DNA from: an uncultured Gammaproteobacteria bacterium
GTDB lineage: Bacteria; Patescibacteriota; Patescibacteriia; CAYZDG01
Direction: 5' to 3'
DNA: 64,000 bases
Assembly: GCA_964536515.1 (NCBI GenBank)
Contig: CAZHXI010000001.1
Span: 31,480 to 95,479, forward strand
In this document: positions 1 through 64,000 of the stretch, piece by piece
How the letters are laid out: every line of letters starts with the position of its first letter
Numbering within the stretch: the first letter of the stretch is position 1
Program-made: the position numbers and the translations under genes
Notes under the pieces: model-generated
The model's input: only the letters and a program-made list of their open reading frames with translations
Told to the model about the DNA's origin: nothing
Database searches by the model: none

Positions 1-1
1 G

Positions 2-127
2 GCGCCGGACGCAGAGGTGCAGGCAGCGGCGCTCGCGCTGGAGCCGGTGCAGCGCTCTTTGAAGGACCAGAAGCCGCAGCGCGTGGTGGTGGTGCAGGAC
101 AAAATTGTGAGCATCGTTACCGACTAG
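2..127 (+). CDS. 3' end of an upstream CDS (5'-truncated by window edge), unknown function
   Basis: Open frame from window start to TAG at 125-127 (…EVQAAALALEPVQRSLKDQKPQRVVVVQDKIVSIVTD*); no start codon in window. Confidence 0.3.
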   Translation, partial: APDAEVQAAALALEPVQRSLKDQKPQRVVVVQDKIVSIVTD

Positions 128-131
128 AGCC

Positions 132-1301
132 GTGTTCCACCGCCTCTCATTCATAAATAGCCTGCTGCCGATGCGGCTGAAGTCGGCGGTGCGTGACCTG
201 TACGTGGCCACCACCATCCAGAACTTCGCCCTGGCCATGGTGGCGGTGTTCGAGCCGGTGTACCTGTACCAGGCCGGCTACCGCCTGGGCACCATCTGCC
301 TGTTCTACGCCGGCGTGTACCTGCTGTACATCCTGCTGCTGCCGCTGGGCGTTAAGTTCTCGCTCCGCTTCGGCTACGAGAAGGGCATGGTGGTCGGCTC
401 GCTGCTGTGGGTGGCGCTGTACGTGCTGCTGGCGCTCTCGGTCGCCAACCACTGGTTCCTGCTGGCCGCGGTGGCGGTGTACGCCGTGCAGAAGATGTTC
501 TACTGGCCCGGCTTCCACGCAGACTTTGCCCAGTACAGCGTGGATGAAGAGCAGGGCCGCGAGCTGGGGAGCATCAGCTTTTTGCAGATGTCTGCTGCCA
601 TCGTGGGGCCGGCCGTGGGCGGCATCATTCTGGCGACCGCCGGGTTCACCACCCTGTTCACCGTGGTGGCGATGCTGCTGCTGGTTTCGAATACTCCCTT
701 CCTGCGGCGACCGGAGCGCTTCGAGCCCGAGACCATGCGCTACGGCGAGCTGTGGCGGCAGCTGTGCGCACGGGTGAATCGCCGCTGGACGCTCGCGAGC
801 TTGGGGTACGGCGAGGAGCTGGTGGCGTTGGTGCTGTGGCCCATTGCCATGGCTATAGTGCTGTCGCAGAACAGCGTGGCCCTGGGCGGCCTAATGGCTG
901 GCACCGCCCTGGTTACCGCAATTTCGGCGCCCATCCTCGGCAAGCTGAGCGACCAGGCTTCGCCCCGGCGCATCCTGCGTAATTCCTCGCTGCTCTACTT
1001 CGCCAGCTGGATCTGGCGCCCCCTGGTCGCCAACCCCCTGGGCATCCTCATCTCAGACACCCTTTCTCGGGTAGCGAAGAACGGCATCGGCGTCAGCTAC
1101 AGCCAGCTGCTGTACCGCCGGGCGCGCGACGACGGCCGGGTAATGGTTCGCGTGATGACGTTCGAGCTGGGCCTGGCCGTGGGCAAGGCCCTGGTCGCCC
1201 TGCTGCTGGTTGCCGCGTTCGCGCTGGGCGCGCAGCTGTGGCTCGGGTTCGCCGTTGCCGCGGCGTTCACCCTGCTCTACCTGGCGCTGGCAAAGGAATG
1301 A
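132..1301 (+). CDS. MFS-type transporter (multi-pass membrane protein)
   Basis: 389 aa with ~10-12 hydrophobic helices and Gly/Ala-rich transport-like motifs; stop overlaps rsmA start (ATGA). Confidence 0.55.
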   Translation: MFHRLSFINSLLPMRLKSAVRDLYVATTIQNFALAMVAVFEPVYLYQAGYRLGTICLFYAGVYLLYILLLPLGVKFSLRFGYEKGMVVGSLLWVALYVLLALSVANHWFLLAAVAVYAVQKMFYWPGFHADFAQYSVDEEQGRELGSISFLQMSAAIVGPAVGGIILATAGFTTLFTVVAMLLLVSNTPFLRRPERFEPETMRYGELWRQLCARVNRRWTLASLGYGEELVALVLWPIAMAIVLSQNSVALGGLMAGTALVTAISAPILGKLSDQASPRRILRNSSLLYFASWIWRPLVANPLGILISDTLSRVAKNGIGVSYSQLLYRRARDDGRVMVRVMTFELGLAVGKALVALLLVAAFALGAQLWLGFAVAAAFTLLYLALAKE

Positions 1302-2092
1302 TCATCCCAGACAAGTCCAAGGGGCAGCACTTCCTGGAAGACCAGCAGGTGGTGCGTGACCTGGTGGCTGCCGGCGGGGTAGCGGCGGGGGACCGCGTGG
1401 TAGAAATTGGCCCGGGCCCGGGGGCGGTAACGGCCGCGCTTCTGGCTGCCGGCGCCACGGTGGTAGCTGCGGAGCTAGACCGGCGGTTCGCCCGGGGGCT
1501 AGAGGCGCTATCTAGCCAGCACCCCGGCCGGCTGAAGGTGCTGTGGGGCGATGCGGTGGCGATGGGGCCAGCTGGCATCGCCGCCCAGTTCGCCCAGCCC
1601 GGGCCGTACAAGGTCGTGGCTAGCCTGCCCTACAATATTTCATCCAGCTTCTTCCGTGCCTTCCTGTGGAGCAACCCCTCGCCGGTGAAGATGTCGGTGC
1701 TGGTGCAGGCCGAGGTAGCCGAGCGGGTGTGCGCCGAGGCTGGCAGCGCCAGCCTGCTGACCCTGGCGGTGCAGCTGCGCGGCGAGCCCAGGATCGTTCG
1801 CTACGTGGAGCGTGACAGCTTCCAGCCGCCGCCGCAGGTACGGTCCGCAATTGTGGCAGTCGATGTGGCTCCCGGCGACGTCGTGGCCAGCGAGGAGCTG
1901 TGGCGGGTGGCCCGCATTGGGTTCTCTAGCCGCCGCAAGCAGCTGAAGAACCACCTCGCCGCCGGATTCGGGGCGAGCGTGGCCACGGCCAGCGACTGGC
2001 TGGAGTCCGTGGGCATTTCGGTGCAGGCGAGGGCCCAGGAGCTGTCGGTGGAGCAGTGGCGGGAGCTTGCCGAAAAGTCGTCGGCTAGCTAG
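1298..2092 (+). CDS. rsmA: 16S rRNA (adenine1518/1519-N6)-dimethyltransferase RsmA/KsgA
   Basis: KGQHFL…VVEIGPGPGAVT SAM-binding motif, LPYNISS motif, typical ~265 aa length; start taken at internal ATG 1298 with AAAGGAA SD. ORF track begins earlier at 1238. Confidence 0.85.
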   Translation: MIIPDKSKGQHFLEDQQVVRDLVAAGGVAAGDRVVEIGPGPGAVTAALLAAGATVVAAELDRRFARGLEALSSQHPGRLKVLWGDAVAMGPAGIAAQFAQPGPYKVVASLPYNISSSFFRAFLWSNPSPVKMSVLVQAEVAERVCAEAGSASLLTLAVQLRGEPRIVRYVERDSFQPPPQVRSAIVAVDVAPGDVVASEELWRVARIGFSSRRKQLKNHLAAGFGASVATASDWLESVGISVQARAQELSVEQWRELAEKSSAS

Positions 2093-2094
2093 CC

Positions 2095-2130
2095 ATACTC
2101 GCCATTGCGAGTATTCGGTATTTGTTTTGT
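2095..2130 (+). terminator. Rho-independent terminator after rsmA
   Basis: ATACTCGC-CATT-GCGAGTAT hairpin followed by T-rich tract (tcggtatttgttttgt). Confidence 0.6.
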
Positions 2131-2169
2131 AGTAAGTAGCTGTTTCGTTTCAGAATTAATTGTTGGAGT

Positions 2170-2200
2170 GGACAGTTCGTGGTATAATTTTTACCACTGT
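2170..2200 (+). promoter_or_regulatory. Extended -10 promoter (GACAGTTCGTGGTATAATTTTT), near-leaderless start of the TSP3/giant-protein operon
   Basis: TGgTATAAT at 2180-2189, ATG at 2201 only 11 nt downstream; near-identical motif at 17880-17905. Confidence 0.6.
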
Positions 2201-2755
2201 ATGCCCGGCTCGGCTCCGAATGCGTTCGTGCGGCGCTTTACCCAACCCGGGGTAGTGCTAGTCGCCGTCGCCCTCACCGGGGCCATGGGCCTGGTGGGTG
2301 GCTTTCGGCAGATCCGTTCGCAGATTCTAGATCCGTTCGCAATTCAATCTCCGACATCGAATGGGGCGGCTCCTGCAGCTGCGGTAGACACCGACGGCGA
2401 TGGCCTGAATGACGAGCTGGAGCTGCAGGCTTACGGCACCAGCCCCTACGTCGCAGACACCGACTCCGACGGCGTCTCTGATGGCAACGAGGTTGCGGCC
2501 GGCACCAGCCCAACCTGCGCCGCGGGCACTAGCTGCGACCCCCTGACGGTAACCGGGGGGTCATCCGCTGCGGCTACGACAACCCCCCAGGCGGGTTCAC
2601 CCACGGCAACGGCTCCGGCAGACGCAACCCCCGAGCAGCTGCGCCAGCTGCTGGTGCAGGCTGGCCTAGATAGCGCGCAGGTGAACAGCTTAACCGACGA
2701 GGAGCTAGCCGCTGCCTGGCAGGCGGCGGTGCAGCAGGCGGGCGGCGCCCAGTAG
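2201..2755 (+). CDS. Secreted/membrane-anchored Ca-binding protein with thrombospondin type-3-like Asp-rich repeats
   Basis: N-terminal hydrophobic segment (VVLVAVALTGAMGLVGG), then DTDGDGLNDELE…DTDSDGVSDGNE repeats and a Thr/Ala-rich tail. Start chosen at ATG 2201 right after the promoter; the track ORF begins at 2105. Confidence 0.55.
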   Translation: MPGSAPNAFVRRFTQPGVVLVAVALTGAMGLVGGFRQIRSQILDPFAIQSPTSNGAAPAAAVDTDGDGLNDELELQAYGTSPYVADTDSDGVSDGNEVAAGTSPTCAAGTSCDPLTVTGGSSAAATTTPQAGSPTATAPADATPEQLRQLLVQAGLDSAQVNSLTDEELAAAWQAAVQQAGGAQ

Positions 2756-2756
2756 T

Positions 2757-5700
2757 ATGGAGCGGCGACGATTGAGCGGCTTGATCCTGGGGACGCTGGT
2801 AGCAGCTGCACTGCTCGGCACAACCCTCATAGCTACGGTCAGCGTAGCCAGGCTGCGAGAGCGGGCGTTCGCCGCCGTTGGTTTCGGTGGAACTGGAGCA
2901 ATTCTGAAGACGATCACGCAGGGTTCCGGAGCCGCAATTGCCACGCCAGGATTCCCCGTCGTTGCAGACCCGGGTGTACGTACGCAGAACTTCTTAAGCT
3001 CGCTGGGCGATGCGATTGGCTCGGCGCTTGAGAGCAGCGGCAAGCTGCTGGTGAAGAATACGCTGTCGCGCTTCTTGGGTGAGCTGGCGCGCGGCACGGC
3101 GGAGTGGATTGCTACCGGCAGCCCGGGCCAGATGCCGCTGTTCGAGACGCAGGGTGGGTACGAGTTCATGGCGGCGACGCGTGACGCGGCTACCGCAGAG
3201 TTCCTAGATAGCCTGGGCAGCGCCTACGGCGTAGACGTGTGTAACCCCGAGCTCGGCGCCAAGCTGGTCATCCACTACAGCAGCCTGCCGTCTAGCCGTC
3301 TGGATACCCCCCGCTGCTCCCTGAAGCAAATTCAGGAGAACTGGGCTGAGCTGCTGCCGAATAACCAGGCCTTCCTGCAGCGGTTCAGCGCCGCACTGGA
3401 GCCAGACCAGAACGACCTGGGCATTGCGCTGACCCTGGAGAAGAAGCTGGTGGTAGAGCGCGAGACCAAGGCGAACGCCGCCATTCTGGAGCGGCTAGAG
3501 TCGCAGGGCCTCAAGCCCCTGAAGGACCTCGCCGGTAATATTGTGACCCCGGCGGCGGCGGTGAACGAGCAGATACGTCAGACCCTAGGCTTGAGCGCGC
3601 AGAAGGAGCTGTCGTTCATCGGCGACCCGGTGGCGGATGCCATTGGCATATTCACCAACACCCTGGGCAACAGGCTTCGAGAGAAGTGGCTGAAGCAGGG
3701 CTTCGTGAACATTGCCGACGTATTCAATCGCACCGGCAGCAGCGGCGGCCTGTTCGGCGGAGCCGGGCGCTACAGCGTGGCCGAGCCCCGGTTCGCTGCG
3801 CTGGCCGGTTTGGAGCTGGGAACCTCGGGATCAATCGACGTCGTCGGCGAGCTGTCTGCGTGCTCGGACCCCGCAGACCCGGGGTTCGGCAACCAGTGCG
3901 TGCTCGACCCCTCCTTCGCGCAGGCGGTGCAGCAGCAGCTGACGGTACGCGAGGCAATGGAGCGCGGCTTGCTACGGGGTGAGTGGGCGTTCGGCTACCT
4001 GCAGGACGGCAGCGAGCCTCGCTACGGCACCGGCTACCCGTACTCGGCAATGGTCGTCATGCGCACCAAGCGCATCGTTCCGGTCGGCTGGGAGCTGGCG
4101 GCGCAGGCAGCCAAGGCATTCGGGCAGGGCGTTACCTTGGACCACGTGCTGCACTGCTACGAAGATCCTGCGGCCGCCGGCGATGGATCGCGTCCGGTGG
4201 ACTGCCAGATTAACGGCATTAACCCGTTCTACCACCTGGTAGACCCCAACTGGCTGCTCAAGGTTCCGGCCACGTACTGCGTGCGGCGCGGCGCCAGCGC
4301 CGAGCTGCTAACCGAGGAGTACATCTGCAACCAGGACACGAACGGCGATAGCTTCGTGGACTGCGTGAACCTAGATTCGAACATCAACGGCATTGCCGCT
4401 CCGGTCGATGGGGATCCGAGCTCCAAGGATGAGTACCTCAGGGTGATCCAACGGGCCGAGTACTGCGCCGACGAGCAGAGCTGCATCGCCGAGAACGCCG
4501 ATGGTACCTGCCGCGCCTACGGCTACTGCTTCGAGGAGAAGCAGACCTTCAGCCTGGGGGACAATGCCTGCCCGTCGCAGTTCGCCTCGTGCGTGGGCGT
4601 AACCACGCCCAGCGGGCAGCAGACCGCCTACATCCAGGACAGCGTGCAGACCTGCCCCACCGGAGCCGCTGGCTGCCAGTGGTACAGCCGTCGCAAGAGC
4701 GGCGCCAACTGGAGCGTCGCCCCCACCGACCGCATCTACCTCAACTCCGAGGCGGCAACCTGCAGCCCCGACGACGCCGGCTGCCGCAAGCTGCTGCGCT
4801 TCGGCCAGGGCACCAACCTGGTACCCAACGGCGGCTTCGAACAGTACGACCGCCACCTGCCCAGCGATCCGAATGGCACAGATAACTTCTTCATCAACGG
4901 CGGCACGGCACGTGGACGGGCCTACACCAACGCGGCCGATGTGTACGAGGGGCAGGCATCGTTCCGCCTGACGCGGTCCGGTAGCATCAGCGTGCTGGCC
5001 GAAACGGGCAGCGAGGTAGCGGGCCGAACCTTTACCGCCTCGGTTGCCAGCAAGAACTGCACCGCCGGTTCGCTGTCGCTGCTGGACGGCGACGGGGGAG
5101 CCATTGGTGCTCCGGTCAACCTGCAGATTAGCGGGCCCGACACAGACAACGGCCAGTGGCACACCGCTACTATTACCGGCACCACGCAGGCGCCGGGCAC
5201 CAGCCTTACGGTGCAGGTTACCGGCCTCAATGCCTCGGTGGATTCCGACTGCCTGCTGGACTCGCTCGCCCTGACCGAGGGTTCGGCGAGGGCTACGCTG
5301 GCCTACGGCGCCGGACGTTCGGTGCACATTAGCAGCCGAGCCACGCAGTGCAGCCAGGACGACGTGGGCTGCCAGGCCTTCGTGCCGACGAGCGGCGACC
5401 CCACCGTGTTCGGCCGTATTACCGCCAACGATTACTGCCCGGCGCAGTGCGTGGGCTACCAGAACTACAGCCCCCTCATCAACACCTTCGAGGAGCGCGA
5501 GGGTGCGTCCGCCCCGGCGCCGTCTAACTTCATTCCCTCTACCGCACGCAGCTGCAGCGCCGTTGACGTGGGCTGCAGCGAGTTCACCAGCCTGGCAGAG
5601 GTGCCGGAAGGCGGCGAGCGGGTAGCCTACTTCAGCCAGGTGCAGCAGTGCGTGCCCGAGGCGACGCCGAGCGTGGGTACCTACTACACCTGGGAGGGCA

Positions 5701-8700
5701 GCGATACCGCCGGCTACCAGCTGCGCGTCTGGCAGCTGCTGCGTACCAATATCTCGGGGCCCCTGGCGCCGTGCACCAACCTCAGCTTAGACCCATCCAT
5801 TCAGCCGCCGGTCTGCTTGGATACGGCAGAAAACCGGGCGACCTGCGACCTGAATGCCGGTAACCCCGACTGCCGCGAGGTATTCGACTCCAATGCCACC
5901 AGCCACGGCGTGCTGTGGAGCCGCGTGGTGCAGGCGACGAACGACTGCCAGCAGTACCGTCGCACCGGCACCGACTTCGTGTACAACGTTTCGCCCCGAC
6001 TGGCGCGGCGCTGCCCGGCTGCGGCCAACGGCTGCCGCCAGTACCGCGGCGCCACCGGCGGCAACACCCGTACCGTTCTTCTGGCGGACTTCGAGACGTC
6101 ATCCGCCGCTGGCTGGGGCGGCACGCGCGTGGCGCTGACAACCGAGGCTCTGCAGGTCGGCGGGCACTCGCTGCTCGCTCTGGGCGCCAGCGGCAGCGTT
6201 ACGTTGCGCCGCACCGAGCCGCTAGCCATGCGTCCGGGCCACCAGTACATGCTCACCGTGTGGGTGAAGGGCTCAGACCGAGACATTCCGGCCGGCAACG
6301 TAACCCTACGCGGGGGCCTGCGCCGCCTGCTGGGCGCCCTGGGTGCAACCCCGGCGTCTGCCCAGCCCGGGCCTGCCGAGAACCTGGTATTCAACGCCGG
6401 GCCTACGCCCATCGGCGGCGAGTGGCAGAGGCTACAGATCGGGCCGGTTACGCCCACCACGCAGGCGAGCACCATGACGTTCGATATCACCGTGGCTATC
6501 GGCGGCCTTCGCAGCGCCTACTTCGACAACATCCAGCTGAAGGAGGTAACCAGCGATACGTTCGTGGTGCAGAACTCGTGGGAGACGCCGCAGGCCTGCG
6601 ATAACCCACCCGGCCTACCCAACGGCACCGACTCTAACCCCCGCACCGAGCCCGGCGCCATGGTGGGCTGCAGCGCCTACCGCGTGGCTGGCCGCCAGGT
6701 AACGCTGAGGTCTTTCAATCGGCTGTGCGCCGAGCGCAACGTGGGCTGCCAGGCGTTCATGGATACGGCGAACTCTGCCTCGCCGTTCGCCCAGCGTTTC
6801 AACTCAACCTGCAGCCTGGGCGCCCCCGTAGCCACGCCCACCGTCTGTAGCTCGGACGGGTACCAGCGCTGCGTGGTGGGAGCCGGCGAGGCGAGCTGCC
6901 GCTACACCCAGACCTCTGACTACGACCCCAGCTCTGCCGCGGAGCCGCTGGTAGCCGACGAAGACCAGGTGCCGGTGCTCGGCGACCGGGTTACCTACCT
7001 GGTAGACGACCCTGCGGCGTACTGCAGCGCCGAGGTAGCCGGCTGCACCCAGCTGGGCTTGCCCCGCATCAACAAGCAGGCGTGGTCTGGCAGCGGCGCA
7101 GCCCCGGCCAACGGCATCGTCAGCTGGCAGGACGTGTACAAGGTGGCGAACCCAGACCAGTTCAGCCGCAGCCTGTGCAGCGTCGGCCAGCTGTGGTGCG
7201 CGGCGCACCGCGTCTCGGGCGGCGGCACGCTTACCTTCCGCGACCCGCAGGGCAGCCTGGCGGGGGAGAGCCGTACCTGCGAGTACCGCACGGGCGTGCA
7301 GATTGGCAGCCAGCTGGTTACGGGCTGGTTCCGTACCGGCACCGACGACGGCTGCCGCGCCACGTCTAACTACAGCCTGCCGCTCAACGGCGGCCCGGGC
7401 TACGACCGCTTCGTGGGCATCTGCCCGGCGCAGTACAGCGGCTGCACCAACTACCGTAACCCGCAGCCCAGCGCCACCGGCGGCGAGCGCGACAACTACT
7501 TCCTGCGCAGCAGCGTAGATAGCAGCTCGTGCAACGGCCTGGTAGATGTGGCCGGCGGCTGCATGCTGTTCCGCGACCCAGCCCAGCCGGCGCTGTACAG
7601 CTCACAGTACAGCTACCCGCCCTACCGGCTGCCGGGCCAGGCGCCGGTAGCAACCTCGACGCTAGATAGCAACGTGGTCCTAAAGGTGCGGCGCGACCGC
7701 AGCTGCAGCCAGTGGTACAGCTGCGGCAGCAGCGTGGCCGTGCCCGGCAGCCCCACGGGGCAGCGGGTGTGCACGTCGCTCACCAGCTGCACGCGGCTGA
7801 ACCCCGCCACCAACCAGTGCGACAACCCCGGCGGCGGATCGTTCCCCGTCGGCAGCGCCGGCTTCCCCAACGAGTTCACCTTCGCCAGCCCGGATGACAG
7901 CACGCGGTGGCGTAACCTCTCCGGCTACACCGTACCCGGCATCCAGTTCACCGGCGGCCCGGGCCTGGTGAGCCGCGGCTTCACCCCCTACAGCAACATG
8001 GAGCAGATTGGGCTCTCCGCTACGGTCTCGAACGGCGGGTTCGACGACGCGGCAGACAGCCTAGCCTCCACCGACGGCGTGGGCTGGCATAGCTGCGACT
8101 CCGGCGCCCCGGCGGTACCGGCAGCGCAGGCTTGCAGCTACGTGGTTTCAGCCAACAGGGTTCGCGAGGGACGCGCGGCGCTGCGCTTCAGCTCTACGGT
8201 CGGCGCCGTAACCACCCTGCGGCACGGCGTCGTGGCCGTGGCTCCGAACTCTACGTACGCCGTCAGCGTGCAGCTGAACACCGTAGACCTGCTCGCCGGC
8301 GACGTGGCGCTCGAGGTGCTGGATGGCGGCGGCACGGTACAGCTGCGTCTGCAGCAGGGCTCGGGCCAGGGCTGGCAGACGCTGCTGGGGCAGTTCACCG
8401 CTACCGGCAGCGTTACCCTACGCCTGGTCGCCTCGGCTGATGCCAGCGGCAGCGCCTACGTAGACGACGTGAAGATCGAGCCGGTGCTGCAGGTGAACGG
8501 CGAGCCGCGCTTCGTGGGCCAGCAGTGCCGCGTCTACCCGCGCGGCGACGCACCGTCGTGCCGTTACACCCAGGCAGACGGCGAGTACCGGGGCATCACG
8601 GGCTACTGCCTGCAGCCCGACCCCCGCGACCCCAGCCGCTGCATCCAGTGGTGGCCGGTGGACGTGGTAGCCGGCCAGTCGTTCGACGTCTTCGGCGAGA

Positions 8701-10415
8701 CCATTAGCCTGAGCGGCCGTACGCCCCTGCGCTACTGCACCGAGGCTGCGGGAAACGCCTACGACGACAACCGCGATGGCACGAAAGAGTACTGGCGCGA
8801 TGCGGGGGTAGACGCGAATATTGATGGCGGCGGCACCGGCGGGGAGATAAGGGCTGCGTGCAACCCAGACCCCCTGGCGGCGTCGCCCTCTAGTACAGAT
8901 GATGGCTGCACGCTGGCTGAGATGAGCTCCGGGTGGGCGGTGGAGGAGCTTTCGGGTATGCACCTCTGGAACGTTCACTGGAGCCAGGTCGCCCGCATTG
9001 TGGCAGACGGCGACTACAACGCCTGCAATAAGCACTACTCCGTAATGCCAGAGCTACGTGAGTACACGTTCGAGATGCACGAGCCAACTAGGTCCGTTAC
9101 GCGTTTCGGCTTCTGGACAGACTGGCAGAACGACAGCGAGGGTGAGACCTGGGCTTTCTTCGGCGTCGACCGCGGCAGCGGACTCATCAACTACTTCATC
9201 GGCTACGTCAACGATACGGCGGGCAGCGGCGAGGACTGCACCGTGGACTTCAAGATCGTCACCAAGGAGCAGTGCTCGGTCGTCGCCGAGGTTCGGGCAG
9301 ACGATACGCACACGGCGTGGTTCGACCGTTTCAACGGCGGCACCTACTCCGACGCTAGCTTGGTCCCCGCCAACGATGCCGCTCCCTACGGCGCCCTGCC
9401 GGCTAACGCCGCTGCAGACCTGATGGGTGCCACCTGCGATCCCGATATCCTGGCAGCTTCGGACTCGCTGAGTATCGATGAGGGCTGCGCGTTGCCCATC
9501 GGCAAGTTCGCCCTGCGGGCCAACGGCTCGCAGGCCGAGCGCGGCGGCACGCCGCTGGCCTGTCCCGTGGGCGGGTGCGCCGTGCCGCAGTGCACCCTCG
9601 ACCGAGCCAACAGCTGCGGCACCGCTGGCCAGACTACCGCCTGCTTCGATGCACTGGCTACGCCGGGAATCGGCTTCTGCTCCGGCAACCAGGTGCCCAG
9701 CGCAGCGAACGAGGGAACCAGGGTCGAGGGCGCCGTGCGCCTATCGCAGATGTTCGCCCGCAGCTACTACACCTGGACCCTAGACCCCGCCACCCACCGC
9801 TACCGCATCAACGACTGCCTTAACGACGATACGATTCAGGTAGCCATTGCCGCATCCCCCACCGGGGTAGACTCCGGCAGCGGTTGCTGGGACAGGCGCA
9901 AGCTGCTATCCACGCCAGATCCTGCCCCCACCACGCTCCGCCCGCGGGTACCCGAGATTAGCATCAACGGCAATTCCAGCGACACGCCCGAGGTGGCAGC
10001 CAGCGTGGGCGATACTGTGGAGCTGCGCTTCAGCTCGCTGCTGAACGCCGACCGCCTGCCGCTGCGCTTCATCCTGGTTGACTGGGGCGACGGCGAGCGG
10101 ACCGTTACCTCGCGGCTGAGCATCAACCACCAGCCGTCCGTGGCTAGCGGCCACCTGTTCACGCACACCTACTCTACCCGGCCGACCACGACCTGTGGGT
10201 CCGACTTCTGCGCCACCATTCGGGTGCAGATCGAGGACAACTGGGGCTTCTGCAACGGCGCACTCCCTGCGACGAGCTACAATATCAACAATGGCAACAT
10301 GAGCCTCAACCAGAGTGGCGCCGGCTGCTTCATTGGGAACGCCACCGATAGCCTCCGCTGGACCAGGGCAACCACTACCCTCCGCTTCTCCACCGCGGTA
10401 GAGGAAGACGTCTAG
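2757..10415 (+). CDS. Giant (2552 aa) Cys-rich cell-surface protein with CBM-like beta-sandwich modules and a C-terminal PKD-like domain
   Basis: N-terminal TM/signal (LILGTLVAAALLGTTLIATVSVA). More than 10 repeats of C-x(8-15)-[DN]-x-x-G-C-[QRST]-x-[FYL], e.g. DDAGCRKLL, DDVGCQAFVP, VDVGCSEFTS, RNVGCQAFMD. Three NGGFE/NGGFD-type carbohydrate-binding-like modules. VDWGDGE PKD-like motif near the C-terminus. Confidence 0.7.
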   Translation: MERRRLSGLILGTLVAAALLGTTLIATVSVARLRERAFAAVGFGGTGAILKTITQGSGAAIATPGFPVVADPGVRTQNFLSSLGDAIGSALESSGKLLVKNTLSRFLGELARGTAEWIATGSPGQMPLFETQGGYEFMAATRDAATAEFLDSLGSAYGVDVCNPELGAKLVIHYSSLPSSRLDTPRCSLKQIQENWAELLPNNQAFLQRFSAALEPDQNDLGIALTLEKKLVVERETKANAAILERLESQGLKPLKDLAGNIVTPAAAVNEQIRQTLGLSAQKELSFIGDPVADAIGIFTNTLGNRLREKWLKQGFVNIADVFNRTGSSGGLFGGAGRYSVAEPRFAALAGLELGTSGSIDVVGELSACSDPADPGFGNQCVLDPSFAQAVQQQLTVREAMERGLLRGEWAFGYLQDGSEPRYGTGYPYSAMVVMRTKRIVPVGWELAAQAAKAFGQGVTLDHVLHCYEDPAAAGDGSRPVDCQINGINPFYHLVDPNWLLKVPATYCVRRGASAELLTEEYICNQDTNGDSFVDCVNLDSNINGIAAPVDGDPSSKDEYLRVIQRAEYCADEQSCIAENADGTCRAYGYCFEEKQTFSLGDNACPSQFASCVGVTTPSGQQTAYIQDSVQTCPTGAAGCQWYSRRKSGANWSVAPTDRIYLNSEAATCSPDDAGCRKLLRFGQGTNLVPNGGFEQYDRHLPSDPNGTDNFFINGGTARGRAYTNAADVYEGQASFRLTRSGSISVLAETGSEVAGRTFTASVASKNCTAGSLSLLDGDGGAIGAPVNLQISGPDTDNGQWHTATITGTTQAPGTSLTVQVTGLNASVDSDCLLDSLALTEGSARATLAYGAGRSVHISSRATQCSQDDVGCQAFVPTSGDPTVFGRITANDYCPAQCVGYQNYSPLINTFEEREGASAPAPSNFIPSTARSCSAVDVGCSEFTSLAEVPEGGERVAYFSQVQQCVPEATPSVGTYYTWEGSDTAGYQLRVWQLLRTNISGPLAPCTNLSLDPSIQPPVCLDTAENRATCDLNAGNPDCREVFDSNATSHGVLWSRVVQATNDCQQYRRTGTDFVYNVSPRLARRCPAAANGCRQYRGATGGNTRTVLLADFETSSAAGWGGTRVALTTEALQVGGHSLLALGASGSVTLRRTEPLAMRPGHQYMLTVWVKGSDRDIPAGNVTLRGGLRRLLGALGATPASAQPGPAENLVFNAGPTPIGGEWQRLQIGPVTPTTQASTMTFDITVAIGGLRSAYFDNIQLKEVTSDTFVVQNSWETPQACDNPPGLPNGTDSNPRTEPGAMVGCSAYRVAGRQVTLRSFNRLCAERNVGCQAFMDTANSASPFAQRFNSTCSLGAPVATPTVCSSDGYQRCVVGAGEASCRYTQTSDYDPSSAAEPLVADEDQVPVLGDRVTYLVDDPAAYCSAEVAGCTQLGLPRINKQAWSGSGAAPANGIVSWQDVYKVANPDQFSRSLCSVGQLWCAAHRVSGGGTLTFRDPQGSLAGESRTCEYRTGVQIGSQLVTGWFRTGTDDGCRATSNYSLPLNGGPGYDRFVGICPAQYSGCTNYRNPQPSATGGERDNYFLRSSVDSSSCNGLVDVAGGCMLFRDPAQPALYSSQYSYPPYRLPGQAPVATSTLDSNVVLKVRRDRSCSQWYSCGSSVAVPGSPTGQRVCTSLTSCTRLNPATNQCDNPGGGSFPVGSAGFPNEFTFASPDDSTRWRNLSGYTVPGIQFTGGPGLVSRGFTPYSNMEQIGLSATVSNGGFDDAADSLASTDGVGWHSCDSGAPAVPAAQACSYVVSANRVREGRAALRFSSTVGAVTTLRHGVVAVAPNSTYAVSVQLNTVDLLAGDVALEVLDGGGTVQLRLQQGSGQGWQTLLGQFTATGSVTLRLVASADASGSAYVDDVKIEPVLQVNGEPRFVGQQCRVYPRGDAPSCRYTQADGEYRGITGYCLQPDPRDPSRCIQWWPVDVVAGQSFDVFGETISLSGRTPLRYCTEAAGNAYDDNRDGTKEYWRDAGVDANIDGGGTGGEIRAACNPDPLAASPSSTDDGCTLAEMSSGWAVEELSGMHLWNVHWSQVARIVADGDYNACNKHYSVMPELREYTFEMHEPTRSVTRFGFWTDWQNDSEGETWAFFGVDRGSGLINYFIGYVNDTAGSGEDCTVDFKIVTKEQCSVVAEVRADDTHTAWFDRFNGGTYSDASLVPANDAAPYGALPANAAADLMGATCDPDILAASDSLSIDEGCALPIGKFALRANGSQAERGGTPLACPVGGCAVPQCTLDRANSCGTAGQTTACFDALATPGIGFCSGNQVPSAANEGTRVEGAVRLSQMFARSYYTWTLDPATHRYRINDCLNDDTIQVAIAASPTGVDSGSGCWDRRKLLSTPDPAPTTLRPRVPEISINGNSSDTPEVAASVGDTVELRFSSLLNADRLPLRFILVDWGDGERTVTSRLSINHQPSVASGHLFTHTYSTRPTTTCGSDFCATIRVQIEDNWGFCNGALPATSYNINNGNMSLNQSGAGCFIGNATDSLRWTRATTTLRFSTAVEEDV

Positions 10416-10418
10416 GAT

Positions 10419-13400
10419 ATGCTTCGTCTGCCATTGAATTTCAGCTCACCTCGCTTCGCCCGAGGCGTCGCGGTTGCGATGCTGGCCCTGGTCGCTATCG
10501 TAGCTGTGCCGGTGGCGTTGCCGGGCGGGGGAGTGAGCGATTCGGCGCCGGTGCGGTCGGCGATCGGCGTAGCTACGGTGCACGCGGTTACCGATACTGA
10601 TATTCAGATGCAGGCCGAAGCCAGGGAGGCAGCGGCGAACAAGACCGATAGTGACTCGTGGTTCACCCGGGTCATCAAGGAGCTGATGTACGCCATTATC
10701 CAGTTCTTCGGCTACATGACCGGGCTGCTGTTCAAGGTGCTAGAGATGATTGCCCAGTACAACGGGTTCACCACCGAGCCGATCGTGGTGAAGGGCTGGA
10801 CCATAGTCCGGGACGTCTGCAACATGTTCTTCGTCTTCGCCATGCTGCTCATTGCCTTCGGCACCATACTGCGCATCCAGGCCTACCACTACCGCAGCCT
10901 GCTGTTCAAGGTCGTGCTGATGGCGGTGCTCATGAACCTTTCTAAGTCTATCGTCGGCGTGCTCATAGACCTTTCGCAGATCGTAATGCTTTCGTTCGTG
11001 AGCGGGTTCAAGCACATGGTGGCGGGCAGCCTGGCCCAGGCCTTTGGCGTGGATAAGATACTAAGGTTGGTACCAACTGACTCCGGCACTAACGCTGTTA
11101 CCGCTGGGCAGGTGAACGATGCTCTGGGCGCAACCGGCGGCGACGGCGTGGTTGCCAGCGCGGGTACGCTGCTGGCGTCGTTCATTCTGGCTGCGCTCAT
11201 CATGGCTCTCATCTTCATTACCGTTCTAGCCATTACGGTGCAGCTCATAGTACGTGTGATAAAGCTATGGATTCTCACCATCATGGCGCCCATCGCCTTC
11301 GCCGGAACCCTGTTCAAGGGCCTGGGCTCAATGGCCGGCAAGTGGTGGGACGAGCTGACCAAGGAGCTGGTGGCCGGCCCCACGCTGATGTTCTTCCTCT
11401 GGCTGGTGCTGGCTATTAGCTCGGCTAACAGCGGCGAGGTGTTCGGCGCCGGCAGCCATGCGGCCGGCTCGTTCAACCCGCTGAACCTGGAGGCTGCCAG
11501 CGCCGGGAACCTAGTGAACCTGTTCGTGGTAGTGGGCTTGCTGTGGGCCGGCTTGGGAGCAGCCAAGGCGGGCGGTACCGCCGCCGCAGGCGCGGTAGGC
11601 TTCGGCCTGGGCAAGCTATCGAGCATCAGCCGCGGCTCTGCTCGCCTGGCGGGGAAGGGGGCAGCGGGCGTGGGCCGCTTCGGCCAGCGCTGGGCTGCGC
11701 AGGGCCTGTCTAAGAGCGGTATCCAGGCGCGCTACGAGATGGCCAAGGAAGGCATTCGAGAGTCTACCGCTGGCAAAGCGGTGCGCTTCTTTGGCAAGGA
11801 GGCTACCGAGCAGCGTTGGGCTGCCCGTAAGGCGATACGTCGGGAGCGCATTCTGACGCACATGGATACCGCGGCGAAGTCCGCAGACCTCGCGGGCCAG
11901 CCGATTGGGTGGATTCAGTCTGCCCGCCGTAAGCGTGAGCAAAAGTGGCGCGTCGAGTCTAACGTGGCTACCGCCAAGTACATGAAGGAGCTAGACGAGC
12001 AGGGGATCAACGACAATGCCAGCATTAGGGCGGCGCTGGCTTCCAATATGAAGGACGGCAAGGTGCAGAACGTAGATAAGCAGGCGGCGCTGCTGCGCCA
12101 GCTGGCGAGCAAGGGCAAGGTTCTGGATGCTAATCGCGACATTATCGAGAACACGGCGGGTATGTCGGATGGCTCCCGTGCCGCGCTGCTCGCTGCCTTC
12201 AAGGACCACGACACCAGCGCCATTAAGAGCGACGGCAGCATCCGTTCCGACGCCGAGGTAATGGAGGAGATGGAGTCGGCCATGAAGGGCGACGCCGATC
12301 GCGGCGCCAAGAACAAGAGGGTACGCGGCATTGCTGCCAAGGTCCGTGTGGACGAGAGGGGCCAGGTTGCCAACTCGACAGCCATCGCGACCCTCCGCAA
12401 CCTGGATGAGGACTACATTGAGCCGCTCGATAAGAAGCTGAAGGACGATATTAAGGGGGCTATCCTGCTGACGATCCACAACGCCAACCAGAGTGGCGAC
12501 ACCCAGCTGCGGGATGAAATGGAGAAGAAGTACAATCAGCTGTTCGCCCAGGGAACCGACAAGCAGGGCAACGCCCTCCCCAAGCTTGAGCTAGACAAGG
12601 ATACCGGACAGGTGAAGGACGACGCCATGCGTGCCGTGCAGCAGAAGGCTGCACGCAAGCAGGAGCGTGACCAGATCAAGGAGGTCAGCATGAAGCGTGA
12701 TAGCCTGGTACCCCTAGATGAGGGCGAGAAGGCGCTGCAGAAGCTGGTAGCCGCCATTGATGGCGCTCCAAAGAAAATTGAAGAGCTAAGGACTAAACTT
12801 GCGGAGCTATCAACCATCGACACGTCAACGAAGGCGGGACGTGGTTGGCATAAGCAGGCTACCATCGACGTAGCTCGCATACAGAAGGAGCTCGTCGACG
12901 GCGCTGAAAAACAAACAAAGGATGAGAATGGAAATCGAAAACCTGAGTTTGTCTACCGTGGCAACGACGGCTCGGTGATCGATCCTGGCGTCCTAGTCAA
13001 TCGAATGCTTGGTGGTAACCTTGAGTCTAGGCTCGATGCTGTCCGTGAGGATGTAGCTTGGAGCAGGGCTCAGCCCGATGATTCTAAGCGTCTCGCGTCT
13101 GATCAATTGCAGGTAATCTCTGCTCGATTCAACCGCATTCATAAGGTGGCTCCCCCGAAGGGTCCAGCATCGGCAGGTAGCCCGTCAGGTCGAGCGACTG
13201 ATACAAGGTACCTCGCCGGAGAGTTCGTCCAGCCACGGCAGGCGGTGAGTAGCATCGCCGATCCTTTGGTCAGTAAGGCACAGGGGGCGGTGAGGCAGGC
13301 ATTCCAGCAGATCGATCAGGGCCAGCGCGTAGCGAAGCTGGAGCCGGTGCTTAAGGAGGTGCAGGGTGCGATAAAGCAGATGCTGACTATTGATAAGCTC

Positions 13401-13535
13401 GACGAGGTTCAGAAGGGTGCGCTCACCGATATAGCAAAGGAGGCTGAAGATCTGAGCGGCAAGCTCGCTACCGCATCCGAGGCGGATGTATCAGCGATTG
13501 TCACCAAGATCAGCAAGCTGAAGAACCTAGCCTAG
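10419..13535 (+). CDS. VirB6/TrbL-like polytopic membrane protein with a ~600 aa charged coiled-coil-like C-terminal extension
   Basis: Signal/TM, then 6 or more hydrophobic helices (FFVFAMLLIAFGTIL, LIMALIFITVLAITVQLIV, etc.), then a long K/E/D/A-rich hydrophilic tail. Immediately follows the giant protein (stop, 3 nt, ATG). Confidence 0.55.
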   Translation: MLRLPLNFSSPRFARGVAVAMLALVAIVAVPVALPGGGVSDSAPVRSAIGVATVHAVTDTDIQMQAEAREAAANKTDSDSWFTRVIKELMYAIIQFFGYMTGLLFKVLEMIAQYNGFTTEPIVVKGWTIVRDVCNMFFVFAMLLIAFGTILRIQAYHYRSLLFKVVLMAVLMNLSKSIVGVLIDLSQIVMLSFVSGFKHMVAGSLAQAFGVDKILRLVPTDSGTNAVTAGQVNDALGATGGDGVVASAGTLLASFILAALIMALIFITVLAITVQLIVRVIKLWILTIMAPIAFAGTLFKGLGSMAGKWWDELTKELVAGPTLMFFLWLVLAISSANSGEVFGAGSHAAGSFNPLNLEAASAGNLVNLFVVVGLLWAGLGAAKAGGTAAAGAVGFGLGKLSSISRGSARLAGKGAAGVGRFGQRWAAQGLSKSGIQARYEMAKEGIRESTAGKAVRFFGKEATEQRWAARKAIRRERILTHMDTAAKSADLAGQPIGWIQSARRKREQKWRVESNVATAKYMKELDEQGINDNASIRAALASNMKDGKVQNVDKQAALLRQLASKGKVLDANRDIIENTAGMSDGSRAALLAAFKDHDTSAIKSDGSIRSDAEVMEEMESAMKGDADRGAKNKRVRGIAAKVRVDERGQVANSTAIATLRNLDEDYIEPLDKKLKDDIKGAILLTIHNANQSGDTQLRDEMEKKYNQLFAQGTDKQGNALPKLELDKDTGQVKDDAMRAVQQKAARKQERDQIKEVSMKRDSLVPLDEGEKALQKLVAAIDGAPKKIEELRTKLAELSTIDTSTKAGRGWHKQATIDVARIQKELVDGAEKQTKDENGNRKPEFVYRGNDGSVIDPGVLVNRMLGGNLESRLDAVREDVAWSRAQPDDSKRLASDQLQVISARFNRIHKVAPPKGPASAGSPSGRATDTRYLAGEFVQPRQAVSSIADPLVSKAQGAVRQAFQQIDQGQRVAKLEPVLKEVQGAIKQMLTIDKLDEVQKGALTDIAKEAEDLSGKLATASEADVSAIVTKISKLKNLA

Positions 13536-13536
13536 T

Positions 13537-14340
13537 ATGTCCGTAGACCGCGCCACCGTAGATGCTGCCCGAGCTGCCGCCGCCAGCGCCATTGCCGCGG
13601 CAGGGGTAGACGAGTCGCAGCGTGCCGCTGCGGCCGCGGCTTGCGATACGGTGCTGTGGGGCATTACCCCGTACGCCGAGCTGGCCAGCTACCTGCAGGA
13701 GGCAGCCAAGCTGCCGCCGCCCGTAGCCGAGGCTCTGGCTAGGCGGCTGGATGTCTCCGCTAAGCCAGCCTGGGAGCAGGTTTGGGCGGGCCTAGACCAG
13801 CAGCAGCGCCACTGGAACAAGCAGGACCTCTCCGAAGACTACGCTAGCTTCGCCGCAGACCTAGACGCCGAGGTGGCCGAGGCGGCGCCGGAGCTGGCGC
13901 AGCAGCCTTCGGTTACGCCGCTGCTAGCCGAGCTGCTGGACGGCGGCGACAGGTACGACGCCACGGCGCTGCTAGCCTGGCTGGCGCAGCAGGGTAGGCT
14001 CGTGGGCGTGTGCATGCAGGACCGTGACATTCGTGAGGACTTCACCGAGTGGGTTACGGGCGCTCTGGGCGGGGGACAGGGCAAGCCCGCCATCGTCATT
14101 CCGGGGCCAGACCAGTGGAGCGCTCCGCTGACGGCGCTGCTGCTGCAGTACCTGCTGGAGGTGCGGCTGGGCTGGAACGCCGAGCAGTCTGCCATGGCCG
14201 CCATGTACCTGGCGCAGCAGCTGGCCAAGGCCAGCGGCGAGCACCGCTACGCTACCGCCGTGTACGGCGACGAGGCTACGGGCGAATTCCGCTGGCGGCC
14301 GGTGCGGCTGGAGAACGGCCAGGTCGTGTTCGCGGATTGA
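13537..14340 (+). CDS. Hypothetical acidic Ala-rich protein (secretion-locus associated)
   Basis: 267 aa ORF starting 1 nt after the previous stop. No recognisable motifs. Confidence 0.45.
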   Translation: MSVDRATVDAARAAAASAIAAAGVDESQRAAAAAACDTVLWGITPYAELASYLQEAAKLPPPVAEALARRLDVSAKPAWEQVWAGLDQQQRHWNKQDLSEDYASFAADLDAEVAEAAPELAQQPSVTPLLAELLDGGDRYDATALLAWLAQQGRLVGVCMQDRDIREDFTEWVTGALGGGQGKPAIVIPGPDQWSAPLTALLLQYLLEVRLGWNAEQSAMAAMYLAQQLAKASGEHRYATAVYGDEATGEFRWRPVRLENGQVVFAD

Positions 14341-14355
14341 TGCCTACGTAATGCG

Positions 14356-14383
14356 GTAGAGACGCATTGCAATGCGTCTCTAC
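14356..14383. repeat. Palindromic repeat family copy 1 (GTAGAGACG-CATTGCAATG-CGTCTCTAC), likely a bidirectional terminator
   Basis: Perfect 28-nt palindrome between convergent genes 13537..14340(+) and efp(-). Confidence 0.7.
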
Positions 14384-14415
14384 GTTCGTATTACCGGCGC
14401 ACCGGCCGTCCCTAC

Positions 14416-14979
14416 CTAGGCTCGTTCGACGTACGAATCCGTCTCGGTATTCACGATAATCTTGTCGCCCGCGTTCACGAACATGGGCACGCGCAGCTCG
14501 GCGCCGCCCGCCAGGGTGGCTACCTTGGTGGCGTTTCCGGCGGTGTCGCCCTTGGCGCTGCCCGGCGTCTCGGCTACCTCCACCGCTACCTTGGTGGGCA
14601 GGGTAGCCGCCACGGGCTGGCCCTTGAAGTACAGCACGTCTACCTCTAGCCCCTCGGATAGGTAGCATCCCTTGCCGCCGAGCTGGGCGTCGCTGAAGCT
14701 GAACTGGTCGAAGTCCTCGGTGCCCATGAAGGCGTAGCTGTCGCCGTCGCGGTACAGGTAGCTAGCCTTGCGGCGGACGATGTCCGCCTCGGGGTAGGTG
14801 TCGGAGGGCTGCACGGTCCGCTCCAGCGTGGCTCCCGTTAGCAGGTTGCGCATCTTGGTGCGCAGCGTGGCGCCGCCGCGGGCCACCTTGATGTGCTGGG
14901 TGAAGATGACGGTCCAGGGGGCGCCGTCTACCTCGATGACCGTTCCCAGCTTGAGCTGGTTCATCGTTAGCTGGGGCAT
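14416..14979 (-). CDS. efp: Elongation factor P
   Basis: MPQLTMNQLKLGTVIEVDG…KGDTAGNATKVATLAGGAELRVPMFVNAGDKIIVNTETDSYVERA, a strong EF-P signature. Start at internal ATG 14979; the track ORF extends to 15075. Confidence 0.9.
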   Translation of the reverse strand: MPQLTMNQLKLGTVIEVDGAPWTVIFTQHIKVARGGATLRTKMRNLLTGATLERTVQPSDTYPEADIVRRKASYLYRDGDSYAFMGTEDFDQFSFSDAQLGGKGCYLSEGLEVDVLYFKGQPVAATLPTKVAVEVAETPGSAKGDTAGNATKVATLAGGAELRVPMFVNAGDKIIVNTETDSYVERA

Positions 14980-15028
14980 ATGGTTGGGGTCAGGTAGATC
15001 CCTCGCTCCGCTCGGGATGCTCGGGCAG

Positions 15029-15277
15029 CTAGTGCTGCCCTCGCACGTACGGCAGCAGGGCCATGAAGCGGGCACGCTTTATGGCTTCGGCTACGCCGCG
15101 CTGGTGCCAGGCGCACACGCCGCTCTTGCGACGCGGCACTATCTTGCCGTAGGAGCTGGTGAAGCGCTGGAGGATGCCCGTCTCCTTGTAGTCGATGCCG
15201 CTGAGGTTGTTGGCGCAGAAGTAGCAGAAGCGGTCGCGGGCGAGGGGGGATGCTGGGGCGGGGGTACGTCGGTTCAT
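15029..15277 (-). CDS. rpsR: 30S ribosomal protein S18
   Basis: CYFCANNLSGIDYKETGILQRFTSSYGKIVPRRKSGVCAWHQRGVAEAIKRARFMALLPY, a canonical bS18. Confidence 0.85.
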   Translation of the reverse strand: MNRRTPAPASPLARDRFCYFCANNLSGIDYKETGILQRFTSSYGKIVPRRKSGVCAWHQRGVAEAIKRARFMALLPYVRGQH

Positions 15278-15295
15278 AGCTGTGATGGTGGACGG

Positions 15296-15733
15296 TTAGA
15301 AGGGAATCTCCTCGACCTTGATCTCGCCCTCGTCGGGCGGCAGGTCGTGGGTGGGAGCGGGGCTGGCAATTTCGGGGCGGGACTGGGTGCCGCCGCCAGC
15401 CGGGGCGCGGTCGAGCATAATCAGGCCCTCGGCGATGATCTCGGTGCGGAACTTCTTCACGCCCGTCTGGTCGTCCCAGGAGCGGGTCTTGATGCGGCCC
15501 TCCACGTAGACGCGCATGCCCTTGTGCATGTACTGCTGGCAGATTTCCGCCAGCCGGCCCCAGGCCACGACGCTGTGGAACTCCGTCTCCTCCTGCTTCA
15601 CGCCGGCCTGGTTGGTCCAGGTGCGGCTGGTGGCGACGCCGAGCGACGCGACCGACTGCCCGCTGGGGGTGGTGCGCACCTCCGGGTCGCGGGTTAGGTT
15701 GCCGATGATCATGGCGCGGTTGAGGTTGACCAT
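15296..15733 (-). CDS. ssb: Single-stranded DNA-binding protein
   Basis: MVNLNRAMIIGNLTRDPEVRTTPSGQSVASLGVATSRTWTNQAGVKQEETEFHSVVAWGRLAE OB-fold signature; acidic C-terminal tail ending DEGEIKVEEIPF. Confidence 0.85.
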   Translation of the reverse strand: MVNLNRAMIIGNLTRDPEVRTTPSGQSVASLGVATSRTWTNQAGVKQEETEFHSVVAWGRLAEICQQYMHKGMRVYVEGRIKTRSWDDQTGVKKFRTEIIAEGLIMLDRAPAGGGTQSRPEIASPAPTHDLPPDEGEIKVEEIPF

Positions 15734-15863
15734 ATGGGTAGTGAGTCGTTAGTAGTTGGTCGTAGGTTCGTTGGTCGGAAGTTAGAAGGTCGTCGGGTTC
15801 GATTGTCGTTCGTCGAATTTCCAACAATCGAATTTTCGACAAACGACCAGCGAGCTTTCGAAT

Positions 15864-16364
15864 TTATACGTTCTCGGTGGGGGCGGAGAGGATCTCGTCC
15901 AGCTTCTGGTCGAGGTCCTTCAGCTCTACCTTGGGCTTGGCCGGAGCAGCGGCGCGGGGGCGCCGGGTGGTGTGGCGGTCGGCGCCACGGTCCGCCTCGC
16001 GGTCGCGCATGCGGCTGGCCATACGATCCTTGGCCTTCTGCAGGCGTCCCTGCTCCTCGGCGGTAACGGCGTGCTTCTCCACGATTAGGTAGCGCAGCAC
16101 GTTCGGCACCAGCTTGAGGGTACCCTGCAGCGTGGGCAGGGTGTGGGGCACGGCGCGGAACTCGGCCACGGCGTAGGTGCCGTAGCGCTGGCCCTCCACG
16201 GGGTAGGCTAGGCGGGTGCGGCCGATGGTCGCCCCGTTGAGGATGGTTACGCCAGCCTTCTGCAGGGCTGCCTGCAGGGCGTCGGTAACGGTGTTAACCT
16301 CGGTGTCCTCGACGCCGGGGTGGATGATGTAGGTGCACTCGTAGTGCTTCTGGTCTTCGCGCAT
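15864..16364 (-). CDS. rpsF: 30S ribosomal protein S6 with an extended charged C-terminus
   Basis: MREDQKHYECTYIIHPGVEDTEVNTVTDALQAALQKAGVTILNGATIGRTRLAYPVEGQRYGTYAVAEF, a bS6 fold signature. Conserved rpsF-ssb-rpsR order. Confidence 0.85.
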   Translation of the reverse strand: MREDQKHYECTYIIHPGVEDTEVNTVTDALQAALQKAGVTILNGATIGRTRLAYPVEGQRYGTYAVAEFRAVPHTLPTLQGTLKLVPNVLRYLIVEKHAVTAEEQGRLQKAKDRMASRMRDREADRGADRHTTRRPRAAAPAKPKVELKDLDQKLDEILSAPTENV

Positions 16365-16533
16365 GCGATTCTATGGTTACCTCGCCCGTGGGGGAGAGGA
16401 TCTGTCTCCCCGGTAAAGCCCAGGGTAGGCAGATATGGATAACGTTTGTGGCTGGAAATTACACGGGAATCGCCTCTCCGTCAAGGACGGTTCATGGGGG
16501 CGTGGTCCCGTGGGGCAATGGCCATTTGCGTCG

Positions 16534-16564
16534 CGTAGAGACGGGTTTAAAACCCGTCTCTACG
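16534..16564. repeat. Palindromic repeat family copy 2 (GTAGAGACG-GGTTTAAAACC-CGTCTCTAC)
   Basis: 31-nt near-perfect palindrome in the divergent intergenic region between rpsF(-) and the methyltransferase(+). Confidence 0.7.
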
Positions 16565-16603
16565 ACGTTTGGTACATTCGGCAACGTTTGTTATGGTGCC
16601 CCC

Positions 16604-17803
16604 ATGAACCGATACGTATTCCTCCTGGGCCGGGAGGCTGCCCTGGGCGCAGCCGAGGTAATTGCTACCGGCCGCTTCTCATCTATCGATGCTGCTGCCA
16701 GCGGCGGCGAGGTTCTAGTTGCCTCTACAGATACTGCCCTGGAGAACCCCCAGGCCTTCTTGGACCGTATCGGCGGGACGGTGAAGCTAGCAGGGGTTGT
16801 TTCGGAGGTCGAGGGACAGCCGTCTCTGGAAGACCTGCTAGCCCTGCTACCCGGCGAGGGCAAGGTTCACTTCGGCATCAGCTGGTACGGCGGGCAGGTG
16901 CCGGACCTAGAGAAACTGGGGCGCCAGATGAAGGCGGCGCTGCAGGCGCAAGATCGCTCCGCCCGTTTCGTCAGCAGCCGCAGTAACCCGCTGTCCTCCG
17001 TCATCGTGCGGACGCAGAAGCTGCTGGGCGCGAGGGGATGTGAAATCATAGTGGCAATCCTTAACGGTGGTGACGTAGGGTCGAGGCGCGCCTCGACCCT
17101 ACTGGGCCGGACCATCGCTGCACAAAATTTTATTGAGTACGGCCGGCGTGATGCCGGACGCCCCAGCCGCAACATCAACCGCGGCATGCTGCCGCCCAAG
17201 GTGGCGCAGGTGCTGCTGAATTTGGCGCAGGTTAAGCCGGGCGACACGGTGCTGGATCCGTTCTGCGGCACGGGCACGGTGCTGCAGGAGGCGCTGGTAA
17301 TGGGTGCCGGCAAGGCTATCGGCCGTGACGTAGATGACGACGCGGTGGAGGAGGCCACCGAGAACCTTTCGTGGCTGCCACGCCGCGCCCAGGTAGCGGG
17401 TACGTGGGAGGTCTACCGCCACGACGCACGCCAGGCCGACCGTAAGCTGCAGGATGGATCCATCGATGCGGTGGTAACCGAGCCGCTGCTGGGGCCGCTG
17501 CGGCCGCCGCGCCAGCACGAGGCGGTGGTCAAGCTGGTGGGGGAGCTGCAGCAGCTGTACCGGGCGTCGTTCGTGGCTGCGGCGGCCGCCCTAAAGCCCG
17601 GCGGCCGGCTGGTGGCCGTGCTGCCCGTGATCGGCGAGGTTTCCTCTGCCGACCTGGGTGGGCTGCCCGGCCTGAGCTCCGTCAGCCTGCTGCCCCAGGA
17701 CCTAGCCGCAAGGTTCGGCATCGACGTTGGCCAGCGATTGGTGTACCGCCGCCCCGGCCAGGCCGTAGGCCGCGCGGTGGTGGTTTTTGAAAAAAACCTG
17801 TAG
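16604..17803 (+). CDS. SAM-dependent RNA methyltransferase (Trm11/RlmL-like N2-G/N6-A family)
   Basis: DPFCGTGTVLQEALVMGAG SAM-binding motif I and a downstream VVTEPLLGPL (D/N-PPY-like) region. Start at ATG 16604; the track ORF from 16373 runs through the palindromic repeat. Confidence 0.55.
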   Translation: MNRYVFLLGREAALGAAEVIATGRFSSIDAAASGGEVLVASTDTALENPQAFLDRIGGTVKLAGVVSEVEGQPSLEDLLALLPGEGKVHFGISWYGGQVPDLEKLGRQMKAALQAQDRSARFVSSRSNPLSSVIVRTQKLLGARGCEIIVAILNGGDVGSRRASTLLGRTIAAQNFIEYGRRDAGRPSRNINRGMLPPKVAQVLLNLAQVKPGDTVLDPFCGTGTVLQEALVMGAGKAIGRDVDDDAVEEATENLSWLPRRAQVAGTWEVYRHDARQADRKLQDGSIDAVVTEPLLGPLRPPRQHEAVVKLVGELQQLYRASFVAAAAALKPGGRLVAVLPVIGEVSSADLGGLPGLSSVSLLPQDLAARFGIDVGQRLVYRRPGQAVGRAVVVFEKNL

Positions 17804-17830
17804 AGACGAGGCGCGCCTCGTCTCTACAGG
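17797..17830. repeat. Palindromic repeat family copy 3 (CCTGTAGAGACGAGGCG|CGCCTCGTCTCTACAGG), overlaps the methyltransferase stop codon
   Basis: 34-nt perfect palindrome; the TAG stop at 17801-17803 lies inside the left arm. Confidence 0.7.
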
Positions 17831-17879
17831 TCCGCCGTTGGCGTACCCGCCGCGCGGCCGCTTGCCCCGTTCATAGAAC

Positions 17880-17909
17880 GGACGATTCGTGGTATAATTT
17901 TTTCGTTCT
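17880..17909 (+). promoter_or_regulatory. Extended -10 promoter (GACGATTCGTGGTATAATTTTTT), near-leaderless start of the second secretion-locus operon
   Basis: TGgTATAAT at 17890-17899; ATG at 17910 is 10 nt downstream. 19/22 identity with the motif at 2171-2192. Confidence 0.6.
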
Positions 17910-19004
17910 ATGCCTACCGAGAATGCCGCGAAAGAGCAGCCGGCGAGCGTGGCGCCCGCGTCATCGCTGGGCGTGGTCGTGAGGGGCAGCGACGGCAGCT
18001 TCCGCGTGTGGCAGGACGGCGAGTGGCGGCTGCTGGCCGCGGCTCCCGTGGTAGCGGCGCCGTCTAAGCCGACGTTCGGCGGCCCCAATGCCGCTAGCTA
18101 CTTCAGCGCAGCCGACGAGCAGGAGGCCCGCCGCCTAGCCCAGCGCCTAGATACCGCTCCCGAGCACAAGCGCTACTCCCTCGCGAAGATTATTGGGCAG
18201 GTGCAGGAGAGGGCTAAGGTGAGCATTGCCGGGCCTGCGGCGGACGCCTTCCGCCGTGCCGTGCTCACCTTCCTGCGGGGTACCCGGGGGCCGGTAGACT
18301 TCGGCGCCGTGCTGGTGCGTCCGGCTGACCAGGGCGGCGTGGGGCTGACGTCCGCTGAGTCGCAGGCGCTGGTGGCAATACTCTCCGTCATAGGCGACAA
18401 GGTCCGCGCCGAGGGCGGCGAGGTGGTGGATGACCCGGCGTTGAATCCGCCGGCCGCGGCGCCCGTGCCGCCGAAGCCGTCGGTCAAACCCGACGTAGAG
18501 ACGAGGCGCGCCTCGTCTCTACCGCCCGCGTCACCAACCCCCGTCGCACCCGTGCCGCCGCGGCCGATTGCGCCCCCTCTGCCCCGTCCCGCGGTTCCCC
18601 TGACGCCGCTCGCCAAGCCCCAGGCGGTGAACGACGTTCGTCCGGCTGCTCCAGCCGCGCGGGTAGCTCCACCCCGCCGCCTGGTTGGGCCGGTGGACGA
18701 GCTCCGCCAGATGGACATTGCCACCTTCCGTACGCTCGGCGCTACGCCGGCAGACCAGGCGAACGCCGTCGTGGCCAAGGTGCAGGCGCTCGGCCGGGAG
18801 TCGCTCACCCGGCACGCCGAGGGCCTGGCAGCCTGGCGTGAGTGCCCCGTGTACACCGCGTACCGCGCCATCGGCCTGCAGAGCATCCAGGGGGGCAAGC
18901 CCGTGGCCCAGGTCGTCGCCGAGCTGTTCCGTGACGGCAAGGCTACGCTGACCGAGGCTGAGTTCAACGCCGTGGCCGACGCCAACCGCCGGCTTCGCCT
19001 CTAG
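17910..19004 (+). CDS. Hypothetical protein with a central Pro-rich linker (secretion-locus associated)
   Basis: 364 aa; PAPVPPKPSVKP…PVAPVPPRPIAPPLPRPAVPLTPLAKP linker. Contains an in-frame copy of the palindromic repeat (encodes DVETRRASSLPP). Confidence 0.5.
   Translation: MPTENAAKEQPASVAPASSLGVVVRGSDGSFRVWQDGEWRLLAAAPVVAAPSKPTFGGPNAASYFSAADEQEARRLAQRLDTAPEHKRYSLAKIIGQVQERAKVSIAGPAADAFRRAVLTFLRGTRGPVDFGAVLVRPADQGGVGLTSAESQALVAILSVIGDKVRAEGGEVVDDPALNPPAAAPVPPKPSVKPDVETRRASSLPPASPTPVAPVPPRPIAPPLPRPAVPLTPLAKPQAVNDVRPAAPAARVAPPRRLVGPVDELRQMDIATFRTLGATPADQANAVVAKVQALGRESLTRHAEGLAAWRECPVYTAYRAIGLQSIQGGKPVAQVVAELFRDGKATLTEAEFNAVADANRRLRL
18495..18522. repeat. Palindromic repeat family copy 4, located inside a CDS
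   Basis: GTAGAGACGAGGCGCGCCTCGTCTCTAC, a 28-nt perfect palindrome within the Pro-rich linker of the 17910..19004 ORF. Confidence 0.7.
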
Positions 19005-19009
19005 CGCAT

Positions 19010-19483
19010 ATGGCCCAGCTGCAGCACTTCGTCGTCCCCCAGTTCATAGATATCGAGAGCAAGATTCTGGGGCCCATTACCACCCGGCAGTTCCTGTGGG
19101 TGCTGGGCGCCGGGCTCATTTTCTTCATCGCCCTGCGCACGCTGCCGGTGCCGGCCTTCATTGCCGTAGCGGTGCTGGATGTAGCCGTGTTCGGCAGCTT
19201 CGCCTTCGTGAAGGTGAACGGCCAGCTCTTCCATAACTTCCTGGTCAGCGCCATTGCCTTCGGGCGGCGGCCGAGGCTGTACCTATGGACCGCCGGGGTA
19301 GAGGATGACGGAGTTTCCGTTGCCGCCGTCAGCCCGGCGGAGGCGGTGGGCCAGCGTCCGCTGATTCCCGCCGGCAGGCTGAACGAGCTGGCGCTGCTGG
19401 TAGACACCGGCGGCACCTACCAGGCCGTGACCGCATTCAAGGAAATACCGCCTATCCCCGAAGACCATGTCCCCCAAGCCTAA
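19010..19483 (+). CDS. Small two-TM membrane protein, PrgI/VirB3-like position upstream of VirB4
   Basis: 157 aa; hydrophobic hairpin FLWVLGAGLIFFIALRTLPVPAFIAVAVLDVAVFGSFAFV. Gene-order analogy to Gram-positive T4SS (PrgI then PrgJ). Confidence 0.45.
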   Translation: MAQLQHFVVPQFIDIESKILGPITTRQFLWVLGAGLIFFIALRTLPVPAFIAVAVLDVAVFGSFAFVKVNGQLFHNFLVSAIAFGRRPRLYLWTAGVEDDGVSVAAVSPAEAVGQRPLIPAGRLNELALLVDTGGTYQAVTAFKEIPPIPEDHVPQA

Positions 19484-20141
19484 GCTAAAGAGGGCTCCTG
19501 CTGCCGCCGCGCTGCCGTTCTCGTACCTGCGCGAGGGCAGCGTCATCATGCGAGACGGCAGCCTGCGCGCGGTGCTGCTGGCGTCGTCCATAAACTTCTA
19601 CCTGAAGTCTGAGACCGAGCAGAACGCTATCGTCAGCGGCTACATCGGCTTCCTCAACACGCTCAGCTTCCCGCTGCAGATCGTCATTCAGTCGCGCCGG
19701 CTGAACATAGACGGCTACCTGGCGCAGCTCGAGACTCTGGAGCGGCAGCAGACCAACGAGCTGCTGCGGCTGCAGACGGCAGACTACCGGCAGTTCGTTA
19801 AGGAGCTTCTGGAGCTGGAGGATATTATGACCAAGCGCTTCTACGTGGTCGTGCCCTACGACCCGGCGGGGGATAAGACGCGCGGCTTCATCAGCCGGCT
19901 GACATCTGCCTTCTCGGCGCCGGCTGCGGTGGCGCTGCGCGAGGAGAAGTTCCGTCGGGCCTCGGAGGAGCTATCCAAGCGGGTGGCGCTGGTGCAGAGC
20001 GGCCTGGGCCAGATCGGCATAACCACGGCGGCGCTCGACACCCCCAGCTTGATAGAGCTGTACTACCGAACCTACAACCAGGAGGTAGCCGACGTGCAGC
20101 CGCTGTCGGCCGTCGGTAAGCTGCAGGTAGATGCTTCGTAG
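19467..20141 (+). CDS. Hypothetical protein, possibly the N-terminal domain of a split VirB4-like ATPase
   Basis: 224 aa; overlaps the upstream gene by 17 nt and the downstream VirB4-like gene by 11 nt out of frame. Combined 224+637 aa approximates full-length VirB4 size. Confidence 0.45.
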   Translation: MSPKPKLKRAPAAAALPFSYLREGSVIMRDGSLRAVLLASSINFYLKSETEQNAIVSGYIGFLNTLSFPLQIVIQSRRLNIDGYLAQLETLERQQTNELLRLQTADYRQFVKELLELEDIMTKRFYVVVPYDPAGDKTRGFISRLTSAFSAPAAVALREEKFRRASEELSKRVALVQSGLGQIGITTAALDTPSLIELYYRTYNQEVADVQPLSAVGKLQVDAS

Positions 20142-22044
20142 TATGGATGACGCCCCACGCTTCACCCCCGCAGACCTCAGCCGGTCCCCTCGTCCTTCTG
20201 ACTCGGGGCAGGCTCCCTCGGTTCCGGCTCCCGAGCGTCGCCAGCAGCAGGCTGCCCAGCTGGAGGCCGAGCAGGTCTACCGCCGCGGCGTGGTCTCGGT
20301 GCGCGAGCTGCTGGCGCCGCCCAGCTTCAAGGTTGACTCCAGCTTCGTGCAGCTCGGCGGGGTCTTCGCCCGGACCCTGTTCGTCAGCGCCTACCCCCGC
20401 TACCTGACGGTGGGCTGGTTCGCCAGCGTCATCAACTACAGCGCCACGTTGGATATCGCCATCTACTTCTACCCGCTCGCCGCCGACGTGGTTCTCAAGA
20501 AGATGCGCAAGAAGGTGGGCGAGCTGGAGGCGCAGCTGTCCGAAGACAGCGAGCACGGCGCCCCGCGCGACCCCGCCCGTGAGGCAGCGGTCCGCGACCT
20601 CGAGCAGCTCCGCGACGACCTGACGCAGGGAACCGAGCGGTTCTTCCAGGTCGGGCTGTACGTTACGCTCTACGCGCCGTCGGCGGCCGAGCTCAACCGG
20701 CTAACCGAGCGTATAGAGGGCGTCATCGGCAGCCGCCTGGTCTACACCAAGCGAGCCTTCTTCCAGGCCGAGCAGGGCTTCAATAGCACGCTGCCGCTCG
20801 CCGACGACGAGCTGGGGCTGCCGCTGAACCTGAACACCTCGCCGGCAGCCGCCAGCTTCCCGTTCACCTCGGCTGACCTCACCGGCGACAGCGGCATCAT
20901 GTACGGCATCAACCGGCACAACAATAGCCTCATCATCTTCGACCGGTTCTCGCTGCAGAACGCCAACATGGTGGTGTTCGCCACGGCCGGCAGCGGCAAG
21001 AGCTACGCGGTGAAGCTAGAGATCCTGCGCAGCCTGATGCTGGGCACCGACGTCATCGTCATCGACCCCGAGATGGAGTACCGCCACCTGTGCGAGGCGG
21101 TGGGCGGCACGTACATCAACGTATCGCTTACGGCCGACACCAAGATCAACCCGTTCGACCTGCCGGCGGCGGCCCCGGGCGGCGAGACCAAGGCCTCCGA
21201 CGTCATCCTGACCGCCGTCATCGCCATCAAGGGCCTGCTGCGGCTGATGGTGGGCGGCCTGACCCCGCAGGAGGATTCGCTGCTCGACCGCGCCATCCTC
21301 GAGACGTACGCCAAGAACGACATTACCCCCAGCGCCGACCTGACCAAGGTTACCGCGCCGCTCATGTCCGACCTGGTGCAGGTGCTGGGCGGCCTCACCG
21401 GCGGCGAGAGCATTGTGCAGCGGCTGGTGAAGTACACCTCGGGCACCTTCTCGGGCCTGTTCAATGCCCCCACCAACGTGCGCCTCTCCAACCAGCTGGT
21501 CGTCTTCTCGGTCCGCGACCTGCAGGACGAGCTGCGGCCGCTCGCCATATACAACATTATCCTGTTCATTTGGAGCGTCGTGCGCAGCGAGCTGAAGAAG
21601 CGGCTGCTTGTAATCGACGAGGCCTGGTGGCTTATGCAGTATGAGGACTCAGCTCGGTTCATCTACGCCCTGGTGAAGCGCTGCCGCAAGTACTACCTGG
21701 GCATCACCACCATTACCCAGGACGTGCAGGACTTCCTCAAGTCGCCCTACGGCCCCGCCATCATCAATAACTCAGCCCTGGCGCTGCTGATGCGCCAGCA
21801 CCCCAACGCCATTAGCATGGTGCAGCAGTCCTTTTTGCTCACCGAGGGCGAGAAGTACCTGCTGCTCGAGGCGAACGTGGGCGAGGGTATATTCTTCGCC
21901 GGCAGCCGCCACGCCGCCGTTAAGGTCATGGCCTCCTACGGCGAGGACCAGCTGATTACCACCGATCCGCGCCAGCTGCTGGAGATTGAGCACGCCAAGC
22001 AGGCCTTCGCCCAGGCGCAGGATGCGGCGAAGCCTAACAGTTGA
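20131..22044 (+). CDS. VirB4/TrbE/PrgJ-like type IV secretion ATPase
   Basis: Walker A VVFATAGSGKSY, then IDPEMEY, Walker B LLVIDEAWWLM, then TQDVQDF, the typical VirB4/TraC family motif order. Low-complexity ~80 aa N-terminus. Confidence 0.8.
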   Translation: MLRSMDDAPRFTPADLSRSPRPSDSGQAPSVPAPERRQQQAAQLEAEQVYRRGVVSVRELLAPPSFKVDSSFVQLGGVFARTLFVSAYPRYLTVGWFASVINYSATLDIAIYFYPLAADVVLKKMRKKVGELEAQLSEDSEHGAPRDPAREAAVRDLEQLRDDLTQGTERFFQVGLYVTLYAPSAAELNRLTERIEGVIGSRLVYTKRAFFQAEQGFNSTLPLADDELGLPLNLNTSPAAASFPFTSADLTGDSGIMYGINRHNNSLIIFDRFSLQNANMVVFATAGSGKSYAVKLEILRSLMLGTDVIVIDPEMEYRHLCEAVGGTYINVSLTADTKINPFDLPAAAPGGETKASDVILTAVIAIKGLLRLMVGGLTPQEDSLLDRAILETYAKNDITPSADLTKVTAPLMSDLVQVLGGLTGGESIVQRLVKYTSGTFSGLFNAPTNVRLSNQLVVFSVRDLQDELRPLAIYNIILFIWSVVRSELKKRLLVIDEAWWLMQYEDSARFIYALVKRCRKYYLGITTITQDVQDFLKSPYGPAIINNSALALLMRQHPNAISMVQQSFLLTEGEKYLLLEANVGEGIFFAGSRHAAVKVMASYGEDQLITTDPRQLLEIEHAKQAFAQAQDAAKPNS

Positions 22045-22056
22045 TAGACTGCAGCT

Positions 22057-22620
22057 ATGGACCGCCGCCGCATGGTGATCATCTCCGGAGCAGCCCTGCT
22101 CGCCATCGTCGCCGTGGTGCTGTGGCTGGTGCTCCGGGGTAGCCCGACCACGCCTCCGCCGGCTGGAGTAACGCCCACGACCACGCCAGAGGATACCTCC
22201 AATCTGCCGCCGCCGGTCAGCACGCCGACGACCCCCGAGCCCGACCGGACCGGGGCGGTGGTAGCGGCACGCGTCTGGGCCGAGCGGTTCGCCAGCTGGT
22301 CTAACGAGGATGGCTTCACCAACCTGCAGCAGCTGGGTAGCCAGTCGACCGCCCAGGTTCAGTCTTTCCTGGCCACCTACCGCCAGCAGCTGCAGCAGCG
22401 GTACCCGGTGGCCGATGGCTACCGCGGCGTAACCGGCCGGGCGCTCTCGCCCAAGCTAGACGCCTTCGATGCAGGCGCCGGCACGGCCCAGGTGAGCGTG
22501 GCCATGCAGCTGGCCGAGAGCACGTCTACATCGCCCACGGTGTACAACCGTACGCTGGACTTACGCCTGCTGCGCAGCGGCGAGGCGTGGCTGGTGGACT
22601 ACGTGAAGTGGGAGGAGTAA
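22057..22620 (+). CDS. Membrane-anchored protein (N-terminal TM, Pro/Thr linker, ~120 aa globular domain); VirB8-like role is speculative
   Basis: MVIISGAALLAIVAVVLWLVL TM, then PTTPPPAGVTPTTTPEDTS linker. Confidence 0.4.
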   Translation: MDRRRMVIISGAALLAIVAVVLWLVLRGSPTTPPPAGVTPTTTPEDTSNLPPPVSTPTTPEPDRTGAVVAARVWAERFASWSNEDGFTNLQQLGSQSTAQVQSFLATYRQQLQQRYPVADGYRGVTGRALSPKLDAFDAGAGTAQVSVAMQLAESTSTSPTVYNRTLDLRLLRSGEAWLVDYVKWEE

Positions 22621-23084
22621 TGCCGACCGAGGAAGAGAAGTTAGTAGCGGATGCCGAACGGCAGCAACGTCGGCAGTCGCAGGCTGCGGCCGAGAGCGAG
22701 AAGCCCAGCGGGGCGGGCGAGGCGATCGGGGGCATAGTCGCCAAGGTTTCGCCCACGGCAGCGGCGCTCCAGTTCGCCTGGAGGTTCTACCTGCCCTCGT
22801 TCACCCTCACGTCCATCTACATTGTGCTGCACATCTTGCTGCGGTACGTATTCCAGTTCAAACTCTTCTGTCGAGCAGATGAGGGCTCTCCCCTGGGGGG
22901 AGTCGGCAAGTCGGCGGCCTCAGCGTTCGGCGCGGGTGGCGGGACGAGCGAGAAGGCTTGGATTGCCCTCGGCCTTGCCTCGGGTCTGCCGCTGGCGTTC
23001 GCCTGCGTTCTCCTGTACGCCATTGCCTACGCCATGGAGCACCCGCTATCTACGCTGTACGCGTTGCTGACCGGCAACCTATAG
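22620..23084 (+). CDS. Small polytopic membrane protein
   Basis: Start ATG overlaps the upstream stop (TAATG); 2-3 hydrophobic helices (FTLTSIYIVLHILLRYVF; IALGLASGLPLAFACVLLYAIAYA). Confidence 0.4.
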   Translation: MPTEEEKLVADAERQQRRQSQAAAESEKPSGAGEAIGGIVAKVSPTAAALQFAWRFYLPSFTLTSIYIVLHILLRYVFQFKLFCRADEGSPLGGVGKSAASAFGAGGGTSEKAWIALGLASGLPLAFACVLLYAIAYAMEHPLSTLYALLTGNL

Positions 23085-23120
23085 CGAGACGGCGCTCGGG
23101 CTTTACGCTACACTAATTCC

Positions 23121-24299
23121 ATGTCAAACCTGCGGCGGATTCTGCTCTCACTGGCGTTGCTGGCCGCAGCTGGAGCCATGGGCTTCGGCCTCTACTGGCT
23201 CTTCTTCCGCGTGCCTACGCCCTCGCCGGTAACGCCGCCCCCCGGCGCCGGCGGAGGACAGTTCCCGCCGTCGGGGCAGGGCGGCGGAGGCACGGCCGCT
23301 ACCGGCACCGGCCGGTTCCCCATTACCCCGGCCGACGGCGTCGGGCCGTACGTTACAGCTAGCACCACGGATGGCGTAGCCGGCGCCGTAGCTGCCCCGG
23401 ACGGTAGCATCCGCTACTACGATTCCATCCGCAAGCAATTCGTTAACCTAGCTGCCGACGGCAGCATTCAGCCGCTCTCGCCCGACCGATTCTTCGGCGT
23501 CTCCGACGTTACCTGGGCGCCCGGCAATTCTCGCGCGGTCGTGGCCTACCCGGACGGCAGCAAGGTGCTGTACGATTTCGCCACCCAGCAGCAGTCCACC
23601 CTGCCGCGTGCCATGCAGGACGTCTCCTTTGACCCCTCCGGCACCAAGCTAGCTAGCCTGTACCTCGGCTCGACCAAGGAGGAGCAGTGGCTGGTAACCT
23701 CCAACGCCGACGGCAGCCAGATTCAGCTGGTGGAGCCGGTCGGCGGAAAGGTGAACAACTTCAAGCCCAGCTGGTCGCCGAGCGGCCAGATTGTGGGGCT
23801 GTTCGCCGAGGCGGTAGACGGCGAGCGTCAGGAGGTGGTGCCCATCGGCCGTAACGGCGAGAACTTCCGCTCATTCGTGGCGCCCGGCCGCGGATTCACC
23901 GCCGAGTGGTCGCCCTCGGGCGAGCGTATCCTCTACAGCGTGTTCAACTCGGCTAGCCAGGGCCGGCCCGAGCTGTACCTAGCCGACGGCCGCGCCGATA
24001 CCTTCGGCGCGAACAGCACCAGCCTGGGGCTATCTACCTCTGCCGACTGGTGCTCATTCTCGGGAGGCAGCGTGTACTGCGCGGCGCTCGACACACCGCC
24101 GGCCCTGCTGGGTTCGTACCCCGAGCTGGCGCAGGGGCAGGCGTCGTCGCTGTGGCGAATAGACCTAGCCAGCGGCCAGCGCACCCGGGTCGCCCAGCTG
24201 CCGCAGGGCTTTACCCCCAGCCGGGTAACCGCCGACGCCGGCGGCGTGTACGTAGCCGACCAGTCTACCGGACGTCTCTATGCTGCGCCGACGCGGTAG
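23121..24299 (+). CDS. TolB-like (PD40/WD40-like) beta-propeller protein with N-terminal membrane anchor
   Basis: N-terminal TM, then repeated YPDGSKVLYDF / SWSPSGQIVGLF / EWSPSGERILYSV PD40-type repeats. Confidence 0.5.
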   Translation: MSNLRRILLSLALLAAAGAMGFGLYWLFFRVPTPSPVTPPPGAGGGQFPPSGQGGGGTAATGTGRFPITPADGVGPYVTASTTDGVAGAVAAPDGSIRYYDSIRKQFVNLAADGSIQPLSPDRFFGVSDVTWAPGNSRAVVAYPDGSKVLYDFATQQQSTLPRAMQDVSFDPSGTKLASLYLGSTKEEQWLVTSNADGSQIQLVEPVGGKVNNFKPSWSPSGQIVGLFAEAVDGERQEVVPIGRNGENFRSFVAPGRGFTAEWSPSGERILYSVFNSASQGRPELYLADGRADTFGANSTSLGLSTSADWCSFSGGSVYCAALDTPPALLGSYPELAQGQASSLWRIDLASGQRTRVAQLPQGFTPSRVTADAGGVYVADQSTGRLYAAPTR

Positions 24300-25365
24300 C
24301 CTGCTCTTGCTCGCCGCGCTCGCCACGCTGGCGGTAGCCGTGGGCACATCCGCCGTGGCAACGGCGCAGACTTCGGGCCCGAGCAACAGCAGCGGCCAGG
24401 TTGAATTCTGGCCCAGCATCTACTTCCCGGGGCTGGAGCAGATCGAGGGCGTTAGGCAGGATACTGCGACGGGGCGGTACTCCGTAACCGTTACGCCAAC
24501 TACCCTCGGCGAGTACATCGTTGCGCTGTACAAGTTCTTCACCGGGGCAACGGCCATCGTGGCCATGTTCATGGTTACCTACGGAGGGCTGCTGTGGCTC
24601 CTCGCCGGCGGCAACCAGGGCAGCATCAGCCACGCCAAGGAGGTCATTACCGGGGCTATCGCCGGCATGGTCATTGCGCTGCTGTCGTACGCGCTGCTGG
24701 CTACCATCAGCCGGGGGCTGGTGGAGTTCAAGAGCCTAGACACCAGGCTGGAGGCGAGGCTGGGGCAGGATAGTACCTCGTCCGGCCCAGACCTGGGCTG
24801 CGCGAATCCGCAGTTCCAGGACATCATCACCACGGACGCCATAGACGCTACCAGCGGCGGCGCCTCGTTTACCTGCGCCAACATCGGCGCAGTCGAGTCG
24901 CTGGTGGTTGCGGCGCAGAATACCTTCGATCAGACGAATAGACGGGTGCTGCTGACCAGCGCCTACAGGTCTCGTACCAGGCAGGAGCAGCTCTACGATG
25001 AGAACACGCGCAATAGCGCCTGCCGTCGAGACCACCCCGCAGACTGGAAGACCCAGTGCGGCTCGGGCGACGCCACCCCGCCCACCTGTAACCCGTGGCT
25101 ATCTCGGGGCTGCCCCCACACCACCGGCTACGCCCTAGACGTCCGCTGCTCTGGGCAGCCTGAGTACGGCGAGTGCCAGCTCGCCCTGGAGCAGAGCATG
25201 ATCGAGCAGGGTTTCTGTAGGCTGGCGAATGAGACCTGGCACTTCGAGAAGCCTCCGGTCTCATCCAACTGCGTCGGCGGCCCCGTTGACGGCACCGGCT
25301 ACCGCAGCGGCTGCCCCACTTGCTGCAATAGTTTGACCAACGAGCACTGCGAGGGAAGAGAGTGA
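24280..25365 (+). CDS. Fusion of a VirB2/TrbC-pilin-like N-terminal module with a C-terminal M15 (VanY-like) zinc D,D-peptidase (peptidoglycan hydrolase)
   Basis: Signal peptide, then VAMFMVTYGGLLWLLAGGNQGSISHAKEVITGAIAGMVIALLSYALL (TrbC/VirB2-like). C-terminal SAYRSRTRQEQLY…CPHTTGYALDV…ETWHFE (S-x-H-x(n)-D … W-H-[FY]-E M15 motifs). Confidence 0.55.
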   Translation: MLRRRGSLLLLAALATLAVAVGTSAVATAQTSGPSNSSGQVEFWPSIYFPGLEQIEGVRQDTATGRYSVTVTPTTLGEYIVALYKFFTGATAIVAMFMVTYGGLLWLLAGGNQGSISHAKEVITGAIAGMVIALLSYALLATISRGLVEFKSLDTRLEARLGQDSTSSGPDLGCANPQFQDIITTDAIDATSGGASFTCANIGAVESLVVAAQNTFDQTNRRVLLTSAYRSRTRQEQLYDENTRNSACRRDHPADWKTQCGSGDATPPTCNPWLSRGCPHTTGYALDVRCSGQPEYGECQLALEQSMIEQGFCRLANETWHFEKPPVSSNCVGGPVDGTGYRSGCPTCCNSLTNEHCEGRE

Positions 25366-25421
25366 AGCCGGTAGCGCTCTGGAATAAAGAAGAGCAGCGG
25401 CCGTTGGGCCGCTGCTGTTCG

Positions 25422-25868
25422 TTACTTCTGCTTCGTTACTACACGCTGGGGTACAGCATTGCGCTGCATATTCCAGGCGCTGGTCATGCTCGTATCGACG
25501 AAGATTTTTGAGTGGGGACCCAGGTGGTCACGGTGCACTAGGCACCTGTTGCATGCGTCCCTGTCGGTTGCCACAACGGCAAAGTCGTGGTCTTCTCCAT
25601 CGTCAGATGAGACACGGACCACGCCAATGCACTGTAGCGTGCTGCCGTATTGCTCGCAGAGTTCGGCGAGTTCACGTGGCGACTGGGGCGAGGGGTGCGT
25701 AATGTTCACGGTTAGCCTGCTGTCGCGGACCACGTGCTCTCGCAGCTCTCCCCTCGGGGTTGGCAGCGCCTCATTGATGCGAACCTGACTGACGCCCGCC
25801 CCAAATAGGCGAGTTCGTACGAAGCTTTGCAGCCCCTCTCCTGGGGCCACTGGAATGAAAGAATCCAT
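25422..25868 (-). CDS. Hypothetical protein in a lower-GC island
   Basis: Start at internal ATG (MDSFIPVAPG…); no recognisable motifs. Region 25380-26190 is visibly lower GC, with an AT-rich upstream tract at 25860-25990. Confidence 0.35.
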   Translation of the reverse strand: MDSFIPVAPGEGLQSFVRTRLFGAGVSQVRINEALPTPRGELREHVVRDSRLTVNITHPSPQSPRELAELCEQYGSTLQCIGVVRVSSDDGEDHDFAVVATDRDACNRCLVHRDHLGPHSKIFVDTSMTSAWNMQRNAVPQRVVTKQK

Positions 25869-26193
25869 TTTTTCTGCTCGGTTTTTTGTTTTTCGGTTTT
25901 GAAAATCGAGATAGTTTCCGCCACCTTTCCGTTGGCGGTTTAGTTTCGGGTTATATATTTGAAGTCTTGTAGGGGTTAATTTTGGGTCGGCCGGGGCGCC
26001 GGGCAGCGGAACCGAAAACCGCTGCCCGGTGCTGGCGGCGCACGGAAAACTCGATGGCGTTTGTAGCTTTCGCGGCGAACACGGCACAGCGTGCTCCCGA
26101 CCGACCCTTAGTGAGTTGAACTCAGATCATTCCCTTAGGAATTCAATGAGCTTACGCCAGGATAGTGCTACTAAGCTTAAGAAATGTCAAGCC

Positions 26194-28293
26194 TCATTCG
26201 AGGTGGCTGGTCGTCTCTAGCCGCTGCAATGCTGTGGCCAGCAGGGGGCTACGGGCTAGGCTGGGGTCATTCGCCAGCAGGGCCTCGGCTTCGGCCGCTG
26301 CGGCGCGGACCAGCTCCTGGTCTGCCAGGCTGGCAACCTTCAGCTGGGCCATCTGCCCGGACTGCTCGGTGCCCAGCAGCTGCCCTGGCCCGCGGATCTG
26401 CAGGTCTGCCTCGGCGAGGGCGAAGCCGTCGTCGTAGCGTTCCAGCAGCAGCAGGCGCTGCAGCGCATCTGGCCTTCCCGTTTCGCACAGTAGGTAGCAG
26501 CTGCTGGCGTGCTGCCCGCGTCCAATGCGTCCGCGTAGCTGGTGGAGCTGGGCTAGGCCGAACCGCTCGGCGCCCTCAATCGCCACGAGCGTCGCATTGG
26601 GTACGTCCACGCCTACCTCGATGACCGTGGTCGTTACCAGTACGTCCAATTCTCCGGCGGCGAACTGCCGCATGGCCTCGGACTTCTGCTTGGGGCGTAG
26701 CTGGCCGTGCAGCAGGCCCAGCCGTAGGCCGGATAGGGGGCCGTCGCGTAGCCGCTCGAACTCCGTGGTCGCCGCGCGCACGCCCATGGTGTCTGTCTCT
26801 GCCACCCTGGGGCAGACGATGAAGGCTTGGCGCCCAGCCGCCACCTCGCGACGGATGGCGGCGTACAGGTCGTCTCGTCGGTGGGGCGGCAGCACGTGCG
26901 TGGCGATCGGCGTGCGGCCCGCCGGCTTCTGCCGCAGCGTGGAGCACTCCAGCTGGCCGTACAGCAGCAGGGCGAGGGTGCGGGGGATGGGGGTGGCCGT
27001 CATGGTCAGCAGGTGGGGTGTTAGCCCATCCGCGTGCTGGCGCAGCGCAGCCCGCTGGTTAACGCCGAAGCGGTGCTGCTCGTCTACCACCACCAGCGCC
27101 AGCCTATCCAGCGGTACGCCCTCGCCTAGTAGCGCGTGGGTGCCGACGGCGATGGAGACCTTGCCCTGCTTCAGCCGCTTAGCTACGTCCGCCTTGGTCC
27201 CGACGTAGCTCTGCCCGCCCCGCTCAGCGGGGTCTCCGTCCCACCACTCACGCCGCGTCGCCGTCAGCAGGCATACGCCAACGTTCTGTCCAGCTAGCAC
27301 CTTGGTCAGCGTAGCCCAGTGCTGCTCGGCCAGGACCGCGGTGGGGGCCAGCAGGCAGGCCTGGAATCCAGCCTTGGCTGCAGCCAGGCAGGCGATTGCT
27401 GCCACGGCTGTCTTGCCCGAACCCACGTCGCCCTGCAGCAGCCGCTGCATCGCCTGGGGCTCGGCCATGTCCTTGAGTATCTGCCACGCGGCGGACCGCT
27501 GGTCGTCCGTAAGCTTGAAGGGTAGGCCGGCTACCATCTGCTGGACGGCGGGTATATCTGCATCTACGGAGGGGGCTGTGGCGCCACGGCTAGCCGCCAG
27601 CGCCATGCGGCCGCGTAGCGACAGCAGCAGCAGCTCGTCGAACGCCAGGCGGCGGCGCGCCGTTTCCAGCTGCTCGGCGCTATCGGGGAAGTGGTACCAG
27701 CGGACGGCGTCCCCCCGGGGGGCGAGCTCGCGCTGCTTTCGGATGCTCTCGGGCAGGGGGTCTGGCAGGTTGGCGGCGAGGGCAATTGCCTCGCTCACCA
27801 GGAACCGCAGCTGCTTCTGCGACGCTCCGTCCGTTGCCGGGTACACGGGAACCAGCCGGCTGGTGTGCGTGGGCGGCCGGTCGTCCGTCAGCCGTTCGTA
27901 CGTAGGGCTGGCCATGGAGAGCTGCAGCGTATTCCCGTCCACCCTTCCCGCCAGCGACACCTTCGTCCCGGGCGTAAGGATCTTGGCGACGTACGGCTGG
28001 TGGAACCAGGCTACCTTGAGCTGCCCCGTGTCGTCCGCTACCACGGCTTCGGTTACCACCATGCGTCGCCGGAACGAGCGGCGGCTGGCGATGAGCTCCA
28101 CCCGGCCGTGGACCGTAGCCGTTTCACCGGGGACGAGCTCGGCTATTGGCACCACCCGGGTGAGGTCGTCGTGGCGTACCGGCAGGTGGTTCAGCAGGTC
28201 GGCCGCGGTGCGTAGACCCAGCCTAGCCAGGGCGGCTCCGGCAGACTTTCCTATGCGGCCCATGCCGACGATTGGGGTGTCTAGGGTTAGCAT
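26194..28293 (-). CDS. recG: ATP-dependent DNA helicase RecG
   Basis: 699 aa. N-terminal wedge domain; helicase motifs DVGSGKT (Walker A), VVDEQHRFG (DEQH box), and C-terminal RGRIGRG. Confidence 0.9.
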   Translation of the reverse strand: MLTLDTPIVGMGRIGKSAGAALARLGLRTAADLLNHLPVRHDDLTRVVPIAELVPGETATVHGRVELIASRRSFRRRMVVTEAVVADDTGQLKVAWFHQPYVAKILTPGTKVSLAGRVDGNTLQLSMASPTYERLTDDRPPTHTSRLVPVYPATDGASQKQLRFLVSEAIALAANLPDPLPESIRKQRELAPRGDAVRWYHFPDSAEQLETARRRLAFDELLLLSLRGRMALAASRGATAPSVDADIPAVQQMVAGLPFKLTDDQRSAAWQILKDMAEPQAMQRLLQGDVGSGKTAVAAIACLAAAKAGFQACLLAPTAVLAEQHWATLTKVLAGQNVGVCLLTATRREWWDGDPAERGGQSYVGTKADVAKRLKQGKVSIAVGTHALLGEGVPLDRLALVVVDEQHRFGVNQRAALRQHADGLTPHLLTMTATPIPRTLALLLYGQLECSTLRQKPAGRTPIATHVLPPHRRDDLYAAIRREVAAGRQAFIVCPRVAETDTMGVRAATTEFERLRDGPLSGLRLGLLHGQLRPKQKSEAMRQFAAGELDVLVTTTVIEVGVDVPNATLVAIEGAERFGLAQLHQLRGRIGRGQHASSCYLLCETGRPDALQRLLLLERYDDGFALAEADLQIRGPGQLLGTEQSGQMAQLKVASLADQELVRAAAAEAEALLANDPSLARSPLLATALQRLETTSHLE

Positions 28294-28337
28294 GGGATGG
28301 GGGCTCGATTCTTGTTATAGTACGGGTATAAATCGTC

Positions 28338-28952
28338 GTGTCCAAGCTTAACCGGCAACCTATGTACGAACCCAAGCCGCTGCCCCACGGTACCCAGCTC
28401 GAGGGCATATCCGAGAAGACCCATACCATCCACCACGGCAAGCTGTACACCGGCTACGTGAACAAGAGGAACGAGATCGTGGATAAGCTGAAGGCGGTAG
28501 ACCTGGGCGGCGCCAACGCTACCTACAGCGAGCTGCGTAGCCTGAAGGCAGAGGAGACGTTCGCCGCCAACGGCGTGGTGCTGCACGAGGTGTTCTTCGA
28601 CGTCGTGGGCGAGCCGGGCGGCGAGGCGCCGCAGCTGCAGGCCAGGCTAGCTGCAGACTTCGGGTCGCTAGAGAGCTGGCAGCAGCTGTTCGCCGCCTGC
28701 GGCATGGCTGCGCGCGGCTGGGTGGTGCTGGCCTGGGATACGAACGACGGCAAGCTGGCGGTGTACACCGGCGACGCCCACAACCAGGGCGGCGTCTGGG
28801 GCTGCATCCCCATCGTTACGTTGGACGTGTACGAGCACGCCTACTTCATAGACTTTGGCAGCGACCGCAAGGCCTACCTGGAGGCGTTCTGGAAGAACTT
28901 TAATTGGGCTGCCGCCGAGCGTAGGTTCCTGGCGGCGACTAACGCAGCGTAA
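28338..28952 (+). CDS. sodA: Fe/Mn superoxide dismutase
   Basis: HHGKLYTGYV, WGCIPIVTLDVYEHAYFIDF (the D-x-W-E-H-A-Y-Y family motif) and metal-ligand His positions. Confidence 0.85.
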   Translation: MSKLNRQPMYEPKPLPHGTQLEGISEKTHTIHHGKLYTGYVNKRNEIVDKLKAVDLGGANATYSELRSLKAEETFAANGVVLHEVFFDVVGEPGGEAPQLQARLAADFGSLESWQQLFAACGMAARGWVVLAWDTNDGKLAVYTGDAHNQGGVWGCIPIVTLDVYEHAYFIDFGSDRKAYLEAFWKNFNWAAAERRFLAATNAA

Positions 28953-28954
28953 GT

Positions 28955-29989
28955 ATGGCCAAGCCATCCGTCGTCTTCTTCGACCTCCGTCCCTGGGAGC
29001 AGGAATACCTGCAGCGTAAGCTGCCGGGCTACCGTGCCCAGTTCACCGCCGACTACGCCCACCGGGCAGACCTGAAGCAGTACCGTTCGGCCGAGGTGGT
29101 ATCTACCTTCACCAAGTCCAAGCTGGGCTCCGAGGTGCTGGCTAAGTTCCCCAAGCTCAAGATGGTCGCCACCCGTACCACGGGCTTCGACCACATCGAC
29201 CTCGCCTACTGCGCCAAGCGCAAGGTGATCGTTTCCAACGTCCCCAGCTACGGCGAGAATACCGTGGCCGAGCAGGCCTTCGCCCTTCTGATGCACCTCA
29301 CCCGCAAGGTGGCGGACGCCCAGCGGCGCGTGAGGGCGGGGGACTGGTCGTTCGACGGGCTGCAGGGCATCGACCTGAAGGGCAAGACAATGGGCGTGAT
29401 TGGCCTGGGTAGGATTGGGGCGCACGCCGCCCGCATCGCCCGCGGCTTCGGCATGGATGTCCTGGCCTACGACGTCATCCACCACCCCGAGTTGGCAAAG
29501 GAGATTGGCTTCCGCTACGTCGCGCTGCCCGAGCTGCTGAAGTCTAGCGACGTGGTGAGCGTGCACACCTTCCTCGCCCCCGAGACGCAGCACCTGCTGG
29601 ACCGTAGGGCGATCCGCTCCATGAAGCGGGGGGCGATTCTCATCAATACCGCCCGTGGCCCCATAGTGGACACCGCCGCGCTGGCGGAGGCGCTGCTGGA
29701 TGGCCACCTGGCCGGCGCTGGGCTCGACGTGCTGGAGGGGGAGGAGTACCTAGCCAATCCCAGCCTGCTGACCAAGGAGAAGCTAGCTGCGGCGCAGGTT
29801 CGCTCGCTGATGTTCGCCAACCTGCTGCTGGCTATGCCCAACGTGGTGGTGACGCCGCACAACGCCTTCAATACCGGCGAGGCAATCCGCCGTATTCTAG
29901 ATACGACCGTCGCCAACATTAAGGCGTTCGCCACTGGTAAGCCGGAGAACGTGGTCCCATCGGGCCCCGTGCCAAAGGCTCGGCGCTAG
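28955..29989 (+). CDS. D-isomer-specific 2-hydroxyacid dehydrogenase (LdhA/SerA-like)
   Basis: GKTMGVIGLGRIGAHAARIARGFGMDVLAYD NAD-binding motif; catalytic R/E/H region (…INTARGPIVD…VTPHNAF). Confidence 0.8.
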   Translation: MAKPSVVFFDLRPWEQEYLQRKLPGYRAQFTADYAHRADLKQYRSAEVVSTFTKSKLGSEVLAKFPKLKMVATRTTGFDHIDLAYCAKRKVIVSNVPSYGENTVAEQAFALLMHLTRKVADAQRRVRAGDWSFDGLQGIDLKGKTMGVIGLGRIGAHAARIARGFGMDVLAYDVIHHPELAKEIGFRYVALPELLKSSDVVSVHTFLAPETQHLLDRRAIRSMKRGAILINTARGPIVDTAALAEALLDGHLAGAGLDVLEGEEYLANPSLLTKEKLAAAQVRSLMFANLLLAMPNVVVTPHNAFNTGEAIRRILDTTVANIKAFATGKPENVVPSGPVPKARR

Positions 29990-30003
29990 CGTATAGTAGC
30001 CCT

Positions 30004-30492
30004 ATGTCCAACGACTCACCGCGAACGCCCAGCACAGCCCAGGACGTCTTCCTGCACCTGGGGATATTCGTAACCCTGTACACGGCCGTCATCAGCCTCG
30101 GCGGCGTAGTCTTCCAGCTCATCAATAAGCTGGTGCCAGACCCGCTGGTCAGCCGCTACCCGTCCTACGCCGAGGGCATTAGCCAGGCGCTGCGTATCTC
30201 GGTGGCGTCTCTGGTCGTCGCCGTGCCGCTCTGCCTGTGGCTGGGGGCGATTGCCGCGCGGCAGCTGCGGCAGGAGCCAGCTAAGCTGCGGCTGGGAATT
30301 CGCCGCGGACTCATCTACTTCACGCTGTTCGTCGCCGGGGCCGTGATGATGGTTACCCTCATCACCGTCGTGAATAGCCTGCTGGGCGGCGACCTAGAGG
30401 CCCGCTTCATCCTCAAGGCTCTGACCATTCTCGTCTTGGGCGGCGCCACCTTCGGCTACCATATGTGGGAGGTTAAGCAGCACGGGGTATGA
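30004..30492 (+). CDS. Hypothetical polytopic membrane protein
   Basis: 162 aa with 4 hydrophobic helices. Confidence 0.4.
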   Translation: MSNDSPRTPSTAQDVFLHLGIFVTLYTAVISLGGVVFQLINKLVPDPLVSRYPSYAEGISQALRISVASLVVAVPLCLWLGAIAARQLRQEPAKLRLGIRRGLIYFTLFVAGAVMMVTLITVVNSLLGGDLEARFILKALTILVLGGATFGYHMWEVKQHGV

Positions 30493-31004
30493 ACGTCCGT
30501 CGCATCGCAGCTCTCACCCTGGCCGGCGTCAGCGCCGTTGCGGTGGTCGCCAGCTTAGCCATTGCCGGCTCGCCCTCCAGGGCGCGCCTGCAGCGGTACG
30601 ACTACCAGCGGGTAGCTGACCTGCAGACCATAGACGGCGCGGTGGTAACCTACGCCAGCCGGCAGTACCGCCTATCCGGTGAGGCCGGCCTACCTACCGG
30701 CGGCGCGCTGCTGCCCGAGAACCTAGCGGCGCTACGTCAGATGCCCGGCTACGGCGAGCTGTTCCTGCAGGACCCCATTACCGAGCAGCCCTACACCTAC
30801 CGCGTGGTGGACGGCGTTACCTACGAGCTGTGTGCGACTTTCCAGGCTGCCAGCCAAGAGCAGGCAGAGGATAGCCCCCTGGCTCCAACCTGGAGCCACG
30901 GCGTTGGGCCGACCTGCTTCACTCGGTCTATTGATCCCGTGCAGTTCGGTTCAGAGGGCAGCGGGTACCCGATTGGGGTACCGAAGCCGCTACCGCTGCA
31001 GTAG
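30489..31004 (+). CDS. Hypothetical membrane-anchored/secreted protein
   Basis: Overlaps the upstream stop by 4 nt; N-terminal signal-anchor AALTLAGVSAVAVVASLAIAG. Confidence 0.4.
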   Translation: MNVRRIAALTLAGVSAVAVVASLAIAGSPSRARLQRYDYQRVADLQTIDGAVVTYASRQYRLSGEAGLPTGGALLPENLAALRQMPGYGELFLQDPITEQPYTYRVVDGVTYELCATFQAASQEQAEDSPLAPTWSHGVGPTCFTRSIDPVQFGSEGSGYPIGVPKPLPLQ

Positions 31005-31457
31005 GGTAATCGCTGCGGCGAGCGTTGCCAGCTGCACGCCGTAGCCAATCCACGGCCGCACCAAGCCCCGCCCCAGCAGGCGGTGTGCCTTCAGGTGCAG
31101 CTGCTCGAACCAGCGCAGCCAGGGAATCCCCGGGCGCAGCGCAGCTATGCCCCAGAGTAGGTCTGGCAGAGCTGCGCCCGCTGCTGCCGCAATAGCTATC
31201 GGTCCGACGACGACGCCAGACCTCACCAGCCAGGCTAGGAGGATAACCCAGGTCGCGATATCCGCTGCGCCGAAAGTAATTACGAACCTCCGTGTGCTCC
31301 ATCCCCGTGCGTGGAGCCGGTCCAGCAGGTAGTCGTCGCCGTGGGGGATCATGTCTAGGATGAAGTGGCTCGCCAGGCCGAATAGCCCGGCCAGCGCGGG
31401 GCTGCCCAGGTTCTGCGTGGCGGCAATTGCTGCCGCGGCGTGCACTGCTATGAACAT
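30990..31457 (-). CDS. Membrane-bound metal-dependent hydrolase-like (YdjM/DUF457-like) protein
   Basis: HFILDMIPHGDDY motif within a 4-TM protein. The start may be internal, since the ORF abuts a tRNA. Confidence 0.4.
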   Translation of the reverse strand: MFIAVHAAAAIAATQNLGSPALAGLFGLASHFILDMIPHGDDYLLDRLHARGWSTRRFVITFGAADIATWVILLAWLVRSGVVVGPIAIAAAAGAALPDLLWGIAALRPGIPWLRWFEQLHLKAHRLLGRGLVRPWIGYGVQLATLAAAITLLQR

Positions 31458-31467
31458 TTCGTAGGGG

Positions 31468-31544
31468 TGGTAGCGGGGGGCGGAGTCGAACCGCCGACCT
31501 AAGGGTTATGAATCCTTCGCTCTTACCACCTGAGCTACCCCGCC
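31468..31544 (-). tRNA. tRNA with CAT anticodon (elongator Met or Ile2-lysidine)
   Basis: Cloverleaf GGCGGGG-TA-GCTCAGGTGGTAAGAGC-G-AAGGA-TTCATAA-CCCTT-AGGTC-GGCGGTTCGACTCCGCC-CCCCGCT-A-CCA (minus strand); encoded CCA. Confidence 0.8.
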
Positions 31545-31584
31545 ACGGGACGGATGAATCTACCTCGGTATCAAAGTATAAACT

Positions 31585-31660
31585 TGGTAGCGGGGGCGGG
31601 ACTCGAACCCGCAACCTCTTGGTTATGAGCCAAGCGAGCTGCCAATTGCTCTACCCCGCA
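31585..31660 (-). tRNA. Second tRNA with CAT anticodon (Met/Ile2); 1-72 position is a U-U mismatch
   Basis: TGCGGGG-TA-GAGCAATTGGCAGCTC-G-CTTGG-CTCATAA-CCAAG-AGGTT-GCGGGTTCGAGTCCCGC-CCCCGCT-A-CCA (minus strand). Confidence 0.75.
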
Positions 31661-31716
31661 ATAGTGGAAGGCGCACCCGTAGGTGCGCCCCCCATAGTAC
31701 TGGCTGGAATGGTTCT

Positions 31717-32001
31717 TTACAAGACCGCGTCCTTGGCCGCCTTGGCGACCCGGAACTTGACCACCGTCTTGGCGGCAATCTTAATCGACTCGCCGGTCGC
31801 TGGGTTGCGGCCCATGCGGGCGGGGCGGTCGATCTTCACCAGCTTCCCGAGGCCGGGAATGGTGAACTCGCCGGCGCGCTTCACCTCCTTGTAGGCGCCC
31901 TCTACCAGGGCGTTCAGGAAATTAGCGGCATCCTTCTTCGCGCCGCCGGTGCTGGTAGCCAGCATATCCAGCAGCTGCGACTTCGTTAGCTTCTGAGCCA
32001 T
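31717..32001 (-). CDS. hup: HU/IHF-family nucleoid-associated DNA-binding protein
   Basis: MAQKLTKSQLLDMLA…FTIPGLGKLVKIDRPARMGRNPATGESIKIAAKTVVKFRVAKAAKDAV, the HU arm signature (R-N-P-x-T-G). Confidence 0.85.
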   Translation of the reverse strand: MAQKLTKSQLLDMLATSTGGAKKDAANFLNALVEGAYKEVKRAGEFTIPGLGKLVKIDRPARMGRNPATGESIKIAAKTVVKFRVAKAAKDAVL

Positions 32002-32086
32002 AGCTTTAGGTTACGGTTTAGGTTAGGCCTGTATTATAAGGCTTTTTCAATAAAGGGAAATCCCCAGGCTAGGGGATTCGTGTACA

Positions 32087-32809
32087 ATGCCAGCAGGTAT
32101 GACCATTTCGTTCGTGGTGCCAGCCCGGAATGAGGAGCGGTACATAGAGCAGACGCTCCGTGCTATTTTGGCTCAACCGAGCGAATTGATTAAGGAAATA
32201 ACGTTGGTAGACAACGGCAGCACCGACCGAACCGTGGCCCTCGCCACGGCTCTGGATCCCCGCATCAAGGTCCTCTCGCAGCCCCGCCCGGGCATTGCCC
32301 CGACCAAGGCCGCTGGCATTGCAGCTGCCCAGGGGGATATTGTGGCCTGCATCGACGCCGACACCGTAATTCCACCCCACTGGGCCGCCCGGGTCGTATC
32401 CGCCTTTACCCACCAGCCCCAGCTGGCGGCAGTTTCTGGCCCCTACGTCTTCGATATGGAACCCGTGGGCCGTGCCCTGAATGCCCTGTACCAGGTAATC
32501 GGCTTCGTTCCGCTGCACGCCCTGGTGAACTGGCTCGGCTTTATGGCTGTAGCTAACGGCGGCAACCTCGCCATACGTCATTCAGCCTGCCGCGACCTGG
32601 GCGACTACGTAGACGTGGTCAAGTTCCACGGCGAGGATGCCTACCTCATTCGCCAGGTTCGCCGCCGTGGCCCGGTGCTGTTCAGCCCCAGGTTCGCCGC
32701 CTTCTCCAGCGACCGCCGCCTACGTGCCAATGGCCGCCTCAAGGTAGTGGGGGATAACGCTATAAGCTGGCTCTCGGTGGCGCTGCGCGGCAAGCCAGCA
32801 GAGCTGTAG
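32087..32809 (+). CDS. Family-2 glycosyltransferase
   Basis: ISFVVPARNEERYIEQTLRAILAQ…VDNGSTDRT…IDADT (GT2 DxD region). Confidence 0.75.
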   Translation: MPAGMTISFVVPARNEERYIEQTLRAILAQPSELIKEITLVDNGSTDRTVALATALDPRIKVLSQPRPGIAPTKAAGIAAAQGDIVACIDADTVIPPHWAARVVSAFTHQPQLAAVSGPYVFDMEPVGRALNALYQVIGFVPLHALVNWLGFMAVANGGNLAIRHSACRDLGDYVDVVKFHGEDAYLIRQVRRRGPVLFSPRFAAFSSDRRLRANGRLKVVGDNAISWLSVALRGKPAEL

Positions 32810-32811
32810 CT

Positions 32812-33180
32812 ATGGATACGCTGCGCGACGTCGTTTCGGTTCAGTTCGTGGCTGCATGCCTGGGCGCGGCGCTGGTTCTGGTGGAGATATTTCGCCAGGG
32901 TGGCCGCTACAGCATTAAGCTGGTGACGGGCATTGGCCTGGGGTCTGCCCTGGTCTTAGCTATCGGCTCTGGCTACCTAGAGCTCACGGCGTTCTCCGTC
33001 CGCATCGTCGTCTTGAGCTGGCTCAGCTTCTTCGGCGGCTACCTGGGCGCGGCGCTGCTGGTGGCCCTGTACGCCGTGGCCGTGGTCAGCCTGTGCCTGG
33101 CCGTTGTCGGTCTCAATCGGACGTGGGGTTGGGTAAGCCAGCGGCTGACGCGTCCGCGAAGCCGTACTGTCCCTCACTGA
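32812..33180 (+). CDS. Small polytopic membrane protein (GtrA-like partner of the glycosyltransferase, by position)
   Basis: 122 aa, 4 hydrophobic helices; the start follows the GT2 stop by 2 nt. Confidence 0.4.
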   Translation: MDTLRDVVSVQFVAACLGAALVLVEIFRQGGRYSIKLVTGIGLGSALVLAIGSGYLELTAFSVRIVVLSWLSFFGGYLGAALLVALYAVAVVSLCLAVVGLNRTWGWVSQRLTRPRSRTVPH

Positions 33181-33183
33181 ATT

Positions 33184-33270
33184 TGGTGCCGGGGGAGGGG
33201 GTCGAACCCTCACGATCTTGCGATCTCGGGATTTTGAGTCCCGTGCGTCTGCCAGTTTCGCCACCCCGGC
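33184..33270 (-). tRNA. tRNA-Leu (CAA) with long variable arm
   Basis: GCCGGGG-TG-GCGAAACTGGCAGACGC-A-CGGGA-CTCAAAA-TCCCG-AGATCGCAAGATCGT-GAGGGTTCGACCCCCTC-CCCCGGC-A-CCA (minus strand). Confidence 0.8.
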
Positions 33271-33332
33271 TCGACGTCAGTCCACCATACCCTTGGGGCA
33301 GCGTCAACGCGACGGTATACTGACTGCCTGCT

Positions 33333-34106
33333 ATGAGCCGAACGATTGCCATCGTCAACCAGAAGGGCGGGGTGCGCAAGACCACTTCGGCCGTTACCAG
33401 GAGCCCAGCACTGGCCCGCCCGGGTTTCCGCGTGCTGCTGGTCGACGCAGACCCGCAGGGCAACGCTACGTCAGGCCTGGGCATAAACCCGCACGAGCTT
33501 CCGCACAGCCTGTACGATGTGATCGCCGAGGGGCCGACCACCGTCGCCGACGTACGGCTAGGCACGACCGTAGACAAGCTGCACGTGGTGCCCGCGCGGC
33601 CCGACCTAGCCGGGGCCAACGTAGAGCTGGTGGGCATGCCCGAGCGAGAGTTCCGCCTGCACCGGGCCCTGCAGCCGATTGCGGATGACTACGACTTCAT
33701 CATCATAGACAATCCTCCGTCTCTCGGCTTGTTGACCATCAACGGGCTGGTAGCGGCCCACGACGTGCTGATTCCCGTGCAGTGCGAGTACTACGCGCTG
33801 GAGGGGCTGGGCCAGCTGCTGCGCACGGTGGAGCTGGTCCGCAGCAACCTCAAGCCGGACCTCAACATACTCGGCGCTGTGATGACCATGTACGACGGCC
33901 GCAATAAGCTCAGCGAGGCGGTGTTCAACGAGCTGTACCAGTACTTCCCCAACCGCATCTTCCGCACCGTCATTCCGCGGACGGTCCGCTTGGCCGAGGC
34001 GCCCTCGCACGGGCAGGACATTGGCGTGTACGAGCCCGAGGGTAGGGCCGCCCGCGCCTACGGCAAGCTGGCCCAGGAGGTAGCTGCGGCGTACAGGGGC
34101 TGGTAG
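33333..34106 (+). CDS. parA: ParA/Soj chromosome partitioning ATPase
   Basis: Deviant Walker A AIVNQKGGVRKTT; VLLVDADPQGNATS; IIIDNPPSLG. Confidence 0.85.
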   Translation: MSRTIAIVNQKGGVRKTTSAVTRSPALARPGFRVLLVDADPQGNATSGLGINPHELPHSLYDVIAEGPTTVADVRLGTTVDKLHVVPARPDLAGANVELVGMPEREFRLHRALQPIADDYDFIIIDNPPSLGLLTINGLVAAHDVLIPVQCEYYALEGLGQLLRTVELVRSNLKPDLNILGAVMTMYDGRNKLSEAVFNELYQYFPNRIFRTVIPRTVRLAEAPSHGQDIGVYEPEGRAARAYGKLAQEVAAAYRGW

Positions 34107-34107
34107 G

Positions 34108-34173
34108 GGGAGGACTGAGGACGCAGGACTTAGGACATAGAACCCCAATCGTTTCCCGTCCTATGTCCTAAGT
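34108..34173. repeat. Heptameric direct repeats (gaGGAC tgaGGAC gcaGGAC ttaGGAC atagAAC) overlapping a 13-bp inverted repeat (ACTTAGGACATAG … CTATGTCCTAAGT, 20-nt spacer) between parA and parB
   Basis: Read directly from 34108-34173. Confidence 0.6.
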
Positions 34174-34196
34174 TCTGTTTCCTGTATTCTACCTGC

Positions 34197-35069
34197 ATGG
34201 CATCACCACTCGGCCGAGGACTGGGCGCAATCATTCCCTCGGCGAACCCTGTCCCGACTACCCCCGCTCCGGCCGTCGTTGCGCCGTCATCCGACGACCA
34301 GGTGTTACACCTGGCGCTGGGGCAATTGAAGCCAAACCCCCACCAGGCTCGCCAGGTATTCGACCCCGCCAGCCTGGATGAGCTGGTTTCGTCCATCCGT
34401 GAGCACGGCATTCTGGTGCCGCTCGTCGTTACCCCGACCGGGGACGGCTCGTACTACATTGTGGCGGGGGAGCGGCGGTTCCGCGCCGCTGGCCAGGCCG
34501 GGCTAGACACCGTGCCCGCCATTGTGCGGCAGGCCTCGGACCTGCAGCGCATGGAGCTGGGCCTAATCGAGAACATCCAGCGCACCGACCTGAACGCCGT
34601 TGAGCTCGCGCACGCCTACCAGAAGCTGGCAGACGAGTTCTCGCTGACGCAGGAGCAGATAGCGCAGAAGGTGGGCAAGGCGCGCCCCTCGGTGGCCAAC
34701 ACGCTGCGCGTGCTGCAGCTGCCGGACGAGGTCCAGCACGCCATAGCGGACGGCAAGATTACGTTCGCCCACGCCAAGGTGCTGCTCTCCACGCCCGAGG
34801 CCGAGCGCGACGCGCTGTTCCGCAAGATGCTGTCTGGCCAGCTATCGGTCCGTGCCTCGGCTATGGCAGCCGAGCCCAGCACCATCGTGCACAGCCACCG
34901 ACGCCGCAGGGGCAAGAGCCCGCAGCTGCAGGAGCTAGAGAAGCAGCTGCAGGATAAGCTGGGTACCAAGGTGCGCATCGGCGCCCAGGGCAACGGCGGC
35001 GAGATTAGCGTTACCTACTACGACCAGGCGGAGCTGGCGCGCATCAGCCGCCAGCTGCTGGGGGAGTGA
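34197..35069 (+). CDS. parB: ParB/Spo0J chromosome partitioning protein
   Basis: LVPLVVTP…YYIVAGERRFRAAGQAGLDTVPAIV ParB box; HTH region; C-terminal dimerisation segment. Confidence 0.85.
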   Translation: MASPLGRGLGAIIPSANPVPTTPAPAVVAPSSDDQVLHLALGQLKPNPHQARQVFDPASLDELVSSIREHGILVPLVVTPTGDGSYYIVAGERRFRAAGQAGLDTVPAIVRQASDLQRMELGLIENIQRTDLNAVELAHAYQKLADEFSLTQEQIAQKVGKARPSVANTLRVLQLPDEVQHAIADGKITFAHAKVLLSTPEAERDALFRKMLSGQLSVRASAMAAEPSTIVHSHRRRRGKSPQLQELEKQLQDKLGTKVRIGAQGNGGEISVTYYDQAELARISRQLLGE

Positions 35070-35085
35070 TAATCTTGCATGTCAT

Positions 35086-35102
35086 GCCGGGCTCGACCCG
35101 GC
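35086..35102 (+). terminator. Hairpin after parB (GCCGGGC-TCGA-CCCGGC)
   Basis: Perfect stem immediately 3' of the parB stop. Confidence 0.45.
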
Positions 35103-35108
35103 ATCTAT

Positions 35109-35138
35109 TTGACACCCCTCTAGACGGAGGGGTATAGC
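35109..35138 (+). promoter_or_regulatory. Sigma70-like promoter TTGACA-[CCCCTCTAGACGGAGGGG]-TATAGC with palindromic GC-rich spacer, followed by a ~95 nt hairpin-rich leader
   Basis: -35 TTGACA 35109-35114, 18-nt palindromic spacer, -10 TATAGC 35133-35138. Leader hairpins CTGCTCCT…AGGAGCAG and GGCTCG…CGAGCC. SD AAAGGAAAGG before ATG 35236. Confidence 0.5.
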
Positions 35139-35235
35139 TACCGAGCACTTGAATCTGCTCCTTGAAATTTCACAAAGTAGGAGCAGCCGTTGGCTCGTCG
35201 GACTCGAGCCGTAAGCAAGAAAGGAAAGGTGTGTC

Positions 35236-36087
35236 ATGGCTTTCCATGGTGCGTCTCCACATTTCTATGAATCTCCCGAAGTCGTTGAGGAATTCGGAAG
35301 AGATGGCGGCCTCATACATGAGGTCGTTGTAGCTGGACGGAAACAGGGAATCGGCAAAAAGTTTTGGGCATACCTAGCCCACAGCCCCGAGGTGTTCGAG
35401 GCTGTCATACAGTTCGTGAACGAAGGTAGGGCACGACCCTGCATTGAGTACAGGAGAGCCATTGGGCTACTGGAATCTGTTAATTCAATTGATGCCCAAC
35501 AGGCAGGGTACTGTTGGCTGGAGAAGCCACAGAATTACGGTGTCCACTACACCAAGGCTACGCTCGACGTGTGCATGGTCGAGAATGCCCAGGGTAAGGC
35601 TGACTGGCGTTTGGTATACCTATTCAACCTTAGCTTGAGCAATATTGTTAAGAAGCTAGAGCCGGGTAGCGTACACTACGTGCCGTTCGGTCTCGTTCTA
35701 GAGCGTCCGCCGTTAGGCGATTGGTCCCACGGGGCAAAGCCGGAGGGGTACTACCTAATTAACTTCAAGCCGCAATTCCTTGGGTGTAATTGGTCAGCCA
35801 AAGTTGAAGAGATGGAGAAGCTCGATGGTAGGTTCTTTTGGCCCAATCCTGCATCCATTGCTCAGGCGATTATGTCCGCGGGTACCATTCCCGGTGCCGA
35901 CCCGACCCAAGTGGGTCGACCGGAGAAAAAATTATTGCTCCGACATGGTGCACACGTAGCGTACGACGGGAATTTTGTTAGCATTACCCGCTGGCTCGAT
36001 GAGAAGAGCGTGCAGTGGTCGCCAATTGAAAAGGATGACGACCTCGCGAGCAGCGCTGGCGTATGCATTGGTTTACGATGGGAGTAA
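35236..36087 (+). CDS. Hypothetical protein, visibly lower GC than its neighbours (accessory gene)
   Basis: 283 aa; a GRKQGIGKKF segment vaguely GNAT-motif-A-like but misplaced. No confident family. Confidence 0.45.
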   Translation: MAFHGASPHFYESPEVVEEFGRDGGLIHEVVVAGRKQGIGKKFWAYLAHSPEVFEAVIQFVNEGRARPCIEYRRAIGLLESVNSIDAQQAGYCWLEKPQNYGVHYTKATLDVCMVENAQGKADWRLVYLFNLSLSNIVKKLEPGSVHYVPFGLVLERPPLGDWSHGAKPEGYYLINFKPQFLGCNWSAKVEEMEKLDGRFFWPNPASIAQAIMSAGTIPGADPTQVGRPEKKLLLRHGAHVAYDGNFVSITRWLDEKSVQWSPIEKDDDLASSAGVCIGLRWE

Positions 36088-36143
36088 CTGCCTGCTAGAG
36101 GCAGCCAAGGCCCCGGGAAAATCCCGGGGCCTCATTCTATTCT

Positions 36144-37637
36144 CTAGCTATCGTTCCGGCCGGGGAGGAAGCGGCGGAGTAGGCCGAGGTTGTCGTTGCG
36201 CAGCCTCTGCTTTATCTTGGCGCGGGCCTGGTTTGTAGCTACGAACTCTAGCCAGTCCTGCTTGGGCTTGCCGCCGGCCTTGTTGGCCGCGATTTCAACA
36301 ACGTCGCCGCTGTGCAGGTGGTGGGAGAGTGGAACCTGCATGCCGTTCACCCGCGCCCCGATGCAGCTGTCTCCCAGCTGGGTATGCACGTGGTAGGCAA
36401 AGTCTACGGGCGTGGCGCCCTCGGGCAGGTCGATTACGTCACCCTTGGGGGTGAACACGAACAGCCGGTGCGAGAACAGGTCCAGCCGCAGCCCCTCTAG
36501 GTACTGCTCGTGCGTCGGCGCCTCTTCCTGCCAGGCTTTGAGCTGCGTCAGCCACTCCCGCTGCCAGCGGCTTAGCCGCTTGGCGCTGCCCTCCTTGTAG
36601 CGCCAGTGCGAGGCTAGGCCGAACTCGGCCTGCTCGTGCATCTCGCGGTCGCGTATCTGGAACTCCACCACGTGGCCCTTGTCCGCGAATACGGTGGTGT
36701 GCAGCGAACGGTAGCCGTTGGACTTGGGCTGGGCAATGTAGTCTTTTATCCTGCCCTTCAGCGGCGTCCACAGGCGGTGCAGCACGCCCAGGCAGACGTA
36801 GCAGTCCGCCACCGTGGGCACCACTATGCGCAGGGCCACCAGGTCGTACACCTTGCTGGGGTCGTCGCCGTGGCGCCGCAGCTTGCGGTAGAGCGAGAAG
36901 CGGTGCTTGACCCGGCCCTCCAGGCTGATGATGGGCACGCCGTTCTGCTTCAGAGCCTTAACCGCCTCGTGCCTAATCTGCTCTAGGTACTTCTTCTCCG
37001 CCGGTAGCGCCTTGGCCATTAACGTATCCACCGACCTGGCGCCGTCTGGGTCGGCGTAGGGGAAGGCGGCGTCCTCCAGCTGGCCGCGTAGCTCGCCCAT
37101 GCCCAGCCGGTCCGCGATGGCGGCGTAGATGTCTATGCTCTCGCGGGCGATGCGCTGCTGCTTAACCGGCGGCAGCACGTCCAGCGTGGCTAGGTTATCT
37201 AGCCTATCCGCGAACTTGATGAGTATCACCCGCACGTCGTCCGCCATGGCCACGAACATCTTGCGTAGGTTCTCGGCGTAGCGTTCTAGCCCGCGGTACT
37301 TGAGCGTGCCCAGCTTGGTGATGCCGTCCACCAGCTTGGCTACCTCCTTGCCGAAGCGTTCCTGCACCTCGTCCTGCGTTCGCTCCGTGTCCTCCGGCAC
37401 ATCGTGCAGCAGGCCGGCCACGACCGTGGGCACGTCCATGCCCCAGCGGGCCAGGGTTAGGGCGGTGCGGGCGGGGTGGTTTATGTAGGGCTCGCCGCTG
37501 TGGCGCCTCTGGTCGCCGTGGGCCTCGGTCGCAAAGCGGTAGGCGTCCGCGATGGGCTGCACGTCGTCGCCGGGCCGCTGCTGCCGCACGGCGTTCAGTA
37601 TTTGCTCCAGCGTTGGCGCGGGCGGGGGCGTAGGCAT
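36144..37637 (-). CDS. rel: Bifunctional (p)ppGpp synthetase/hydrolase Rel (short form: HD + synthetase + TGS, no ACT)
   Basis: HD motif LLHDVPEDT; synthetase RIKDYIAQPKSNGYRSLHTTV; TGS-like VFTPKGDVIDLPEGATPVDFAYHVHTQLG. Confidence 0.85.
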   Translation of the reverse strand: MPTPPPAPTLEQILNAVRQQRPGDDVQPIADAYRFATEAHGDQRRHSGEPYINHPARTALTLARWGMDVPTVVAGLLHDVPEDTERTQDEVQERFGKEVAKLVDGITKLGTLKYRGLERYAENLRKMFVAMADDVRVILIKFADRLDNLATLDVLPPVKQQRIARESIDIYAAIADRLGMGELRGQLEDAAFPYADPDGARSVDTLMAKALPAEKKYLEQIRHEAVKALKQNGVPIISLEGRVKHRFSLYRKLRRHGDDPSKVYDLVALRIVVPTVADCYVCLGVLHRLWTPLKGRIKDYIAQPKSNGYRSLHTTVFADKGHVVEFQIRDREMHEQAEFGLASHWRYKEGSAKRLSRWQREWLTQLKAWQEEAPTHEQYLEGLRLDLFSHRLFVFTPKGDVIDLPEGATPVDFAYHVHTQLGDSCIGARVNGMQVPLSHHLHSGDVVEIAANKAGGKPKQDWLEFVATNQARAKIKQRLRNDNLGLLRRFLPGRNDS

Positions 37638-37690
37638 GGGGGAATAGTATCCCGAACCAGAGGCGCGCTGCTAGGCGACCTCGGTTCGGG

Positions 37691-37801
37691 ACCCCGCACC
37701 GGACGTAGTCCTGGTGCGGGGCAGGACTGGGGACGGAGGACAGAGGGCGGGATTTAGAACATAGAACTGAGAACACAGAGAGGGCGCCGCGAAGCGGCGC
37801 C
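37691..37801. repeat. Near-palindrome (CCCCGCACCGGAC…GTCCtGGTGCGGGG), then a heptamer direct-repeat array (cAGGAC tgGGGAC ggAGGAC … ttAGAAC atAGAAC tgAGAAC), then a GGGCGCCGC-GAA-GCGGCGCCC hairpin
   Basis: Read from 37691-37801, between the rel start (37637) and the end of paralog A (37818). Confidence 0.55.
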
Positions 37802-37817
37802 CCACATGTGTTTTGAC

Positions 37818-38246
37818 CTAGACTGCCTTGTCACGTTTCTTGTCTTCGGCCTCATCGCGTCTTCCTACGGCCGTACGTACCGTTATGAGCCCGAGGTCGT
37901 TGTTCAGCTCGGCATTTTTTTCCCAGACATGAATCGCCCTGCTCATCTCAGCGTGGTCCTTGAATATTCCAATGATGACGCGGCTACGGCGTAGCCCTAC
38001 GGGCAGATTCCTCCCAAGTAAGCTTTCTAGGTCAGCTTGGTATACATCTCCCGGGAAGATGACTAAGCAGCCGTCGAGCCGTTTTCCCTTGTCGTTACTA
38101 CCGCTGAGGTAGATGAAGGCAAAGAAGCTATTGGAGCTGATCCTTTTGGCCCGATCGATGTCTCTCAATGCTGCTCTGTGGAGGTCTTCCCAGACAAGGA
38201 TCTCAAACGAACCACTGGCGTTGCTGGTGGTGTATTCAATGAACAT
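37818..38246 (-). CDS. Hypothetical small protein, paralog A of a tandem pair (lower GC)
   Basis: Start at internal ATG 38246; the track ORF uses TTG at 38288, which overlaps the predicted -10. Shares an F-AF-Y-x-G…PGD-Y-A-L core with paralog B. Confidence 0.5.
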   Translation of the reverse strand: MFIEYTTSNASGSFEILVWEDLHRAALRDIDRAKRISSNSFFAFIYLSGSNDKGKRLDGCLVIFPGDVYQADLESLLGRNLPVGLRRSRVIIGIFKDHAEMSRAIHVWEKNAELNNDLGLITVRTAVGRRDEAEDKKRDKAV

Positions 38247-38282
38247 ATCTCTTACCGCCCTTTTGTTGGTTCTGTACGAATG

Positions 38283-38320
38283 GCGCAACGTTAAACCCCG
38301 CGGGTGCGGGTGTCAATCGT
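38283..38320 (-). promoter_or_regulatory. Promoter of paralog A: TTGACA-[CCCGCACCCGCGGGGTT]-TAACGT (minus strand)
   Basis: -35 at 38311-38316, 17-nt GC palindromic spacer, -10 at 38288-38293. Near-identical copy precedes paralog B. Confidence 0.55.
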
Positions 38321-38370
38321 TGGGGTGATGAAAGGGCGGCGCTTTTGCGCCGCCCTCAGGTTTAGCTTGC

Positions 38371-38778
38371 CTAGCTCGGAATGAGCTTCGTTCGTTCAGC
38401 GCTCTTTCGGTTCTCGATAGCAGCTTCTAGACGATCGTTGGCTTCGCGTCCGCAATCGAGCCTAAAGCTTTGTATCAAGGCAACCTCGTTACGTAGCGCC
38501 CCAAAGCTCACCTTGCAGGTCGTCAGATCATCGGCGACGATATGCATCGTTATCTGCCTCAGCGAGTCTGCGTAGCTATCTCCAGGCTTTACTAGCAGTG
38601 ACTCGCGTACCAAGCTGTTGGTTCCCGTCAGGCCCTCAACGTACACGAATGCCGCAAAGGTATCTGGAAACTGGGTAGCCATCTGGTTCAGGGCCTTCCT
38701 TATCTGGTTTGGAATTTGCTTGCGGGCAAGCCTATCAGCCCCTGCCTCAGGGTCTCTGCTGACGAAAGTAGTTACCAT
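38371..38778 (-). CDS. Hypothetical small protein, paralog B of the tandem pair
   Basis: 135 aa; ATG with perfect AGGAGG SD 5 nt upstream. FAAFVYVEGLTGTNSLVRESLLVKPGDSYADSL core aligns with paralog A. Confidence 0.55.
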   Translation of the reverse strand: MVTTFVSRDPEAGADRLARKQIPNQIRKALNQMATQFPDTFAAFVYVEGLTGTNSLVRESLLVKPGDSYADSLRQITMHIVADDLTTCKVSFGALRNEVALIQSFRLDCGREANDRLEAAIENRKSAERTKLIPS

Positions 38779-38814
38779 TGTTCCTCCTGGAGGATTGAAT
38801 ATTACGGTGCAATG

Positions 38815-38850
38815 GGCGCAACTTAAGCCCCGCGGGTGCGGGTGTCAATG
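38815..38850 (-). promoter_or_regulatory. Promoter of paralog B: TTGACA-[CCCGCACCCGCGGGGCT]-TAAGTT (minus strand)
   Basis: -35 at 38843-38848, 17-nt spacer, -10 at 38820-38825. 35/38 identical to the paralog A promoter. Confidence 0.55.
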
Positions 38851-38864
38851 CGCGGGCCGGCTAC

Positions 38865-39770
38865 CTACCGGTTGATGAGGTAGACGCCGGCCAGCAGCAC
38901 AGCCAGCGAGGCAGCCTTGCGCAGCAGCGTTGCTCTGCCGATGTCCTCCCTGCCCAGCTTGGGAACCAGCAGCGTAATGCCCAGGCCGATGAGGAAGGCG
39001 AACACCGGGTGCAGTCCGTTCACCAGCTGCACCAGGGCCAGGGGCGCCATCAGCGAGGCGGCCGCCAGCAGCAGCACGCCTACTGCGCTGATGATCTCGT
39101 TGATTGCGTTGAGCGCCAGCACGCCGGAGGTATTCGTCCGTACAGCTGCCACGAATTCACGGCGGTAGGTTGGAACCAGAGCGACAAGGGAGACTCCGGC
39201 TGCGGCGTAGCCCACGTACTGCCAGAAGGCGGTAACCCAGTAGCTCGCCTCAATGGCGACCAGCTTGAACAGGAGGTTGGTGGTCGCCAGTATCGCCGAT
39301 GCGAGCAGCATCTGCAGCAGCGGCTTCACCCGAACCTTTCCGGTTCCGGGCTGGAACATGAAGGCAACGGCAGCGCCGACGATGAGCAGGCCTCCCGTGG
39401 CTTGCGTTCCGGTTAGGGATTCGCCGAGGAAAGCTGCAGCGAGGATGAAGCCGAACAGTGGAATAGTCTGGAATGCAGGCACCACGTTGGAGGCGTCCTC
39501 GTGCTGCAGGGCGTACATGTACGGCAGCAGCGAAACAATGAAGAGCGCGCCGCTGCCGACCATTACCAGCGCCGGCAGCCAGCCAATGGCTAGCACGTCC
39601 GCGCCGAGCAGGGGGATAGCCAGGGCGATGGGTAGCCCGATGGCCGCCGAGAACAAAACCAGGGCGCCTATCCCCAGGCTGCGTGCGTACCTGCCGATGA
39701 GGTACTTATCGATGTGGTTGCTAATCGCCCACAGCACCGGGGCGCCGAGGGCGAGCAGGAACCAGTGCAT
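38865..39770 (-). CDS. EamA/DMT-family transporter
   Basis: 301 aa, 10 TM helices, two EamA-like halves. Confidence 0.65.
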   Translation of the reverse strand: MHWFLLALGAPVLWAISNHIDKYLIGRYARSLGIGALVLFSAAIGLPIALAIPLLGADVLAIGWLPALVMVGSGALFIVSLLPYMYALQHEDASNVVPAFQTIPLFGFILAAAFLGESLTGTQATGGLLIVGAAVAFMFQPGTGKVRVKPLLQMLLASAILATTNLLFKLVAIEASYWVTAFWQYVGYAAAGVSLVALVPTYRREFVAAVRTNTSGVLALNAINEIISAVGVLLLAAASLMAPLALVQLVNGLHPVFAFLIGLGITLLVPKLGREDIGRATLLRKAASLAVLLAGVYLINR

Positions 39771-39773
39771 ACT

Positions 39774-42023
39774 TTAGCTTACACCCGCCTCTCGTTTGTA
39801 CGCGCAGCCCTTCCTCGAGCACTTGATAGTATCCTTTGGCCCCTGGATGAGCGGCCAGCCGCAGTCCGGGCAATTCTCGGCCATGGGCTTGGCCCAGATG
39901 GCGCATTTACATTCGGGGTAGCGATCGCAGGAGTAGAACAGCTTGCCGCCGCGGCCACGCTTGCCCACCAGCTCACCCTGCTTGCATTCGGGGCACGTAA
40001 CGCCGGTCTTGTTCTGCGTCTTCTTGATGTACTTGCAGTCTGGGTACCTGTCGCAGCCGAAGAACACGCCGAAGCGGCTGCGCTTCTGCACCAGCTTGCC
40101 CTGGCCGCACTCGGGGCAGGCCTCCACAGGTGCGTTCGGATCTGCCTCGGGCGCCGCCTCCTCGTTCTTGCCGGCGATGGGCTTCTTGTACTTGCAGTCG
40201 GGGTAGCCGGTGCAGGCGTAGAACTTGCCGTAGCGCCCCAGCTTAATGATCAGCGGCTTGCCGCACTCGGGGCACTTCTCGTCCGTAGCCGTTTCGGTCG
40301 CCTCCTTCTTGGTGACCTCTTTTTCTTTCACCACTAGGTTCGCCTTGAACGGGCCGTAGAAGTCTGCCAGAACCTTGTGCCAGTCGGCCTCGCCCTCGGC
40401 GATGTCGTCGAACTTCTGCTCTAGGTCTGCCGTGAACTTTAGGTCCACCACGTGCGGGAAGTGTTTGACCAGCAGGTCGTTGATGGCGATGCCCATGTCG
40501 GTGGGGTGAAGGCGGCGTTCCTCGCGGGTAACGTAGTGGCGGTCCACCAGCGTGGTGATGGTTGGTGCGTAGGTGGACGGGCGGCCGATGCCGTTGGCCT
40601 CCAGCGCCTTCACCAGCGTGGCCTCGGAGTAGCGAGCCGGCGGCTCGGTGAAGTGCTGGCTGGGCTCTACCTTCTGCACCTCCACCGCCTGGCCAACCGC
40701 CAGCGCGGGCAGCGTGGTCTCCTCGTACTTGGTGGGGTAGACCTTGAGGAAGCCGTCGAACACGCAGCGGTTGCCGGTGGCGCGGAAAACCAGCTCCTCC
40801 TTGGGCGAGGCAAGGTCCACGCTGGAGGAGGCGAACTGCGCCTCGGCCATCTGGCTGGCTACGGCCCGCTGCCAGATGAGCTGGTACAGCTTGAACTGCG
40901 GCGCGGTCAGGTAGGCGTGGATGGAATCGGGCGTGCGGGAAGCCTCGGTGGGGCGGATAGCCTCGTGCGCCTCCTGCGCGCCCTTGCTCTTGGTCTTGAA
41001 GCGGCGCGGGTGCTCGGGCAGGTAGCGCTCACCGAACTTCTCCTCCACCACGCTGCGCGCCCCGGCCAGGAAGTCGTTGGAGAGGTTCATCGAATCCGTA
41101 CGCATGTAGGTGATGAGGCCCGTGCTGCCCTCGCCGGGCAGGTCTACGCCCTCGTACAGCTGCTGGGCCAGCTGCATTGTCTGCTTGACGCTCATGCCCA
41201 GGCGGTGGTTGGCCTCCTGCTGCAGGGTAGAGGTGGTGAACGGCGCAGCCGGGCTGCGCTTGACCTTGCCCTCGCCCACGTCCGATACGACGAAGCGGCA
41301 GGCGCAGGCTGCCGCTACAATTTCTTTCGCTCGGGCTTCTGTGGCGATATCAAACTTGTCCAGAATTTTCCCGTCTACGGCGCGTAGGCTGACGGGGAAC
41401 TTCTCGTGCGCGGCCACGCCCGTGGCCTCTACGGTCCAGTACTCGCGGGCGACGAACGCCTCGATCTCACGCTCTCGCTCCACGATGATGCGCAGCGCCG
41501 CAGACTGCACGCGGCCAGCCGATAGTCCGTACTGCACCTTGCGCCACAGGAAGGGCGACAGCTCGTAGCCCACCAGCCGATCCAGAATCCGCCGGGCCTG
41601 CTGCGCGTCTACCAGGTGTAGGTCTAGCTTGCGGGGCGATTCCAGCGCGTGCTCGATAGCCGTCTTGGTGATCTCGTGGAAAACGATGCGCTTGGCGCTG
41701 TCGTGGGGAATATCCAGCAGCGCGTGCAGGTGCCAGGCAATGGCCTCGCCCTCGCGGTCTTCGTCAGTCGCGTACAGGATCTCGCCGCTCTTCTTGGCGG
41801 CAGCCTTAATCGCCGCCACGGCCTCCTTGGCCTTCGCCGGCACCAGGTACGTGGGCTCGAAGCCATTCGCCACGTCTACGCCGATCTTGCTCTTGGGCAA
41901 ATCGCGCACGTGGCCGTAGCTGGCCAGCACGGTGTAGCCGCTGCCCAAGAAGCGCGTGATGGTGCGCGCCTTGGTGGGTGACTCTACTATCACCAGCTTC
42001 TTCTTCTCCTTCGTGGACGGCAT
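39774..42023 (-). CDS. topA: DNA topoisomerase I with C-terminal zinc-ribbon repeats
   Basis: KLVIVESPTKARTITRFLG TOPRIM start; active-site Tyr region GLITYMRTDS; three C-x2-C…C-x2-C zinc ribbons at the C-terminus. Confidence 0.9.
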   Translation of the reverse strand: MPSTKEKKKLVIVESPTKARTITRFLGSGYTVLASYGHVRDLPKSKIGVDVANGFEPTYLVPAKAKEAVAAIKAAAKKSGEILYATDEDREGEAIAWHLHALLDIPHDSAKRIVFHEITKTAIEHALESPRKLDLHLVDAQQARRILDRLVGYELSPFLWRKVQYGLSAGRVQSAALRIIVEREREIEAFVAREYWTVEATGVAAHEKFPVSLRAVDGKILDKFDIATEARAKEIVAAACACRFVVSDVGEGKVKRSPAAPFTTSTLQQEANHRLGMSVKQTMQLAQQLYEGVDLPGEGSTGLITYMRTDSMNLSNDFLAGARSVVEEKFGERYLPEHPRRFKTKSKGAQEAHEAIRPTEASRTPDSIHAYLTAPQFKLYQLIWQRAVASQMAEAQFASSSVDLASPKEELVFRATGNRCVFDGFLKVYPTKYEETTLPALAVGQAVEVQKVEPSQHFTEPPARYSEATLVKALEANGIGRPSTYAPTITTLVDRHYVTREERRLHPTDMGIAINDLLVKHFPHVVDLKFTADLEQKFDDIAEGEADWHKVLADFYGPFKANLVVKEKEVTKKEATETATDEKCPECGKPLIIKLGRYGKFYACTGYPDCKYKKPIAGKNEEAAPEADPNAPVEACPECGQGKLVQKRSRFGVFFGCDRYPDCKYIKKTQNKTGVTCPECKQGELVGKRGRGGKLFYSCDRYPECKCAIWAKPMAENCPDCGWPLIQGPKDTIKCSRKGCAYKREAGVS

Positions 42024-42071
42024 TCAGGTTTGTATGTACCTGGCGGTTGTAGCACGCGCCTTTTCGACGCG

Positions 42072-43163
42072 TCAAATTTTCTGCAGCGAGCTGCCCACGC
42101 GCGACGCGGCTCCGCACAGCTCTAGCTCGGTGATTGCGGCGGCGAGTTCGACGGCTCCTATGCCCAGCGATTCACCAATAGAATCAATGGCCATTGGCTC
42201 GTGGTTAGGCAGCGCCGCGTACACCTGTTCTGCGGCCGGGGTGAGGTCCAGCTGGGCACGCCGCGGCGCCTCAGCAACTCGAGTCGGGGCCGACGACGCG
42301 CCGATGGCCTCCAGCACGTCCGCCGCGTCGGTGCAGGGTGCGGCACCCCGCCGCAGCAGCCTATTGGTCCCCGCCGAAGACGGGCTGGTAATGGGGCCGG
42401 GCACGGCTAGGACCTCGCGGTTCTGCTCCAGCGCCAGGTGGGCTGTTAGCAAGGCGCCAGACTTTTCGCCCGCCTCTACCACCACCGTTGCGGCGCACAG
42501 CCCGCTTACGATCCTGTTCCGGCGGGGGAAGTGGCCGCGCAGCGCGGGCATTCGCAGGGGGTGCTCGCTGACTATGCATCCGCCCAGCTCAAGCATCTGC
42601 TCCGCCAGTCCGCGGTGCTCGACTGGGTACATTACATCCCACGCTAAGCCGGTGCCGACCACGGCTACCGTTCTGCCACCCGCTTCCACCGCGCCGGCGT
42701 GCGCTGCAGCGTCTATGCCGTACGCCAAGCCAGAGACGACGGTAATCCCGCTGCCCGATAGGTCACGCGCCAGCTGCTTTGCTACGTCCAGTCCGTACTT
42801 GGTGCACCGCCTGGTGCCGACGATTGCTACGCACGTTCCCGTCGGCCGCGTCCCCCGGTACGTAAGTAGCGGCGGGGGAGCGGGAATCTCGCGCAGCAGA
42901 GACGGGTAGCCGTTGTCCGCTATCGTTACGACGTTCACGCGGTTATCCACCAGCTCCTGCCAGGCAGAGGAAGGATTGATCGTGGATCGTTTTTTGTTAA
43001 TGGCTCTAACGACGTTCGGTCTAATGCCGATAGCCGTGAGCTGATCCTCTCTAGCTGCCCACGCATCATCCGGATCCGCGAACGAATCCATAATCAGACG
43101 CAGCGACTTCGGTCCGACCTCGGGAATGCAGGTGTAGGCGTAGAGGAGTTGGGGGAGGGTCAT
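42072..43163 (-). CDS. dprA: DNA processing protein DprA (Smf)
   Basis: Rossmann-like core SGLAYGIDAAAHAGAVEAGGRTVAVVGTGL…HFPRRNRIVSGL. The start is uncertain (GTG at 43193 in the track; ATG candidates at 43178 and 43163). Confidence 0.8.
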   Translation of the reverse strand: MTLPQLLYAYTCIPEVGPKSLRLIMDSFADPDDAWAAREDQLTAIGIRPNVVRAINKKRSTINPSSAWQELVDNRVNVVTIADNGYPSLLREIPAPPPLLTYRGTRPTGTCVAIVGTRRCTKYGLDVAKQLARDLSGSGITVVSGLAYGIDAAAHAGAVEAGGRTVAVVGTGLAWDVMYPVEHRGLAEQMLELGGCIVSEHPLRMPALRGHFPRRNRIVSGLCAATVVVEAGEKSGALLTAHLALEQNREVLAVPGPITSPSSAGTNRLLRRGAAPCTDAADVLEAIGASSAPTRVAEAPRRAQLDLTPAAEQVYAALPNHEPMAIDSIGESLGIGAVELAAAITELELCGAASRVGSSLQKI

Positions 43164-43172
43164 AGATCGCTC

Positions 43173-43292
43173 TGTCATTTCGAACCCGAGCACAGCGAGG
43201 GTGAGAAATCTAGCTCACGGCTACGTTAGATTTCTCGTCGCCCCCTCACCTTTCGCTTCGCGAACAGGTGTGAGGGCTCACTCGAAATGACA
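43173..43292. repeat. Structured element with 11-bp terminal inverted repeats (TGTCATTTCGA … TCGAAATGACA) and nested internal inverted repeats, upstream of dprA
   Basis: Arms at 43173-43183 and 43282-43292; internal GGTGAGAAATCTA…TAGATTTCTC…CTCACC pairing. Confidence 0.45.
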
Positions 43293-43375
43293 ATTATGGT
43301 TTTGGTGGATAGAAAAATGAGGACAGCGTTGAGCTGACCTGGGGAAAGTATACACGGGTCGTTCGAATACGAAAA

Positions 43376-43399
43376 CGCTGCGGGAATTCCCGCAGCGCT
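43376..43399 (-). terminator. mfd terminator hairpin (CGCTGCGGG-AATT-CCCGCAGCG) with T-rich run on the minus strand
   Basis: Perfect palindrome 3' of the mfd stop. Confidence 0.55.
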
Positions 43400-43417
43400 G
43401 ATCGTCGTAGCAGAAAT

Positions 43418-46400
43418 TTATCCAGCCAAGAATCGCAGCGCCTCTTCGATCTTCGGCAGCACCTTGCCGCCCAGGGCGTCTTGCCTGGCGCGCAGCACCG
43501 CATCCTTTGCCTTGAACTCCCACTCGGGGTGCAGCTCCATCCAGCGCAGGGCCGAACCCACGGCGGCGTCGTGCCCCAGCTTGATGCGTACCCAGCGTGT
43601 CTCGATTCCATCGAAGCCGCGGCTGGCGGTGCTGTCTACGCCGACTACGCCGGCGGCGCGGCACAGGACCTTCAGCTTCAGCACGGCTAGCAGGTTATCC
43701 AGCGCGTCCAGCGGCATGCCCACGAAGCGCGCGTGCACGTCGTCGGCGTAGCGCTGCAGGCCTGCCTCGTCCTCGTTGGCCAGCTGCTGGTACAGCCGCA
43801 GGCGGTTGGCCTGGTCTGGCTCCACCTCTGCGGGAATGTACGCGGAGAGCGGCAGGTCAACGGCCACCTCCTGCTCGTCCGGCGGGGGACGGTTGTCGCG
43901 CATGCCCAGCAGCGTCTCCTCCAGCAGGCGGCTGTACAGGTGCAGGCCCACGCTCACCGCCGGGCCGTGCTGCTGCTTGCCCAGCGCGTTGCCCACGCCG
44001 CGTAGCTCCATGTCGCGCACGGCAATTTGGAATCCAGACCCCAGCGCGTTGTGCTGCAGCAGCGCCTTCAGCCGCTCGTTGGCCTGGCCCACCAGCTTCT
44101 GGCTGGGGTAGAGGAAGTAGGCGAAGGCCTGCTTGCCGCCGCGGCCCACGCGGCCGCGCAGCTGGTACGCCTGCGCCAGCCCCAGCGCCGGCGCGTTCTC
44201 GATGATGATGGTGTTCACGTTGGCTAGGTCCAGGCCGTTCTCCACGATGGTGGAGCACACCAGCACGTCTACCTCGCCCTCGTCGAAGCGGTGCATCACC
44301 TCCGCCAGCTTGTTCTCTGGCATCTGGCCGTGGCCGATGTCGAACCGCGCCTTGGGCACCAGCTTCTGTAGCTGCTCGGTGATCAGCTTGATGCGCGCCA
44401 CCTTGTTGGAGACGAAGTAGGCCTGGCCGCCGCGGGCTAGCTCCCGCTCCAGCGCGTCTTTGACCACGTCGTCGCTGTACGGCAGCACGTTGGTCTCGAT
44501 CGGCAGGCGCCCCGGGGGCGGCGTCTCGATGGTCGAGATATCCTTGAGGCCGGACAGCGCCATGTTCAGGGTGCGCGGGATGGGCGTCGCGCTGAGCGCG
44601 AGAACGTGGCAGCCGGTACGTAGGTTCTTTAGCTGCTCCTTGTTCTTCACGCCAAACTTCTGCTCCTCGTCGATGATTGCCAGCCCCAGGCGCGAAAACT
44701 GCACGTCCTTCGAGAGGATGCGGTGCGTGCCGATGGCGATGTCCGCCGAGCCCTCGCGGATCGCCTTCACCGCTGCCTTCTGCTCGGCGCTGGACTGGAA
44801 GCGGGTGAGGGCGACGCAGCGCACGCCGAACGGCTGCAGCCGCTTGTTGAAGGTGTCTAGGTGCTGGGTGGCGAGCACGGTGGTGGGGCAGAGCACGCCC
44901 ACCTGCTTGCCGCCGCGCACGGCCTTGAAGGCGGCGCGGATGGCGACCTCGGTCTTGCCGAAGCCTACATCGCCCGCCAGCAGCCTATCCATGGGCGCGT
45001 CGCGGCGCATGTCGGCTAGGATCTCGTCTACCGCCTGCTGCTGGTCTGCCGTGGGCTGGTAGGGGAACGACCCGGCGAGCTTAGCTTCGTCTGGGTGGTC
45101 CGGCAGGCCGAAGCCGCCGTGCACCTGCCGCTTCGCCGCAGCCATTAGAATCTGCCGGGCCAGCTCGCCCGCCTCTACCTTTACCTTCTTCAGCGCCGCG
45201 GCCCAGGCGCCGCCGCCGTCCAGCTTAGACAGGGGCGGGTTAGCCTGGCCCAGGTAGCGGGTGATCCTATCTGCCTGCTCCACCGGCAGGTACAGCTTGC
45301 CGCCGCCGGCGTAGTCCAGCTGCAGGTAGTGGCGGACGGCGCCGTCCAGCGGCTTCTCGCACAGGCCGGCGAACCTGGCCACGCCGTGGTCTACGTGCAC
45401 CACGTAGTCGCCCTCCTTCAGCGCCTGGGCCGTAGCCTTGGCCAGCTTGCGGCGGCGGTCCTGCACGTCGTGCCGGCTGCCCAGCAGCTCGAAGTCGGTG
45501 AGCACCATGATGCGGTTACGCTCGTCGCGGAAGCCGGTGAGACCGCGTACAGATTCCGGCAGGCTGGCCACGGCAACGTCCGATATCCCGTGTCCGGCTA
45601 GCTGCTGCTTCAGCTCCGGCGCCTGGCTGGAGAGGGCCAGAACCTGCCATCCGTCTGCGCCAATCTGGTCGCAGTCGAACTTCAATTCGTTCCAGCGACG
45701 GTGGTACACGCGTACGGGCTGGCCGAATCCATCCGCTCCCGCCGTCCACGTTACGTGGCGTACGCCGGGGTTAACGCGGAACCCCAGCTCGGCGTTCAAA
45801 GCTGGGGTGGTGAGCAGCGTGCTGCGCTCGGATAGGTACGACAGGCCGGTAGCTGCCTTGGCGTAGGCCGGCATGTTGGGGGGAGTAATGGCGACGCTGG
45901 TAGCGGCCTCCAATTTACCGTCTGCCCCCACCAGGCTAATTCGCTCAACCGACTTGGCGGAGAACTCAATCCGTGCGGCGAGGTTCAGCTTCTCTAGCCA
46001 TACGTCCACGGTGCCGCCGCGCACGGCTACCAGCCCGGGCTGGTCTGCCAGCGTGGCCCGGCTGAAGCCCTGGGGGATGAGGCGGTCCAGCAGGTCTGCC
46101 GGTCGCATCCTGGCGCCGGCGTGCACGGTTACCACGCTGCTGCGGAAAGATTCGGGGTGCATGGCTTTGCCCGTGAGCGCGGCGATGGTGGTTAGGATGA
46201 TGGCCGGCTCGTTCAGCACCAGGCGGTGCAGGACCACGGGACGAGGCGGCTGCACCGCGGGCCAGACGGCAATGCGATCGCCGTCCGCAAGCCAGCTGCC
46301 AGCCAGCTGTTCGCCCCATAGCTTCAGCGCCTCCTGCGCCAGCTTCAGCTGCCACTCGTCCTCTACCAGCCAGAACACCGGGCCGGCCGGTCCGCCGCTG

Positions 46401-46531
46401 GGCCAGCTCGCCACCACCAGGGCCTGCTGCGTCAGCGTCAGCACGCCGGGGAGCACGGTGTTGCTCCCGCTCTGGCTGAGCGGGTGGTTCTTCCACGTGA
46501 GCTTAAGTTTTTGCTCGGATTTTTCGGGCAC
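43418..46531 (-). CDS. mfd: Transcription-repair coupling factor Mfd
   Basis: 1037 aa. UvrB-homology N-terminus; RNAP-interacting domain; SF2 translocase motifs (GDVGFGKTEVA, IIDEEQKFG, QLRGRVGRG); C-terminal TRCF domain. Confidence 0.9.
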   Translation of the reverse strand: MPEKSEQKLKLTWKNHPLSQSGSNTVLPGVLTLTQQALVVASWPSGGPAGPVFWLVEDEWQLKLAQEALKLWGEQLAGSWLADGDRIAVWPAVQPPRPVVLHRLVLNEPAIILTTIAALTGKAMHPESFRSSVVTVHAGARMRPADLLDRLIPQGFSRATLADQPGLVAVRGGTVDVWLEKLNLAARIEFSAKSVERISLVGADGKLEAATSVAITPPNMPAYAKAATGLSYLSERSTLLTTPALNAELGFRVNPGVRHVTWTAGADGFGQPVRVYHRRWNELKFDCDQIGADGWQVLALSSQAPELKQQLAGHGISDVAVASLPESVRGLTGFRDERNRIMVLTDFELLGSRHDVQDRRRKLAKATAQALKEGDYVVHVDHGVARFAGLCEKPLDGAVRHYLQLDYAGGGKLYLPVEQADRITRYLGQANPPLSKLDGGGAWAAALKKVKVEAGELARQILMAAAKRQVHGGFGLPDHPDEAKLAGSFPYQPTADQQQAVDEILADMRRDAPMDRLLAGDVGFGKTEVAIRAAFKAVRGGKQVGVLCPTTVLATQHLDTFNKRLQPFGVRCVALTRFQSSAEQKAAVKAIREGSADIAIGTHRILSKDVQFSRLGLAIIDEEQKFGVKNKEQLKNLRTGCHVLALSATPIPRTLNMALSGLKDISTIETPPPGRLPIETNVLPYSDDVVKDALERELARGGQAYFVSNKVARIKLITEQLQKLVPKARFDIGHGQMPENKLAEVMHRFDEGEVDVLVCSTIVENGLDLANVNTIIIENAPALGLAQAYQLRGRVGRGGKQAFAYFLYPSQKLVGQANERLKALLQHNALGSGFQIAVRDMELRGVGNALGKQQHGPAVSVGLHLYSRLLEETLLGMRDNRPPPDEQEVAVDLPLSAYIPAEVEPDQANRLRLYQQLANEDEAGLQRYADDVHARFVGMPLDALDNLLAVLKLKVLCRAAGVVGVDSTASRGFDGIETRWVRIKLGHDAAVGSALRWMELHPEWEFKAKDAVLRARQDALGGKVLPKIEEALRFLAG

Positions 46532-46683
46532 AGTCGTGCGCTAACCAGTCATCCTCCGCCCCTTGGGGGGCGGTCGGTAGATAAATACTAGGGTAGGGGC
46601 GGCGGTTTAGCAAGCGGGCTTGATATCCGACCGGGCCCGGGTCTAGTCTTAGCGCGTCGCCCTTTCACCAACCCGGAGACAGC

Positions 46684-46854
46684 ATGGCTGCCAACAGATC
46701 GTTCGACCCGAACCATCCAGTGTTCTCCCGCTATCCGAACTGCACTAAACGCTTCGCCTGCGCCGCCCTCGGCCGTCGCCAGAGCCACAAGCTGCGGTGG
46801 CGCCGTATTCGATCGCACATCAGCGAGCGCGCGTTCTCTTTCAAGAAGTGGTAA
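46684..46854 (+). CDS. Small highly basic 56-aa protein (candidate nucleic-acid-binding protein or peptide), not in the ORF track
   Basis: GGAGA SD 6 nt upstream of the ATG. MAANRSFDPNHPVFSRYPNCTKRFACAALGRRQSHKLRWRRIRSHISERAFSFKKW; followed by a CTCCCCCGTT-CC-AACGGGGGAG hairpin at 46862-46883. Confidence 0.4.
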   Translation: MAANRSFDPNHPVFSRYPNCTKRFACAALGRRQSHKLRWRRIRSHISERAFSFKKW

Positions 46855-46900
46855 CCGTAACCTCCCCCGTTCCAACGGGGGAGTTAGCTATACCCTAGTA

Positions 46901-46929
46901 TTGACGAAATATGATAAATGTGCTAATAT
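46901..46929 (+). promoter_or_regulatory. Strong sigma70-like promoter in a very AT-rich island (TTGACG-17-TAATAT)
   Basis: -35 at 46901-46906, -10 at 46924-46929; AAAGGAG SD before ATG 46978. Confidence 0.55.
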
Positions 46930-46977
46930 ATATTTATTAGGTAAACCTTGAAAACCAGTTCCAAAAAGGAGAAAAGA

Positions 46978-47646
46978 ATGGAAGCTTGGATTTTTGCAAA
47001 CAAACTGACGGTAGGTTTCTGGTCGGCCATCGTGGCCAGTGGATTCTTAGCCCTGTGCTTCGTGACCGTGCTCGTGACTCGTGCCATCAGAGCCAGATCG
47101 TTCAGGCGCGCGACGCTGGCGAAGCTCAGCAGCGTAGCAGCAGAGCTCGGCCAGCTCGCTGGCCAGTTGCAGTCGAACGACTTCGTCCGCAAGCAGGCGC
47201 TGGATCGTATCGTTGACTTCTTCGATACGGTCAGCCGATGGCACGACCGAGATGCCGAGCTGGCGGCGATCATTGCCGACCTGACGGCGTTGAACAGGCG
47301 GAATGATTACGACGGCGTGCTGCGAGACCTGGCCACGCTGCGGGCTCACCTCAACAATGCCGGCCGCTCGCCATACGGCTTGAACAGGACTAAGCCGGGA
47401 GAGCGGGTTACAGCTGACAGCGTCTACCTGGGTGATATCTTCGGCCTGTGGACCAAGACGGTTGCGTACTGGAAGACGACGGCCAGCGAGCCGAAGGACC
47501 AGTGGCGCGGCGGGATGTGGGCTGGGCACAACGGCGTGGCGGGCAAGAACTGCTACGACGTCGTCTCCACTCAGGCCGCAGATTTCATGGCCGGACACAT
47601 CGGACCGATCGTCGAGCTGGCGGGCAAGGTTCAGCAAGCGCGTTGA
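46978..47646 (+). CDS. Hypothetical single-pass membrane protein (accessory)
   Basis: N-terminal TM WIFANKLTVGFWSAIVASGFLALCFVTVLV then a ~180 aa soluble domain. Start at ATG 46978 with SD. Confidence 0.5.
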   Translation: MEAWIFANKLTVGFWSAIVASGFLALCFVTVLVTRAIRARSFRRATLAKLSSVAAELGQLAGQLQSNDFVRKQALDRIVDFFDTVSRWHDRDAELAAIIADLTALNRRNDYDGVLRDLATLRAHLNNAGRSPYGLNRTKPGERVTADSVYLGDIFGLWTKTVAYWKTTASEPKDQWRGGMWAGHNGVAGKNCYDVVSTQAADFMAGHIGPIVELAGKVQQAR

Positions 47647-47653
47647 ACTAACA

Positions 47654-47681
47654 GGCCCCGGTCGCAACTGCGACCGGGGCC
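47654..47681. terminator. Bidirectional terminator hairpin GGCCCCGGTCGC-AACT-GCGACCGGGGCC between convergent genes
   Basis: 12-bp perfect stem between 46978..47646(+) and the dsbA-like gene(-). Confidence 0.6.
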
Positions 47682-47745
47682 TTAACTCTATCAAGCTAGA
47701 TCTCTCGGCTCGTCGCTACGCTCCTCGCTCGGGATGACGAGCCTT

Positions 47746-48486
47746 TTAGCTGGCCAGCAGCTGGTCCAGCGCGCTCTTGATCTGCGCGAAGGGCACGGCG
47801 CCCTCCAGCGGAATCTTCTGGTCGCCGGTCAAAATGACGCTGTAGGGCGTACCCTGGGCGCCGGCTGCGGCAGCGGCGGCAATATCGTCCTGGATCTTCT
47901 GGCTGTACTTTCCCGAGCTCAGGCAGCTCTCGAACTTGGCGCGATCCAAGCCGACCTGCTGGGCGATCACCGGCAGCTGCGCTGCATCTAGGCCGTTGTT
48001 CGCCGGCGTTACCTCGTAGATCTTGTCTAGGAAAGCCCAGAACTTCTCGGGGCCGCCCAGCTCGTTGGCGCACTCCGTAGCCTCGGCCTCCTTGACCGCC
48101 TTGGGGTGGATAGAGGTCAGCGGGAAGTGGCGGTAGACCCAGGCCACCTGGTCGCCGTACTCGGCGACTACCTGCTTGAGCGTGGGGTGGAAGTCCTTGC
48201 AGAAGGGGCACTCGGTGTCGGAGTACTCTACGATCGCCACCTTGGCTTTGCTCAGGTCGCCGCGGACGTGGTCCGCATCCGTTACCGGCGCAATGACGAT
48301 GTTGCCCTGGCCCTGCTGGCCGGTATTGTCCGTGGGTAGGTTGCCGCCGTTGCCACCGAACTTGGTGCCGGTGTCCTTGGTCAGCGTCCAGACGAAGCCG
48401 GCGGTTCCGGCAATGAGTAGGCCGAACACCAGCCCGACCAGGAAGATGTTGAGCGGCGTAAGTTTGAACGGGGACTGTTCGTCCAT
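47746..48486 (-). CDS. DsbA-like thiol:disulfide oxidoreductase (membrane-anchored thioredoxin fold)
   Basis: N-terminal TM; CPFCKDF CxxC active site; VYRHFPL…HP region. Confidence 0.75.
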   Translation of the reverse strand: MDEQSPFKLTPLNIFLVGLVFGLLIAGTAGFVWTLTKDTGTKFGGNGGNLPTDNTGQQGQGNIVIAPVTDADHVRGDLSKAKVAIVEYSDTECPFCKDFHPTLKQVVAEYGDQVAWVYRHFPLTSIHPKAVKEAEATECANELGGPEKFWAFLDKIYEVTPANNGLDAAQLPVIAQQVGLDRAKFESCLSSGKYSQKIQDDIAAAAAAGAQGTPYSVILTGDQKIPLEGAVPFAQIKSALDQLLAS

Positions 48487-48557
48487 GTTGATTCTCGGTT
48501 AGTGAATTCGTGGGAGCAGTATACAGGAAAGGGAGGCGAGGAAGTAGCGGAAATTGG

Positions 48558-48580
48558 TATCATTGACACTAATTAGCATA
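48558..48580 (+). promoter_or_regulatory. Promoter-like motif TTGGTATCATTGACAC (shares TGGTATCATTGAC with the 56861 motif)
   Basis: 13-nt identity with 56866-56878. Lies in the AT-rich divergent region between dsbA-like(-) and 48640(+). Confidence 0.4.
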
Positions 48581-48639
48581 TATGATATAAAAGTTACGTA
48601 ATTGAACCAGAACGACCAAATTAGAGAGTAGGAGGAGCA

Positions 48640-49233
48640 ATGAGCTCAAGTAAAAGACGGCTCGGCGGCTGGGGAATGTGCGGTATTATTGGCCTCGCGG
48701 TAGTGGCGCTGATTGCGCTCACGAACCTCAACCCAGGCCTGTGGCAGGCGATGAAGGGAGCGGGAATTCGGACGAATTCGGCGATGGCGTACATCGCCAT
48801 TTCACAGCCCCAGGCTGTCCACGCGTTGCTCGAGGGTGAGCTGGAAGAAGTCGCCTCCGACGATCCCGGTGTGGACCTGTGGTCTCCTGATCGATTCAGA
48901 GAAGCGCGCAGCATCAACGAGAGCTGCTGGACGAGGTCTAACTACGGCCTGCTACGCATCGATCGCCGCGGTGGCCGCAGTTACCTGGAGCTCTCCCCGA
49001 ACGGCAACCACACGGTATGGGAGACGTACGGGGAGCTGACGGCGGCAACGGAGCAGTCCGTAGCTGCAGCGGGCAAGCCCAATTTGGAGACGTTCCTCTC
49101 CGGCGGGCGGGTAGCCTGGGGGACGCTCAGCGTCCACCTGGCTGGTAGGAACCCCGACGACGCGACGGCGATCGCGGCAATGTTCATTCCGTACGGGACG
49201 CCCGAGGATTTCGTTCTCACCCCCGACGAGTAG
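48640..49233 (+). CDS. Hypothetical membrane-anchored protein
   Basis: AGGAGG SD; N-terminal hydrophobic anchor MCGIIGLAVVALIALT. Confidence 0.45.
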   Translation: MSSSKRRLGGWGMCGIIGLAVVALIALTNLNPGLWQAMKGAGIRTNSAMAYIAISQPQAVHALLEGELEEVASDDPGVDLWSPDRFREARSINESCWTRSNYGLLRIDRRGGRSYLELSPNGNHTVWETYGELTAATEQSVAAAGKPNLETFLSGGRVAWGTLSVHLAGRNPDDATAIAAMFIPYGTPEDFVLTPDE

Positions 49234-49291
49234 TGAAGCAATTCAACAGGAGCCGCACGTTAACCGTGCGGCTCTTCTGCATTCCGGCCTA

Positions 49292-49855
49292 TCAATTGAA
49301 CCTGTTCTGCACGGCATCCAGCGGCTCGTGGATGAGCGCGGTTGCCGCCTCTGCCGCACGCTGGATAGCTGGGGCGACCAGGGCCCGCTCGTCCATTTGT
49401 AGCTGCCACTTAGATGTAACGAACTCCTCGGCCGCAGACGGCTGGCCGCTGGGTGGCAGCACGCCCACTCGGACGCGGATGAAGCTGCGGCTGCCCAGGT
49501 GGGCCAGCAGCGACTCGATGCCGTTGTGGCCGCCGCTGGATTTGAACTCGCCCACGCGCAGCGTTCCCAGGGGCAGGGCGAGGTCATCGTAGACTACGAC
49601 GATGCCGGCGTGCGGATCGTTCTTCAGCAGGGCGCGGACCGCGGTTCCAGACTCATTCATGAAGGTCTGGGGCTTGGCCAGCTGCACACTGCCGTCGTCC
49701 GTGGCGCAGACCAGGGCGTTCGCCGATTTATCCAGCTTCCACTCCGAAGCGCCCAGCGCCTCGGCGACCCTGTCCACGGCGGCGAAGCCCACGTTGTGCG
49801 GGGTGTCGTCGTACCGCTTGCCCGGGTTGCCCAGGCCTACCACCAGCCAGCGCAT
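49292..49855 (-). CDS. pth: Peptidyl-tRNA hydrolase
   Basis: MRWLVVGLGNPGKRYDDTPHNVGF…, the canonical Pth N-terminus and catalytic His. Confidence 0.9.
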   Translation of the reverse strand: MRWLVVGLGNPGKRYDDTPHNVGFAAVDRVAEALGASEWKLDKSANALVCATDDGSVQLAKPQTFMNESGTAVRALLKNDPHAGIVVVYDDLALPLGTLRVGEFKSSGGHNGIESLLAHLGSRSFIRVRVGVLPPSGQPSAAEEFVTSKWQLQMDERALVAPAIQRAAEAATALIHEPLDAVQNRFN

Positions 49856-49857
49856 AC

Positions 49858-51249
49858 CTAGTAGCGCCTGACGGCGGGCTTGAACTTCTTCTTAACCCGG
49901 CCGCCGCCGACGGAGGCCTGCTGCAGGTCGATGTGGATGGGTACGCCCACGAAGCCGAACTTCTGGCGCAGGGCGTTCTGCAGGTAGCGCACGTAGGCGG
50001 GGGAGAGCGGGTGGGCGGCGCGGACCTGCATCTCGAATCGCGGCGGGTTGGTGCCCACCTGCTTGAAGTCGGATAGGAACGGCTTGTGCTTGCCGCTGGA
50101 GGTGAGCGGCTTCTGCTTGGCCATCGCTGCCTTCAGGAACTTGCCCAGGGCGTTGTCGGTGATGGTGCGGCCACGCTCGGCGTGCACCTCGCGGATGGTG
50201 GCCAGCAGCTGCGCCACGCCCTGGCGCGAGGCGGCAGAGGTGAAGGCAATTGGCGCCCAGGTGAGGAAGGGGAAGCTGGCGCGGTAGGCTGCCGCCCACT
50301 TCTGCGGCGCCTTCTCGTCTTTGGCCGGCAGCAGGTCCCACTTGTTGGCGACGATGATCAGGCCGCACTTGACCTCGCCGGCGAGGCCGGCCAGGTGCCT
50401 ATCCTGGTGCGTCAGCGGCTCGCTGGCGTCGGTTACCAGCAGGGCGACGTCGCAGCTATCCAGCGCCGCCAGGGTCTGCGCCTGCGCCTTCTTGGCCACG
50501 GGGTCGTGCGTGGGGCTCCGGTTGATGCCGGCGGTATCCGTAATCTCGAATAGCTCGCCGTGGTCAACCAGGTTCACGCTGATGGCGGTGCGCGTGGTGT
50601 GGGGCTGGCTGCTTACCACCAGGCGCTGCTGGCCGACCAGCGCGTTGCCCAGAGACGACTTGCCCACGTTGGTGCGGCCGAGCATGGCGATGCGAATGGA
50701 TGGCGCCGCCGCCTCTGCGGGGGGCTGCTTCAGCTTGCGGCTGGCGAGGCGGCGGAATACCTCGTCGAGCAGGTCGCCCACGCCGCTGCCGTTGGTGGCC
50801 GAGGTAGGGTAGGCCTGGCCCAGGCCGAGCGAGGCTAGCTCGGCGGCGTCCGCGTGCTGCGTCGGCCGGTCTGCCTTGTTCGCTACCACCACCACGCGGT
50901 CCTTGCCCAGCTTCCTGCGTAGGTCCGCTGCCAGGCGGCGGTCGTCCGGCATGGCCCCGTCGCGTACGTCGAGCACGAAGAGGATTAGCTGCGCCCGCTC
51001 CATCGCCAGCTTGGCCTGCTCGGTGATGGCGCGCTCCAGCTCGGTGCCGTTCGGCAGGTCTAGCCCGCCGCAGTCTATGAAGGTGGCGCGGCGGCCAGCC
51101 CAGAAGACCACGCCCTCGTGCCTATCGCGGGTGGTGCCCGCTACGCCCTCCACCAGCGCAGCACGCCGCCCGGTGAGGCGGTTGAACAGGCTAGACTTGC
51201 CGACGTTGGATCGCCCCACCAGGGCGACCGTTGCGGGGGTTTTCTCCAT
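49858..51249 (-). CDS. der: Ribosome-associated GTPase Der/EngA
   Basis: Two tandem GTPase domains (GRSNVGKSSLFN and GRTNVGKSSLGN) plus a C-terminal KH-like domain. Confidence 0.9.
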   Translation of the reverse strand: MEKTPATVALVGRSNVGKSSLFNRLTGRRAALVEGVAGTTRDRHEGVVFWAGRRATFIDCGGLDLPNGTELERAITEQAKLAMERAQLILFVLDVRDGAMPDDRRLAADLRRKLGKDRVVVVANKADRPTQHADAAELASLGLGQAYPTSATNGSGVGDLLDEVFRRLASRKLKQPPAEAAAPSIRIAMLGRTNVGKSSLGNALVGQQRLVVSSQPHTTRTAISVNLVDHGELFEITDTAGINRSPTHDPVAKKAQAQTLAALDSCDVALLVTDASEPLTHQDRHLAGLAGEVKCGLIIVANKWDLLPAKDEKAPQKWAAAYRASFPFLTWAPIAFTSAASRQGVAQLLATIREVHAERGRTITDNALGKFLKAAMAKQKPLTSSGKHKPFLSDFKQVGTNPPRFEMQVRAAHPLSPAYVRYLQNALRQKFGFVGVPIHIDLQQASVGGGRVKKKFKPAVRRY

Positions 51250-51257
51250 ACCCCTCG

Positions 51258-52616
51258 TTATACCCCGCCGGCGAAGTCTCGGCCAATGAGCACGACGAAG
51301 TCTGCCGTAGAGGTGCCGTTGCCCGTCAGCACCAGGCTGCCGGGGAACAGCTCGGCTAGGCGGCTGCGTGCCAGCGGGGCGTCTCCGCCCGAGTGGTCGT
51401 AGATTACGGTGCGCGCCACGTCCTGCCGCTGGGCGTTGCCGAAGCTGGAGACGTGGAACTGCTCGGCGGCCAGGCGGTCTGCCACGCGAACGGCGAGGCC
51501 GGCCACGTCCGTTCCGTTCTCCACGGCCACCGTTACGTCGTCCGCCGCGGACGAGGCATCGAACAGCTGGGCGACGGCGCGCTGGATGAGGGCGAAGCTG
51601 CCGCCCCGCGGCGTGAGCAGGAATGCCCCGTCTGGCCCGATGGCGTTGTTCAGGAAGCCGTTGGCGCTGTCGTCTATCACCAGCCGCGGGGCGGCGTCGG
51701 GGTCGGCGTTCTGGAACTGCAGCGCAACGTCTACGGCGTCGCCGATCGGCAGGTCGGTATCCAGCGAGTCGTTCAGCAGGTCTGCCAGGGCGCGGAGCCT
51801 GCGTGGGCTGGCGAGCGTACGGAGCTGCAGCGCCTCGCGCATCAGCGACACGGCGACCAGCTGCTGCCGCCTGGCTCGGGCGAAGTCGGAGTTCTCGCCA
51901 TTGCTGCCGTGCCGTGAGCGCGAGTACTCCAGGGCGGCGGCGCCGTCCAGCCGCTGACGGCCGGCGGTGAAGGAGACCGTCTTAACGCCGCCGCGCCCGT
52001 CGGGGTAGGTGTAGTCGGTGAAGGTGTTCGGCACGTCCACGGTGACCCCGCCGAACGCCTCGATGAGGCGCTCGAACCCGTTGAAGTTGATGACGGCAGC
52101 GTACGAGATCGGCGCGCCGGTAACGGAGGACAGCGCCTGCTTGAACGCCGGCAGGCCGCTGCCGGGCTCGCTGGCTTCGGCGAGGGCGTAGACCGAGTTC
52201 ACCTTGCGGAAGGCGCCTGCCTGCGTCGCCACGGCTAGGTCGCGCGGCACCGACACCAGGCCGAATTGGCCCGCCTTCGGCTTGAGCACGAGCAGCATTA
52301 TGGTGTCGGTCAGCAGCGGGCCGTCGTTGCCCACGCCGCTGATGCCGCCGACGGCGATGTACACCGTATCGCGGCTGGCGATGGGCGTTATGTCGGGATT
52401 GATGAGCCTCGCTACGTCGCGTACCACCGGCAGGTGCCGCAGCAGGCTAGCGAGGGGGTCCGCCGCCGGCGCGGCCAGCTGGTAGGCGGTGGCGGCTGCG
52501 GCTAGCACGGCTGCGCCCAGGCTGAGGACGATGAACGCCTTGGCCCAGCGGCCGCGCCGCCTGGGACGTGGCGCCACGTGGTTCGGGTCTAAAAAGTCGT
52601 TGGCGTCGTCAATCAT
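51258..52616 (-). CDS. LytR-CpsA-Psr (LCP) family cell-envelope phosphotransferase
   Basis: N-terminal TM, then LCP core (…DTIMLLVL…VSVPRDL…VINFNGFERLIEAFGGVTVDV…). Confidence 0.8.
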   Translation of the reverse strand: MIDDANDFLDPNHVAPRPRRRGRWAKAFIVLSLGAAVLAAAATAYQLAAPAADPLASLLRHLPVVRDVARLINPDITPIASRDTVYIAVGGISGVGNDGPLLTDTIMLLVLKPKAGQFGLVSVPRDLAVATQAGAFRKVNSVYALAEASEPGSGLPAFKQALSSVTGAPISYAAVINFNGFERLIEAFGGVTVDVPNTFTDYTYPDGRGGVKTVSFTAGRQRLDGAAALEYSRSRHGSNGENSDFARARRQQLVAVSLMREALQLRTLASPRRLRALADLLNDSLDTDLPIGDAVDVALQFQNADPDAAPRLVIDDSANGFLNNAIGPDGAFLLTPRGGSFALIQRAVAQLFDASSAADDVTVAVENGTDVAGLAVRVADRLAAEQFHVSSFGNAQRQDVARTVIYDHSGGDAPLARSRLAELFPGSLVLTGNGTSTADFVVLIGRDFAGGV

Positions 52617-52726
52617 TGCGCGTGTGGTGCAGCTGCCCCTGCAGCGTACCCGGCGCAGCGCATGCCGGTCAACGGAAATGGGTTGCAGCGGCGTGTTTCC
52701 GGTGCTACCGTTGGCCTGCTCGGTAT

Positions 52727-52803
<77 letters not shown>

Positions 52804-52927
52804 TGCCTCGTTAAGATCAGTCGGTTCTGCGCCGGAGGCGCACCCGCCTCTGGCGGGGAACCCAGGTGCGACCACCAGGCATTTGCCCCGGAGGGGGCTT
52901 AGGCGGTACCATTGCCGCTGCATACCT

Positions 52928-53566
52928 ATGGCTAAGAACCTAGATTCACTCCAGACGCCGGCCGACGAGCAGCCGCGGCGTTCGGTGCTACGCGAGGTAG
53001 GCTCGTTCCTGTTCGACGTCGCCAAGGTGGCGGCAATTTCGCTGGCCATCATCATTCCCGCGCGCACCTGGCTGGTGCAGCCGTTCTTCGTGCAGGGCGC
53101 CTCGATGGAGCCGAATTTCTTCGAGCGCGAGTACCTGGTCGTGGACGAGATAAGCTACCGTTTCGGCCCGCCGCAGCGGGGCGACATCGTGGTGTTCCAT
53201 CCGCCGCAGCGGCCGGAGGAGTTCTACATCAAGCGCGTGGTCGGCCTGCCGGGCGAGACGTTGAGCCTGCGGGCGGGCAGGGTTTTCGTCGCCAACGCTG
53301 CGCACCCCGAGGCCGTTGCCCTGGACGAGAGCGCGTACCTACCGGCCGGCACCGTTACCCGGGCCACGTCGGCGCAGCTCGCCGAGGGCGCCTCGCTCAC
53401 GCTCGGCGACAGCGAGTACTTTGTGCTCGGCGACAACCGCGGCAACAGCCAGGATTCCAGAGCCTTCGGCCCGCTGGAGCAGTCCCACATCGTGGGCAGG
53501 GCTTGGCTGCGTGGCTGGCCGCTCAGCCGGGCGGGCAGCGTGCCGGCCCAGCAGTACGGCCTGTAA
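52928..53566 (+). CDS. lepB: Signal peptidase I
   Basis: Catalytic Ser region VQGASMEPNF; box motifs GDIVVF, YIKRVVGLPGE, GDNRGNSQDSR. Start at ATG 52928 (the track uses TTG 52883). Confidence 0.85.
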   Translation: MAKNLDSLQTPADEQPRRSVLREVGSFLFDVAKVAAISLAIIIPARTWLVQPFFVQGASMEPNFFEREYLVVDEISYRFGPPQRGDIVVFHPPQRPEEFYIKRVVGLPGETLSLRAGRVFVANAAHPEAVALDESAYLPAGTVTRATSAQLAEGASLTLGDSEYFVLGDNRGNSQDSRAFGPLEQSHIVGRAWLRGWPLSRAGSVPAQQYGL

Positions 53567-53603
53567 CGTTTGACCCGGGGGGTGGCCGGGCGTATGCTCG
53601 GCC

Positions 53604-54866
53604 TTGATTATGAGTGATGCGAAGCGCCGACGACCCGCAGCTGCCAAGGCGGCGCCGCGGATCGTCCGTGGAGCGAGGGGCGCCAGCGGCGCCGAGCTCG
53701 ACCCAGCCTGGCAGCGGTGCCGGTCGGTGTTCGACCGTACCGCGGAGGGGTACGGCTTCAGCCGGGTCGACCTGCCCGCCTTCGAGCTAGCTACGCTCTA
53801 CCGCCGAGCCTGGGGCGGCGACGATCCGGCCGTCGCCGAGCTGGCGACGGTTACCAGGGGCGATGAGGAGCTGACGCTGCCCGCCTCGGGGCGAGAGAGC
53901 TTGTGCCGTCTGCTGCTGGAGCGAGCGGCGGGCGAGCAGCCGGCTGGAAAGTTCTCGTACTGGACGCCGACCTTCGTCGGCGGAGCCGCCGCGCAGCAGT
54001 CGTGGCAGTACGGCATCGAGCTCTACGGCGAGCCAGATCCAACGGCGGATGCCCAGTGCGCCATCGTCGCCTGGCGCCTGGCGCAGTCGCTGCGGGTCGG
54101 CGCAACTCTGCACCTGAACTCTTTCGGCTGCGCTACCTGCCGTCCGCCGTACCTCAAGGCGCTGGGTGAGTTCTTCCGTCGGCAGCGGGGCGCCCCCGCG
54201 GGCAAGCAGCCCTGGCGGGCGCTGGCAGACCTCTCGGCCGAGGAGGCCGCTGCAGCCCCGCAGACCGTAGACTTCCTGTGCCCCAGCTGCAACGCGCACC
54301 TGGTGCAGGTTCTGGAGTACCTAGATGAGGTGGAGGTTCCGTACGCACTGGACCCCACCACCGTCGCCCCGTTCGACTACGCCAGCCGTACCGTCTTCAC
54401 CGTTACGCCACCCGAGGCCAGCACGCCGCTGCTGTTCGGCTGCCGGTACGATGAGCTGTGCACCCGCCTGGGCGGTAGCGGCAGCGCCGTGGGCTTCGGC
54501 GGCGACGTGGCAGCCCTGGCGCAGCAGGCAGCGGCGGGCACCGGCAGCCGCCACGCCCCGCACGTGCTGCTGGCCCAGCTGGGGCCGGAGGCTCGCAAGC
54601 ACGCTATCGTCCTGTTCGAGCGGCTGCGTGCAGCCAACATTACGGTCGCTGCCCACCTGGGCGGCGGGGGGCTGAAGGGCCAGCTGGAGGAAGCCGGCCG
54701 CCTGGGCGTGCGCTACGCCGCCATTATCGGCCAGCGCGAGATTCTGGACGGCACCGTGCTGCTCCGCGACATGGAGAATGGCATCCAGGAGACGGTCACG
54801 CGCGAGCGGCTGGCCGCCGAGATAGCCAAGCGCCTGGCACGCGAGGCCGCGCTGCCGCTGGCTTGA
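53604..54866 (+). CDS. hisS: Histidyl-tRNA synthetase (class II)
   Basis: Class II core with HisRS motif-3-like FGCRYDEL (GGRYD family); C-terminal anticodon-binding domain (…HVLLAQLGPEARKHAIVLFERLRAANI…). Confidence 0.65.
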   Translation: MIMSDAKRRRPAAAKAAPRIVRGARGASGAELDPAWQRCRSVFDRTAEGYGFSRVDLPAFELATLYRRAWGGDDPAVAELATVTRGDEELTLPASGRESLCRLLLERAAGEQPAGKFSYWTPTFVGGAAAQQSWQYGIELYGEPDPTADAQCAIVAWRLAQSLRVGATLHLNSFGCATCRPPYLKALGEFFRRQRGAPAGKQPWRALADLSAEEAAAAPQTVDFLCPSCNAHLVQVLEYLDEVEVPYALDPTTVAPFDYASRTVFTVTPPEASTPLLFGCRYDELCTRLGGSGSAVGFGGDVAALAQQAAAGTGSRHAPHVLLAQLGPEARKHAIVLFERLRAANITVAAHLGGGGLKGQLEEAGRLGVRYAAIIGQREILDGTVLLRDMENGIQETVTRERLAAEIAKRLAREAALPLA

Positions 54867-54869
54867 GCT

Positions 54870-55144
54870 CGTGAAGCCAGTGAGGGATGGAGAGTTAGAT
54901 GTTATGATTGACTTATCATAGTAAATATGCTACTATAGAATTATAGTATATACTTTGAAAAATTTGATTTTTCGATAATGTCACCCATAGCTTTAGCGAA
55001 GGGTGGTAGCCCTAGCCACGAGGTCAGGGAGGGGTCATCCTCTCGCTGCGTCCTGGCTACGGCTACCTAGGTTGGAGCCCACTGGCGAGTAACAGACGTG
55101 TCCCCAACTGTGGGGACGGGTCAAAAAACAAGAAGGAACGTGTC
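54870..55144 (+). promoter_or_regulatory. Very AT-rich promoter island followed by a ~190 nt GC-rich hairpin-rich leader
   Basis: AT-rich 54890-54990 (…gctactatagaattatagtatatactttgaaaaatttgatttttcgataatg…); hairpin GTCCCCA-ACT-GTGGGGAC near 55095-55115. Confidence 0.4.
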
Positions 55145-55813
55145 ATGAGAAATGACGAGTTAGTTCTAGGAGCTACGCAGGCGTACGAGCTCCAGGCGAG
55201 TTTGCGCAAAGCCGGGTACACGGACGGAGAGCTCAAGGCCCTATCTGGCACCCCGTTTCTGTCGAAGGTGCTCACGGTCATTCGTGGGCAGGCGACCATC
55301 CAGGCTCTGCCGCCCGCCGAGCAGGCGCCCGTCACGCCGTTCGAGCCCAAGGTCTTCAAGACCATCAAGCTGGGCGAACACAAGTCCCACAAGGACTACC
55401 GCAAGGCCATGGAGAAGGCGGGCTTCCGCATCGGCGACTACGCGGTCCAGATTCTGGAGAAGGTCACGGTGGCGAGCGAGCCCACCGAGCTGGACCTGGT
55501 GGTCGTGACGGTCGGCGAGCTCGGATTCAAGGACGGCGCGCGGCGAGACGCCATCTACGAGAAGGCCCTGAGCCTCGGGCTGCAGCTCTGCCCGAACGAA
55601 GTCGGCCCGGCACTGCGCCTGGCGCACCCGGACCAACCCATGAACGAGTGGCTGCGCGTCGGCATGGAGCCCCTCACGGACTCGGGCGGCGGCCTCTACG
55701 TCTTCTGCGTGGACCACGACGGCAACGGGCGCTGGCTCGACAGCTACTACGGCGAGCCCGACCTCGTTTGGAACGCTGTCAACCGCTGGGTGTTCGTCCA
55801 GCCCCGCAAGTAA
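55145..55813 (+). CDS. Hypothetical protein (accessory)
   Basis: 222 aa; no recognisable motifs. Confidence 0.45.
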   Translation: MRNDELVLGATQAYELQASLRKAGYTDGELKALSGTPFLSKVLTVIRGQATIQALPPAEQAPVTPFEPKVFKTIKLGEHKSHKDYRKAMEKAGFRIGDYAVQILEKVTVASEPTELDLVVVTVGELGFKDGARRDAIYEKALSLGLQLCPNEVGPALRLAHPDQPMNEWLRVGMEPLTDSGGGLYVFCVDHDGNGRWLDSYYGEPDLVWNAVNRWVFVQPRK

Positions 55814-56062
55814 GCACTTTGACCCTCGGCTCGGCACTCGGTCCCTTGGGCCTTGGCCCTTCCCCCCGCGCAACGCGCGGTCGGTTCCCAACAACAGAAG
55901 CCCCCGCCATCCGTGGCGGGGGTTCTTTGTTTGTCGCAGCGTGTCACCACCTGGGGTAATTTTGGCGCCATCCTTGACCTTCCCACCTCCGCATGGCAGC
56001 ATAGAGCCGTCCCGAATGGGACGATATTCATCCTATAATTCTAGAAAAGGAGGTGACCACCC

Positions 56063-56311
56063 ATGGTTGAGACCAAGCGTAAAGTGAACGAGAGCTTCGA
56101 GAGCCTGGTGCGACGGTTCAACCGCCAGGTGGTGCAGAGCGGACGGCTGCTACAGGCCAAGAAGGTCCGTTTCCACAAGCGCGACAAGAGCGTCGCGGTA
56201 CTGCGCAGCAGCGCCCAGCACCGTGCGGCGGCCAAGGCGCGCCTGGAGTACCTGCGCAAGATTGGCAAGGCCGTTGAGCCTGCCCCGCGTCGCCGTTCGT
56301 TCGGCGGCTAA
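56063..56311 (+). CDS. rpsU: 30S ribosomal protein S21
   Basis: Basic 82 aa; MVETKRKVNESFESLVRRFNRQVVQSGRLLQAKKVRFHKRDKS…, a bS21 pattern. Confidence 0.8.
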   Translation: MVETKRKVNESFESLVRRFNRQVVQSGRLLQAKKVRFHKRDKSVAVLRSSAQHRAAAKARLEYLRKIGKAVEPAPRRRSFGG

Positions 56312-56314
56312 CGT

Positions 56315-56758
56315 ATGTACGTCGGCGAGCAGCTAGCAGCAGACGTCCTGGAGGCGCAGAAGCGCCGCGACCAGTCTGCCGTAGATATCCTGCGGCAGCT
56401 TCGGTCTGCGTTCCACAATGCCGAGATTGCGGCGCGTGGCCAGCTCGACGATGCGGCGACGATCAAGTTCTTCCAGCAGCAGCTGAAGCAGCGCGAGGAG
56501 GCGTCGGCGGTATTCCGCAAGGCTGGCCGCATAGAGCTAGCCGAGAAGGAGGAGGCCGAGGCAGCCGTCATCCGAGGCTACCTGCCGCCGGCGATGACGC
56601 CGGAGCAGCTCGACCAGCTGGCTGCCGCTGCCGTGGCCGAGGCTGGCAAAGACTTCGGCGCGGCGATGAAGCTGGCCGTAGCCAAGGCTGCCGGGGCTGC
56701 CACGGGGCAGGAGGTATCGGCGGCCGTGCGCCGGGCAATAGAGGGTGCCGGCACGTAA
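56315..56758 (+). CDS. yqeY: GatB/YqeY-domain protein
   Basis: Conserved rpsU-yqeY arrangement; YqeY-like helical sequence (…IRGYLPPAMTPEQLDQLAAAAVAEAG…). Confidence 0.75.
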   Translation: MYVGEQLAADVLEAQKRRDQSAVDILRQLRSAFHNAEIAARGQLDDAATIKFFQQQLKQREEASAVFRKAGRIELAEKEEAEAAVIRGYLPPAMTPEQLDQLAAAAVAEAGKDFGAAMKLAVAKAAGAATGQEVSAAVRRAIEGAGT

Positions 56759-56781
56759 ATCAATCCGAGATTGGAATTGTA

Positions 56782-56811
56782 CGTAGAGACGAGGCGCGCC
56801 TCGTCTCTACG
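56782..56811. repeat. Palindromic repeat family copy 5 (CGTAGAGACGAGGCG|CGCCTCGTCTCTACG)
   Basis: 30-nt perfect palindrome downstream of yqeY; acts as terminator and/or insulator before the giant adhesin promoter. Confidence 0.7.
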
Positions 56812-56860
56812 GCGTTTGGCATCGCCACGCACCGCCGCCGTGCGTAGCCCTGCGGAGGGT

Positions 56861-56881
56861 ATAGGTGGTATCATTGACGTC
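56861..56881 (+). promoter_or_regulatory. Extended -10 promoter AGGTGGTATCATTGACGTC, leaderless start of the giant adhesin gene
   Basis: TGgTATCAT at 56866-56874; ATGATG at 56882 is 7 nt downstream. Confidence 0.5.
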
Positions 56882-59800
56882 ATGATGCCTTCGTTGCGCT
56901 CCTGGCTAACAGTTCGAACGGGCATTGCCGTGGCCAGCGCGGCTGCGCTGGCATTGGGTACCTGGCTCGTCGGCAGCCAAATTGGCGTGCAGGCAAACCC
57001 ATCGGTCAATGGGGTCTGCGATGGCGCAGACCGCTGCCTTGAGCCGACCGAAGTCTCAACATTCTTGGGGCGGGCGATAGAGTCGGACCCAGACCAGGCT
57101 GTGGGCAAGCACGAGTGGGACTTCACGGGCACCGGCACCTACGGCAACGTCGTAACCTGCGTCGGCGCCGCCTGCCGGCAGAGCTGCAACGACCTGGCCC
57201 ACCCGCTGTGGCAGGACTGCTCTGCTACCGACTACAGCTACAGCAGCGAGGCTTTCTTCGCCTCGACGAATGAGCGGCAGGTTACGGTAGGAATGCGGGG
57301 CGTCGATACCGAGGGCGCAGCTGGAGTGGCCCAGACCCGCAAGGTCGGCGTGGCCATTGCCTACGTCGGCCCCGACCGAGGCAGCAGCAACCTAGCCGTC
57401 AGCGGCGTGGGCGCCGGCAGCTTCACCGTAACCTGGCGAGACGTTACCGATGTTCCCGGCAGCGCCTACACCCTGCACGTGGATAACCTTGACGACGGCA
57501 CGGGGGACACGATACCGGTTACCAACGACAAGGCTATCGGCGACGCCTACAGCGTGGCGTACACAGCTGATCCATCCACCGACTACCTCGTCTGGGTGGT
57601 GGTTTACTACCCCACGCCGACGGGCTCTATCGTGCGGCAGAACCTGCCCCCATCAGACCCCATCGTCGGCGTGCCCGTTACCACGCCGGCCAACGGTCTG
57701 CCGACGCTGACTATCCAGCGTCAGCCAGGAAACGTGCCGCCGGCGGCTGCGGCTCCGCACTACCAGCTGCTGCGGCAGGCCGGCAACGTGCTCACCCTCA
57801 ACATAACCGTGGCCGACCCAGACGGCGACCAGCTGGCCGAGCTACGCATCGACGGCCTAGCTTCGTTGCCCGGCGCAACGTTCAGCGGCTTCAGCACGCC
57901 GACCCCCGGGCCGGTGACCAGGACGATGACGTGGAACTTGAACATGGCGCCCCCGCCGAGCGGGGACTACTCCATTAACGTGGTCGCCCGCGACGTGGTC
58001 GGCGGCACGGCCAGCCGCGCCGTGGTCATTCGGCTTAACTCCAACCCCGATGCGCCGACCAGCCTGCAGGTGAACACCAACGATGCTACCTCGGGCCTGG
58101 CATCTGGCGACCCCAGCCCGGTGGCCCAGGTTATAGACGATAACCTGGCTGACCAGAACCTGAAGTTTACCTACCGCCACGCCGACCCAGACGGCGACGC
58201 CGCCGCCAACTACCGTATCCAGGTAGATACGGACTCTGCCTTCGCCAGCCCCCAGACGTGGGACTCGGGCAGCCAGAGCTTGGCGGTGGCCAACGGCACC
58301 CGCTCCGCTAACGTTACCTACACCGGGCCGGCGCTAGCCTATAGCACGGACTACTGGTGGCGGGTGCAGGTCGGCGACGGCAACGGCAACCTCAGCTCCT
58401 ACGGCGCCGGACGCTTCCGGCTGCGCCCCACCAACTACGCGCCCGTGCTCGACCCCATCGGCAACCGGTCTGTAGACGTGGGCGCCACCCTGACGTTCAC
58501 CATGACCGCTTTCGATCAAGATGTAGCCGACGGCATCCAGACCCTGAGCTACCTGGCCCAGGGCGGGCTGCCGTCCCCGCGCATGGCGCTCAACCCGCTC
58601 ACCGGGGCTTTCACCTTCACGCCTAGCTCGGCTGACCTGCCGCCGGCTAGCCCCTACACCGTTACGCTCTGCGCCCGCGATAGCTTCACCCCGACCCCGG
58701 CGCAGGACTGCGAGACGATTACCATCACGGTCAACCTCAACCTGGCCGCCCCGACCGGACTGAGCGTGAGCTTCACCAGCCCCACGGCCGGCACCGCGAC
58801 GTGGACCCACAGCGCCCCGGGCGAGGACGGCTTCCAGCTCGACCAGACCGCGCCGGTGAGCACCCCGAACATCCTCTCGGTAGCGGCGAACGTTACCAGC
58901 GGGAGCTTCACCTTCAACCAGTGCGGCAGCACCTCGACCGTCGGGTTCCAGGTGCGCGCCTTCGTAGATACCGGCGTGAGGCAGTTCAGCGCCGCCGCGA
59001 GTGGCTCGGCTAGCCGCCCCGGCTTCGCCACTCCCACCGGCCTCTCCGTCGCCGCGACCGGCAACACCACCGCTCGGCTATCGTGGACCCCGGGTACCAC
59101 CGGTCAGACCGGCTACGCCGTGTACAACGGTGGCACGCGGCTCGCCGACGCTCCGGCTGCGGCGACCAGCTACGACTTCTCCGGCCTCACCCCAGCTAGT
59201 AGCTACACCTTCCGCGTGCGGCCGCTGGTTGGCATCACCGGCTGCCTGCCGGGCAACGAGGCGCTGGGCGCCACCGCCAGCGTGGCCTGGACGCAGCCCA
59301 ACCCCGCCCTCACCGTTACGCCGTCCAGCCTCGCCTTCGGCAACGTGGTCAAGGATGCAAACTCGGCTACCCAGACCGTTACCGTTCGCAATACCGGCGG
59401 GGTGGTGCTGACGGGCATCACGGCGGCTATCGCGGGTGCAGATGCCGGCCAGTTCAGCCTGCTCAATACGCCGCCGGCCAGCCTGGCGCTCAACGCAACT
59501 TGGGATGCCCAGGTCCAGTTCCGTCCCACGTCGTACGGCGCCAAGTCTGCCCAGCTGCAGATTGCTGCGCCAAGCTTCGGCCTATCATCCAACGTAGCGC
59601 TGACGGGAACCGGGGTGCCGACCGCTCCGGTCATTACATCGGCGAGCTGGGACGCGAACGAGCCGAGCAGGTACAGCCTCGCCTGGACGTGGGGTCCCGG
59701 CGACCCGGATGACTTCTCGATACAGATGCCGCTGGGAACAGAGCAGTTCCGGCTGACCCTGGGCAACCAACGGGCGCGCAACAACCAGCTGCTGACGTCC

Positions 59801-61873
59801 AGCTACTGCTACTCCGCTACCGGCACGACCCACACCATCAACCTGCTGGCTTTCGACGGAGGCTACTCGGTACCGGCTACGGCGAACCTCGGCACGAGGC
59901 CCGGCTGGGAGGCCATGGGTGGGCCAACTTCGACGGTATGGCTATCGGATACGTCGGCTCGTCTGACATGGGCTGACCCCGCGCCCGCCCGTAGCCGCTA
60001 CGAGGTGCGGGTTTGGACTACCGCGCCTTCTCCCGTAGCGATCTTCAGCGCCACCACGACCGACGACGCCACGAGTATAGATCTCACCGGACTGGTGGCA
60101 GGTACCAACTACAACGTAACCGTGCGGCCGTTACGGTTGCCCATTGATTTGCCCGGGTGCTCCGCGCCGATTTACGGGAGCAGGGTTAGCTTCGCCTACC
60201 GTCAGCCGATTGTGGATATAGAAGTCTACGTGCAGGATACACCGGCAAGTTCGCCGCAGATATTTGAACTCGATGGGGGCGGAGTATTGCTGGGCGACGC
60301 TCTCTCGTTCCCATTACGTATCAAGAATAACGGCGACCCGATCGTCATCGGTGGATTCAGCTCAGAGATTACCGGCGGCGGAGTTCCGGGTGGCATTAGC
60401 CTCTCGACCAGCTGGCCAGTTACCGACTGCGGGGGTGGGGTGTTCGGCTTCTGTGGCGGAGCTACTTGGAACACCAACGTTCAGCTCGGCGTTTCTGGGA
60501 TGACTGGACCAGAGCTCGAGGTACGCGTTCAACTTGAGACTGGGGTGTACGGGCGGGTACTAGATTTCCCCATTCGGATGGTCGCACTTAGTAGCGACCC
60601 GGCAACCGATCAGGAAATATTTGTTACCGCAGCTGGGCATATCGGCGACTTCGGAAATAGCCAGGCACAGGCAGAGCAGGTCTCAAATGATTTCTGCATG
60701 GCGGACACCCGACGGAACCCCCTCAAGAGCTACAGGGCGTTGCTCTGGTACAGCAATAGCCCGTTGCCGGGAGTTCTGAGCCCGGGGACTCTGTATTTCA
60801 ATCGGTCGGGTGAGTTTGTATTCGGTACACGGCCGTCTGACGTTACCCCGCCCTATACCGCCCACCGACCCATATGGGGTGTGAGCCCGAGCGTCTGGTC
60901 TGGGCGAGGCATTGGAGGCGAAGCCTATAACTGTAGCGAATGGACCGGCAATGGTATGGCTACCGGTGCGACAGTCAACCCCAGCAGTTTGGGTCAGTGG
61001 AGCTTGGGCAGCGGCGCCAGTGTATGCTTTACAAATTCGAAGCCAATTTACTGCGTTTCCTACCCGACTACCAGCGTAACCGTGAGTCCCCTTACCCATG
61101 ATTTTGGATTCGTTCAGTTCAGTTCACCTGCGGCCACGCAGCAGGTGGTTATAACGAATACCGGATCGTCAAATGTTACGCTGACGAGCGTCAGCATTGT
61201 CGGCGGAGGGGGGGATTTCTCCCTCGTATCGCCCGTAGCGCTCGGCAGCTTCTCTTCGGGCCAAACGAGGACAGCTAATGTGCAGTACGATCCTGCGGGC
61301 ACACCTGGTTCGAATACGGCAACTCTAAGAATCGTGACTACGGAGGCCGGCACCATCGACGTTGCTCTGTCGGGTCACGGAATTCAGACGTTGAAGCGAA
61401 TTGCATTGGTGAATCCCCCCAACAATGGAGGTTTCCTTGCAGTCGGCGTCGGTACCCCCGAGCAGCGAGCTGATGCAATTTGTCAGGCGGATCCGTTGAT
61501 CGCGAGTTTGGGTGGAACTTGGAAGGCCCTGCTGAAGGCGAGCGACGCTTTCGTGGGAACTGCGTTGCACGGCGGCGTTACCTATGCCTCAGCTACCAAT
61601 CCGGGGTCGGTGCTATTCACGGCTGCCACGGATAACGATGTGAGCCAGCCTATGATATCCCCGTTAACTGGGAGCACGACTTACGTCTGGACTGGCGACT
61701 ACGATTTCGTAGGTGACTGCAATGCTTGGACCAGCAACAACGCTGGTAGCGGTGGAGCTGGGCGAGCCTGGACAGCTGCCTGGACACCCGCCGATCAGTT
61801 GCGTTGGTTTTCAGGAGGACTAGGGATAGCCTGCTACGGCTCAGTTCAAAAAATATACTGCGTGGAGCAGTAG
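56882..61873 (+). CDS. Giant (~1660 aa) surface adhesin-like protein with FN3, ASH/PapD-like (choice-of-anchor-type) Ig domains and an internally duplicated Cys-containing C-terminal module
   Basis: Signal-anchor MMPSLRSWLTVRTGIAVASAAALALGTWLVG. FN3 (LSWTPGTTGQTGYAVYNGG…YTFRVRPL). ASH-like (…LAFGNVVKDANSATQTVTVRNTGGVVLTGI… and …FGFVQFSSPAATQQVVITNTGSSNVTLTSV…). Duplicated ~130 aa modules ending …KPIYCVSYP and …QKIYCVEQ. The track start at 56771 lies inside the palindromic repeat. Confidence 0.65.
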   Translation: MMPSLRSWLTVRTGIAVASAAALALGTWLVGSQIGVQANPSVNGVCDGADRCLEPTEVSTFLGRAIESDPDQAVGKHEWDFTGTGTYGNVVTCVGAACRQSCNDLAHPLWQDCSATDYSYSSEAFFASTNERQVTVGMRGVDTEGAAGVAQTRKVGVAIAYVGPDRGSSNLAVSGVGAGSFTVTWRDVTDVPGSAYTLHVDNLDDGTGDTIPVTNDKAIGDAYSVAYTADPSTDYLVWVVVYYPTPTGSIVRQNLPPSDPIVGVPVTTPANGLPTLTIQRQPGNVPPAAAAPHYQLLRQAGNVLTLNITVADPDGDQLAELRIDGLASLPGATFSGFSTPTPGPVTRTMTWNLNMAPPPSGDYSINVVARDVVGGTASRAVVIRLNSNPDAPTSLQVNTNDATSGLASGDPSPVAQVIDDNLADQNLKFTYRHADPDGDAAANYRIQVDTDSAFASPQTWDSGSQSLAVANGTRSANVTYTGPALAYSTDYWWRVQVGDGNGNLSSYGAGRFRLRPTNYAPVLDPIGNRSVDVGATLTFTMTAFDQDVADGIQTLSYLAQGGLPSPRMALNPLTGAFTFTPSSADLPPASPYTVTLCARDSFTPTPAQDCETITITVNLNLAAPTGLSVSFTSPTAGTATWTHSAPGEDGFQLDQTAPVSTPNILSVAANVTSGSFTFNQCGSTSTVGFQVRAFVDTGVRQFSAAASGSASRPGFATPTGLSVAATGNTTARLSWTPGTTGQTGYAVYNGGTRLADAPAAATSYDFSGLTPASSYTFRVRPLVGITGCLPGNEALGATASVAWTQPNPALTVTPSSLAFGNVVKDANSATQTVTVRNTGGVVLTGITAAIAGADAGQFSLLNTPPASLALNATWDAQVQFRPTSYGAKSAQLQIAAPSFGLSSNVALTGTGVPTAPVITSASWDANEPSRYSLAWTWGPGDPDDFSIQMPLGTEQFRLTLGNQRARNNQLLTSSYCYSATGTTHTINLLAFDGGYSVPATANLGTRPGWEAMGGPTSTVWLSDTSARLTWADPAPARSRYEVRVWTTAPSPVAIFSATTTDDATSIDLTGLVAGTNYNVTVRPLRLPIDLPGCSAPIYGSRVSFAYRQPIVDIEVYVQDTPASSPQIFELDGGGVLLGDALSFPLRIKNNGDPIVIGGFSSEITGGGVPGGISLSTSWPVTDCGGGVFGFCGGATWNTNVQLGVSGMTGPELEVRVQLETGVYGRVLDFPIRMVALSSDPATDQEIFVTAAGHIGDFGNSQAQAEQVSNDFCMADTRRNPLKSYRALLWYSNSPLPGVLSPGTLYFNRSGEFVFGTRPSDVTPPYTAHRPIWGVSPSVWSGRGIGGEAYNCSEWTGNGMATGATVNPSSLGQWSLGSGASVCFTNSKPIYCVSYPTTSVTVSPLTHDFGFVQFSSPAATQQVVITNTGSSNVTLTSVSIVGGGGDFSLVSPVALGSFSSGQTRTANVQYDPAGTPGSNTATLRIVTTEAGTIDVALSGHGIQTLKRIALVNPPNNGGFLAVGVGTPEQRADAICQADPLIASLGGTWKALLKASDAFVGTALHGGVTYASATNPGSVLFTAATDNDVSQPMISPLTGSTTYVWTGDYDFVGDCNAWTSNNAGSGGAGRAWTAAWTPADQLRWFSGGLGIACYGSVQKIYCVEQ

Positions 61874-61895
61874 CAGCCTGTACACTTAATCACCA

Positions 61896-64000
61896 TGCGC
61901 CGTTCGTCCATCGCCACCGCAATCGCCCTCGCCCTGCTGGTGCCGGGCGTTGCCCTGGCGCAGGATGCCAACTTCGGCCTGGACCAGCTGAGCAGCATCG
62001 AGATCGGCCGGCAGTCGCTGGTCGAGACAATTTCCGACATCGTCAACGTGGTGCTGGGCATACTCGGCATCGTGGCGTTCATCATCATCCTGTACGGCGG
62101 CTTCCTGTGGATGACCTCGAAGGGCGATGAGAAGATCATCGCCAAGGCTAAGAAGGTCATCATCGACGGCGCCATTGGCCTGGCCATCATTCTCGCCTCG
62201 TGGGCGATCGCCGCGTTCGTGCTCAACCTGCTGGGGCGGGGGACCGGCGTCGGGGGTAACGGCGACGGCGGCCCCGACGATGACGGCGGCAATACGTCTA
62301 CCTTCCGCTACCTAATGTGGACCGACCGTTCGCCGGACCCCAGCGATCCAGCCGCACCAAGGAACAGCCTGGCGGTGGTTACATTCAACCAGGATCTAGA
62401 CTGCACATCGGTTACGTCCGATTCGGTGGTACTGACCGGCCCCTCCGGCGTAGTCAGCAACGTGCACCTGCGCTGCAGCGGCCGCAGCATCACCATCCGT
62501 TCCGGCACGCCCTGCCCGGCGCCGCTGGACCGCGAGCCCGTGCCCACGGCGCAGCCCAACGTCTGCGGCAGCACGCCGCCCATTGCCCAGTGCCTGCGCC
62601 CCACGGCCTACTCCACCACGCCGCCGGCCGAGAGCTGCCAGCCGCTGGACCCCGCCGGGGCAACGGTGGCCCAGTGCCCCGGCCTGCGCAGCTGCGGCTG
62701 CTACGCCGCCGGCACCTACACGCTGCTGCTGAGGGGCGGGGCCAGGAGCGCGCTCAACCCGAACGTGCTGGAGGGTACCGACAGCCGCCGCCGCTTCATG
62801 CAGGCCGATGTGAGCTGGGACTTCGCCCTCTCCAATGAGCTAGACACCGAGGCGCCGCGCATCGAGAGCGTAACCCCGGCGCCAGACACGACGCAGCCGC
62901 GGAACATGAACGTTACCGTGCGCTTCACCCGTCCCATCGATCCGGCGACGGTCAACGATACGACGCTGCGCATTACCCAGGACGGCAGCCCCGTGCCGGG
63001 CCGCATCGTCGGCCTAACCACCCGCAGCGTCCGCTGGAAGCCGACCGGGGTGTGCGGCGGGGGAGCGCCGGCAAGCTGCGGCTGCTTCAACCCCAACGCC
63101 GATATTCGCGTGGAGGTGCACGACGGGCCCGACGGCATCCGCGGCGCCAGCTGCCTGGGGCTCGATACGTCCACGGGCCCCGCGGGCATGACGTGCACGG
63201 CCGGAGACATGTGCCGCTACAATTTCCGTACCAACGGCAGCGTCGACCTAGAGGCGCCCACGCTCAACCGAACCCAGCTCTACCCATCCGAGGGCGCCAC
63301 CGACGTAGACCGAGCCCTGCAGGTCGGCGCGCTGTGGCCCGGCCGGGTGCTCGCCACCCTCGACGATAGCAGCGGCATTGCCCTGGATACCGTGGACTAC
63401 ACCACCTACCTAATGTCCAACGATGTGCCGACCCGACAGGTGAGCGTCGGTGCCGTTACGCCAGATCGAGCTCAGTTCGGGCTGCTGCCCGGCACCGAGG
63501 TGCTGGCGCCCAGCCGTACCTACCTGCCCAGCCTGTACGGCCGCGGCGGCCTGTGCAGCGACGACGTGATGGGCATTACCGATAACGCGGGCAACGCCCT
63601 GGCGGGCCGGGTACGTTGGCAGTTCCGCACCGGCGAGAGCGTGAATGCTGGGGCGCCGCTCATCACCCGCGTCAGCCCCAACACCGGGCCGCACGGCCAG
63701 TGCGTCACCATCTTGGGTTACAACCTGGGCTGCTACAGCGGCGCGGGAGACGGCCCGGCCCAGGCGGGCCAGTGGACCGGCACGCAGTGTCAAACCGCCG
63801 CCGCAGCGGGGGAGGTAAAGGTTACCGATAGCTCGGGCAACCTGGTTACGGTGCCGGCCGGCGACATCCTATCGTGGGACGAGGTAGATCGGCCCGAGCC
63901 GTGCACGCCCGGCTCGAACTGCCCCAGCAGCTGCCAGGCAAGCACCTGCGCCGGCTCCTGCGGCAGCTGCGCCCTGGTGCCGAGCCCAGCGGCAGATAGC
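61896..64000 (+). CDS. Second VirB2/TrbC-pilin-like N-terminal module fused to a large Cys-rich Ig-like (Big/IPT-type) ectodomain; 3'-truncated by window edge
   Basis: MRRSSIATAIALALLVPGVALA signal. IVAFIIILYGGFLWMTSKGDEKIIAKAKKVIIDGAIGLAIILASWAIAAFVL, paralogous to residues ~95-150 of the 24280 ORF. Frame stays open to position 64000. Not in the ORF track because no stop lies in the window. Confidence 0.6.

What the first reader, a model, noticed from the sequence alone, without database searches (positions are those of the whole stretch)
37818..38860. Tandem pair of diverged paralogous small genes (143 aa and 135 aa), each behind a near-identical promoter, next to rel
Paralogs A and B share a conserved core (FFAFIYLSGSNDKGKRLDGCLVIFPGDVYQADL vs FAAFVYVEGLTGTNSLVRESLLVKPGDSYADSL) at only ~25% identity overall. 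Their 38-nt promoter regions are ~92% identical, so the proteins diversify under conserved regulation. Both genes are lower GC than their surroundings. Tandem arrays of rapidly diverging small proteins with conserved regulation are typical of immunity, antitoxin or anti-defence families. I cannot assign a known family to these proteins.
Basis: partly seen in the sequence, partly recalled or inferred. Interest (0 to 1): 0.7.

Follow-up and report, generated by a model that had tools for sequence, protein, structure and literature searches.

The report
Swappable orphan gene cassettes beside rel
Two small, distantly related genes of unknown function in a candidate-phyla-radiation bacterium each carry their own near-identical promoter and their own terminator. 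They sit in a chromosomal slot whose content differs between close strains, and nothing shows what the proteins do.

Summary
Genes A (37818-38246, 142 aa) and B (38371-38778, 135 aa) lie on the minus strand between an EamA transporter gene and rel. Each has a ~35-nt promoter-like element that differs from the other copy by one mismatch and one indel. Each ends in a strong hairpin terminator. Both are about 52-54% GC in a 65% GC genome.

A and B are distant homologues. A third member, C, found in a related strain, links them.

The family has only these three members among about 15 billion proteins. It matches no Pfam, NCBIfam, PHROG, PADLOC or PDB family. The AlphaFold model of B is a generic beta-alpha-beta-beta-alpha-beta fold plus helices, with no informative structural neighbour.

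The host is a high-GC Patescibacteria (CPR) bacterium. Related strains carry B+A, B only, C+A, or no cassette in this interval. Orthologues are under purifying selection (dN/dS 0.2-0.3).

The units are built like phage "morons" and behave like Neisseria "minimal mobile elements". No integron features, recombinase, toxin or defence gene lies nearby.

The immunity, antitoxin or anti-defence reading is neither supported nor excluded. Interest is modest.

The parts
38815..38849 (-). Promoter-like element P, copy upstream of B. The -35 TTGACA is at 38843-38848, followed by a 17-nt GC-rich spacer CCCGCACCCGCGGGGCT, a -10-like TAAGTT at 38820-38825, and the conserved GTTGCGCC.
   Evidence: The same element precedes B in L001 and C in L002. 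It begins only 18 nt after the EamA stop codon, with no terminator in between.
38371..38778 (-). Gene B, 135 aa. It is an orphan alpha/beta protein with a GGAGG ribosome-binding site 5-6 nt upstream of the ATG.
   Evidence: The AF2 model has pLDDT 78 and pTM 0.73. A 97%-identical orthologue occurs in L001. dN/dS is 0.30, from 8 nt differences.
38331..38357 (-). Intrinsic-terminator-like hairpin after B: GAGGGCGGCGC-AAAA-GCGCCGCCCTT, followed by TCAT.
   Evidence: Folds at -24.2 kcal/mol, z = -6.2 against shuffles. It is conserved in L001. Homologous hairpins with compensatory changes follow C and A in L002.
38282..38317 (-). Promoter-like element P, copy upstream of A. The -35 TTGACA is at 38311-38316, and the -10-like TAACGT is at 38288-38293.
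   Evidence: Between the window and L002 there are no mismatches from the -35 through codon 17 of A (115 nt, with one 1-nt indel), while the rest of the ORF differs at about 10% of sites.
37818..38246 (-). Gene A, 142 aa, a diverged paralogue of B.
   Evidence: The orthologue P0002 is 91-93% identical. dN/dS is 0.21 over 37 nt differences. A is absent from the related strain L001.
37781..37803 (-). Intrinsic-terminator-like hairpin after A: GGGGCGCCGC-TTC-GCGGCGCCC, followed by TCTCTG.
   Evidence: Called by the terminator scan. Folds at -25.2 kcal/mol, z = -5.3. A compensatory C/G swap in the stem is seen in L002.
38865..39770 (-). EamA-family transporter gene, the upstream flank of the cassette slot.
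   Evidence: Pfam EamA, E=8.8e-11. It is only 70-85% identical between the window and L001, whereas the adjacent B cassette is 95-100% identical. It is absent from L004.
36144..37637 (-). rel (RelA/SpoT homologue, 497 aa), the downstream flank of the slot.
   Evidence: Pfam HD_4, RelA_SpoT and TGS domains. In L001 it follows B directly.

Best explanation
A and B are two of only three known members (A, B, C) of a lineage-restricted orphan family. The proteins are about 135-142 aa, cytoplasmic and near-neutral in charge. They are predicted to fold as beta-alpha-beta-beta-alpha-beta followed by C-terminal helices.

Each gene is packaged as a self-contained expression unit: a sigma-70-type promoter (perfect -35, weak -10), a ribosome-binding site, the ORF, and a strong hairpin terminator. 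The units sit head to tail in a strain-variable slot between core genes (topA/EamA and rel) of a high-GC Patescibacteria (CPR) chromosome.

Shown:
- The anatomy of the units.
- Homology of the three proteins and of their flanking promoter and terminator sequences.
- Purifying selection on the ORFs.
- Presence/absence of cassettes and replacement of one cassette by another between related strains.

Inferred:
- Each unit is transcribed on its own.
- Units are gained, lost and swapped by homologous recombination that uses the conserved promoter and terminator sequences, and the flanking core genes, as homology arms. DprA is encoded 3 kb away.
- The promoter is kept identical by selection for shared regulation or by gene conversion.

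Most speculative: only hydrophobic and turn residues are conserved and no polar catalytic set exists. The proteins therefore probably act by binding a partner rather than by catalysis. The strain-variable, foreign-composition, autonomously expressed pattern fits a protective accessory role, immunity-like against a strain-specific toxin or phage. I put that function at about 0.2.
For: Anatomy.

Homology:
- A-B by BLASTP, E=5e-5.
- B-C, E=9e-10.
- hhalign, E=4e-5 with columns in register.
- Matching secondary structure.
- Invariant columns are F, A, F, G, L, P, G, Y, L.

The genes are real:
- dN/dS 0.21 and 0.30.
- A confident AF2 fold for B.
- A ribosome-binding site, and compensatory changes in the terminator stems.

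Strain variability:
- The window and L084 have EamA-B-A-rel.
- L001 has EamA-B-rel, with the junction inside the terminator tail.
- L002 and L003 have EamA-C-A followed by another gene.
- L004 (rel 90% identical at the amino-acid level) has topA, a 305-aa orphan on the opposite strand, then rel, with no cassettes.
- Sources.

Exchange or constraint:
- The B cassette is 95-100% identical between strains whose EamA is 70-85% identical. dS is 0.043 for B against 0.67 for EamA.
- The promoter and 5'UTR of A have 0 mismatches in 115 nt.

Foreign composition.

The same build recurs for other low-GC orphans in the window. Five of the eight TTGACA hexamers in 64 kb sit upstream of such genes, and orf283 shares the TTGACACCCC start of its promoter.

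Rarity: no other member in the 5.8-billion-cluster word search, in exhaustive HMMER over 1.84 billion representatives, in GTDB genomes, in JGI metagenomes, in IMG/VR, in phage or plasmid collections, or in 80 related rel loci.
Against: - No transcript data exist. The -10 is weak and the consensus scan did not call a promoter.
- B has no terminator between it and EamA, so it may also be read through from EamA.
- Only four locus types were seen, all on short contigs. The recombination mechanism is therefore inferred from junctions, not observed.
- The identity contrast with EamA could mean that EamA, rather than the cassette, is the exchanged or fast-evolving part. The short topA and rel pieces are 87-98% identical.
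- No partner, toxin, phage or defence context is present.
- Orthologues show purifying, not diversifying, selection.
Confidence: 0.45

Rival explanations
1. This is an ordinary tandem duplication of a lineage-specific hypothetical gene with a physiological, non-conflict role, for example a stress-related or rel-linked accessory factor. The promoter copies stay alike through gene conversion or simple constraint. The strain differences are plain deletions and divergence rather than cassette exchange.
For: - The promoter, ORF and terminator of A, B and C are all homologous, so whole-unit duplication is the simplest origin.
- Selection is purifying.
- The units sit directly upstream of rel in two strains.
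- CPR genomes are full of unannotated small genes, and many ORFs in this window have no Pfam hit.
Against: - B and C occupy the same slot between conserved flanks yet share only 29-34% amino-acid identity, while the neighbouring A is 91% identical between the same two strains.
- The low GC argues against long residence in this genome.
- The closest GTDB relative lacks the genes altogether.
- The B cassette is far less diverged than EamA.
Confidence: 0.25
2. One reading: the proteins are immunity proteins, antitoxins or anti-defence proteins, arrayed like orphan immunity islands such as the rAID-1 arrays of Bacteroidales.
For: - rAID-1 arrays share three traits with this locus: skewed GC, co-directional small genes and repetitive intergenic sequences (paper 10.1101/471110).
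- The proteins here are small and cytoplasmic, and only core residues are conserved.
- The content varies between strains.
Against: - No XerD-like or other recombinase was found in 64 kb.
- No match to any Pfam immunity or antitoxin family at E<=1, and no PADLOC or PHROG hit.
- No toxin or secretion effector is nearby.
- The units are monocistronic, so this is not a type II toxin-antitoxin system.
- Only 1-2 cassettes are present, all from one family.
Confidence: 0.2
3. The units are leftovers of a mobile element or phage ('morons' left in the chromosome) that are expressed but give the host no benefit. In this view the 35-nt element is a mobile-element promoter.
For: - The build matches the textbook moron: own promoter, own terminator, deviant GC, and insertion between genes that are adjacent in relatives (PMC3594210).
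- The promoter has a canonical -35, unlike the nearby core genes.
Against: - There is no similarity to any phage or plasmid record, IMG/VR contig or PHROG.
- No phage or integrase gene was found in the 64 kb.
- dN/dS of 0.2-0.3, and the near-identity of B across diverged strains, indicate the genes are maintained.
Confidence: 0.1
4. A/B/C are small regulators that bind the palindrome-containing spacer of their own promoters. In this view the conserved element is an operator for autoregulation.
For: - The promoter spacer and the downstream GTTGCGCC are conserved well beyond the two hexamers.
- The spacer contains a CCCGC...GCGGG inverted repeat.
- orf283's promoter has an analogous CCCCTC...GAGGGG repeat.
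Against: - No DNA-binding domain is detected by sequence or fold.
- The proteins are hypervariable while the DNA element is nearly invariant, the opposite of what a cognate protein-operator pair predicts.
- The inverted repeat is no more stable than shuffled sequence (z -1 to -1.9, and +0.7 for C's copy).
Confidence: 0.05

Closest known systems
Phage 'moron' elements (HK97/HK022 type)
   Same: Each is a single gene with its own promoter and terminator. [quoted passage not shown] It is inserted between genes that are adjacent in related genomes (definition in PMC3594210; here).
   Different: The units here sit between core chromosomal genes of a CPR bacterium, not in a phage or prophage, and no phage similarity was found. 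They are also tandem, homologous to each other, and share one promoter sequence.
Minimal mobile elements (MMEs) of Neisseria
   Same: [quoted passage not shown] Here the slot holds B+A, B only, C+A, or none.
   Different: Here the cassettes themselves carry repeated internal homology, namely the shared promoter and terminator. They belong to a single protein family, and the host is a CPR bacterium. Uptake and recombination are inferred, not shown.
rAID-1 orphan-immunity arrays of Bacteroidales
   Same: Both have co-directional small genes of skewed GC separated by repetitive intergenic sequences, with content that varies between strains (10.1101/471110).
   Different: rAID-1 is defined by a 5' XerD-like recombinase and contains recognisable immunity-gene homologues in arrays of up to 31 genes. 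Here there is no recombinase, no immunity homology, and only 1-2 genes.
Integron gene cassettes
   Same: Both are tandem, co-directional single-gene units separated by conserved palindromic sequences.
   Different: There is no attC architecture and no IntI. Every unit has its own promoter rather than depending on a common Pc.

Membership tests
Integron cassette array | attC site at the 3' end of each cassette (RYYYAAC ... imperfect palindrome ... GTTRRRY) | tested here: not met
   A regex search of 37640-38900 on both strands found no R''...R' pair. The only RYYYAAC (GTTTAAC) lies inside the promoter element and is followed directly by GTTGCGC.
Integron cassette array | Adjacent IntI tyrosine recombinase with attI and a common promoter Pc, and promoterless cassettes | tested here: not met
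   No recombinase domain was found in about 45 ORFs scanned across the 64 kb. Each unit has its own TTGACA-N17-TAnnnT element. The only IntI1 fragment seen is in a mosaic JGI contig that looks chimeric.
rAID-1 (recombinase-associated acquired interbacterial defence) | 5' XerD-like tyrosine recombinase | tested here: not met
   The gene upstream is an EamA transporter, and no recombinase was found in the window. The criterion is taken from 10.1101/471110.
rAID-1 (recombinase-associated acquired interbacterial defence) | Two or more co-directional genes of deviant GC with repetitive intergenic sequences | tested here: met
rAID-1 / polymorphic-toxin immunity families | Sequence membership in a known immunity family, or adjacency to a cognate toxin | tested here: not met
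   Pfam (which includes the Imm and SUKH families), NCBIfam, PADLOC and PHROGs gave 0 hits at E<=1. A PDB profile search gave nothing. The neighbours are EamA, rel, topA, dprA and parAB.
Phage moron | Own promoter and terminator, GC different from the surroundings, present as an insertion relative to related genomes | tested here: met
   Sequence-level signals only. L001 lacks A and L004 lacks all the units.
Phage moron | Resides in a phage or prophage genome | tested here: not met
   The flanks are core genes. There was no phage or plasmid DNA match, no PHROG hit, and no IMG/VR match to the protein family or to the promoter element.
Minimal mobile element | Different whole-gene cassettes between the same conserved flanking genes in different strains | tested here: met
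   The window and L084 carry B+A, L001 carries B only, and L002/L003 carry C+A. All the comparison contigs are short (1.3-3.6 kb).
Minimal mobile element | Incorporation by homologous recombination after DNA uptake, with no dedicated mobility genes | not testable with these tools
   This is indirect only. The junctions fall in the shared terminator and promoter sequences. There is a step in identity at the cassette border. dprA is encoded at 42072-43193 (assigned from my reading of the translation, not Pfam-tested here).
Type II toxin-antitoxin pair | Two-gene operon encoding a toxin and a cognate antitoxin from known families | tested here: not met
   A strong terminator and a second promoter separate B from A. 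The two proteins are homologous to each other. There are no toxin-antitoxin family hits.
Ferredoxin-like (beta-alpha-beta-beta-alpha-beta) fold | Beta-alpha-beta-beta-alpha-beta topology with a four-stranded sheet | tested here: inconclusive
   The order of secondary-structure elements in the AF2 model of B fits. The weak recurrent matches are to Y-family polymerase little-finger domains and to de novo alpha/beta designs. TM-scores are below 0.5, and the model rests on only 5 sequences.

The most novel reading that the evidence does not exclude
The shared promoter and terminator are more than expression signals. They act as portable homology arms of a recombinase-free cassette-exchange system, through which a CPR lineage shuffles a private family of hypervariable binding proteins. 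In effect this would be an integron-like immunity or anti-phage repertoire maintained purely by natural transformation and homologous recombination. The other promoter-ORF-terminator orphans in the genome would be further instances of the same system.
Probability: 0.12. Interest if true: 0.65.

Novelty: new member of a known kind. Interest (0 to 1): 0.33.

Why it matters
CPR bacteria have tiny genomes, and a large share of their genes is unannotated. How they acquire and express accessory genes is poorly known.

This locus gives a clean, small example. Foreign-composition orphan genes arrive as ready-made promoter-gene-terminator units, at a slot that differs between close strains. The regulatory DNA is held nearly constant while the proteins have diverged beyond DNA-level recognition.

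If the proteins prove to be protective binders, the locus would be an entry point to conflict systems in CPR episymbionts. If not, it is a well-documented case of ordinary lineage-specific accessory genes.

Tried and rejected
- **Curated libraries.** Pfam, PHROGs, NCBIfam and PADLOC were run on A, B and orf283. There were no hits at E<=1, apart from a sub-threshold DUF2755 match for orf283.
- **Homologue searches.** Two single-sequence searches and one profile search of the 5.8-billion-cluster database returned only near-identical orthologues and C. Exhaustive HMMER over 1.84 billion representatives found the same three proteins plus long repetitive junk translations such as P0004.
- **Other collections.** A profile scan of GTDB genomes and of JGI metagenomes found nothing. 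A pattern search for the promoter element in metagenome and viral contigs found nothing. blastn against phage and plasmid collections found nothing.
- **Related loci.** A family HMM run against six-frame ORFs of 85 fetched loci and the window found no further members.
- **Second structure model.** A was submitted without an alignment and gave a low-confidence model (pLDDT 50). I used it only for its secondary-structure pattern.
- **RNA families.** Rfam over 33000-43000 found only a tRNA and sub-threshold noise.
- **Spacer hairpin.** I tested whether the spacer palindrome acts as a structured element. Its folding is not better than shuffled sequence.
- **Integron idea.** Rejected: no attC sites and no IntI (and the Pfam scans).
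- **Paralogue dN/dS.** At 17-32% amino-acid identity, synonymous sites are saturated.
- **Source genome.** Exact-protein look-ups for the window's own orf283 and EamA found no record. Those for A, B and rel found only short contigs from one further sample, SRR12487045. The rest of the source genome could not be reached.
Full report
**What is there**

Two ORFs lie head to tail on the minus strand, between an EamA-family transporter gene (38865-39770) and a RelA/SpoT homologue (36144-37637). B is 38371-38778 (135 aa).

Each ORF is preceded by the element ATTGACACCCGCACCCGCGGGG[Y]TTAA[C]GTTGCGCC, at 38815-38849 and 38282-38317.
- The two copies differ by one transition and one 1-nt indel.
- The 21-nt core occurs exactly twice in the 64 kb, against 0.01 expected.
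- Read as a promoter, it has a perfect -35 (TTGACA), a 17-nt spacer, and a weak -10 (TAAGTT or TAACGT).
- The -10 matches TATAAT at only three of six positions, although these are the three best-conserved ones. That is why the consensus scan did not call it.

B has a GGAGG ribosome-binding site.

Each ORF is followed by a strong GC hairpin and a T-rich tail.
- The hairpins fold at -24.2 and -25.2 kcal/mol, z = -6.2 and -5.3 against shuffles.
- Each gene is therefore a self-contained promoter-ORF-terminator unit.
- No terminator separates EamA from the first promoter element, so B may also receive read-through transcription.

The region is 51-55% GC, against 63-69% in the flanks and 64.7% for the whole window.

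**Are A and B paralogues?**

Yes, but distantly.
- BLASTP gives 22% identity over 63 residues, E=5e-5.
- A profile-profile comparison gives E=4e-5, with columns 37-97 of each family aligned to one another.
- A third member, C (134 aa, P0003), occupies B's position in a related strain. It matches B at E=9e-10 but does not match A directly.
- The AlphaFold model of B has pLDDT 78 and pTM 0.73. Its elements are E2-6, H11-35, E41-49, E55-62, H68-81, E86-94, H97-107 and H110-130.
- The low-confidence single-sequence model of A places its helices and strands at the same residue numbers.
- The columns invariant across A, B and C are F, A, F, G, L, P, G, Y, L, plus a few in the last helix. These are core and turn residues, with no conserved polar set.
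- The promoter elements and the terminator hairpins of all cassettes are also homologous, with compensatory changes in the stems. The whole unit was therefore duplicated, not just the ORF.

**Are they real genes?**

Orthologue pairs show purifying selection.
- A in the window vs L002: 37 nt differences, dN/dS 0.21.
- B in the window vs L001: 8 nt differences, dN/dS 0.30.

Together with the expression signals and the confident fold, spurious ORFs can be dismissed.

**Who carries them?**

The rel protein's relatives in GTDB genomes are all Patescibacteria (CPR): Komeilibacteria, Kerfeldbacteria, Veblenbacteria, Uhrbacteria, Magasanikbacteria and similar groups, at 49-57% identity. One MAG contig (L004) is 90% identical.

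The rest of the window fits a CPR chromosome. It encodes core genes (parAB, topA, dprA, mfd, recG, pth, der, hisS, lepB, rpsF), a PrgI/TraG-type secretion cluster, DUF5671, and giant proteins without domains.

No recombinase, toxin, defence or phage gene was found among about 45 ORFs scanned.

**How rare is the family?**

Every search returned only A, B, C and their near-identical orthologues. The searches were:
- Word-indexed searches of 5.8 billion clusters, with single sequences and with a profile.
- An exhaustive HMMER pass over 1.84 billion representatives. The extra hits are repetitive junk translations.
- GTDB genomes, JGI metagenomes, IMG/VR, and the phage and plasmid collections.
- The rel neighbourhoods of 80 related genomes.

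No curated family matches.

Fold searches give only generic two-layer alpha/beta matches.
- Y-family polymerase little-finger domains recur weakly.
- Foldseek on the PDB and on BFVD finds nothing at E<=0.001.

**The new fact: the slot is strain-variable**

| Source | Arrangement |
|---|---|
| Window and L084 (identical DNA) | EamA-[B]-[A]-rel |
| L001 | EamA-[B]-rel |
| L002 and L003 | EamA-[C]-[A], then a convergent unrelated gene |
| L004 | topA, a 305-aa orphan on the other strand, then rel (no EamA, no cassette) |

In L001 the junction lies in the tail of the terminator hairpin.

Between the window and L002, A is 91% identical at the protein level. The occupant of the first position, however, is B in one strain and C in the other, at 29-34% identity. 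The promoter before it and the terminator after it remain recognisably the same.

Between the window and L001, identity is 70-85% across EamA. It steps up to 95-100% from the last few tens of bases of EamA through the B terminator. dS is 0.043 for B against 0.67 for EamA.

Between the window and L002, the 115 nt from the -35 through codon 17 of A contain no mismatch, while the rest of the ORF differs at about 10% of sites.

These patterns fit cassette exchange by homologous recombination, with constraint or gene conversion acting on the regulatory DNA. They are not proof, for two reasons:
- All the comparison contigs are short.
- EamA, rather than the cassette, could be the unusual partner in the identity contrast.

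**A general pattern in this genome**

Other low-GC orphan genes in the window are built the same way, with a canonical -35/-10 pair upstream and a hairpin downstream. They are orf283 (35236-36087), orf221 (25422-26087), orf197 (48640-49233) and orf232 (46948-47646).
- Five of the eight TTGACA hexamers in the 64 kb are these promoters.
- orf283's promoter starts with the same TTGACACCCC and also has a CCCC...GGGG inverted repeat in its spacer.
- orf283 is absent from L004, where parB and rel are 18 nt apart.

**Mechanism**

The best-supported account has three parts.
- Each unit is transcribed autonomously.
- The units are accessory genes of foreign composition, in a recombination-prone slot.
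- The conserved promoter and terminator serve both for expression and, probably, as homology for gain, loss and replacement.

The proteins are most likely non-enzymatic binders, because only core residues are conserved and the pI is near neutral at about 7.8. A protective, immunity-like role is the most natural guess for strain-variable, autonomously expressed small proteins. Nothing here tests that guess, and I give it about 0.2.

The alternatives are set out under the rival explanations. They are an ordinary duplicated hypothetical gene, a stranded moron, and an autoregulator.

**Comparison with known systems**

- **Phage morons.** The architecture matches: own promoter and terminator, deviant GC, inserted relative to relatives (PMC3594210). 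The units are not in a phage, though.
- **Neisseria minimal mobile elements.** The behaviour matches: different whole-gene cassettes between conserved genes, incorporated by homologous recombination (PMC3082526).
- **rAID-1 immunity arrays.** The locus shares skewed GC and repetitive intergenic sequences (10.1101/471110). It lacks the defining recombinase and any immunity homology.
- **Integrons.** This is not one: there is no attC, no IntI, and each unit has its own promoter.

**Verdict**

The protein family is new but tiny, and it has no functional handle.

The phenomenon, lineage-specific accessory genes in a variable chromosomal slot, is a known kind. Its interest is modest. It comes mainly from the clean cassette architecture in a CPR genome and from the sharp contrast between near-invariant regulatory DNA and highly diverged proteins.

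Noticed in passing
window 34111-34183 and 37723-37774; also L001 ~1690-1750 and L004 ~1495-1570: Arrays of the 7-nt repeat GTYCTNN (3-5 copies) occur only in the parA-parB intergenic region, as an inverted pair of arrays, and just upstream of rel. There are 7 pattern hits against 0 expected. The arrays are conserved upstream of rel in related strains. They are probably a binding array for an unknown regulator.
   Followed up: partly
window 35109-36132: orf283 (35236-36087, + strand, 52% GC, no family hit) is another promoter-ORF-terminator unit. Its promoter reads TTGACACCCCTCTAGACGGAGGGGTATAGCT, and its hairpin terminator is at 36108-36132. It lies between parB and rel and is absent from L004, where parB and rel are 18 nt apart.
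   Followed up: partly
window 25422-26190, 46900-47646, 48563-49233: Three more low-GC orphan genes without Pfam hits lie between core genes. Each has a canonical TTGACA/TTGACG-N17-TAnnnT promoter and a downstream hairpin.
   Followed up: partly
L085 (JGI 3300045372 contig, 1150 nt), 630-785 and 775-1057: This contig joins a fragment encoding the C-terminus of a class-1-type integron integrase (…[40 protein letters not shown]…; recognised from memory, not searched) to the last ~70 nt of EamA, the promoter element and the first 47 codons of B. Unrelated sequence follows. It looks like an assembly chimera rather than a real junction.
   Followed up: partly
window 37638-37720: The rel upstream region holds two long GC hairpins: CCCCGCACC...GGTGCGGGG and CCCGAACC...GGTTCGGG. 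A TACTAT hexamer lies 7 nt before the ATG, which suggests a leaderless or very short-leader rel mRNA. The stretch is 98% identical in L001, but the hairpins are absent in L004.
   Followed up: no
L004 164-1081 (minus strand): In the closest GTDB relative (rel 90% identical), the topA-rel interval holds a single 305-aa orphan gene on the opposite strand, in place of EamA plus the cassettes. It is unrelated to orf283.
   Followed up: partly
window 2757-13535 and 17910-25365: Two giant ORFs (2552 and 1038 aa) have no Pfam domain. Next to them is a PrgI / TraG-P-loop (VirB4-like) cluster made up mostly of unannotated genes. Both features are typical of CPR cell-surface and secretion loci.
   Followed up: no

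Follow-up and report, generated by a model that had tools for sequence, protein, structure and literature searches.

A conserved small basic ORF and a slot with exchangeable genes beside mfd in an uncultured bacterium

Several described systems resemble, in part, the locus considered here. Leader and arrest peptides such as TnaC and SecM are encoded by short ORFs whose C-terminal segment is conserved and stops a short way ahead of an RNA hairpin. In integron cassette arrays and in replacement-type flexible genomic islets, ORFs that are unrelated and interchangeable occupy a single chromosomal position, where they are expressed from a fixed promoter. Phage morons are independent transcription units that carry their own promoter and terminator and are inserted between other genes (PMC3594210). 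The present locus lies within a 64,000-nucleotide stretch of DNA from an uncultured bacterium (the whole of which is referred to below as the window) and contains a very basic 56-aa ORF followed by a gene for a 222-aa membrane protein. The first-pass annotation of the window read the two as an inserted two-gene module that could be toxin/antitoxin-like, abortive-infection-like, or a small regulator with its target. The explanation that we lean towards, with clear reservations about it as a whole, is that the locus would consist of two independent transcription units and no single module.

The conserved anchor gene of the locus is mfd (43,418–46,531, minus strand), which is divergent from the small ORF and encodes a transcription-repair coupling factor of 1037 aa with the Pfam domains CarD_TRCF_RID, DEAD, Helicase_C, TRCF, and UvrB_inter. 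The conserved right-hand neighbour is a DsbA/thioredoxin-like gene (47,746–48,486, minus strand; Pfam Thioredoxin_4 and DSBA) that is syntenic in the related loci L003 and L004. The position of the small ORF and the 222-aa gene between mfd and a dsbA-like gene had been proposed from the letters alone; both neighbours are confirmed by Pfam, and all of the sequence features listed at that stage were found in place. The small ORF itself (46,684–46,854, plus strand) has the translation quoted in the first-pass annotation and is preceded by a GGAGA Shine-Dalgarno (SD) sequence at 46,675–46,679, with 5 nt from GGAG to the ATG. The peptide has a pI of 11.8, with 14 Arg and Lys versus 2 Asp and Glu residues, a GRAVY of −0.94 and no hydrophobic segment. 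Its codon usage is GC-rich like that of the host, as had been noted (GC3 of 0.79 versus 0.76–0.91 in the neighbouring genes). The description of the ORF as unannotated holds in part: JGI and Logan gene calls contain it as a hypothetical protein, the gene calls of L003 and L007 miss it, and those of L090 have an antisense ORF in its place. A 95-aa antisense ORF in the window (46,588–46,875) was considered and rejected as a gene, as GC3 is lowest in that frame, which thus does not look coding, and the frame contains stops in L090. No Pfam or NCBIfam profile match and no PDB sequence match to the peptide was obtained, ribosomal and curated small-protein families included. An AlphaFold2 model built from 3 sequences places a helix at residues 18–54 with low confidence (pLDDT 68), suggesting that the peptide is probably α-helical and forms a single long helix. 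As a tentative best guess, this arginine-rich helix could serve to bind nucleic acid or the ribosome.

The small ORF recurs beside mfd in five further metagenomic contigs, with orthologues in L003, L004/5, L006, and L090 and a positional analogue in L007. Samples in which these contigs occur are SRR12487045, SRR28714611, SRR29499864, ERR12080972, and SRR24236061. The orthologues keep the SD, the ATG, the frame, the 56-codon length, and the position of the stop, and in all relatives a GGAG is found 4–7 nt 5′ of the ATG, even where its context is altered (GGAGAGAG in L090, AAGGAGG in L007). Both the N-terminus (MAANRS) and the C-terminus (RIRSHIxxRAFxFKKW) are preserved despite synonymous changes, and the codon for Arg5 is exchanged between AGA and CGT among the orthologues. 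The 33 codons in the middle drift near-neutrally with zero indels; in the comparison with L090, DNA identity in the middle is 55–58% with no gap, while the flanking non-coding stretches are gapped. This pattern suggests that purifying selection acts on the 6 N-terminal and the 17 C-terminal residues and that the 33 residues between them may act as a linker of fixed length that is basic and otherwise free. The analogue in L007 is a basic ORF of 48 aa with a strong SD at the position of the small ORF; no sequence similarity between its peptide and the other small-ORF peptides is detectable, and their C-terminal motif is missing from it. The small ORF was absent from all other loci retrieved, including 88 that contain the 222-aa family, and it is most likely limited to a narrow group of uncultured bacteria. 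A search of genome contigs with Mfd gave, among the matches listed, distant relatives with identities of at most 45–46%; generic helicase motifs filled that list. A protein search with the Mfd N-terminus returned a single near-identical fragment and nothing more, and metagenomes scanned for a DNA pattern based on the mfd leader gave 0 matches. Members of the clade can be searched for with CCCGGAGACAGCATGGCTGCC, or with the hairpin and slot promoter described below.

The small ORF was judged to be real because of the comparison with its relatives and not because the frame is open, as at this GC content a frame can readily stay open over 56 codons (a chance of ~0.2 by our estimate). The mean pN/pS is 0.60 in the small-ORF frame versus 1.03 and 1.01 in the other two, and there are 13 variable codons with synonymous changes only, versus 5 and 2 in the other frames. 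GC3 (0.73–0.79) is highest in the small-ORF frame in five of five orthologues, and weakly so in the L007 analogue. The dN/dS values (NG86) of the small ORF are 0.28–0.43, versus 0.10–0.28 for the mfd N-terminus, dsbA, and pth. Over the whole ORF, synonymous and non-synonymous steps do not differ from neutral (p = 0.22); the synonymous excess at the end segments has p = 5e-4, these segments having been picked after looking at the data. The statistics are thin because there are only five independent orthologues. A reading in which the small ORF yields no functional protein would have the frame stay open simply because the DNA is GC-rich and would explain the conserved ends as DNA or RNA signals, such as a promoter, a UTR, a helix joining the mRNA ends, a terminator, or a small RNA. 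The ease with which such frames arise is in keeping with this, frame +1 being likewise open in all five sequences, as are the near-neutral middle and a 10-bp helix between the 5′UTR and the last codons that is 96% pairable in the five sequences. However, this helix was rejected as a candidate structure, being no better than shuffles (71/500), and the region was also rejected as an RNA gene: the fold z-score is just −1.4, the covariation term does not support a consensus RNA structure, and the best match to Rfam 15 over 46,450–47,050 (whalefall-1, 18 bits versus a threshold of 37) falls in the mfd leader hairpin outside the small ORF. A tRNA/tmRNA search of the small-ORF region found none. Furthermore, the variation within the two ends falls at third codon positions, with 11 synonymous-only codons in frame versus 1 and 1 in the other frames, and the Arg5 switch, the retention of the SD in changed contexts, and the lack of indels in the ORF at a divergence close to saturation all speak for a translated product, which leaves the non-protein reading unlikely. 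The first-pass annotation had made the small ORF depend on its conservation in related genomes; the ORF is conserved, and its substitutions are frame-specific and protein-like, so it stands by that test. We consider it quite likely that the small ORF is a real, lineage-restricted gene for a basic, probably helical peptide.

Transcription signals surround the small ORF on both sides. A putative mfd promoter, TTGCTA-17-TAGTAT, was recognized by eye on the minus strand (46,585–46,613; −35 at 46,613–46,608, −10 at 46,590–46,585), and the form TTGCnn-17-TAsTAT is found at the same place in L003, L004, L006, and L090, with TTGCCT-17-TATGGT in L007. Back to back with it on the plus strand is a putative small-ORF promoter, TTGATA-18-TAGTCT (46,620–46,649), also picked out by eye, whose TTGnnn-17/18-TAnnnT form is kept in six of six loci; the T, A, and T of its −10 are the invariant columns T5, A6, and T10 of alignment A4. 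Both are weak candidates that score under the threshold of the promoter scan. A GC hairpin, CCGCCCC-loop-GGGGCGG (46,556–46,573, minus strand), read from the sequence beside a GGAGGA motif, presumably belongs to the mfd leader; it is kept in five relatives with a variable loop, the stem in L006 being different yet self-complementary. A second GC hairpin follows the small ORF (46,862–46,883, plus strand) and consists of a 10-nt perfect inverted repeat (46,862–46,871 and 46,874–46,883) that is unique in the window and was matched 0 times in 100 shuffles; RNAfold gives it 9 bp and a 4-nt loop. It begins 7 nt past the stop, and the gap between stop and stem is 7–10 nt in all six loci, where the stem is kept, the loop is variable, and the top pair is exchanged between G-C and U-A. 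The first-pass annotation had called this element a terminator with a 10-bp stem. The 10-nt repeat is indeed present; however, there is no U-run behind the stem, and the terminator scan did not flag the hairpin for this reason. We presume that it terminates the small-ORF transcript and insulates it from the next promoter. The first unit would thus consist of the small ORF with its own SD, transcribed from a modest promoter back to back with that of mfd and closed by the GC hairpin.

The slot promoter begins 17 nt past this hairpin and was identified by the promoter scan as a strong sigma-70-type promoter, TTGACG-17-TAATAT, with an extended −10 (TG) (46,901–46,929, plus strand). The AT-rich island in which it had been described was recovered, with a GC content of 0.22 over 46,901–46,946 and 0.29 over the full gap from 46,884 to 46,977. 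The promoter is the best-conserved intergenic stretch in the six loci, whichever gene comes next. The last conserved bases of the shared 5′UTR, CCTTGAAAA (46,946–46,954, plus strand), were defined from alignment A3 and the L090 sequence, and homology between loci with different cargo stops there. Two further AT-rich promoters of the window have a similar TTGAA(A)A about 20 nt past the −10. The right border of the slot is a 14-bp perfect hairpin (47,653–47,682) between the convergent cargo and dsbA-like genes, which follows all three kinds of cargo, has a stem with compensating changes in L090, and likewise has no U-run where it follows the 222-aa gene. With the cargo defined as the gene between CCTTGAAAA and GGCCCCGGT..ACCGGGGCC, the small ORF, hairpin, promoter, start of the 5′UTR, and terminator are all kept in L004/L005, where the cargo is an unrelated lipoprotein, and in L090, where it is an unrelated 403-aa secreted protein. 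The second unit would accordingly be a slot made up of the strong extended −10 promoter, ~25 nt of shared 5′UTR, and the shared terminator hairpin, which houses unrelated genes in close relatives and, in this genome, a membrane-tethered member of a large uncharacterized family. From the sharp homology borders only, we infer that the cargo was most likely exchanged by homologous recombination in the conserved flanks.

The cargo gene in the window (46,978–47,646, plus strand) has a GGAG SD at 46,968–46,971 and encodes one hydrophobic segment at about residues 12–34, in agreement with the SD and the single-pass protein described initially. The product has an N-terminal membrane anchor and a helical-bundle domain that probably faces the cytoplasm; fold searches with the predicted structure returned generic helical bundles only. 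Membership of a known housekeeping family had been named as the finding that would speak against a module gene, and searches of Pfam, NCBIfam, PADLOC, and PHROG gave no match to a housekeeping, toxin, or defence family, the only PADLOC match being Csn2 at chance level (E = 0.041). The family comprises ~500 clusters, mostly of soluble proteins of ~180 aa that have no membrane anchor, and contains a conserved loop, NAGR..G.NRT..GE.VT.D.VYLG..GLWT. Relatives were retrieved in 73 metagenome loci and 15 viral loci, the latter kind being found on IMG/VR phage contigs and GenBank MT835539.1. A promoter-like TTGAC-N16-18-TAnnnT site lies within 330 nt upstream in 31 of 36 loci, mostly ~70–170 nt before the ATG, and a tRNA is directly upstream in 11 loci of that survey as well as in L008 and L009. 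Members of the family are typically monocistronic behind a near-consensus promoter of their own, often just past a tRNA gene. The tRNA-adjacent members were considered as integrated elements and rejected, as there are no duplicated tRNA 3′ ends and no att-like repeats alongside. A second 222-aa ORF at 55,145 is unrelated to the slot protein on inspection of its translation and has no Pfam or PHROG match. These observations support the view that the 222-aa gene is indeed an accessory, replaceable gene.

The position of the small ORF between these signals invites readings in which it controls its surroundings. As a regulatory leader, its translation, possibly with arrest at RIRSHIxxRAFxFKKW-stop, would control whether the hairpin 7–10 nt further on forms and hence whether transcripts read through, or are processed, at the boundary to the slot promoter. 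The concentration of conservation in the last 17 residues, the Trp-stop end, the variable body, and the fixed distance from stop to hairpin would all suit such a leader. However, no alternative (anti-terminator) pairing was found, as single-sequence and alignment folds give the terminal hairpin alone as stable, the L007 analogue does not share the C-terminal motif, and MAANRS is conserved at the protein level as well, although arrest peptides usually need no conserved N-terminus. Attenuation would also add little, because a strong promoter stands between the hairpin and the next gene, and we regard a leader function as very unlikely. Somewhat less improbable, and still doubtful, is that the small peptide binds DNA and regulates the slot promoter, the mfd/small-ORF promoter pair, or both. 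Whatever the cargo, linkage of the small ORF with mfd and the slot promoter is maintained, and the peptide is very basic; in this genome, moreover, a 12-nt perfect inverted repeat, TACCCTAGTATT (46,584–46,595 and 46,891–46,902), overlaps the mfd −10 and abuts the slot −35. Against this, no recognizable DNA-binding domain was found in the peptide, the linkage may be plain inherited gene order, and the repeat is perfect solely in this genome. The repeat was rejected both as transposon ends and as a conserved operator, its matches with up to 2 mismatches numbering 3 versus ~1.2 expected in the window.

Of all the readings, a functional pairing of the small ORF with the 222-aa protein is the one to which we give the least credence. 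In its favour, four of six related loci have the two genes side by side on one strand, and the 222-aa family extends to phages and shows the behaviour of an accessory gene. However, the two genes form separate transcription units, because a conserved hairpin and an independent strong promoter stand between them. In addition, the small ORF is retained with unrelated cargo in L004/5 and L090, and the 88 loci that carry the 222-aa family elsewhere contain it in no case. Neither protein has a match above chance level in PADLOC, Pfam, or NCBIfam, and the predicted fold of the 222-aa protein, a generic helical bundle, is not a toxin fold. The separability of the genes largely refutes the module proposed in the first-pass annotation. 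A broader possibility, which we hold to be about as doubtful as the DNA-binding regulator, is that the whole unit of small ORF, hairpin, promoter, shared 5′UTR, and shared terminator is a dedicated, fixed, and strongly transcribed landing site in these reduced genomes, at which close relatives swap unrelated accessory genes without an integrase and the always-linked peptide acts as the regulator or insulator of the slot or as a ribosome-arresting leader that senses some signal. If so, the cargo exchanged there would include a family common to phages. The preferred explanation remains that of two independent units.

If translated, the small ORF extends the small-protein repertoire of uncultured bacteria, which is poorly charted, by a small basic protein specific to this clade, and it offers a clean example of a peptide constrained at both ends with a drifting middle of fixed length. 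The more useful result is the conserved promoter/terminator pair around three unrelated genes, at a locus where the Mfd of this genome and that of L090 share 93% amino acid identity, which points to a local hotspot of gene replacement. Additionally, a protein family of ~500 clusters has been defined that is absent from Pfam and NCBIfam, is common to candidate-phyla-type bacteria and phages, and lies consistently behind a near-consensus promoter. Neither the slot nor the family touches a long-standing question.

When set beside known systems, the small-ORF peptide resembles the ribosomal proteins bL34, bL36, and bS22 and orphan small proteins in being ~50 aa long, arginine-rich, and of high pI, and in its monocistronic gene with its own SD. 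It differs in that it has no sequence or profile similarity to any ribosomal or other family, is found in a narrow clade and not universally, and is near-neutral over two thirds of its length. With TnaC and SecM it shares shortness, a conserved C-terminal end, and a hairpin soon after; it differs from them in the promoter before the next gene, the lack of alternative structures, and the conservation of the N-terminus as well. The locus is like a type II toxin-antitoxin system in having two small, adjacent genes on the same strand, one of them very basic, and unlike it in that separate promoters with a hairpin in between speak against an operon, the pair is not co-conserved, neither a toxin nor an antitoxin domain is present, and the gene sizes and order are atypical. 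The peptide is not hydrophobic, unlike a type I toxin; it is hydrophilic and therefore not of the membrane-toxin type.

The 222-aa gene is similar to a phage moron in that it is a single gene with a strong promoter and hairpin between housekeeping genes and belongs to a patchily distributed family that is also found on phage contigs. An important distinction is that no prophage surrounds it, its neighbours being mfd, the dsbA-like gene, pth, and der, and that in this clade its promoter and terminator, being kept when the cargo changes, are parts of the chromosomal slot and do not travel with the gene. Like integrons and flexible genomic islets, the slot combines a fixed promoter with interchangeable, unrelated ORFs at one position; unlike an integron, it has no integrase among these immediate neighbours and is a single slot and not an array. 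Judging from the sequences compared, homologous recombination between conserved flanks would be a simpler explanation for the exchange of its cargo than integron-type capture.

The small ORF, a very basic frame of 56 codons (46684-46854, + strand) with GGAGA 5 nt upstream, lies beside mfd (43418-46531, - strand). It is followed by a perfect 10-nt inverted repeat (46862-46871 / 46874-46883) that is unique within the 64-kb window and was found in 0 of 100 shuffles. The promoter TTGACG-17-TAATAT with a TG extension (46901-46929) begins 17 nt past this repeat, in a stretch of 22% GC as compared with 65% for the window. A GGAG (46968-46971) precedes the 222-codon ORF (46978-47646), whose product has a single hydrophobic segment near the N-terminus, and a hairpin (47653-47682) separates this gene from a DsbA/thioredoxin-like gene (47746-48486, - strand). 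No U-run follows the hairpin 3' of the 222-aa gene or the small-ORF hairpin, and the latter is for this reason unlisted by a simple terminator scan. The features listed in the first-pass annotation were all found in the sequence, and both neighbours between which it saw the two genes wedged, mfd and the dsbA-like gene, are confirmed.

Relatives were sought among 5.8 billion proteins with a word-indexed search, in which the small ORF was called as a gene in only three clusters and the 222-aa protein had 10 relatives. Contig look-ups yielded five independent syntenic loci (L003, L004/L005, L006, L007 and L090), with L001 and L002 representing the same strain as the window. The 222-aa protein of L003 is 74% identical to that of the window, L007 is a more distant relative of lower GC, and L090, an NCBI MAG, has an Mfd with 93% identity to that of the window. 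Every locus shares the same order: divergent mfd, GC-rich spacer, Shine-Dalgarno and ATG, small ORF, GC hairpin, AT-rich promoter and a same-strand gene. The small ORF is absent from the gene calls of L003 and L007, and the L090 call at its position is an antisense ORF instead.

An open frame of 56 codons is not unusual at the GC content of the window, and relatives are therefore required to judge it. The reading of this frame as a gene in the first-pass annotation is supported by five orthologues of 55-56 codons, with start and stop in register and a frame-specific substitution pattern. The coding statistics come from five sequences only. Mean pN/pS is 0.60 in the small-ORF frame, and the two alternative frames give 1.03 and 1.01. 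Codons that vary only synonymously number 13 in frame versus 5 and 2 in the alternative frames, and 11 versus 1 and 1 when the count is confined to the two ends (the first 6 codons plus the last 17). MAANRS is preserved despite GCT/GCC, GCC/GCA and AGA/CGT exchanges, as are RIRSHI and FKKW despite third-position changes. GC3 exceeds GC at the other two codon positions in all five orthologues and, to a weak degree, also in L007; the antisense frame shows the reverse GC-by-position pattern, and the Shine-Dalgarno is retained though neighbouring bases differ between relatives. Furthermore, the window and L090 align without a gap inside the small ORF, while gaps are present in the flanking non-coding stretches. 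At the equivalent position L007 carries a 48-codon analogue with an MAA start, a pI of 12.0 and a strong AAGGAGG, which has no detectable similarity to the other small ORFs. In pairwise Nei-Gojobori comparisons the small ORF has a dN/dS of 0.28-0.43, and the N-terminal part of mfd, dsbA and pth give 0.10-0.28 when the same genomes are paired. Evolution of the 33 middle codons is close to neutral, with 55-58% DNA identity to L090 in this part and ~85% in mfd. Over the whole small ORF the step count does not differ from neutral (p=0.22); the ends give p=5e-4, with segments picked after inspecting the data. Frame +1 is open as well. Taken together, the small ORF is likely to be translated and selected as a protein, and it is a new orphan small protein of narrow distribution.

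The alternative that the region encodes a known RNA has been probed by homology and folding. Rfam at gathering thresholds finds nothing beyond four tRNAs in the whole window, and in 46450-47050 Rfam gives chance-level matches only and ARAGORN none. Shuffled sequences fold as well as the presumed small-ORF transcript does (z = -1.4), and the covariation term of the alignment fold is unfavourable; a known RNA is rejected on these results. The 5'UTR (GGUCGCCCUUUC) could pair with the last small-ORF codons in a 10-bp helix; 96% of cells are pairable, a level equalled by 71 of 500 shuffles and thus not exceptional. The only clearly conserved structure is the terminal hairpin, which has a variable loop and a top pair that exchanges between G-C and U-A. 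The AlphaFold2 model of the peptide (pLDDT 68) contains a helix at residues 18-54, and the peptide would most plausibly be a basic helix that binds nucleic acid or the ribosome. Alternatively, it may regulate the adjacent promoters, or the small ORF may be a putative leader in which the conserved C-terminus and the fixed 7-10-nt distance to the hairpin are what matter.

Putative weak sigma-70-like promoters, identified by eye, stand back to back for mfd (TTGCTA-17-TAGTAT, 46613-46585, - strand) and the small ORF (TTGATA-18-TAGTCT, 46620-46649, + strand). Both are under the promoter-scan threshold. Their hexamer positions are retained in all six loci, with T, A and T invariant in the plus-strand -10, which makes divergent transcription of mfd and the small ORF probable, with a small-ORF leader of ~28 nt. 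A 12-nt perfect inverted repeat (AATACTAGGGTA / TACCCTAGTATT, 46584-46595 and 46891-46902) flanks the small-ORF unit, its left arm over the putative mfd -10 and its right arm abutting the -35 of the promoter at 46901. Relatives keep only ATAGTAG / CTATTAT, pairable with one G-U on plus-strand RNA; the repeat could have arisen by chance, or it could be an operator specific to this lineage. The mfd leader (46532-46580, - strand) contains a conserved GC hairpin and then GGAGGAUGAC, a Shine-Dalgarno-like sequence 20 nt from the annotated mfd GTG start, which is too far for normal initiation. This sequence directly precedes a 3-codon mini-ORF, AUG ACU GGU UAG, which in L004 continues in frame into mfd. 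The mfd start may thus differ from the annotated one, or its translation may be under control by the leader.

Comparison of the syntenic loci reveals two separable units: the small coding frame, conserved and constrained at its ends, and a slot whose promoter and terminator are conserved while its content varies. L004/L005 carry a 184-aa lipoprotein as cargo, which bears no relation to the 222-aa protein, and the L090 cargo is 403 aa long with an N-terminus that is signal-like. At the left border, the AT-rich promoter and first ~25 nt of the transcript, to CCTTGAAAA (46946-46954), form the best-conserved part of the region, and homology between loci with different cargo ends exactly there. The right border is a terminator hairpin (GGCCCCGGTCGC..GCGACCGGGGCC) that all three kinds of cargo share, placed ahead of the dsbA-like gene and with compensating changes in its L090 stem. 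The conserved unit is thus mfd, small ORF, hairpin and promoter, then terminator and dsbA, with an interchangeable ORF between, and the sharp borders suggest that cargo is replaced by recombination in the flanks. The small ORF had been viewed as one half of an inserted two-gene module; it stands beside unrelated cargo in L004/L005 and L090, and tblastn with four small-ORF peptides gave no match in 88 other loci with 222-aa relatives, so that proposal is abandoned. A toxin/antitoxin-like or abortive-infection-like system, also proposed, fares no better: the locus fails the defining tests of toxin-antitoxin pairs and known defence systems, and also those of attenuators, Rfam families and ribosomal proteins.

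The window cargo (47640-47647) and the unrelated L004 cargo (about 2443-2450) both end in CGT TGA AC, and TTGAA is also present at the left border of the slot. GTTGAAC matches the integron core-site pattern GTTRRRY; it is missing in L003 and L090, no integrase was seen nearby, and the common ends are probably coincidence. The window has three AT-rich promoter islands (46901-46954, 48565-48640 and 54908-54960), which share an AT-rich spacer ending ATATG(C/A)TA and TTGAA(A)A ~20 nt past the -10. One of these drives a fast-evolving 197-aa membrane-protein gene (48640-49233) between the well-conserved dsbA and pth; its L004 counterpart (3416-3940) has 174 aa and 23% identity over 108 residues only. 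The third holds a near-consensus TTGACT-17-TACTAT, and this promoter and the leader after it lie within 54908-55144 (+ strand). The leader, GC-rich and ~200 nt long, folds far more stably than shuffled sequence (MFE -83.1 kcal/mol, z = -5.1, 0/200 shuffles as good) and lies ahead of an uncharacterised 222-aa ORF (55145-55813). This leader has no match in Rfam and is a candidate structured RNA or leader of unknown type. In L004 an S21-like gene directly follows HisRS, and this region is therefore also variable.

The slot cargo of the window, the 222-aa protein, is a member of an undescribed family of sizeable extent. Profile searching against 1.84 billion representatives recovered 502 clusters with E<=1e-3, of which 135 reach E<=1e-30; most members are 170-200 aa long and lack the N-terminal anchor. 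The protein, to which the first-pass annotation had given no function, has no match in Pfam, NCBIfam, PADLOC, PHROG or PDB sequences. Its AlphaFold model is confident (pLDDT 91) and consists of a long helix at the N-terminus plus a helical bundle into which a conserved loop, NAGR..G.NRT..GE.VT.D.VYLG..GLWT, is inserted. The domain would face the cytoplasm, since charge is 0 before the membrane segment and +5 after it, and soluble relatives have no signal peptides. A metagenome scan found 73 family loci, largely on low-GC contigs and including 0.1-micrometre groundwater fractions; the carriers appear to be candidate-phyla-type bacteria. The family gene is apparently monocistronic in varied neighbourhoods, and 31 of 36 loci examined have a promoter-like TTGAC-N16-18-TAnnnT, often with TG, no more than 330 nt upstream and in most cases about 70-170 nt ahead of the ATG. 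A tRNA gene (Gly, Trp, Leu, Lys, Ile, Arg, Ser or Glu) lies directly upstream in 11 of the 36 (L092, L096, L099, L101-L103, L120, L123, L127-L129) and in L008 and L009, with the family gene's own promoter between. Such adjacency in about a third of loci is far above what one would expect by chance. Integration at tRNA genes is unsupported, as no duplicated tRNA 3' ends were found at the tRNA-adjacent loci.

Phage relatives of 150-173 aa, some anchored at the N-terminus, are encoded by 15 IMG/VR contigs (L164-L178; 55-190 kb) and by GenBank MT835539.1 (L179), and hhalign relates them to the family with a probability of 97% (E=9e-11 over the conserved half). The next ORFs after the family gene in L172 are, as judged by eye, a small membrane ORF and one that is glucosaminidase-like, and the group is possibly a lysis cassette. 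Single accessory genes of this kind are called morons in phages (PMC3594210), and the 222-aa gene is a moron-like accessory gene. The cargo gene has the structure by which a moron is defined (PMC3594210) and not the required location; in this clade, promoter and terminator are part of the slot in the chromosome.

Follow-up and report, generated by a model that had tools for sequence, protein, structure and literature searches.

A predicted conserved leader hairpin upstream of a probable stand-alone DGR variable-protein gene in a high-GC member of the Patescibacteria

To our knowledge, diversity-generating retroelements (DGRs) are the only dedicated protein-hypermutation systems known in prokaryotes, and we know of essentially no characterization of the expression and control of their target genes. 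DGRs are found particularly often in the Patescibacteria, whose members are ultra-small and host-dependent. According to work by Guo et al. from 2011, target recognition reportedly relies on the IMH and a GC-rich hairpin or cruciform located downstream of the VR. The DGR variable proteins with a C-type-lectin fold include Mtd of the Bordetella phage BPP-1 and TvpA of Treponema denticola. On the RNA side, a point of comparison is provided by protein-binding mRNA leaders, such as the ribosomal-protein leaders and those of pnp and rnc, in which a helix interrupted by an internal mismatch is situated 3' of the promoter and 5' of the Shine-Dalgarno sequence. Candidate structured RNAs near bacterial RT genes, some of which possibly belong to DGRs, have been reported as the motifs RT-1 to RT-19 (Weinberg et al. 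2017, PMC5737381). A Patescibacteria-restricted group of DGRs, clade 2, is presented by Roux et al. (2021, PMC8144416), in a main text that apparently does not describe an upstream leader element. Our search of the DGR literature did not find such an element described either, an earlier mention being possible.

The locus considered here lies within the window, i.e., the whole 64-kb stretch of DNA that was analysed, and constitutes one predicted monocistronic transcription unit of ~0.98 kb, its host being a divergent member of the Patescibacteria with a high GC content. The locus is present in identical form in SRR12487045, from the source sample. It is probable that its parts are correctly identified as a promoter, a member of a conserved leader motif and a stand-alone DGR variable-protein gene. 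The gene is the 222-aa ORF of the initial annotation, which indeed extends from ATG 55145 to TAA 55813 on the forward strand, with a Shine-Dalgarno sequence before it and an intrinsic terminator behind it (55899-55934, +; an 11-bp stem followed by CTTTGTTTGT). It had been regarded as an orphan, which is incorrect, as it belongs to a huge family of DGR variable proteins: 115 homologues are found, mostly in Patescibacteria, and the family search returns 6,836 cluster representatives. The AF2 model of the protein has a pLDDT of 86 and is structurally closest to C-type-lectin/FGE folds, among them those of TvpA and Mtd; the predicted C-type-lectin-like core spans residues ~65-222. The protein has no detectable sequence similarity to Mtd or TvpA, from which it also differs by its small size (~200 aa). 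Searches of Pfam, PHROGs and PDB sequences with the ORF and its family profile give no match, and no signal peptide is seen by eye at the N-terminus. On the basis of the sequence family and the structural model, the gene is predicted to encode a small variable protein that adopts a C-type-lectin-like fold and belongs to the type on which DGRs act.

The closest relative, locus L082, has the same signal-peptidase/hisS neighbours, and its protein P0002 is 57% identical to the ORF over the full length. The end of the P0002 gene is the VR of an adenine-biased TR, and alignment with the VR and TR of L082 places the VR-equivalent region of the window gene at residues ~178-221 (55676-55807, +), so that its C-terminal ~44 codons would be the counterpart of the variable repeat. 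The gene is followed by a CTTGG/CTCGG-rich 3' flank (55814-55863, +) containing the palindrome GGGCCTTGGCCC at 55848-55859, 35 nt past the stop codon. In L082 the palindrome reads GGACCTTGGTCC, a compensatory change, and a similar TTGG-rich flank is present in all cassettes. The palindrome is a candidate DGR target hairpin. The terminator of L082 is found at the same place as that of the window.

In L082 the gene is followed by a cassette composed of a TR, which differs from the VR at adenines, a bAvd gene and an RT gene, while L083 contains bAvd and RVT_1. Many further homologues are likewise accompanied by a TR and an RT. In about 28 cassettes bearing the leader hairpin described below, positions at which the TR is mismatched are almost confined to its adenines (14/14, 19/19, 22/22 and 24/24), and the RT starts about 870-930 nt past the stop codon. 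The host phylum and the order target gene-TR-Avd-RT match those of the clade 2 DGRs, the RTs of the relatives being likened to that clade by host and cassette and not by phylogeny. Unlike clade 2 DGRs, and unlike the Mtd and TvpA systems, the window copy has no such cassette: no TR, RT or Avd is found within the 64 kb. The homology between the window and L082 stops at 55860; a blastn search of 55600-55830 (word size 7, E ≤ 10) detects no template repeat in the window and no repeat longer than 31 nt, and tblastn of the full 64 kb with RTs and Avds taken from L082 and L083 (two of each) yields chance matches only, with E ≥ 0.79. Because TR, Avd and RT are absent from the window, the gene would be either a remote target of a DGR at another genomic location or a copy that became frozen when the cassette was lost. 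At least 18 other loci contain similar stand-alone units of leader and gene, with neither TR nor RT detected over the 2-12 kb that follow.

Upstream of the gene, the initial annotation had placed an AT-rich island at 54890-54990 in a genome of ~67% GC. The island is well borne out by a GC content of 25% over 54890-54985, the window as a whole having 64.7%, somewhat below the value claimed. Defined by 60-nt windows with GC ≤ 0.35, it extends over 54877-55009 around a core at 54890-54985, and it is one of six such islands per 64 kb, all of which (6/6) are intergenic. A predicted sigma70-type promoter, identified by its near-consensus hexamers, is located at 54908-54936 (+) and consists of the -35 element TTGACT (54908-54913), a 17-nt spacer and the extended -10 element TGc-TACTAT (54928-54936), with TG at -15/-14. 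TTGACT-17-TACTAT agrees with the sigma70 hexamers at 9 of 12 positions, its spacing falling within the 16-18 nt allowed, and an alternative promoter, TTATCA-17-TAGAAT, overlaps the TTGACT site and ends at 54941. Four promoter-like sites are observed in the region, as compared to 0.3 expected. Transcription would start at ~54943-54950. The promoter position is aligned between the window and L082, and a promoter of the same architecture is present 15-130 nt 5' of the hairpin denoted P1 below in 102 of 145 related loci, the distance from the -10 end to the hairpin having a median of 42 nt in these loci and being 68 nt in the window. The AT island thus corresponds to a predicted strong, near-consensus sigma70-type promoter together with the AU-rich beginning of the leader. 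The low-GC stretch, of ~100 nt, does not extend beyond the consensus promoter and the initial ~40 nt of the transcript, which may both be kept AT-rich because function constrains the two sequences in an otherwise GC-rich genome.

The same pattern of AT island and long leader had been proposed to recur at 46880 and 48490. The AT-rich promoters are indeed there, as TTGACG-17-TGcTAATAT at 46901 and TTGACA-17-TGaTATAAA at 48564, but not the long structured leader, the leaders behind these two promoters being ~40 nt long and unstructured. What is shared at 46.9 and 48.5 kb is merely the usual promoter type of the source genome.

The leader itself comprises ~195 nt between the predicted promoter and the ORF. 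It had been described as hairpin-rich and GC-rich, and it is the structure that stands, whereas the GC content of 54990-55144, 59%, is a little under the genome average. The RNA fold of 54945-55150 has an energy of -83.1 kcal/mol, compared to -61.4 ± 4.5 kcal/mol for 200 dinucleotide shuffles (z = -4.8), none of which (0/200) folds as well. Near its 5' end the leader contains ACTTTGAAAAA (54952-54962, +), which by-eye alignment of the leaders suggests to be the counterpart of a conserved 5'-proximal element, AGTTCTTTGA(a/t)A, L082 having the version ACCTTGAAAAC. It overlaps with a small AU hairpin, GAAAAA-TTTGA-TTTTTC (54957-54973, +), which is specific to the high-GC lineage of the window and appears in L082 as GAAAAC-CTAG-GTTTTC, the closing A-U pair being changed to C-G relative to the window. 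The RNA fold and the leader alignment then give the hairpin P0 (ACCC…GGGU; 54983-55004, +), the loop of which holds TTAGCGAA (54993-55000), counterpart of the conserved ACTTGCGA element, followed by the 63-nt core hairpin P1 (55005-55067, +) and by a 3' module, GGTTGGAGCCCACTGGCG (55070-55087, +), which is the window version of the recurrent element GGUGGUCCUCUGGC. In a subset of loci, base-pairing is possible between the first half of this module and the base of the 3' arm of P1. A further hairpin in the fold, P3 (55095-55122, +), contains the stem GTCCCCA-ACTG-TGGGGAC quoted in the initial annotation, which is real and lies at 55100-55117, the dominant structure of the leader being P1 instead. 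A hairpin of different sequence occupies the P3 position in L082, L050 and L027. The Shine-Dalgarno sequence AAGGA (55133-55137, +) is situated 7 nt before the ATG, aligns with GAAAGGA in the relatives and is unpaired in the MFE fold of the window leader. The consensus fold of the whole leader is that of an alignment of four sequences.

The P1 motif has as its consensus a hairpin of ~23 bp with the arms GUCAUAGCCA / UGGCUAUGAC, a conserved 1×1 mismatch, a C left unpaired in front of UGG, G·U wobbles conserved at two positions and a variable apex. The mismatch divides the helix into 13 + 10 bp, amounting to about two turns. In the window the arms are GGUAGCCCUAGCCA / UGGCUACGGCUACC, with an apex 9 nt longer than that of L082. 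Two pairs differ from the consensus box, one by a compensatory U-A to C-G change and one by replacement of A-U with a C·C mismatch. The window hairpin scores 79.9 bits with model R1, and with model R2, which was built from 32 sequences leaving out the window and L082, a scan of the window with filters off places 54999-55073 (+) on top with 21.3 bits and E 0.0036; it is the sole significant match, the runner-up having an E of 1.6. Covariation analysis with homologous leaders reveals a conserved structure: 93.7% of the cells are paired in the motif alignment, as compared to 83.4% in shuffles and at most 49% in slid controls, and double changes occur in 14 of the 23 pairs, a level reached by none of 500 shuffles. 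Almost no change is seen in 13 of the 23 pairs, even between very distant lineages. The wobbles are conserved as G·U at 24-43 in 26 of 33 sequences and as U·G at 29-38 in 29 of 33, and the sense RNA of the hairpin is more stable than the antisense RNA in 71 of 85 cases, by a mean of 3.4 kcal/mol (-3.4 kcal/mol). Judged from this comparative evidence, P1 is a conserved, covarying hairpin predicted to act on the sense strand as an RNA structure. An Infernal/Rfam scan gives no family match for the leader: Rfam 15 at gathering thresholds returns only tRNAs for the whole window, the matches to 54800-55250 at E ≤ 10 are chance ones far under gathering, and no match is obtained at E ≤ 0.1 for the loci L027, L082, L050 and L083.

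The P1 motif is found 5' of ORFs of ~200 aa in at least 151 unique instances. An nhmmer search with the window leader finds it in L082, L050 and L027, while model R1 gives gene-strand matches for about 33 of 82 related loci (~40% of the family loci). These matches lie directly 5' of a homologous gene in 35 of 37 cases, with the start codon at most ~85 nt past the motif end; of the remaining two, one has no downstream homologue and the other no callable start. Scanning metagenomes with an exact pattern of the hairpin gives at least 120 loci. The orientation of the hairpin is that of the downstream homologue in all 48 assignable cases, and a Shine-Dalgarno sequence and an ORF follow 95 of the 121 hairpins having enough sequence, the ORFs having a median length of 200 aa and a median distance of 73 nt. 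The hairpin pattern has 0 matches in viral contigs. The window P1 conforms to the positional definition of the motif (sense strand, behind a sigma70-type promoter and 30-160 nt ahead of the start codon of a ~200-aa ORF), as it ends 77 nt before the ATG of the 222-aa homologue. Among the loci examined, the hairpin also precedes several families unrelated in sequence (L091, L124, L125, L136, L159, L168, L181 and L197), which are DGR targets as judged by their adenine-biased TRs; Pfam gives nothing meaningful for ten other proteins behind the hairpin. A third high-GC relative for the covariation analysis was sought through the Der protein, which led to a contig oriented the wrong way. Taken by sequence comparison, the leader motif appears to be widespread in Patescibacteria and without an Rfam counterpart, the window leader being its lineage-specific version.

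What had looked like an orphan hypothetical gene preceded by DNA of odd composition is hereby annotated as a promoter, a leader motif, a variable-protein gene and a terminator. The leader hairpin provides a concrete handle on the regulation of DGR targets in mostly uncultured organisms, and the motif offers a cheap route to variable-protein genes that lie far from any RT and are missed by standard DGR finders.

Most likely, the leader would act in cis, as a 5'-UTR element to which a conserved factor binds. The transcript would start with a structured 5' UTR of ~195 nt having P1 as its invariant core, and the near-invariant sequence of the hairpin in unrelated target families points to one conserved factor for all of them. 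As a specific mechanism, we tentatively propose that P1 is the docking site of this trans-acting factor, most likely a protein, which once docked would determine how well the downstream mRNA is translated or how stable it is. The bound state would be passed on to ribosome access by the variable 3' modules and by the hairpin near the Shine-Dalgarno sequence. Such a leader would resemble the protein-binding leaders in its helix with an internal mismatch, its position on the sense strand and a modest predicted occlusion of the Shine-Dalgarno sequence. It differs from them in being a candidate, in showing no resemblance to the Rfam leaders and in that the downstream genes are not RNA-binding proteins. 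Sequestration of the Shine-Dalgarno sequence as the general mechanism was considered and rejected, since it is a modest statistical tendency (a predicted unpaired fraction of 0.34 across loci vs 0.44 with shuffled leaders) and is not seen in the window fold. A co-evolved pairing of the leader with a noncoding RNA upstream of the TR was likewise rejected, the cognate duplexes being no better than the non-cognate ones.

Several alternatives to a docking site have to be weighed. RNase III processing of leaders is known for E. coli pnp and rnc, the minimal substrate having about two helical turns, and P1, with its length of about two turns and its location on the sense strand within the 5' UTR, would fit as a site at which RNase III, or another double-strand RNase, matures or destabilizes the mRNA with no dedicated factor. 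This is nevertheless unlikely, as RNase III sites usually conserve shape and not sequence, whereas P1 contains a 10-bp invariant sequence and 13 nearly invariant pairs. The initial annotation had suggested riboswitch-like or other leader-mediated control, of which the latter holds up well, given a conserved, covarying RNA in more than 100 loci, and the riboswitch is not favoured. A small-molecule aptamer formed by P1 and the 3'-module region would account for a long, conserved, multi-helix leader, for the compact pseudoknot-like 3' module (CCC…CCUC-GGGNA-GAGG) of many relatives and for a possible alternative helix between the 3' arm of P1 and a downstream GGUGGUC element (24 perfect 7-mers vs 10.3 in cross-pair controls, in a subset of the loci). 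However, the conservation is concentrated within a regular helix and not in junctions, the parts capable of forming a pocket are variable and come in several unrelated versions, the downstream genes encode ligand-binding surface-type proteins, neither metabolic nor transport ones, and there is no Rfam match even at E ≤ 10, all of which makes this reading quite improbable.

That P1 belongs to the DGR machinery, as an upstream RNA or ssDNA-hairpin mark of the retrohoming target or as a limit of cDNA integration, is suggested by its occurrence before unrelated families with adenine-biased TRs and by a sequence invariance of the kind expected if a single conserved machine recognizes it. P1 has in common with the IMH-hairpin elements that it is a conserved hairpin associated with the targets of DGRs, and the window retains the candidate downstream palindrome at 55848-55859 as well. 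In contrast to these elements, P1 is located in the 5' UTR ~600 nt 5' of the VR, the known determinants being at the VR 3' end, and is conserved in sequence beyond its shape. Its distance is fixed to the promoter and the Shine-Dalgarno sequence and not to the VR, it is kept in many units without a local DGR, and the energies of the leader/TR-ncRNA duplexes show no advantage of cognate over non-cognate pairs, so that this reading is improbable. Equally improbable is its stronger form, in which P1 would serve Patescibacterial DGRs as a second recognition element, located upstream, to which the RT-Avd particle or a partner protein binds; if so, the presence of P1, as RNA or as non-template-strand DNA, would mark a gene as a DGR client, expression would be coupled to diversification, and stand-alone copies, that of the window included, could be diversified in trans. 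The motifs RT-1 to RT-19 adjoin RT genes, whereas P1 precedes the target gene and is retained where no RT is present, and the Rfam models, which should include the RT motifs, find none of them in the window or the four cassette loci. The near-perfect palindrome of the P1 arms could also be a duplex-DNA operator for a dimeric regulator or a recombination site, or the leader could act through translation of a 30-codon upstream ORF (54977-55069); in both the window and L082 an upstream ORF spans P1 in the same frame, a 9-nt indel preserving the frame. Both readings are very improbable: the 26-nt spacer is self-complementary and covarying, which is needless for duplex-DNA binding, and the conserved G·U pairs are strand-specific, while the upstream ORF has no Shine-Dalgarno sequence, and the low-GC leaders lack an in-frame start 5' of the hairpin, the 3' arm of which brings an in-frame TGA. 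Least credible of all is the earlier suggestion of an AT-rich, horizontally acquired islet with cargo silenced by nucleoid-associated proteins. The local fall of GC to 25% and a DGR cassette present in one relative and missing in the window would be in line with it, but the ~100-nt low-GC stretch coincides with a consensus promoter, the hisS synteny is common to the window and L082, and the gene family and leader are native to Patescibacteria, the host phylum. The downstream gene shows no compositional anomaly (GC 0.652, GC3 0.883), and acquisition with silencing is unsupported because this GC3 resembles that of its housekeeping neighbours (0.85-0.91 for hisS, der, lytR and signal peptidase).

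The 222-aa ORF proposed in the initial annotation (ORF222) is confirmed at 55145-55813 (+), with an AAGGA Shine-Dalgarno sequence upstream and an intrinsic terminator at 55899-55934 (+), after which comes rpsU. It is surrounded by housekeeping genes, namely those of LytR, Der, Pth, tRNA-Val, signal peptidase, and HisRS upstream, and of S21 and YqeY downstream. The gene is not the orphan it had been taken for, as a word-indexed search gives 115 homologues, mostly from Patescibacteria, and an exhaustive profile search gives 6,836 representatives of 50%-identity clusters with E ≤ 1e-3 (2,157 with E ≤ 1e-30). Nor is an origin as horizontally acquired, nucleoid-silenced cargo supported, the GC3 of 0.88 being compositionally native (0.85-0.91 in the neighbours). 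Very large as it is, the family lacks a Pfam-A model and a PHROG, and sequence searches reveal no relative of known structure; ORF222 itself matches nothing in Pfam, PHROG, or the PDB (sequence). The AF2 model has a pLDDT of 86 (>95 over residues 65-222), and its structural neighbours, with weak scores, are consistently C-type-lectin/FGE folds, including the diversity-generating retroelement (DGR) proteins TvpA and Mtd.

The ORF222 family is the variable protein of a DGR, because the related loci L082 and L083 show DGR anatomy. L082, the closest relative of the window locus, is 57% identical in amino acids and 75-86% in nucleotides and shares the signal-peptidase/hisS neighbours. Downstream of its gene come a terminator, a conserved noncoding stretch of ~220 nt, a 140-nt repeat, the Avd gene, and the reverse transcriptase (RT), the repeat being a copy of the 3' end of the gene that differs at the repeat's adenines. 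In L083, bAvd and RVT_1 lie downstream of the homologue. A survey of all collected loci gives about 28 hairpin-bearing cassettes of uniform spacing, in which nearly all mismatches of the template repeat (TR) are at its adenines (14/14, 19/19, 22/22, 24/24) and the target-gene stop codon and the downstream RT start lie about 870-930 nt apart. Within the 64-kb window neither a repeat resembling the variable repeat (VR) nor an RT or Avd is found, and the homology to L082 ends at 55860. Stand-alone units of this sort are frequent, with no TR or RT detected in the 2-12 kb available downstream at 18 or more other loci. ORF222 adds a member to the DGR variable proteins, here as a stand-alone gene.

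The AT island ahead of the gene is real, with 25% GC at 54890-54985 compared to 64.7% for the whole window, slightly below the ~67% previously quoted for the genome. Just six comparable stretches occur in the 64 kb, all of them intergenic. By its sequence, the island is a promoter of ordinary type: it holds TTGACT, 17 nt, and TGc-TACTAT at 54908-54936, and a scan of the region finds 4 promoter-like sites against 0.3 expected. Beyond the -10 element, it would make up the start of the predicted transcript, AU-rich in the relatives as well. The combination of AT island and long leader had been reported to recur at 46880 and 48490. The promoter architecture does repeat there (TTGACG-17-TGcTAATAT at 46901 and TTGACA-17-TGaTATAAA at 48564), but the long leader does not, the start codon lying only ~40 nt downstream. 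These two islands (46873-47008 and 48533-48641), with near-identical extended -10 promoters, serve genes (46978-47646 and 48640-49233) for small proteins that are predicted to be membrane-bound and match nothing in Pfam.

The segment from the AT island to ATG 55145, described initially as a hairpin-rich GC leader, is strongly structured, but its 59% GC is not high by the standard of this genome. The RNA 54945-55150 folds with -83.1 kcal/mol, compared to -61.4 ± 4.5 kcal/mol for dinucleotide shuffles (z = -4.8). The stem GTCCCCA-ACTG-TGGGGAC, noticed earlier, is located at 55100-55117, while the dominant element is a 63-nt hairpin at 55005-55067 (P1). An upstream ORF of 30 codons (54977-55069, ATG…TAG, no Shine-Dalgarno) covers the entire hairpin; L082 has one of 27 codons in the same frame, which the 9-nt difference in apex length preserves, while the low-GC leaders have no in-frame start codon before the hairpin and a TGA in that frame from the 3' arm.

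A search with the window leader (nhmmer) gives matches in L082 and in the distant L050 and L027, just 5' of the homologous gene. The covariance model from these four leaders (R1) recovers the element, in the orientation of the gene, from about 33 of the 82 related loci; 35 of the 37 matches are placed directly ahead of the homologous gene, whose start codon follows the motif end by at most ~85 nt, and in the remaining two the downstream homologue is absent or its start is not callable. The core consensus is 5'-(G)UAGUCAUAGCCA-A-AAG-[variable stem and loop]-UUU-C-UGGCUAUGACUA(C). A scan for the exact pattern GTCATAGCCA-N18-48-TGGCTATGAC gives at least 120 loci in metagenome contigs and none in viral contigs. 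Among the 151 unique instances in the collected loci, including the metagenome matches listed, a Shine-Dalgarno sequence and an ORF follow 95 of the 121 hairpins with enough downstream sequence (median distance 73 nt, median ORF 200 aa), and a near-consensus promoter precedes 102 of 145, its -10 element ending a median of 42 nt upstream. The hairpin orientation, read from its asymmetry, is that of the downstream homologue in 48/48 cases.

Covariation among homologous leaders, proposed as a check, is indeed observed. Over 33 sequences aligned without gaps, 93.7% of the cells pair, compared to 83.4% after shuffling and 49% or less when the partners are slid; both sides change at 14 of the 23 pairs, and none of 500 shuffles reaches the observed scores. 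The structure is a property of the sense-strand transcript, because wobble pairs are conserved (G·U in 26/33 sequences, U·G in 29/33) and, of 85 gene-validated hairpins, 71 fold more stably as sense than as antisense RNA. An independent model from 32 low-GC sequences alone (R2), with the window and L082 left out, places its top match in the whole window at 54999-55073 (+) (21.3 bits, E 0.0036, filters off), the second-best having E 1.6. Within the box, the sequence-invariant 10-bp part of the hairpin, the window P1 differs by a compensatory U-A to C-G replacement and by a newly arisen C·C mismatch; its apex is longer, and two additional small hairpins precede it.

At about half of the metagenome loci, among the matches listed, the hairpin is followed by an ORF that shows no detectable homology to ORF222 and encodes another small protein; ten of these proteins, searched against Pfam, gave no meaningful match. 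Since several of these unrelated ORFs have their own adenine-biased TR and downstream RT (L091, L124, L125, L136, L159, L168, L181, L197), the hairpin is a feature common to DGR target genes of Patescibacteria rather than to one protein family. The leader matches no Rfam 15 family. The DGR literature searched gives no description of it, and an earlier mention elsewhere is possible. What is distinctive about these DGR target genes is their dedicated, conserved leader RNA.

P1 is thus conserved, covarying, on the sense strand, and fixed in its 5'-UTR place, with an invariant 10-bp box. Leader-mediated control, as initially suggested, is plausible for such an element; silencing of foreign DNA is not. 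The reading favoured from the sequence comparison is that P1 would be bound by a conserved factor and act in cis, setting translation or mRNA stability. A macromolecular partner is preferred over the metabolite pocket of a riboswitch because the invariance sits in a regular helix and the flanking modules are interchangeable, the parts 3' of the hairpin occurring in several unrelated versions across loci. Less probably, P1 might instead be an RNase III processing site or a DNA operator, or the leader might act through the small upstream ORF.

The most interesting rival, a direct part of P1 in retrohoming, is disfavoured: the distance of P1 is constant to the promoter and the start codon, not to the VR, P1 persists without a local DGR, and pairing between the leader and the TR RNA gives no sign of co-evolution. 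For the favoured cis-regulatory role, folding predictions give weak hints. Shine-Dalgarno accessibility is predicted to be slightly lower than in shuffled leaders (0.34 vs 0.44, p = 4e-4), and the P1 3' arm can pair with a downstream element in a subset of loci; the window's own fold shows neither.

The ~220-nt noncoding stretch between target-gene terminator and TR (L027 2140-2373, L082 3060-3282, and ~20 further loci, all outside the window) is strongly conserved, reads GGTAGTAGGTGAATATGCGG…CGCTACCGAATCCAGTATCCATAC…CTTCAAAAAATGAAGATACTTGGTAT…CAGCCCCGAGAGTATTCAAGGGGCAGTGG, and has no Rfam match at E ≤ 0.1. It is probably the structured part of the TR RNA, and an AT-rich TATAAT-like sequence past the terminator may, by its look, be its own promoter. 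In the truncated cassette of L050 (2140-2513) the stretch is kept, while TR, Avd, and RT have given way to unrelated sequence in which a different gene begins. CTTGG/CTTTGG repeats abound in the first 50-70 nt past the stop codon in every cassette examined. The window flank 55814-55863 contains the palindrome GGGCCTTGGCCC (55848-55859), with a compensatory change in its L082 counterpart GGACCTTGGTCC; it is a candidate DGR target-recognition hairpin kept without a local retroelement.

Two short N-terminal modules, 'GQIEAxxNKLGGxEGxxRFLxGELVV' or 'GQxHxLxxxLExKGYTxxDLTxLGQ', recur among otherwise unrelated variable proteins, those of L094, L099, L119, L124, L162, and L185 and ORF222 (residues 1-45, 55145-55280), which has the second kind (…ELQASLRKAGYTDGELKALSG). 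They may serve as a common docking or sorting module.

By its sequence, the host falls within the Patescibacteria as a divergent member with high GC, since the named Der homologues, all from this phylum, have just 40-45% identity. Patescibacteria are mostly low to moderate in GC, and ~65% is an unusual composition. The window also contains two giant ORFs, 2757-10415 (2,552 aa) and 56771-61873 (1,700 aa), the latter beginning directly after yqeY.
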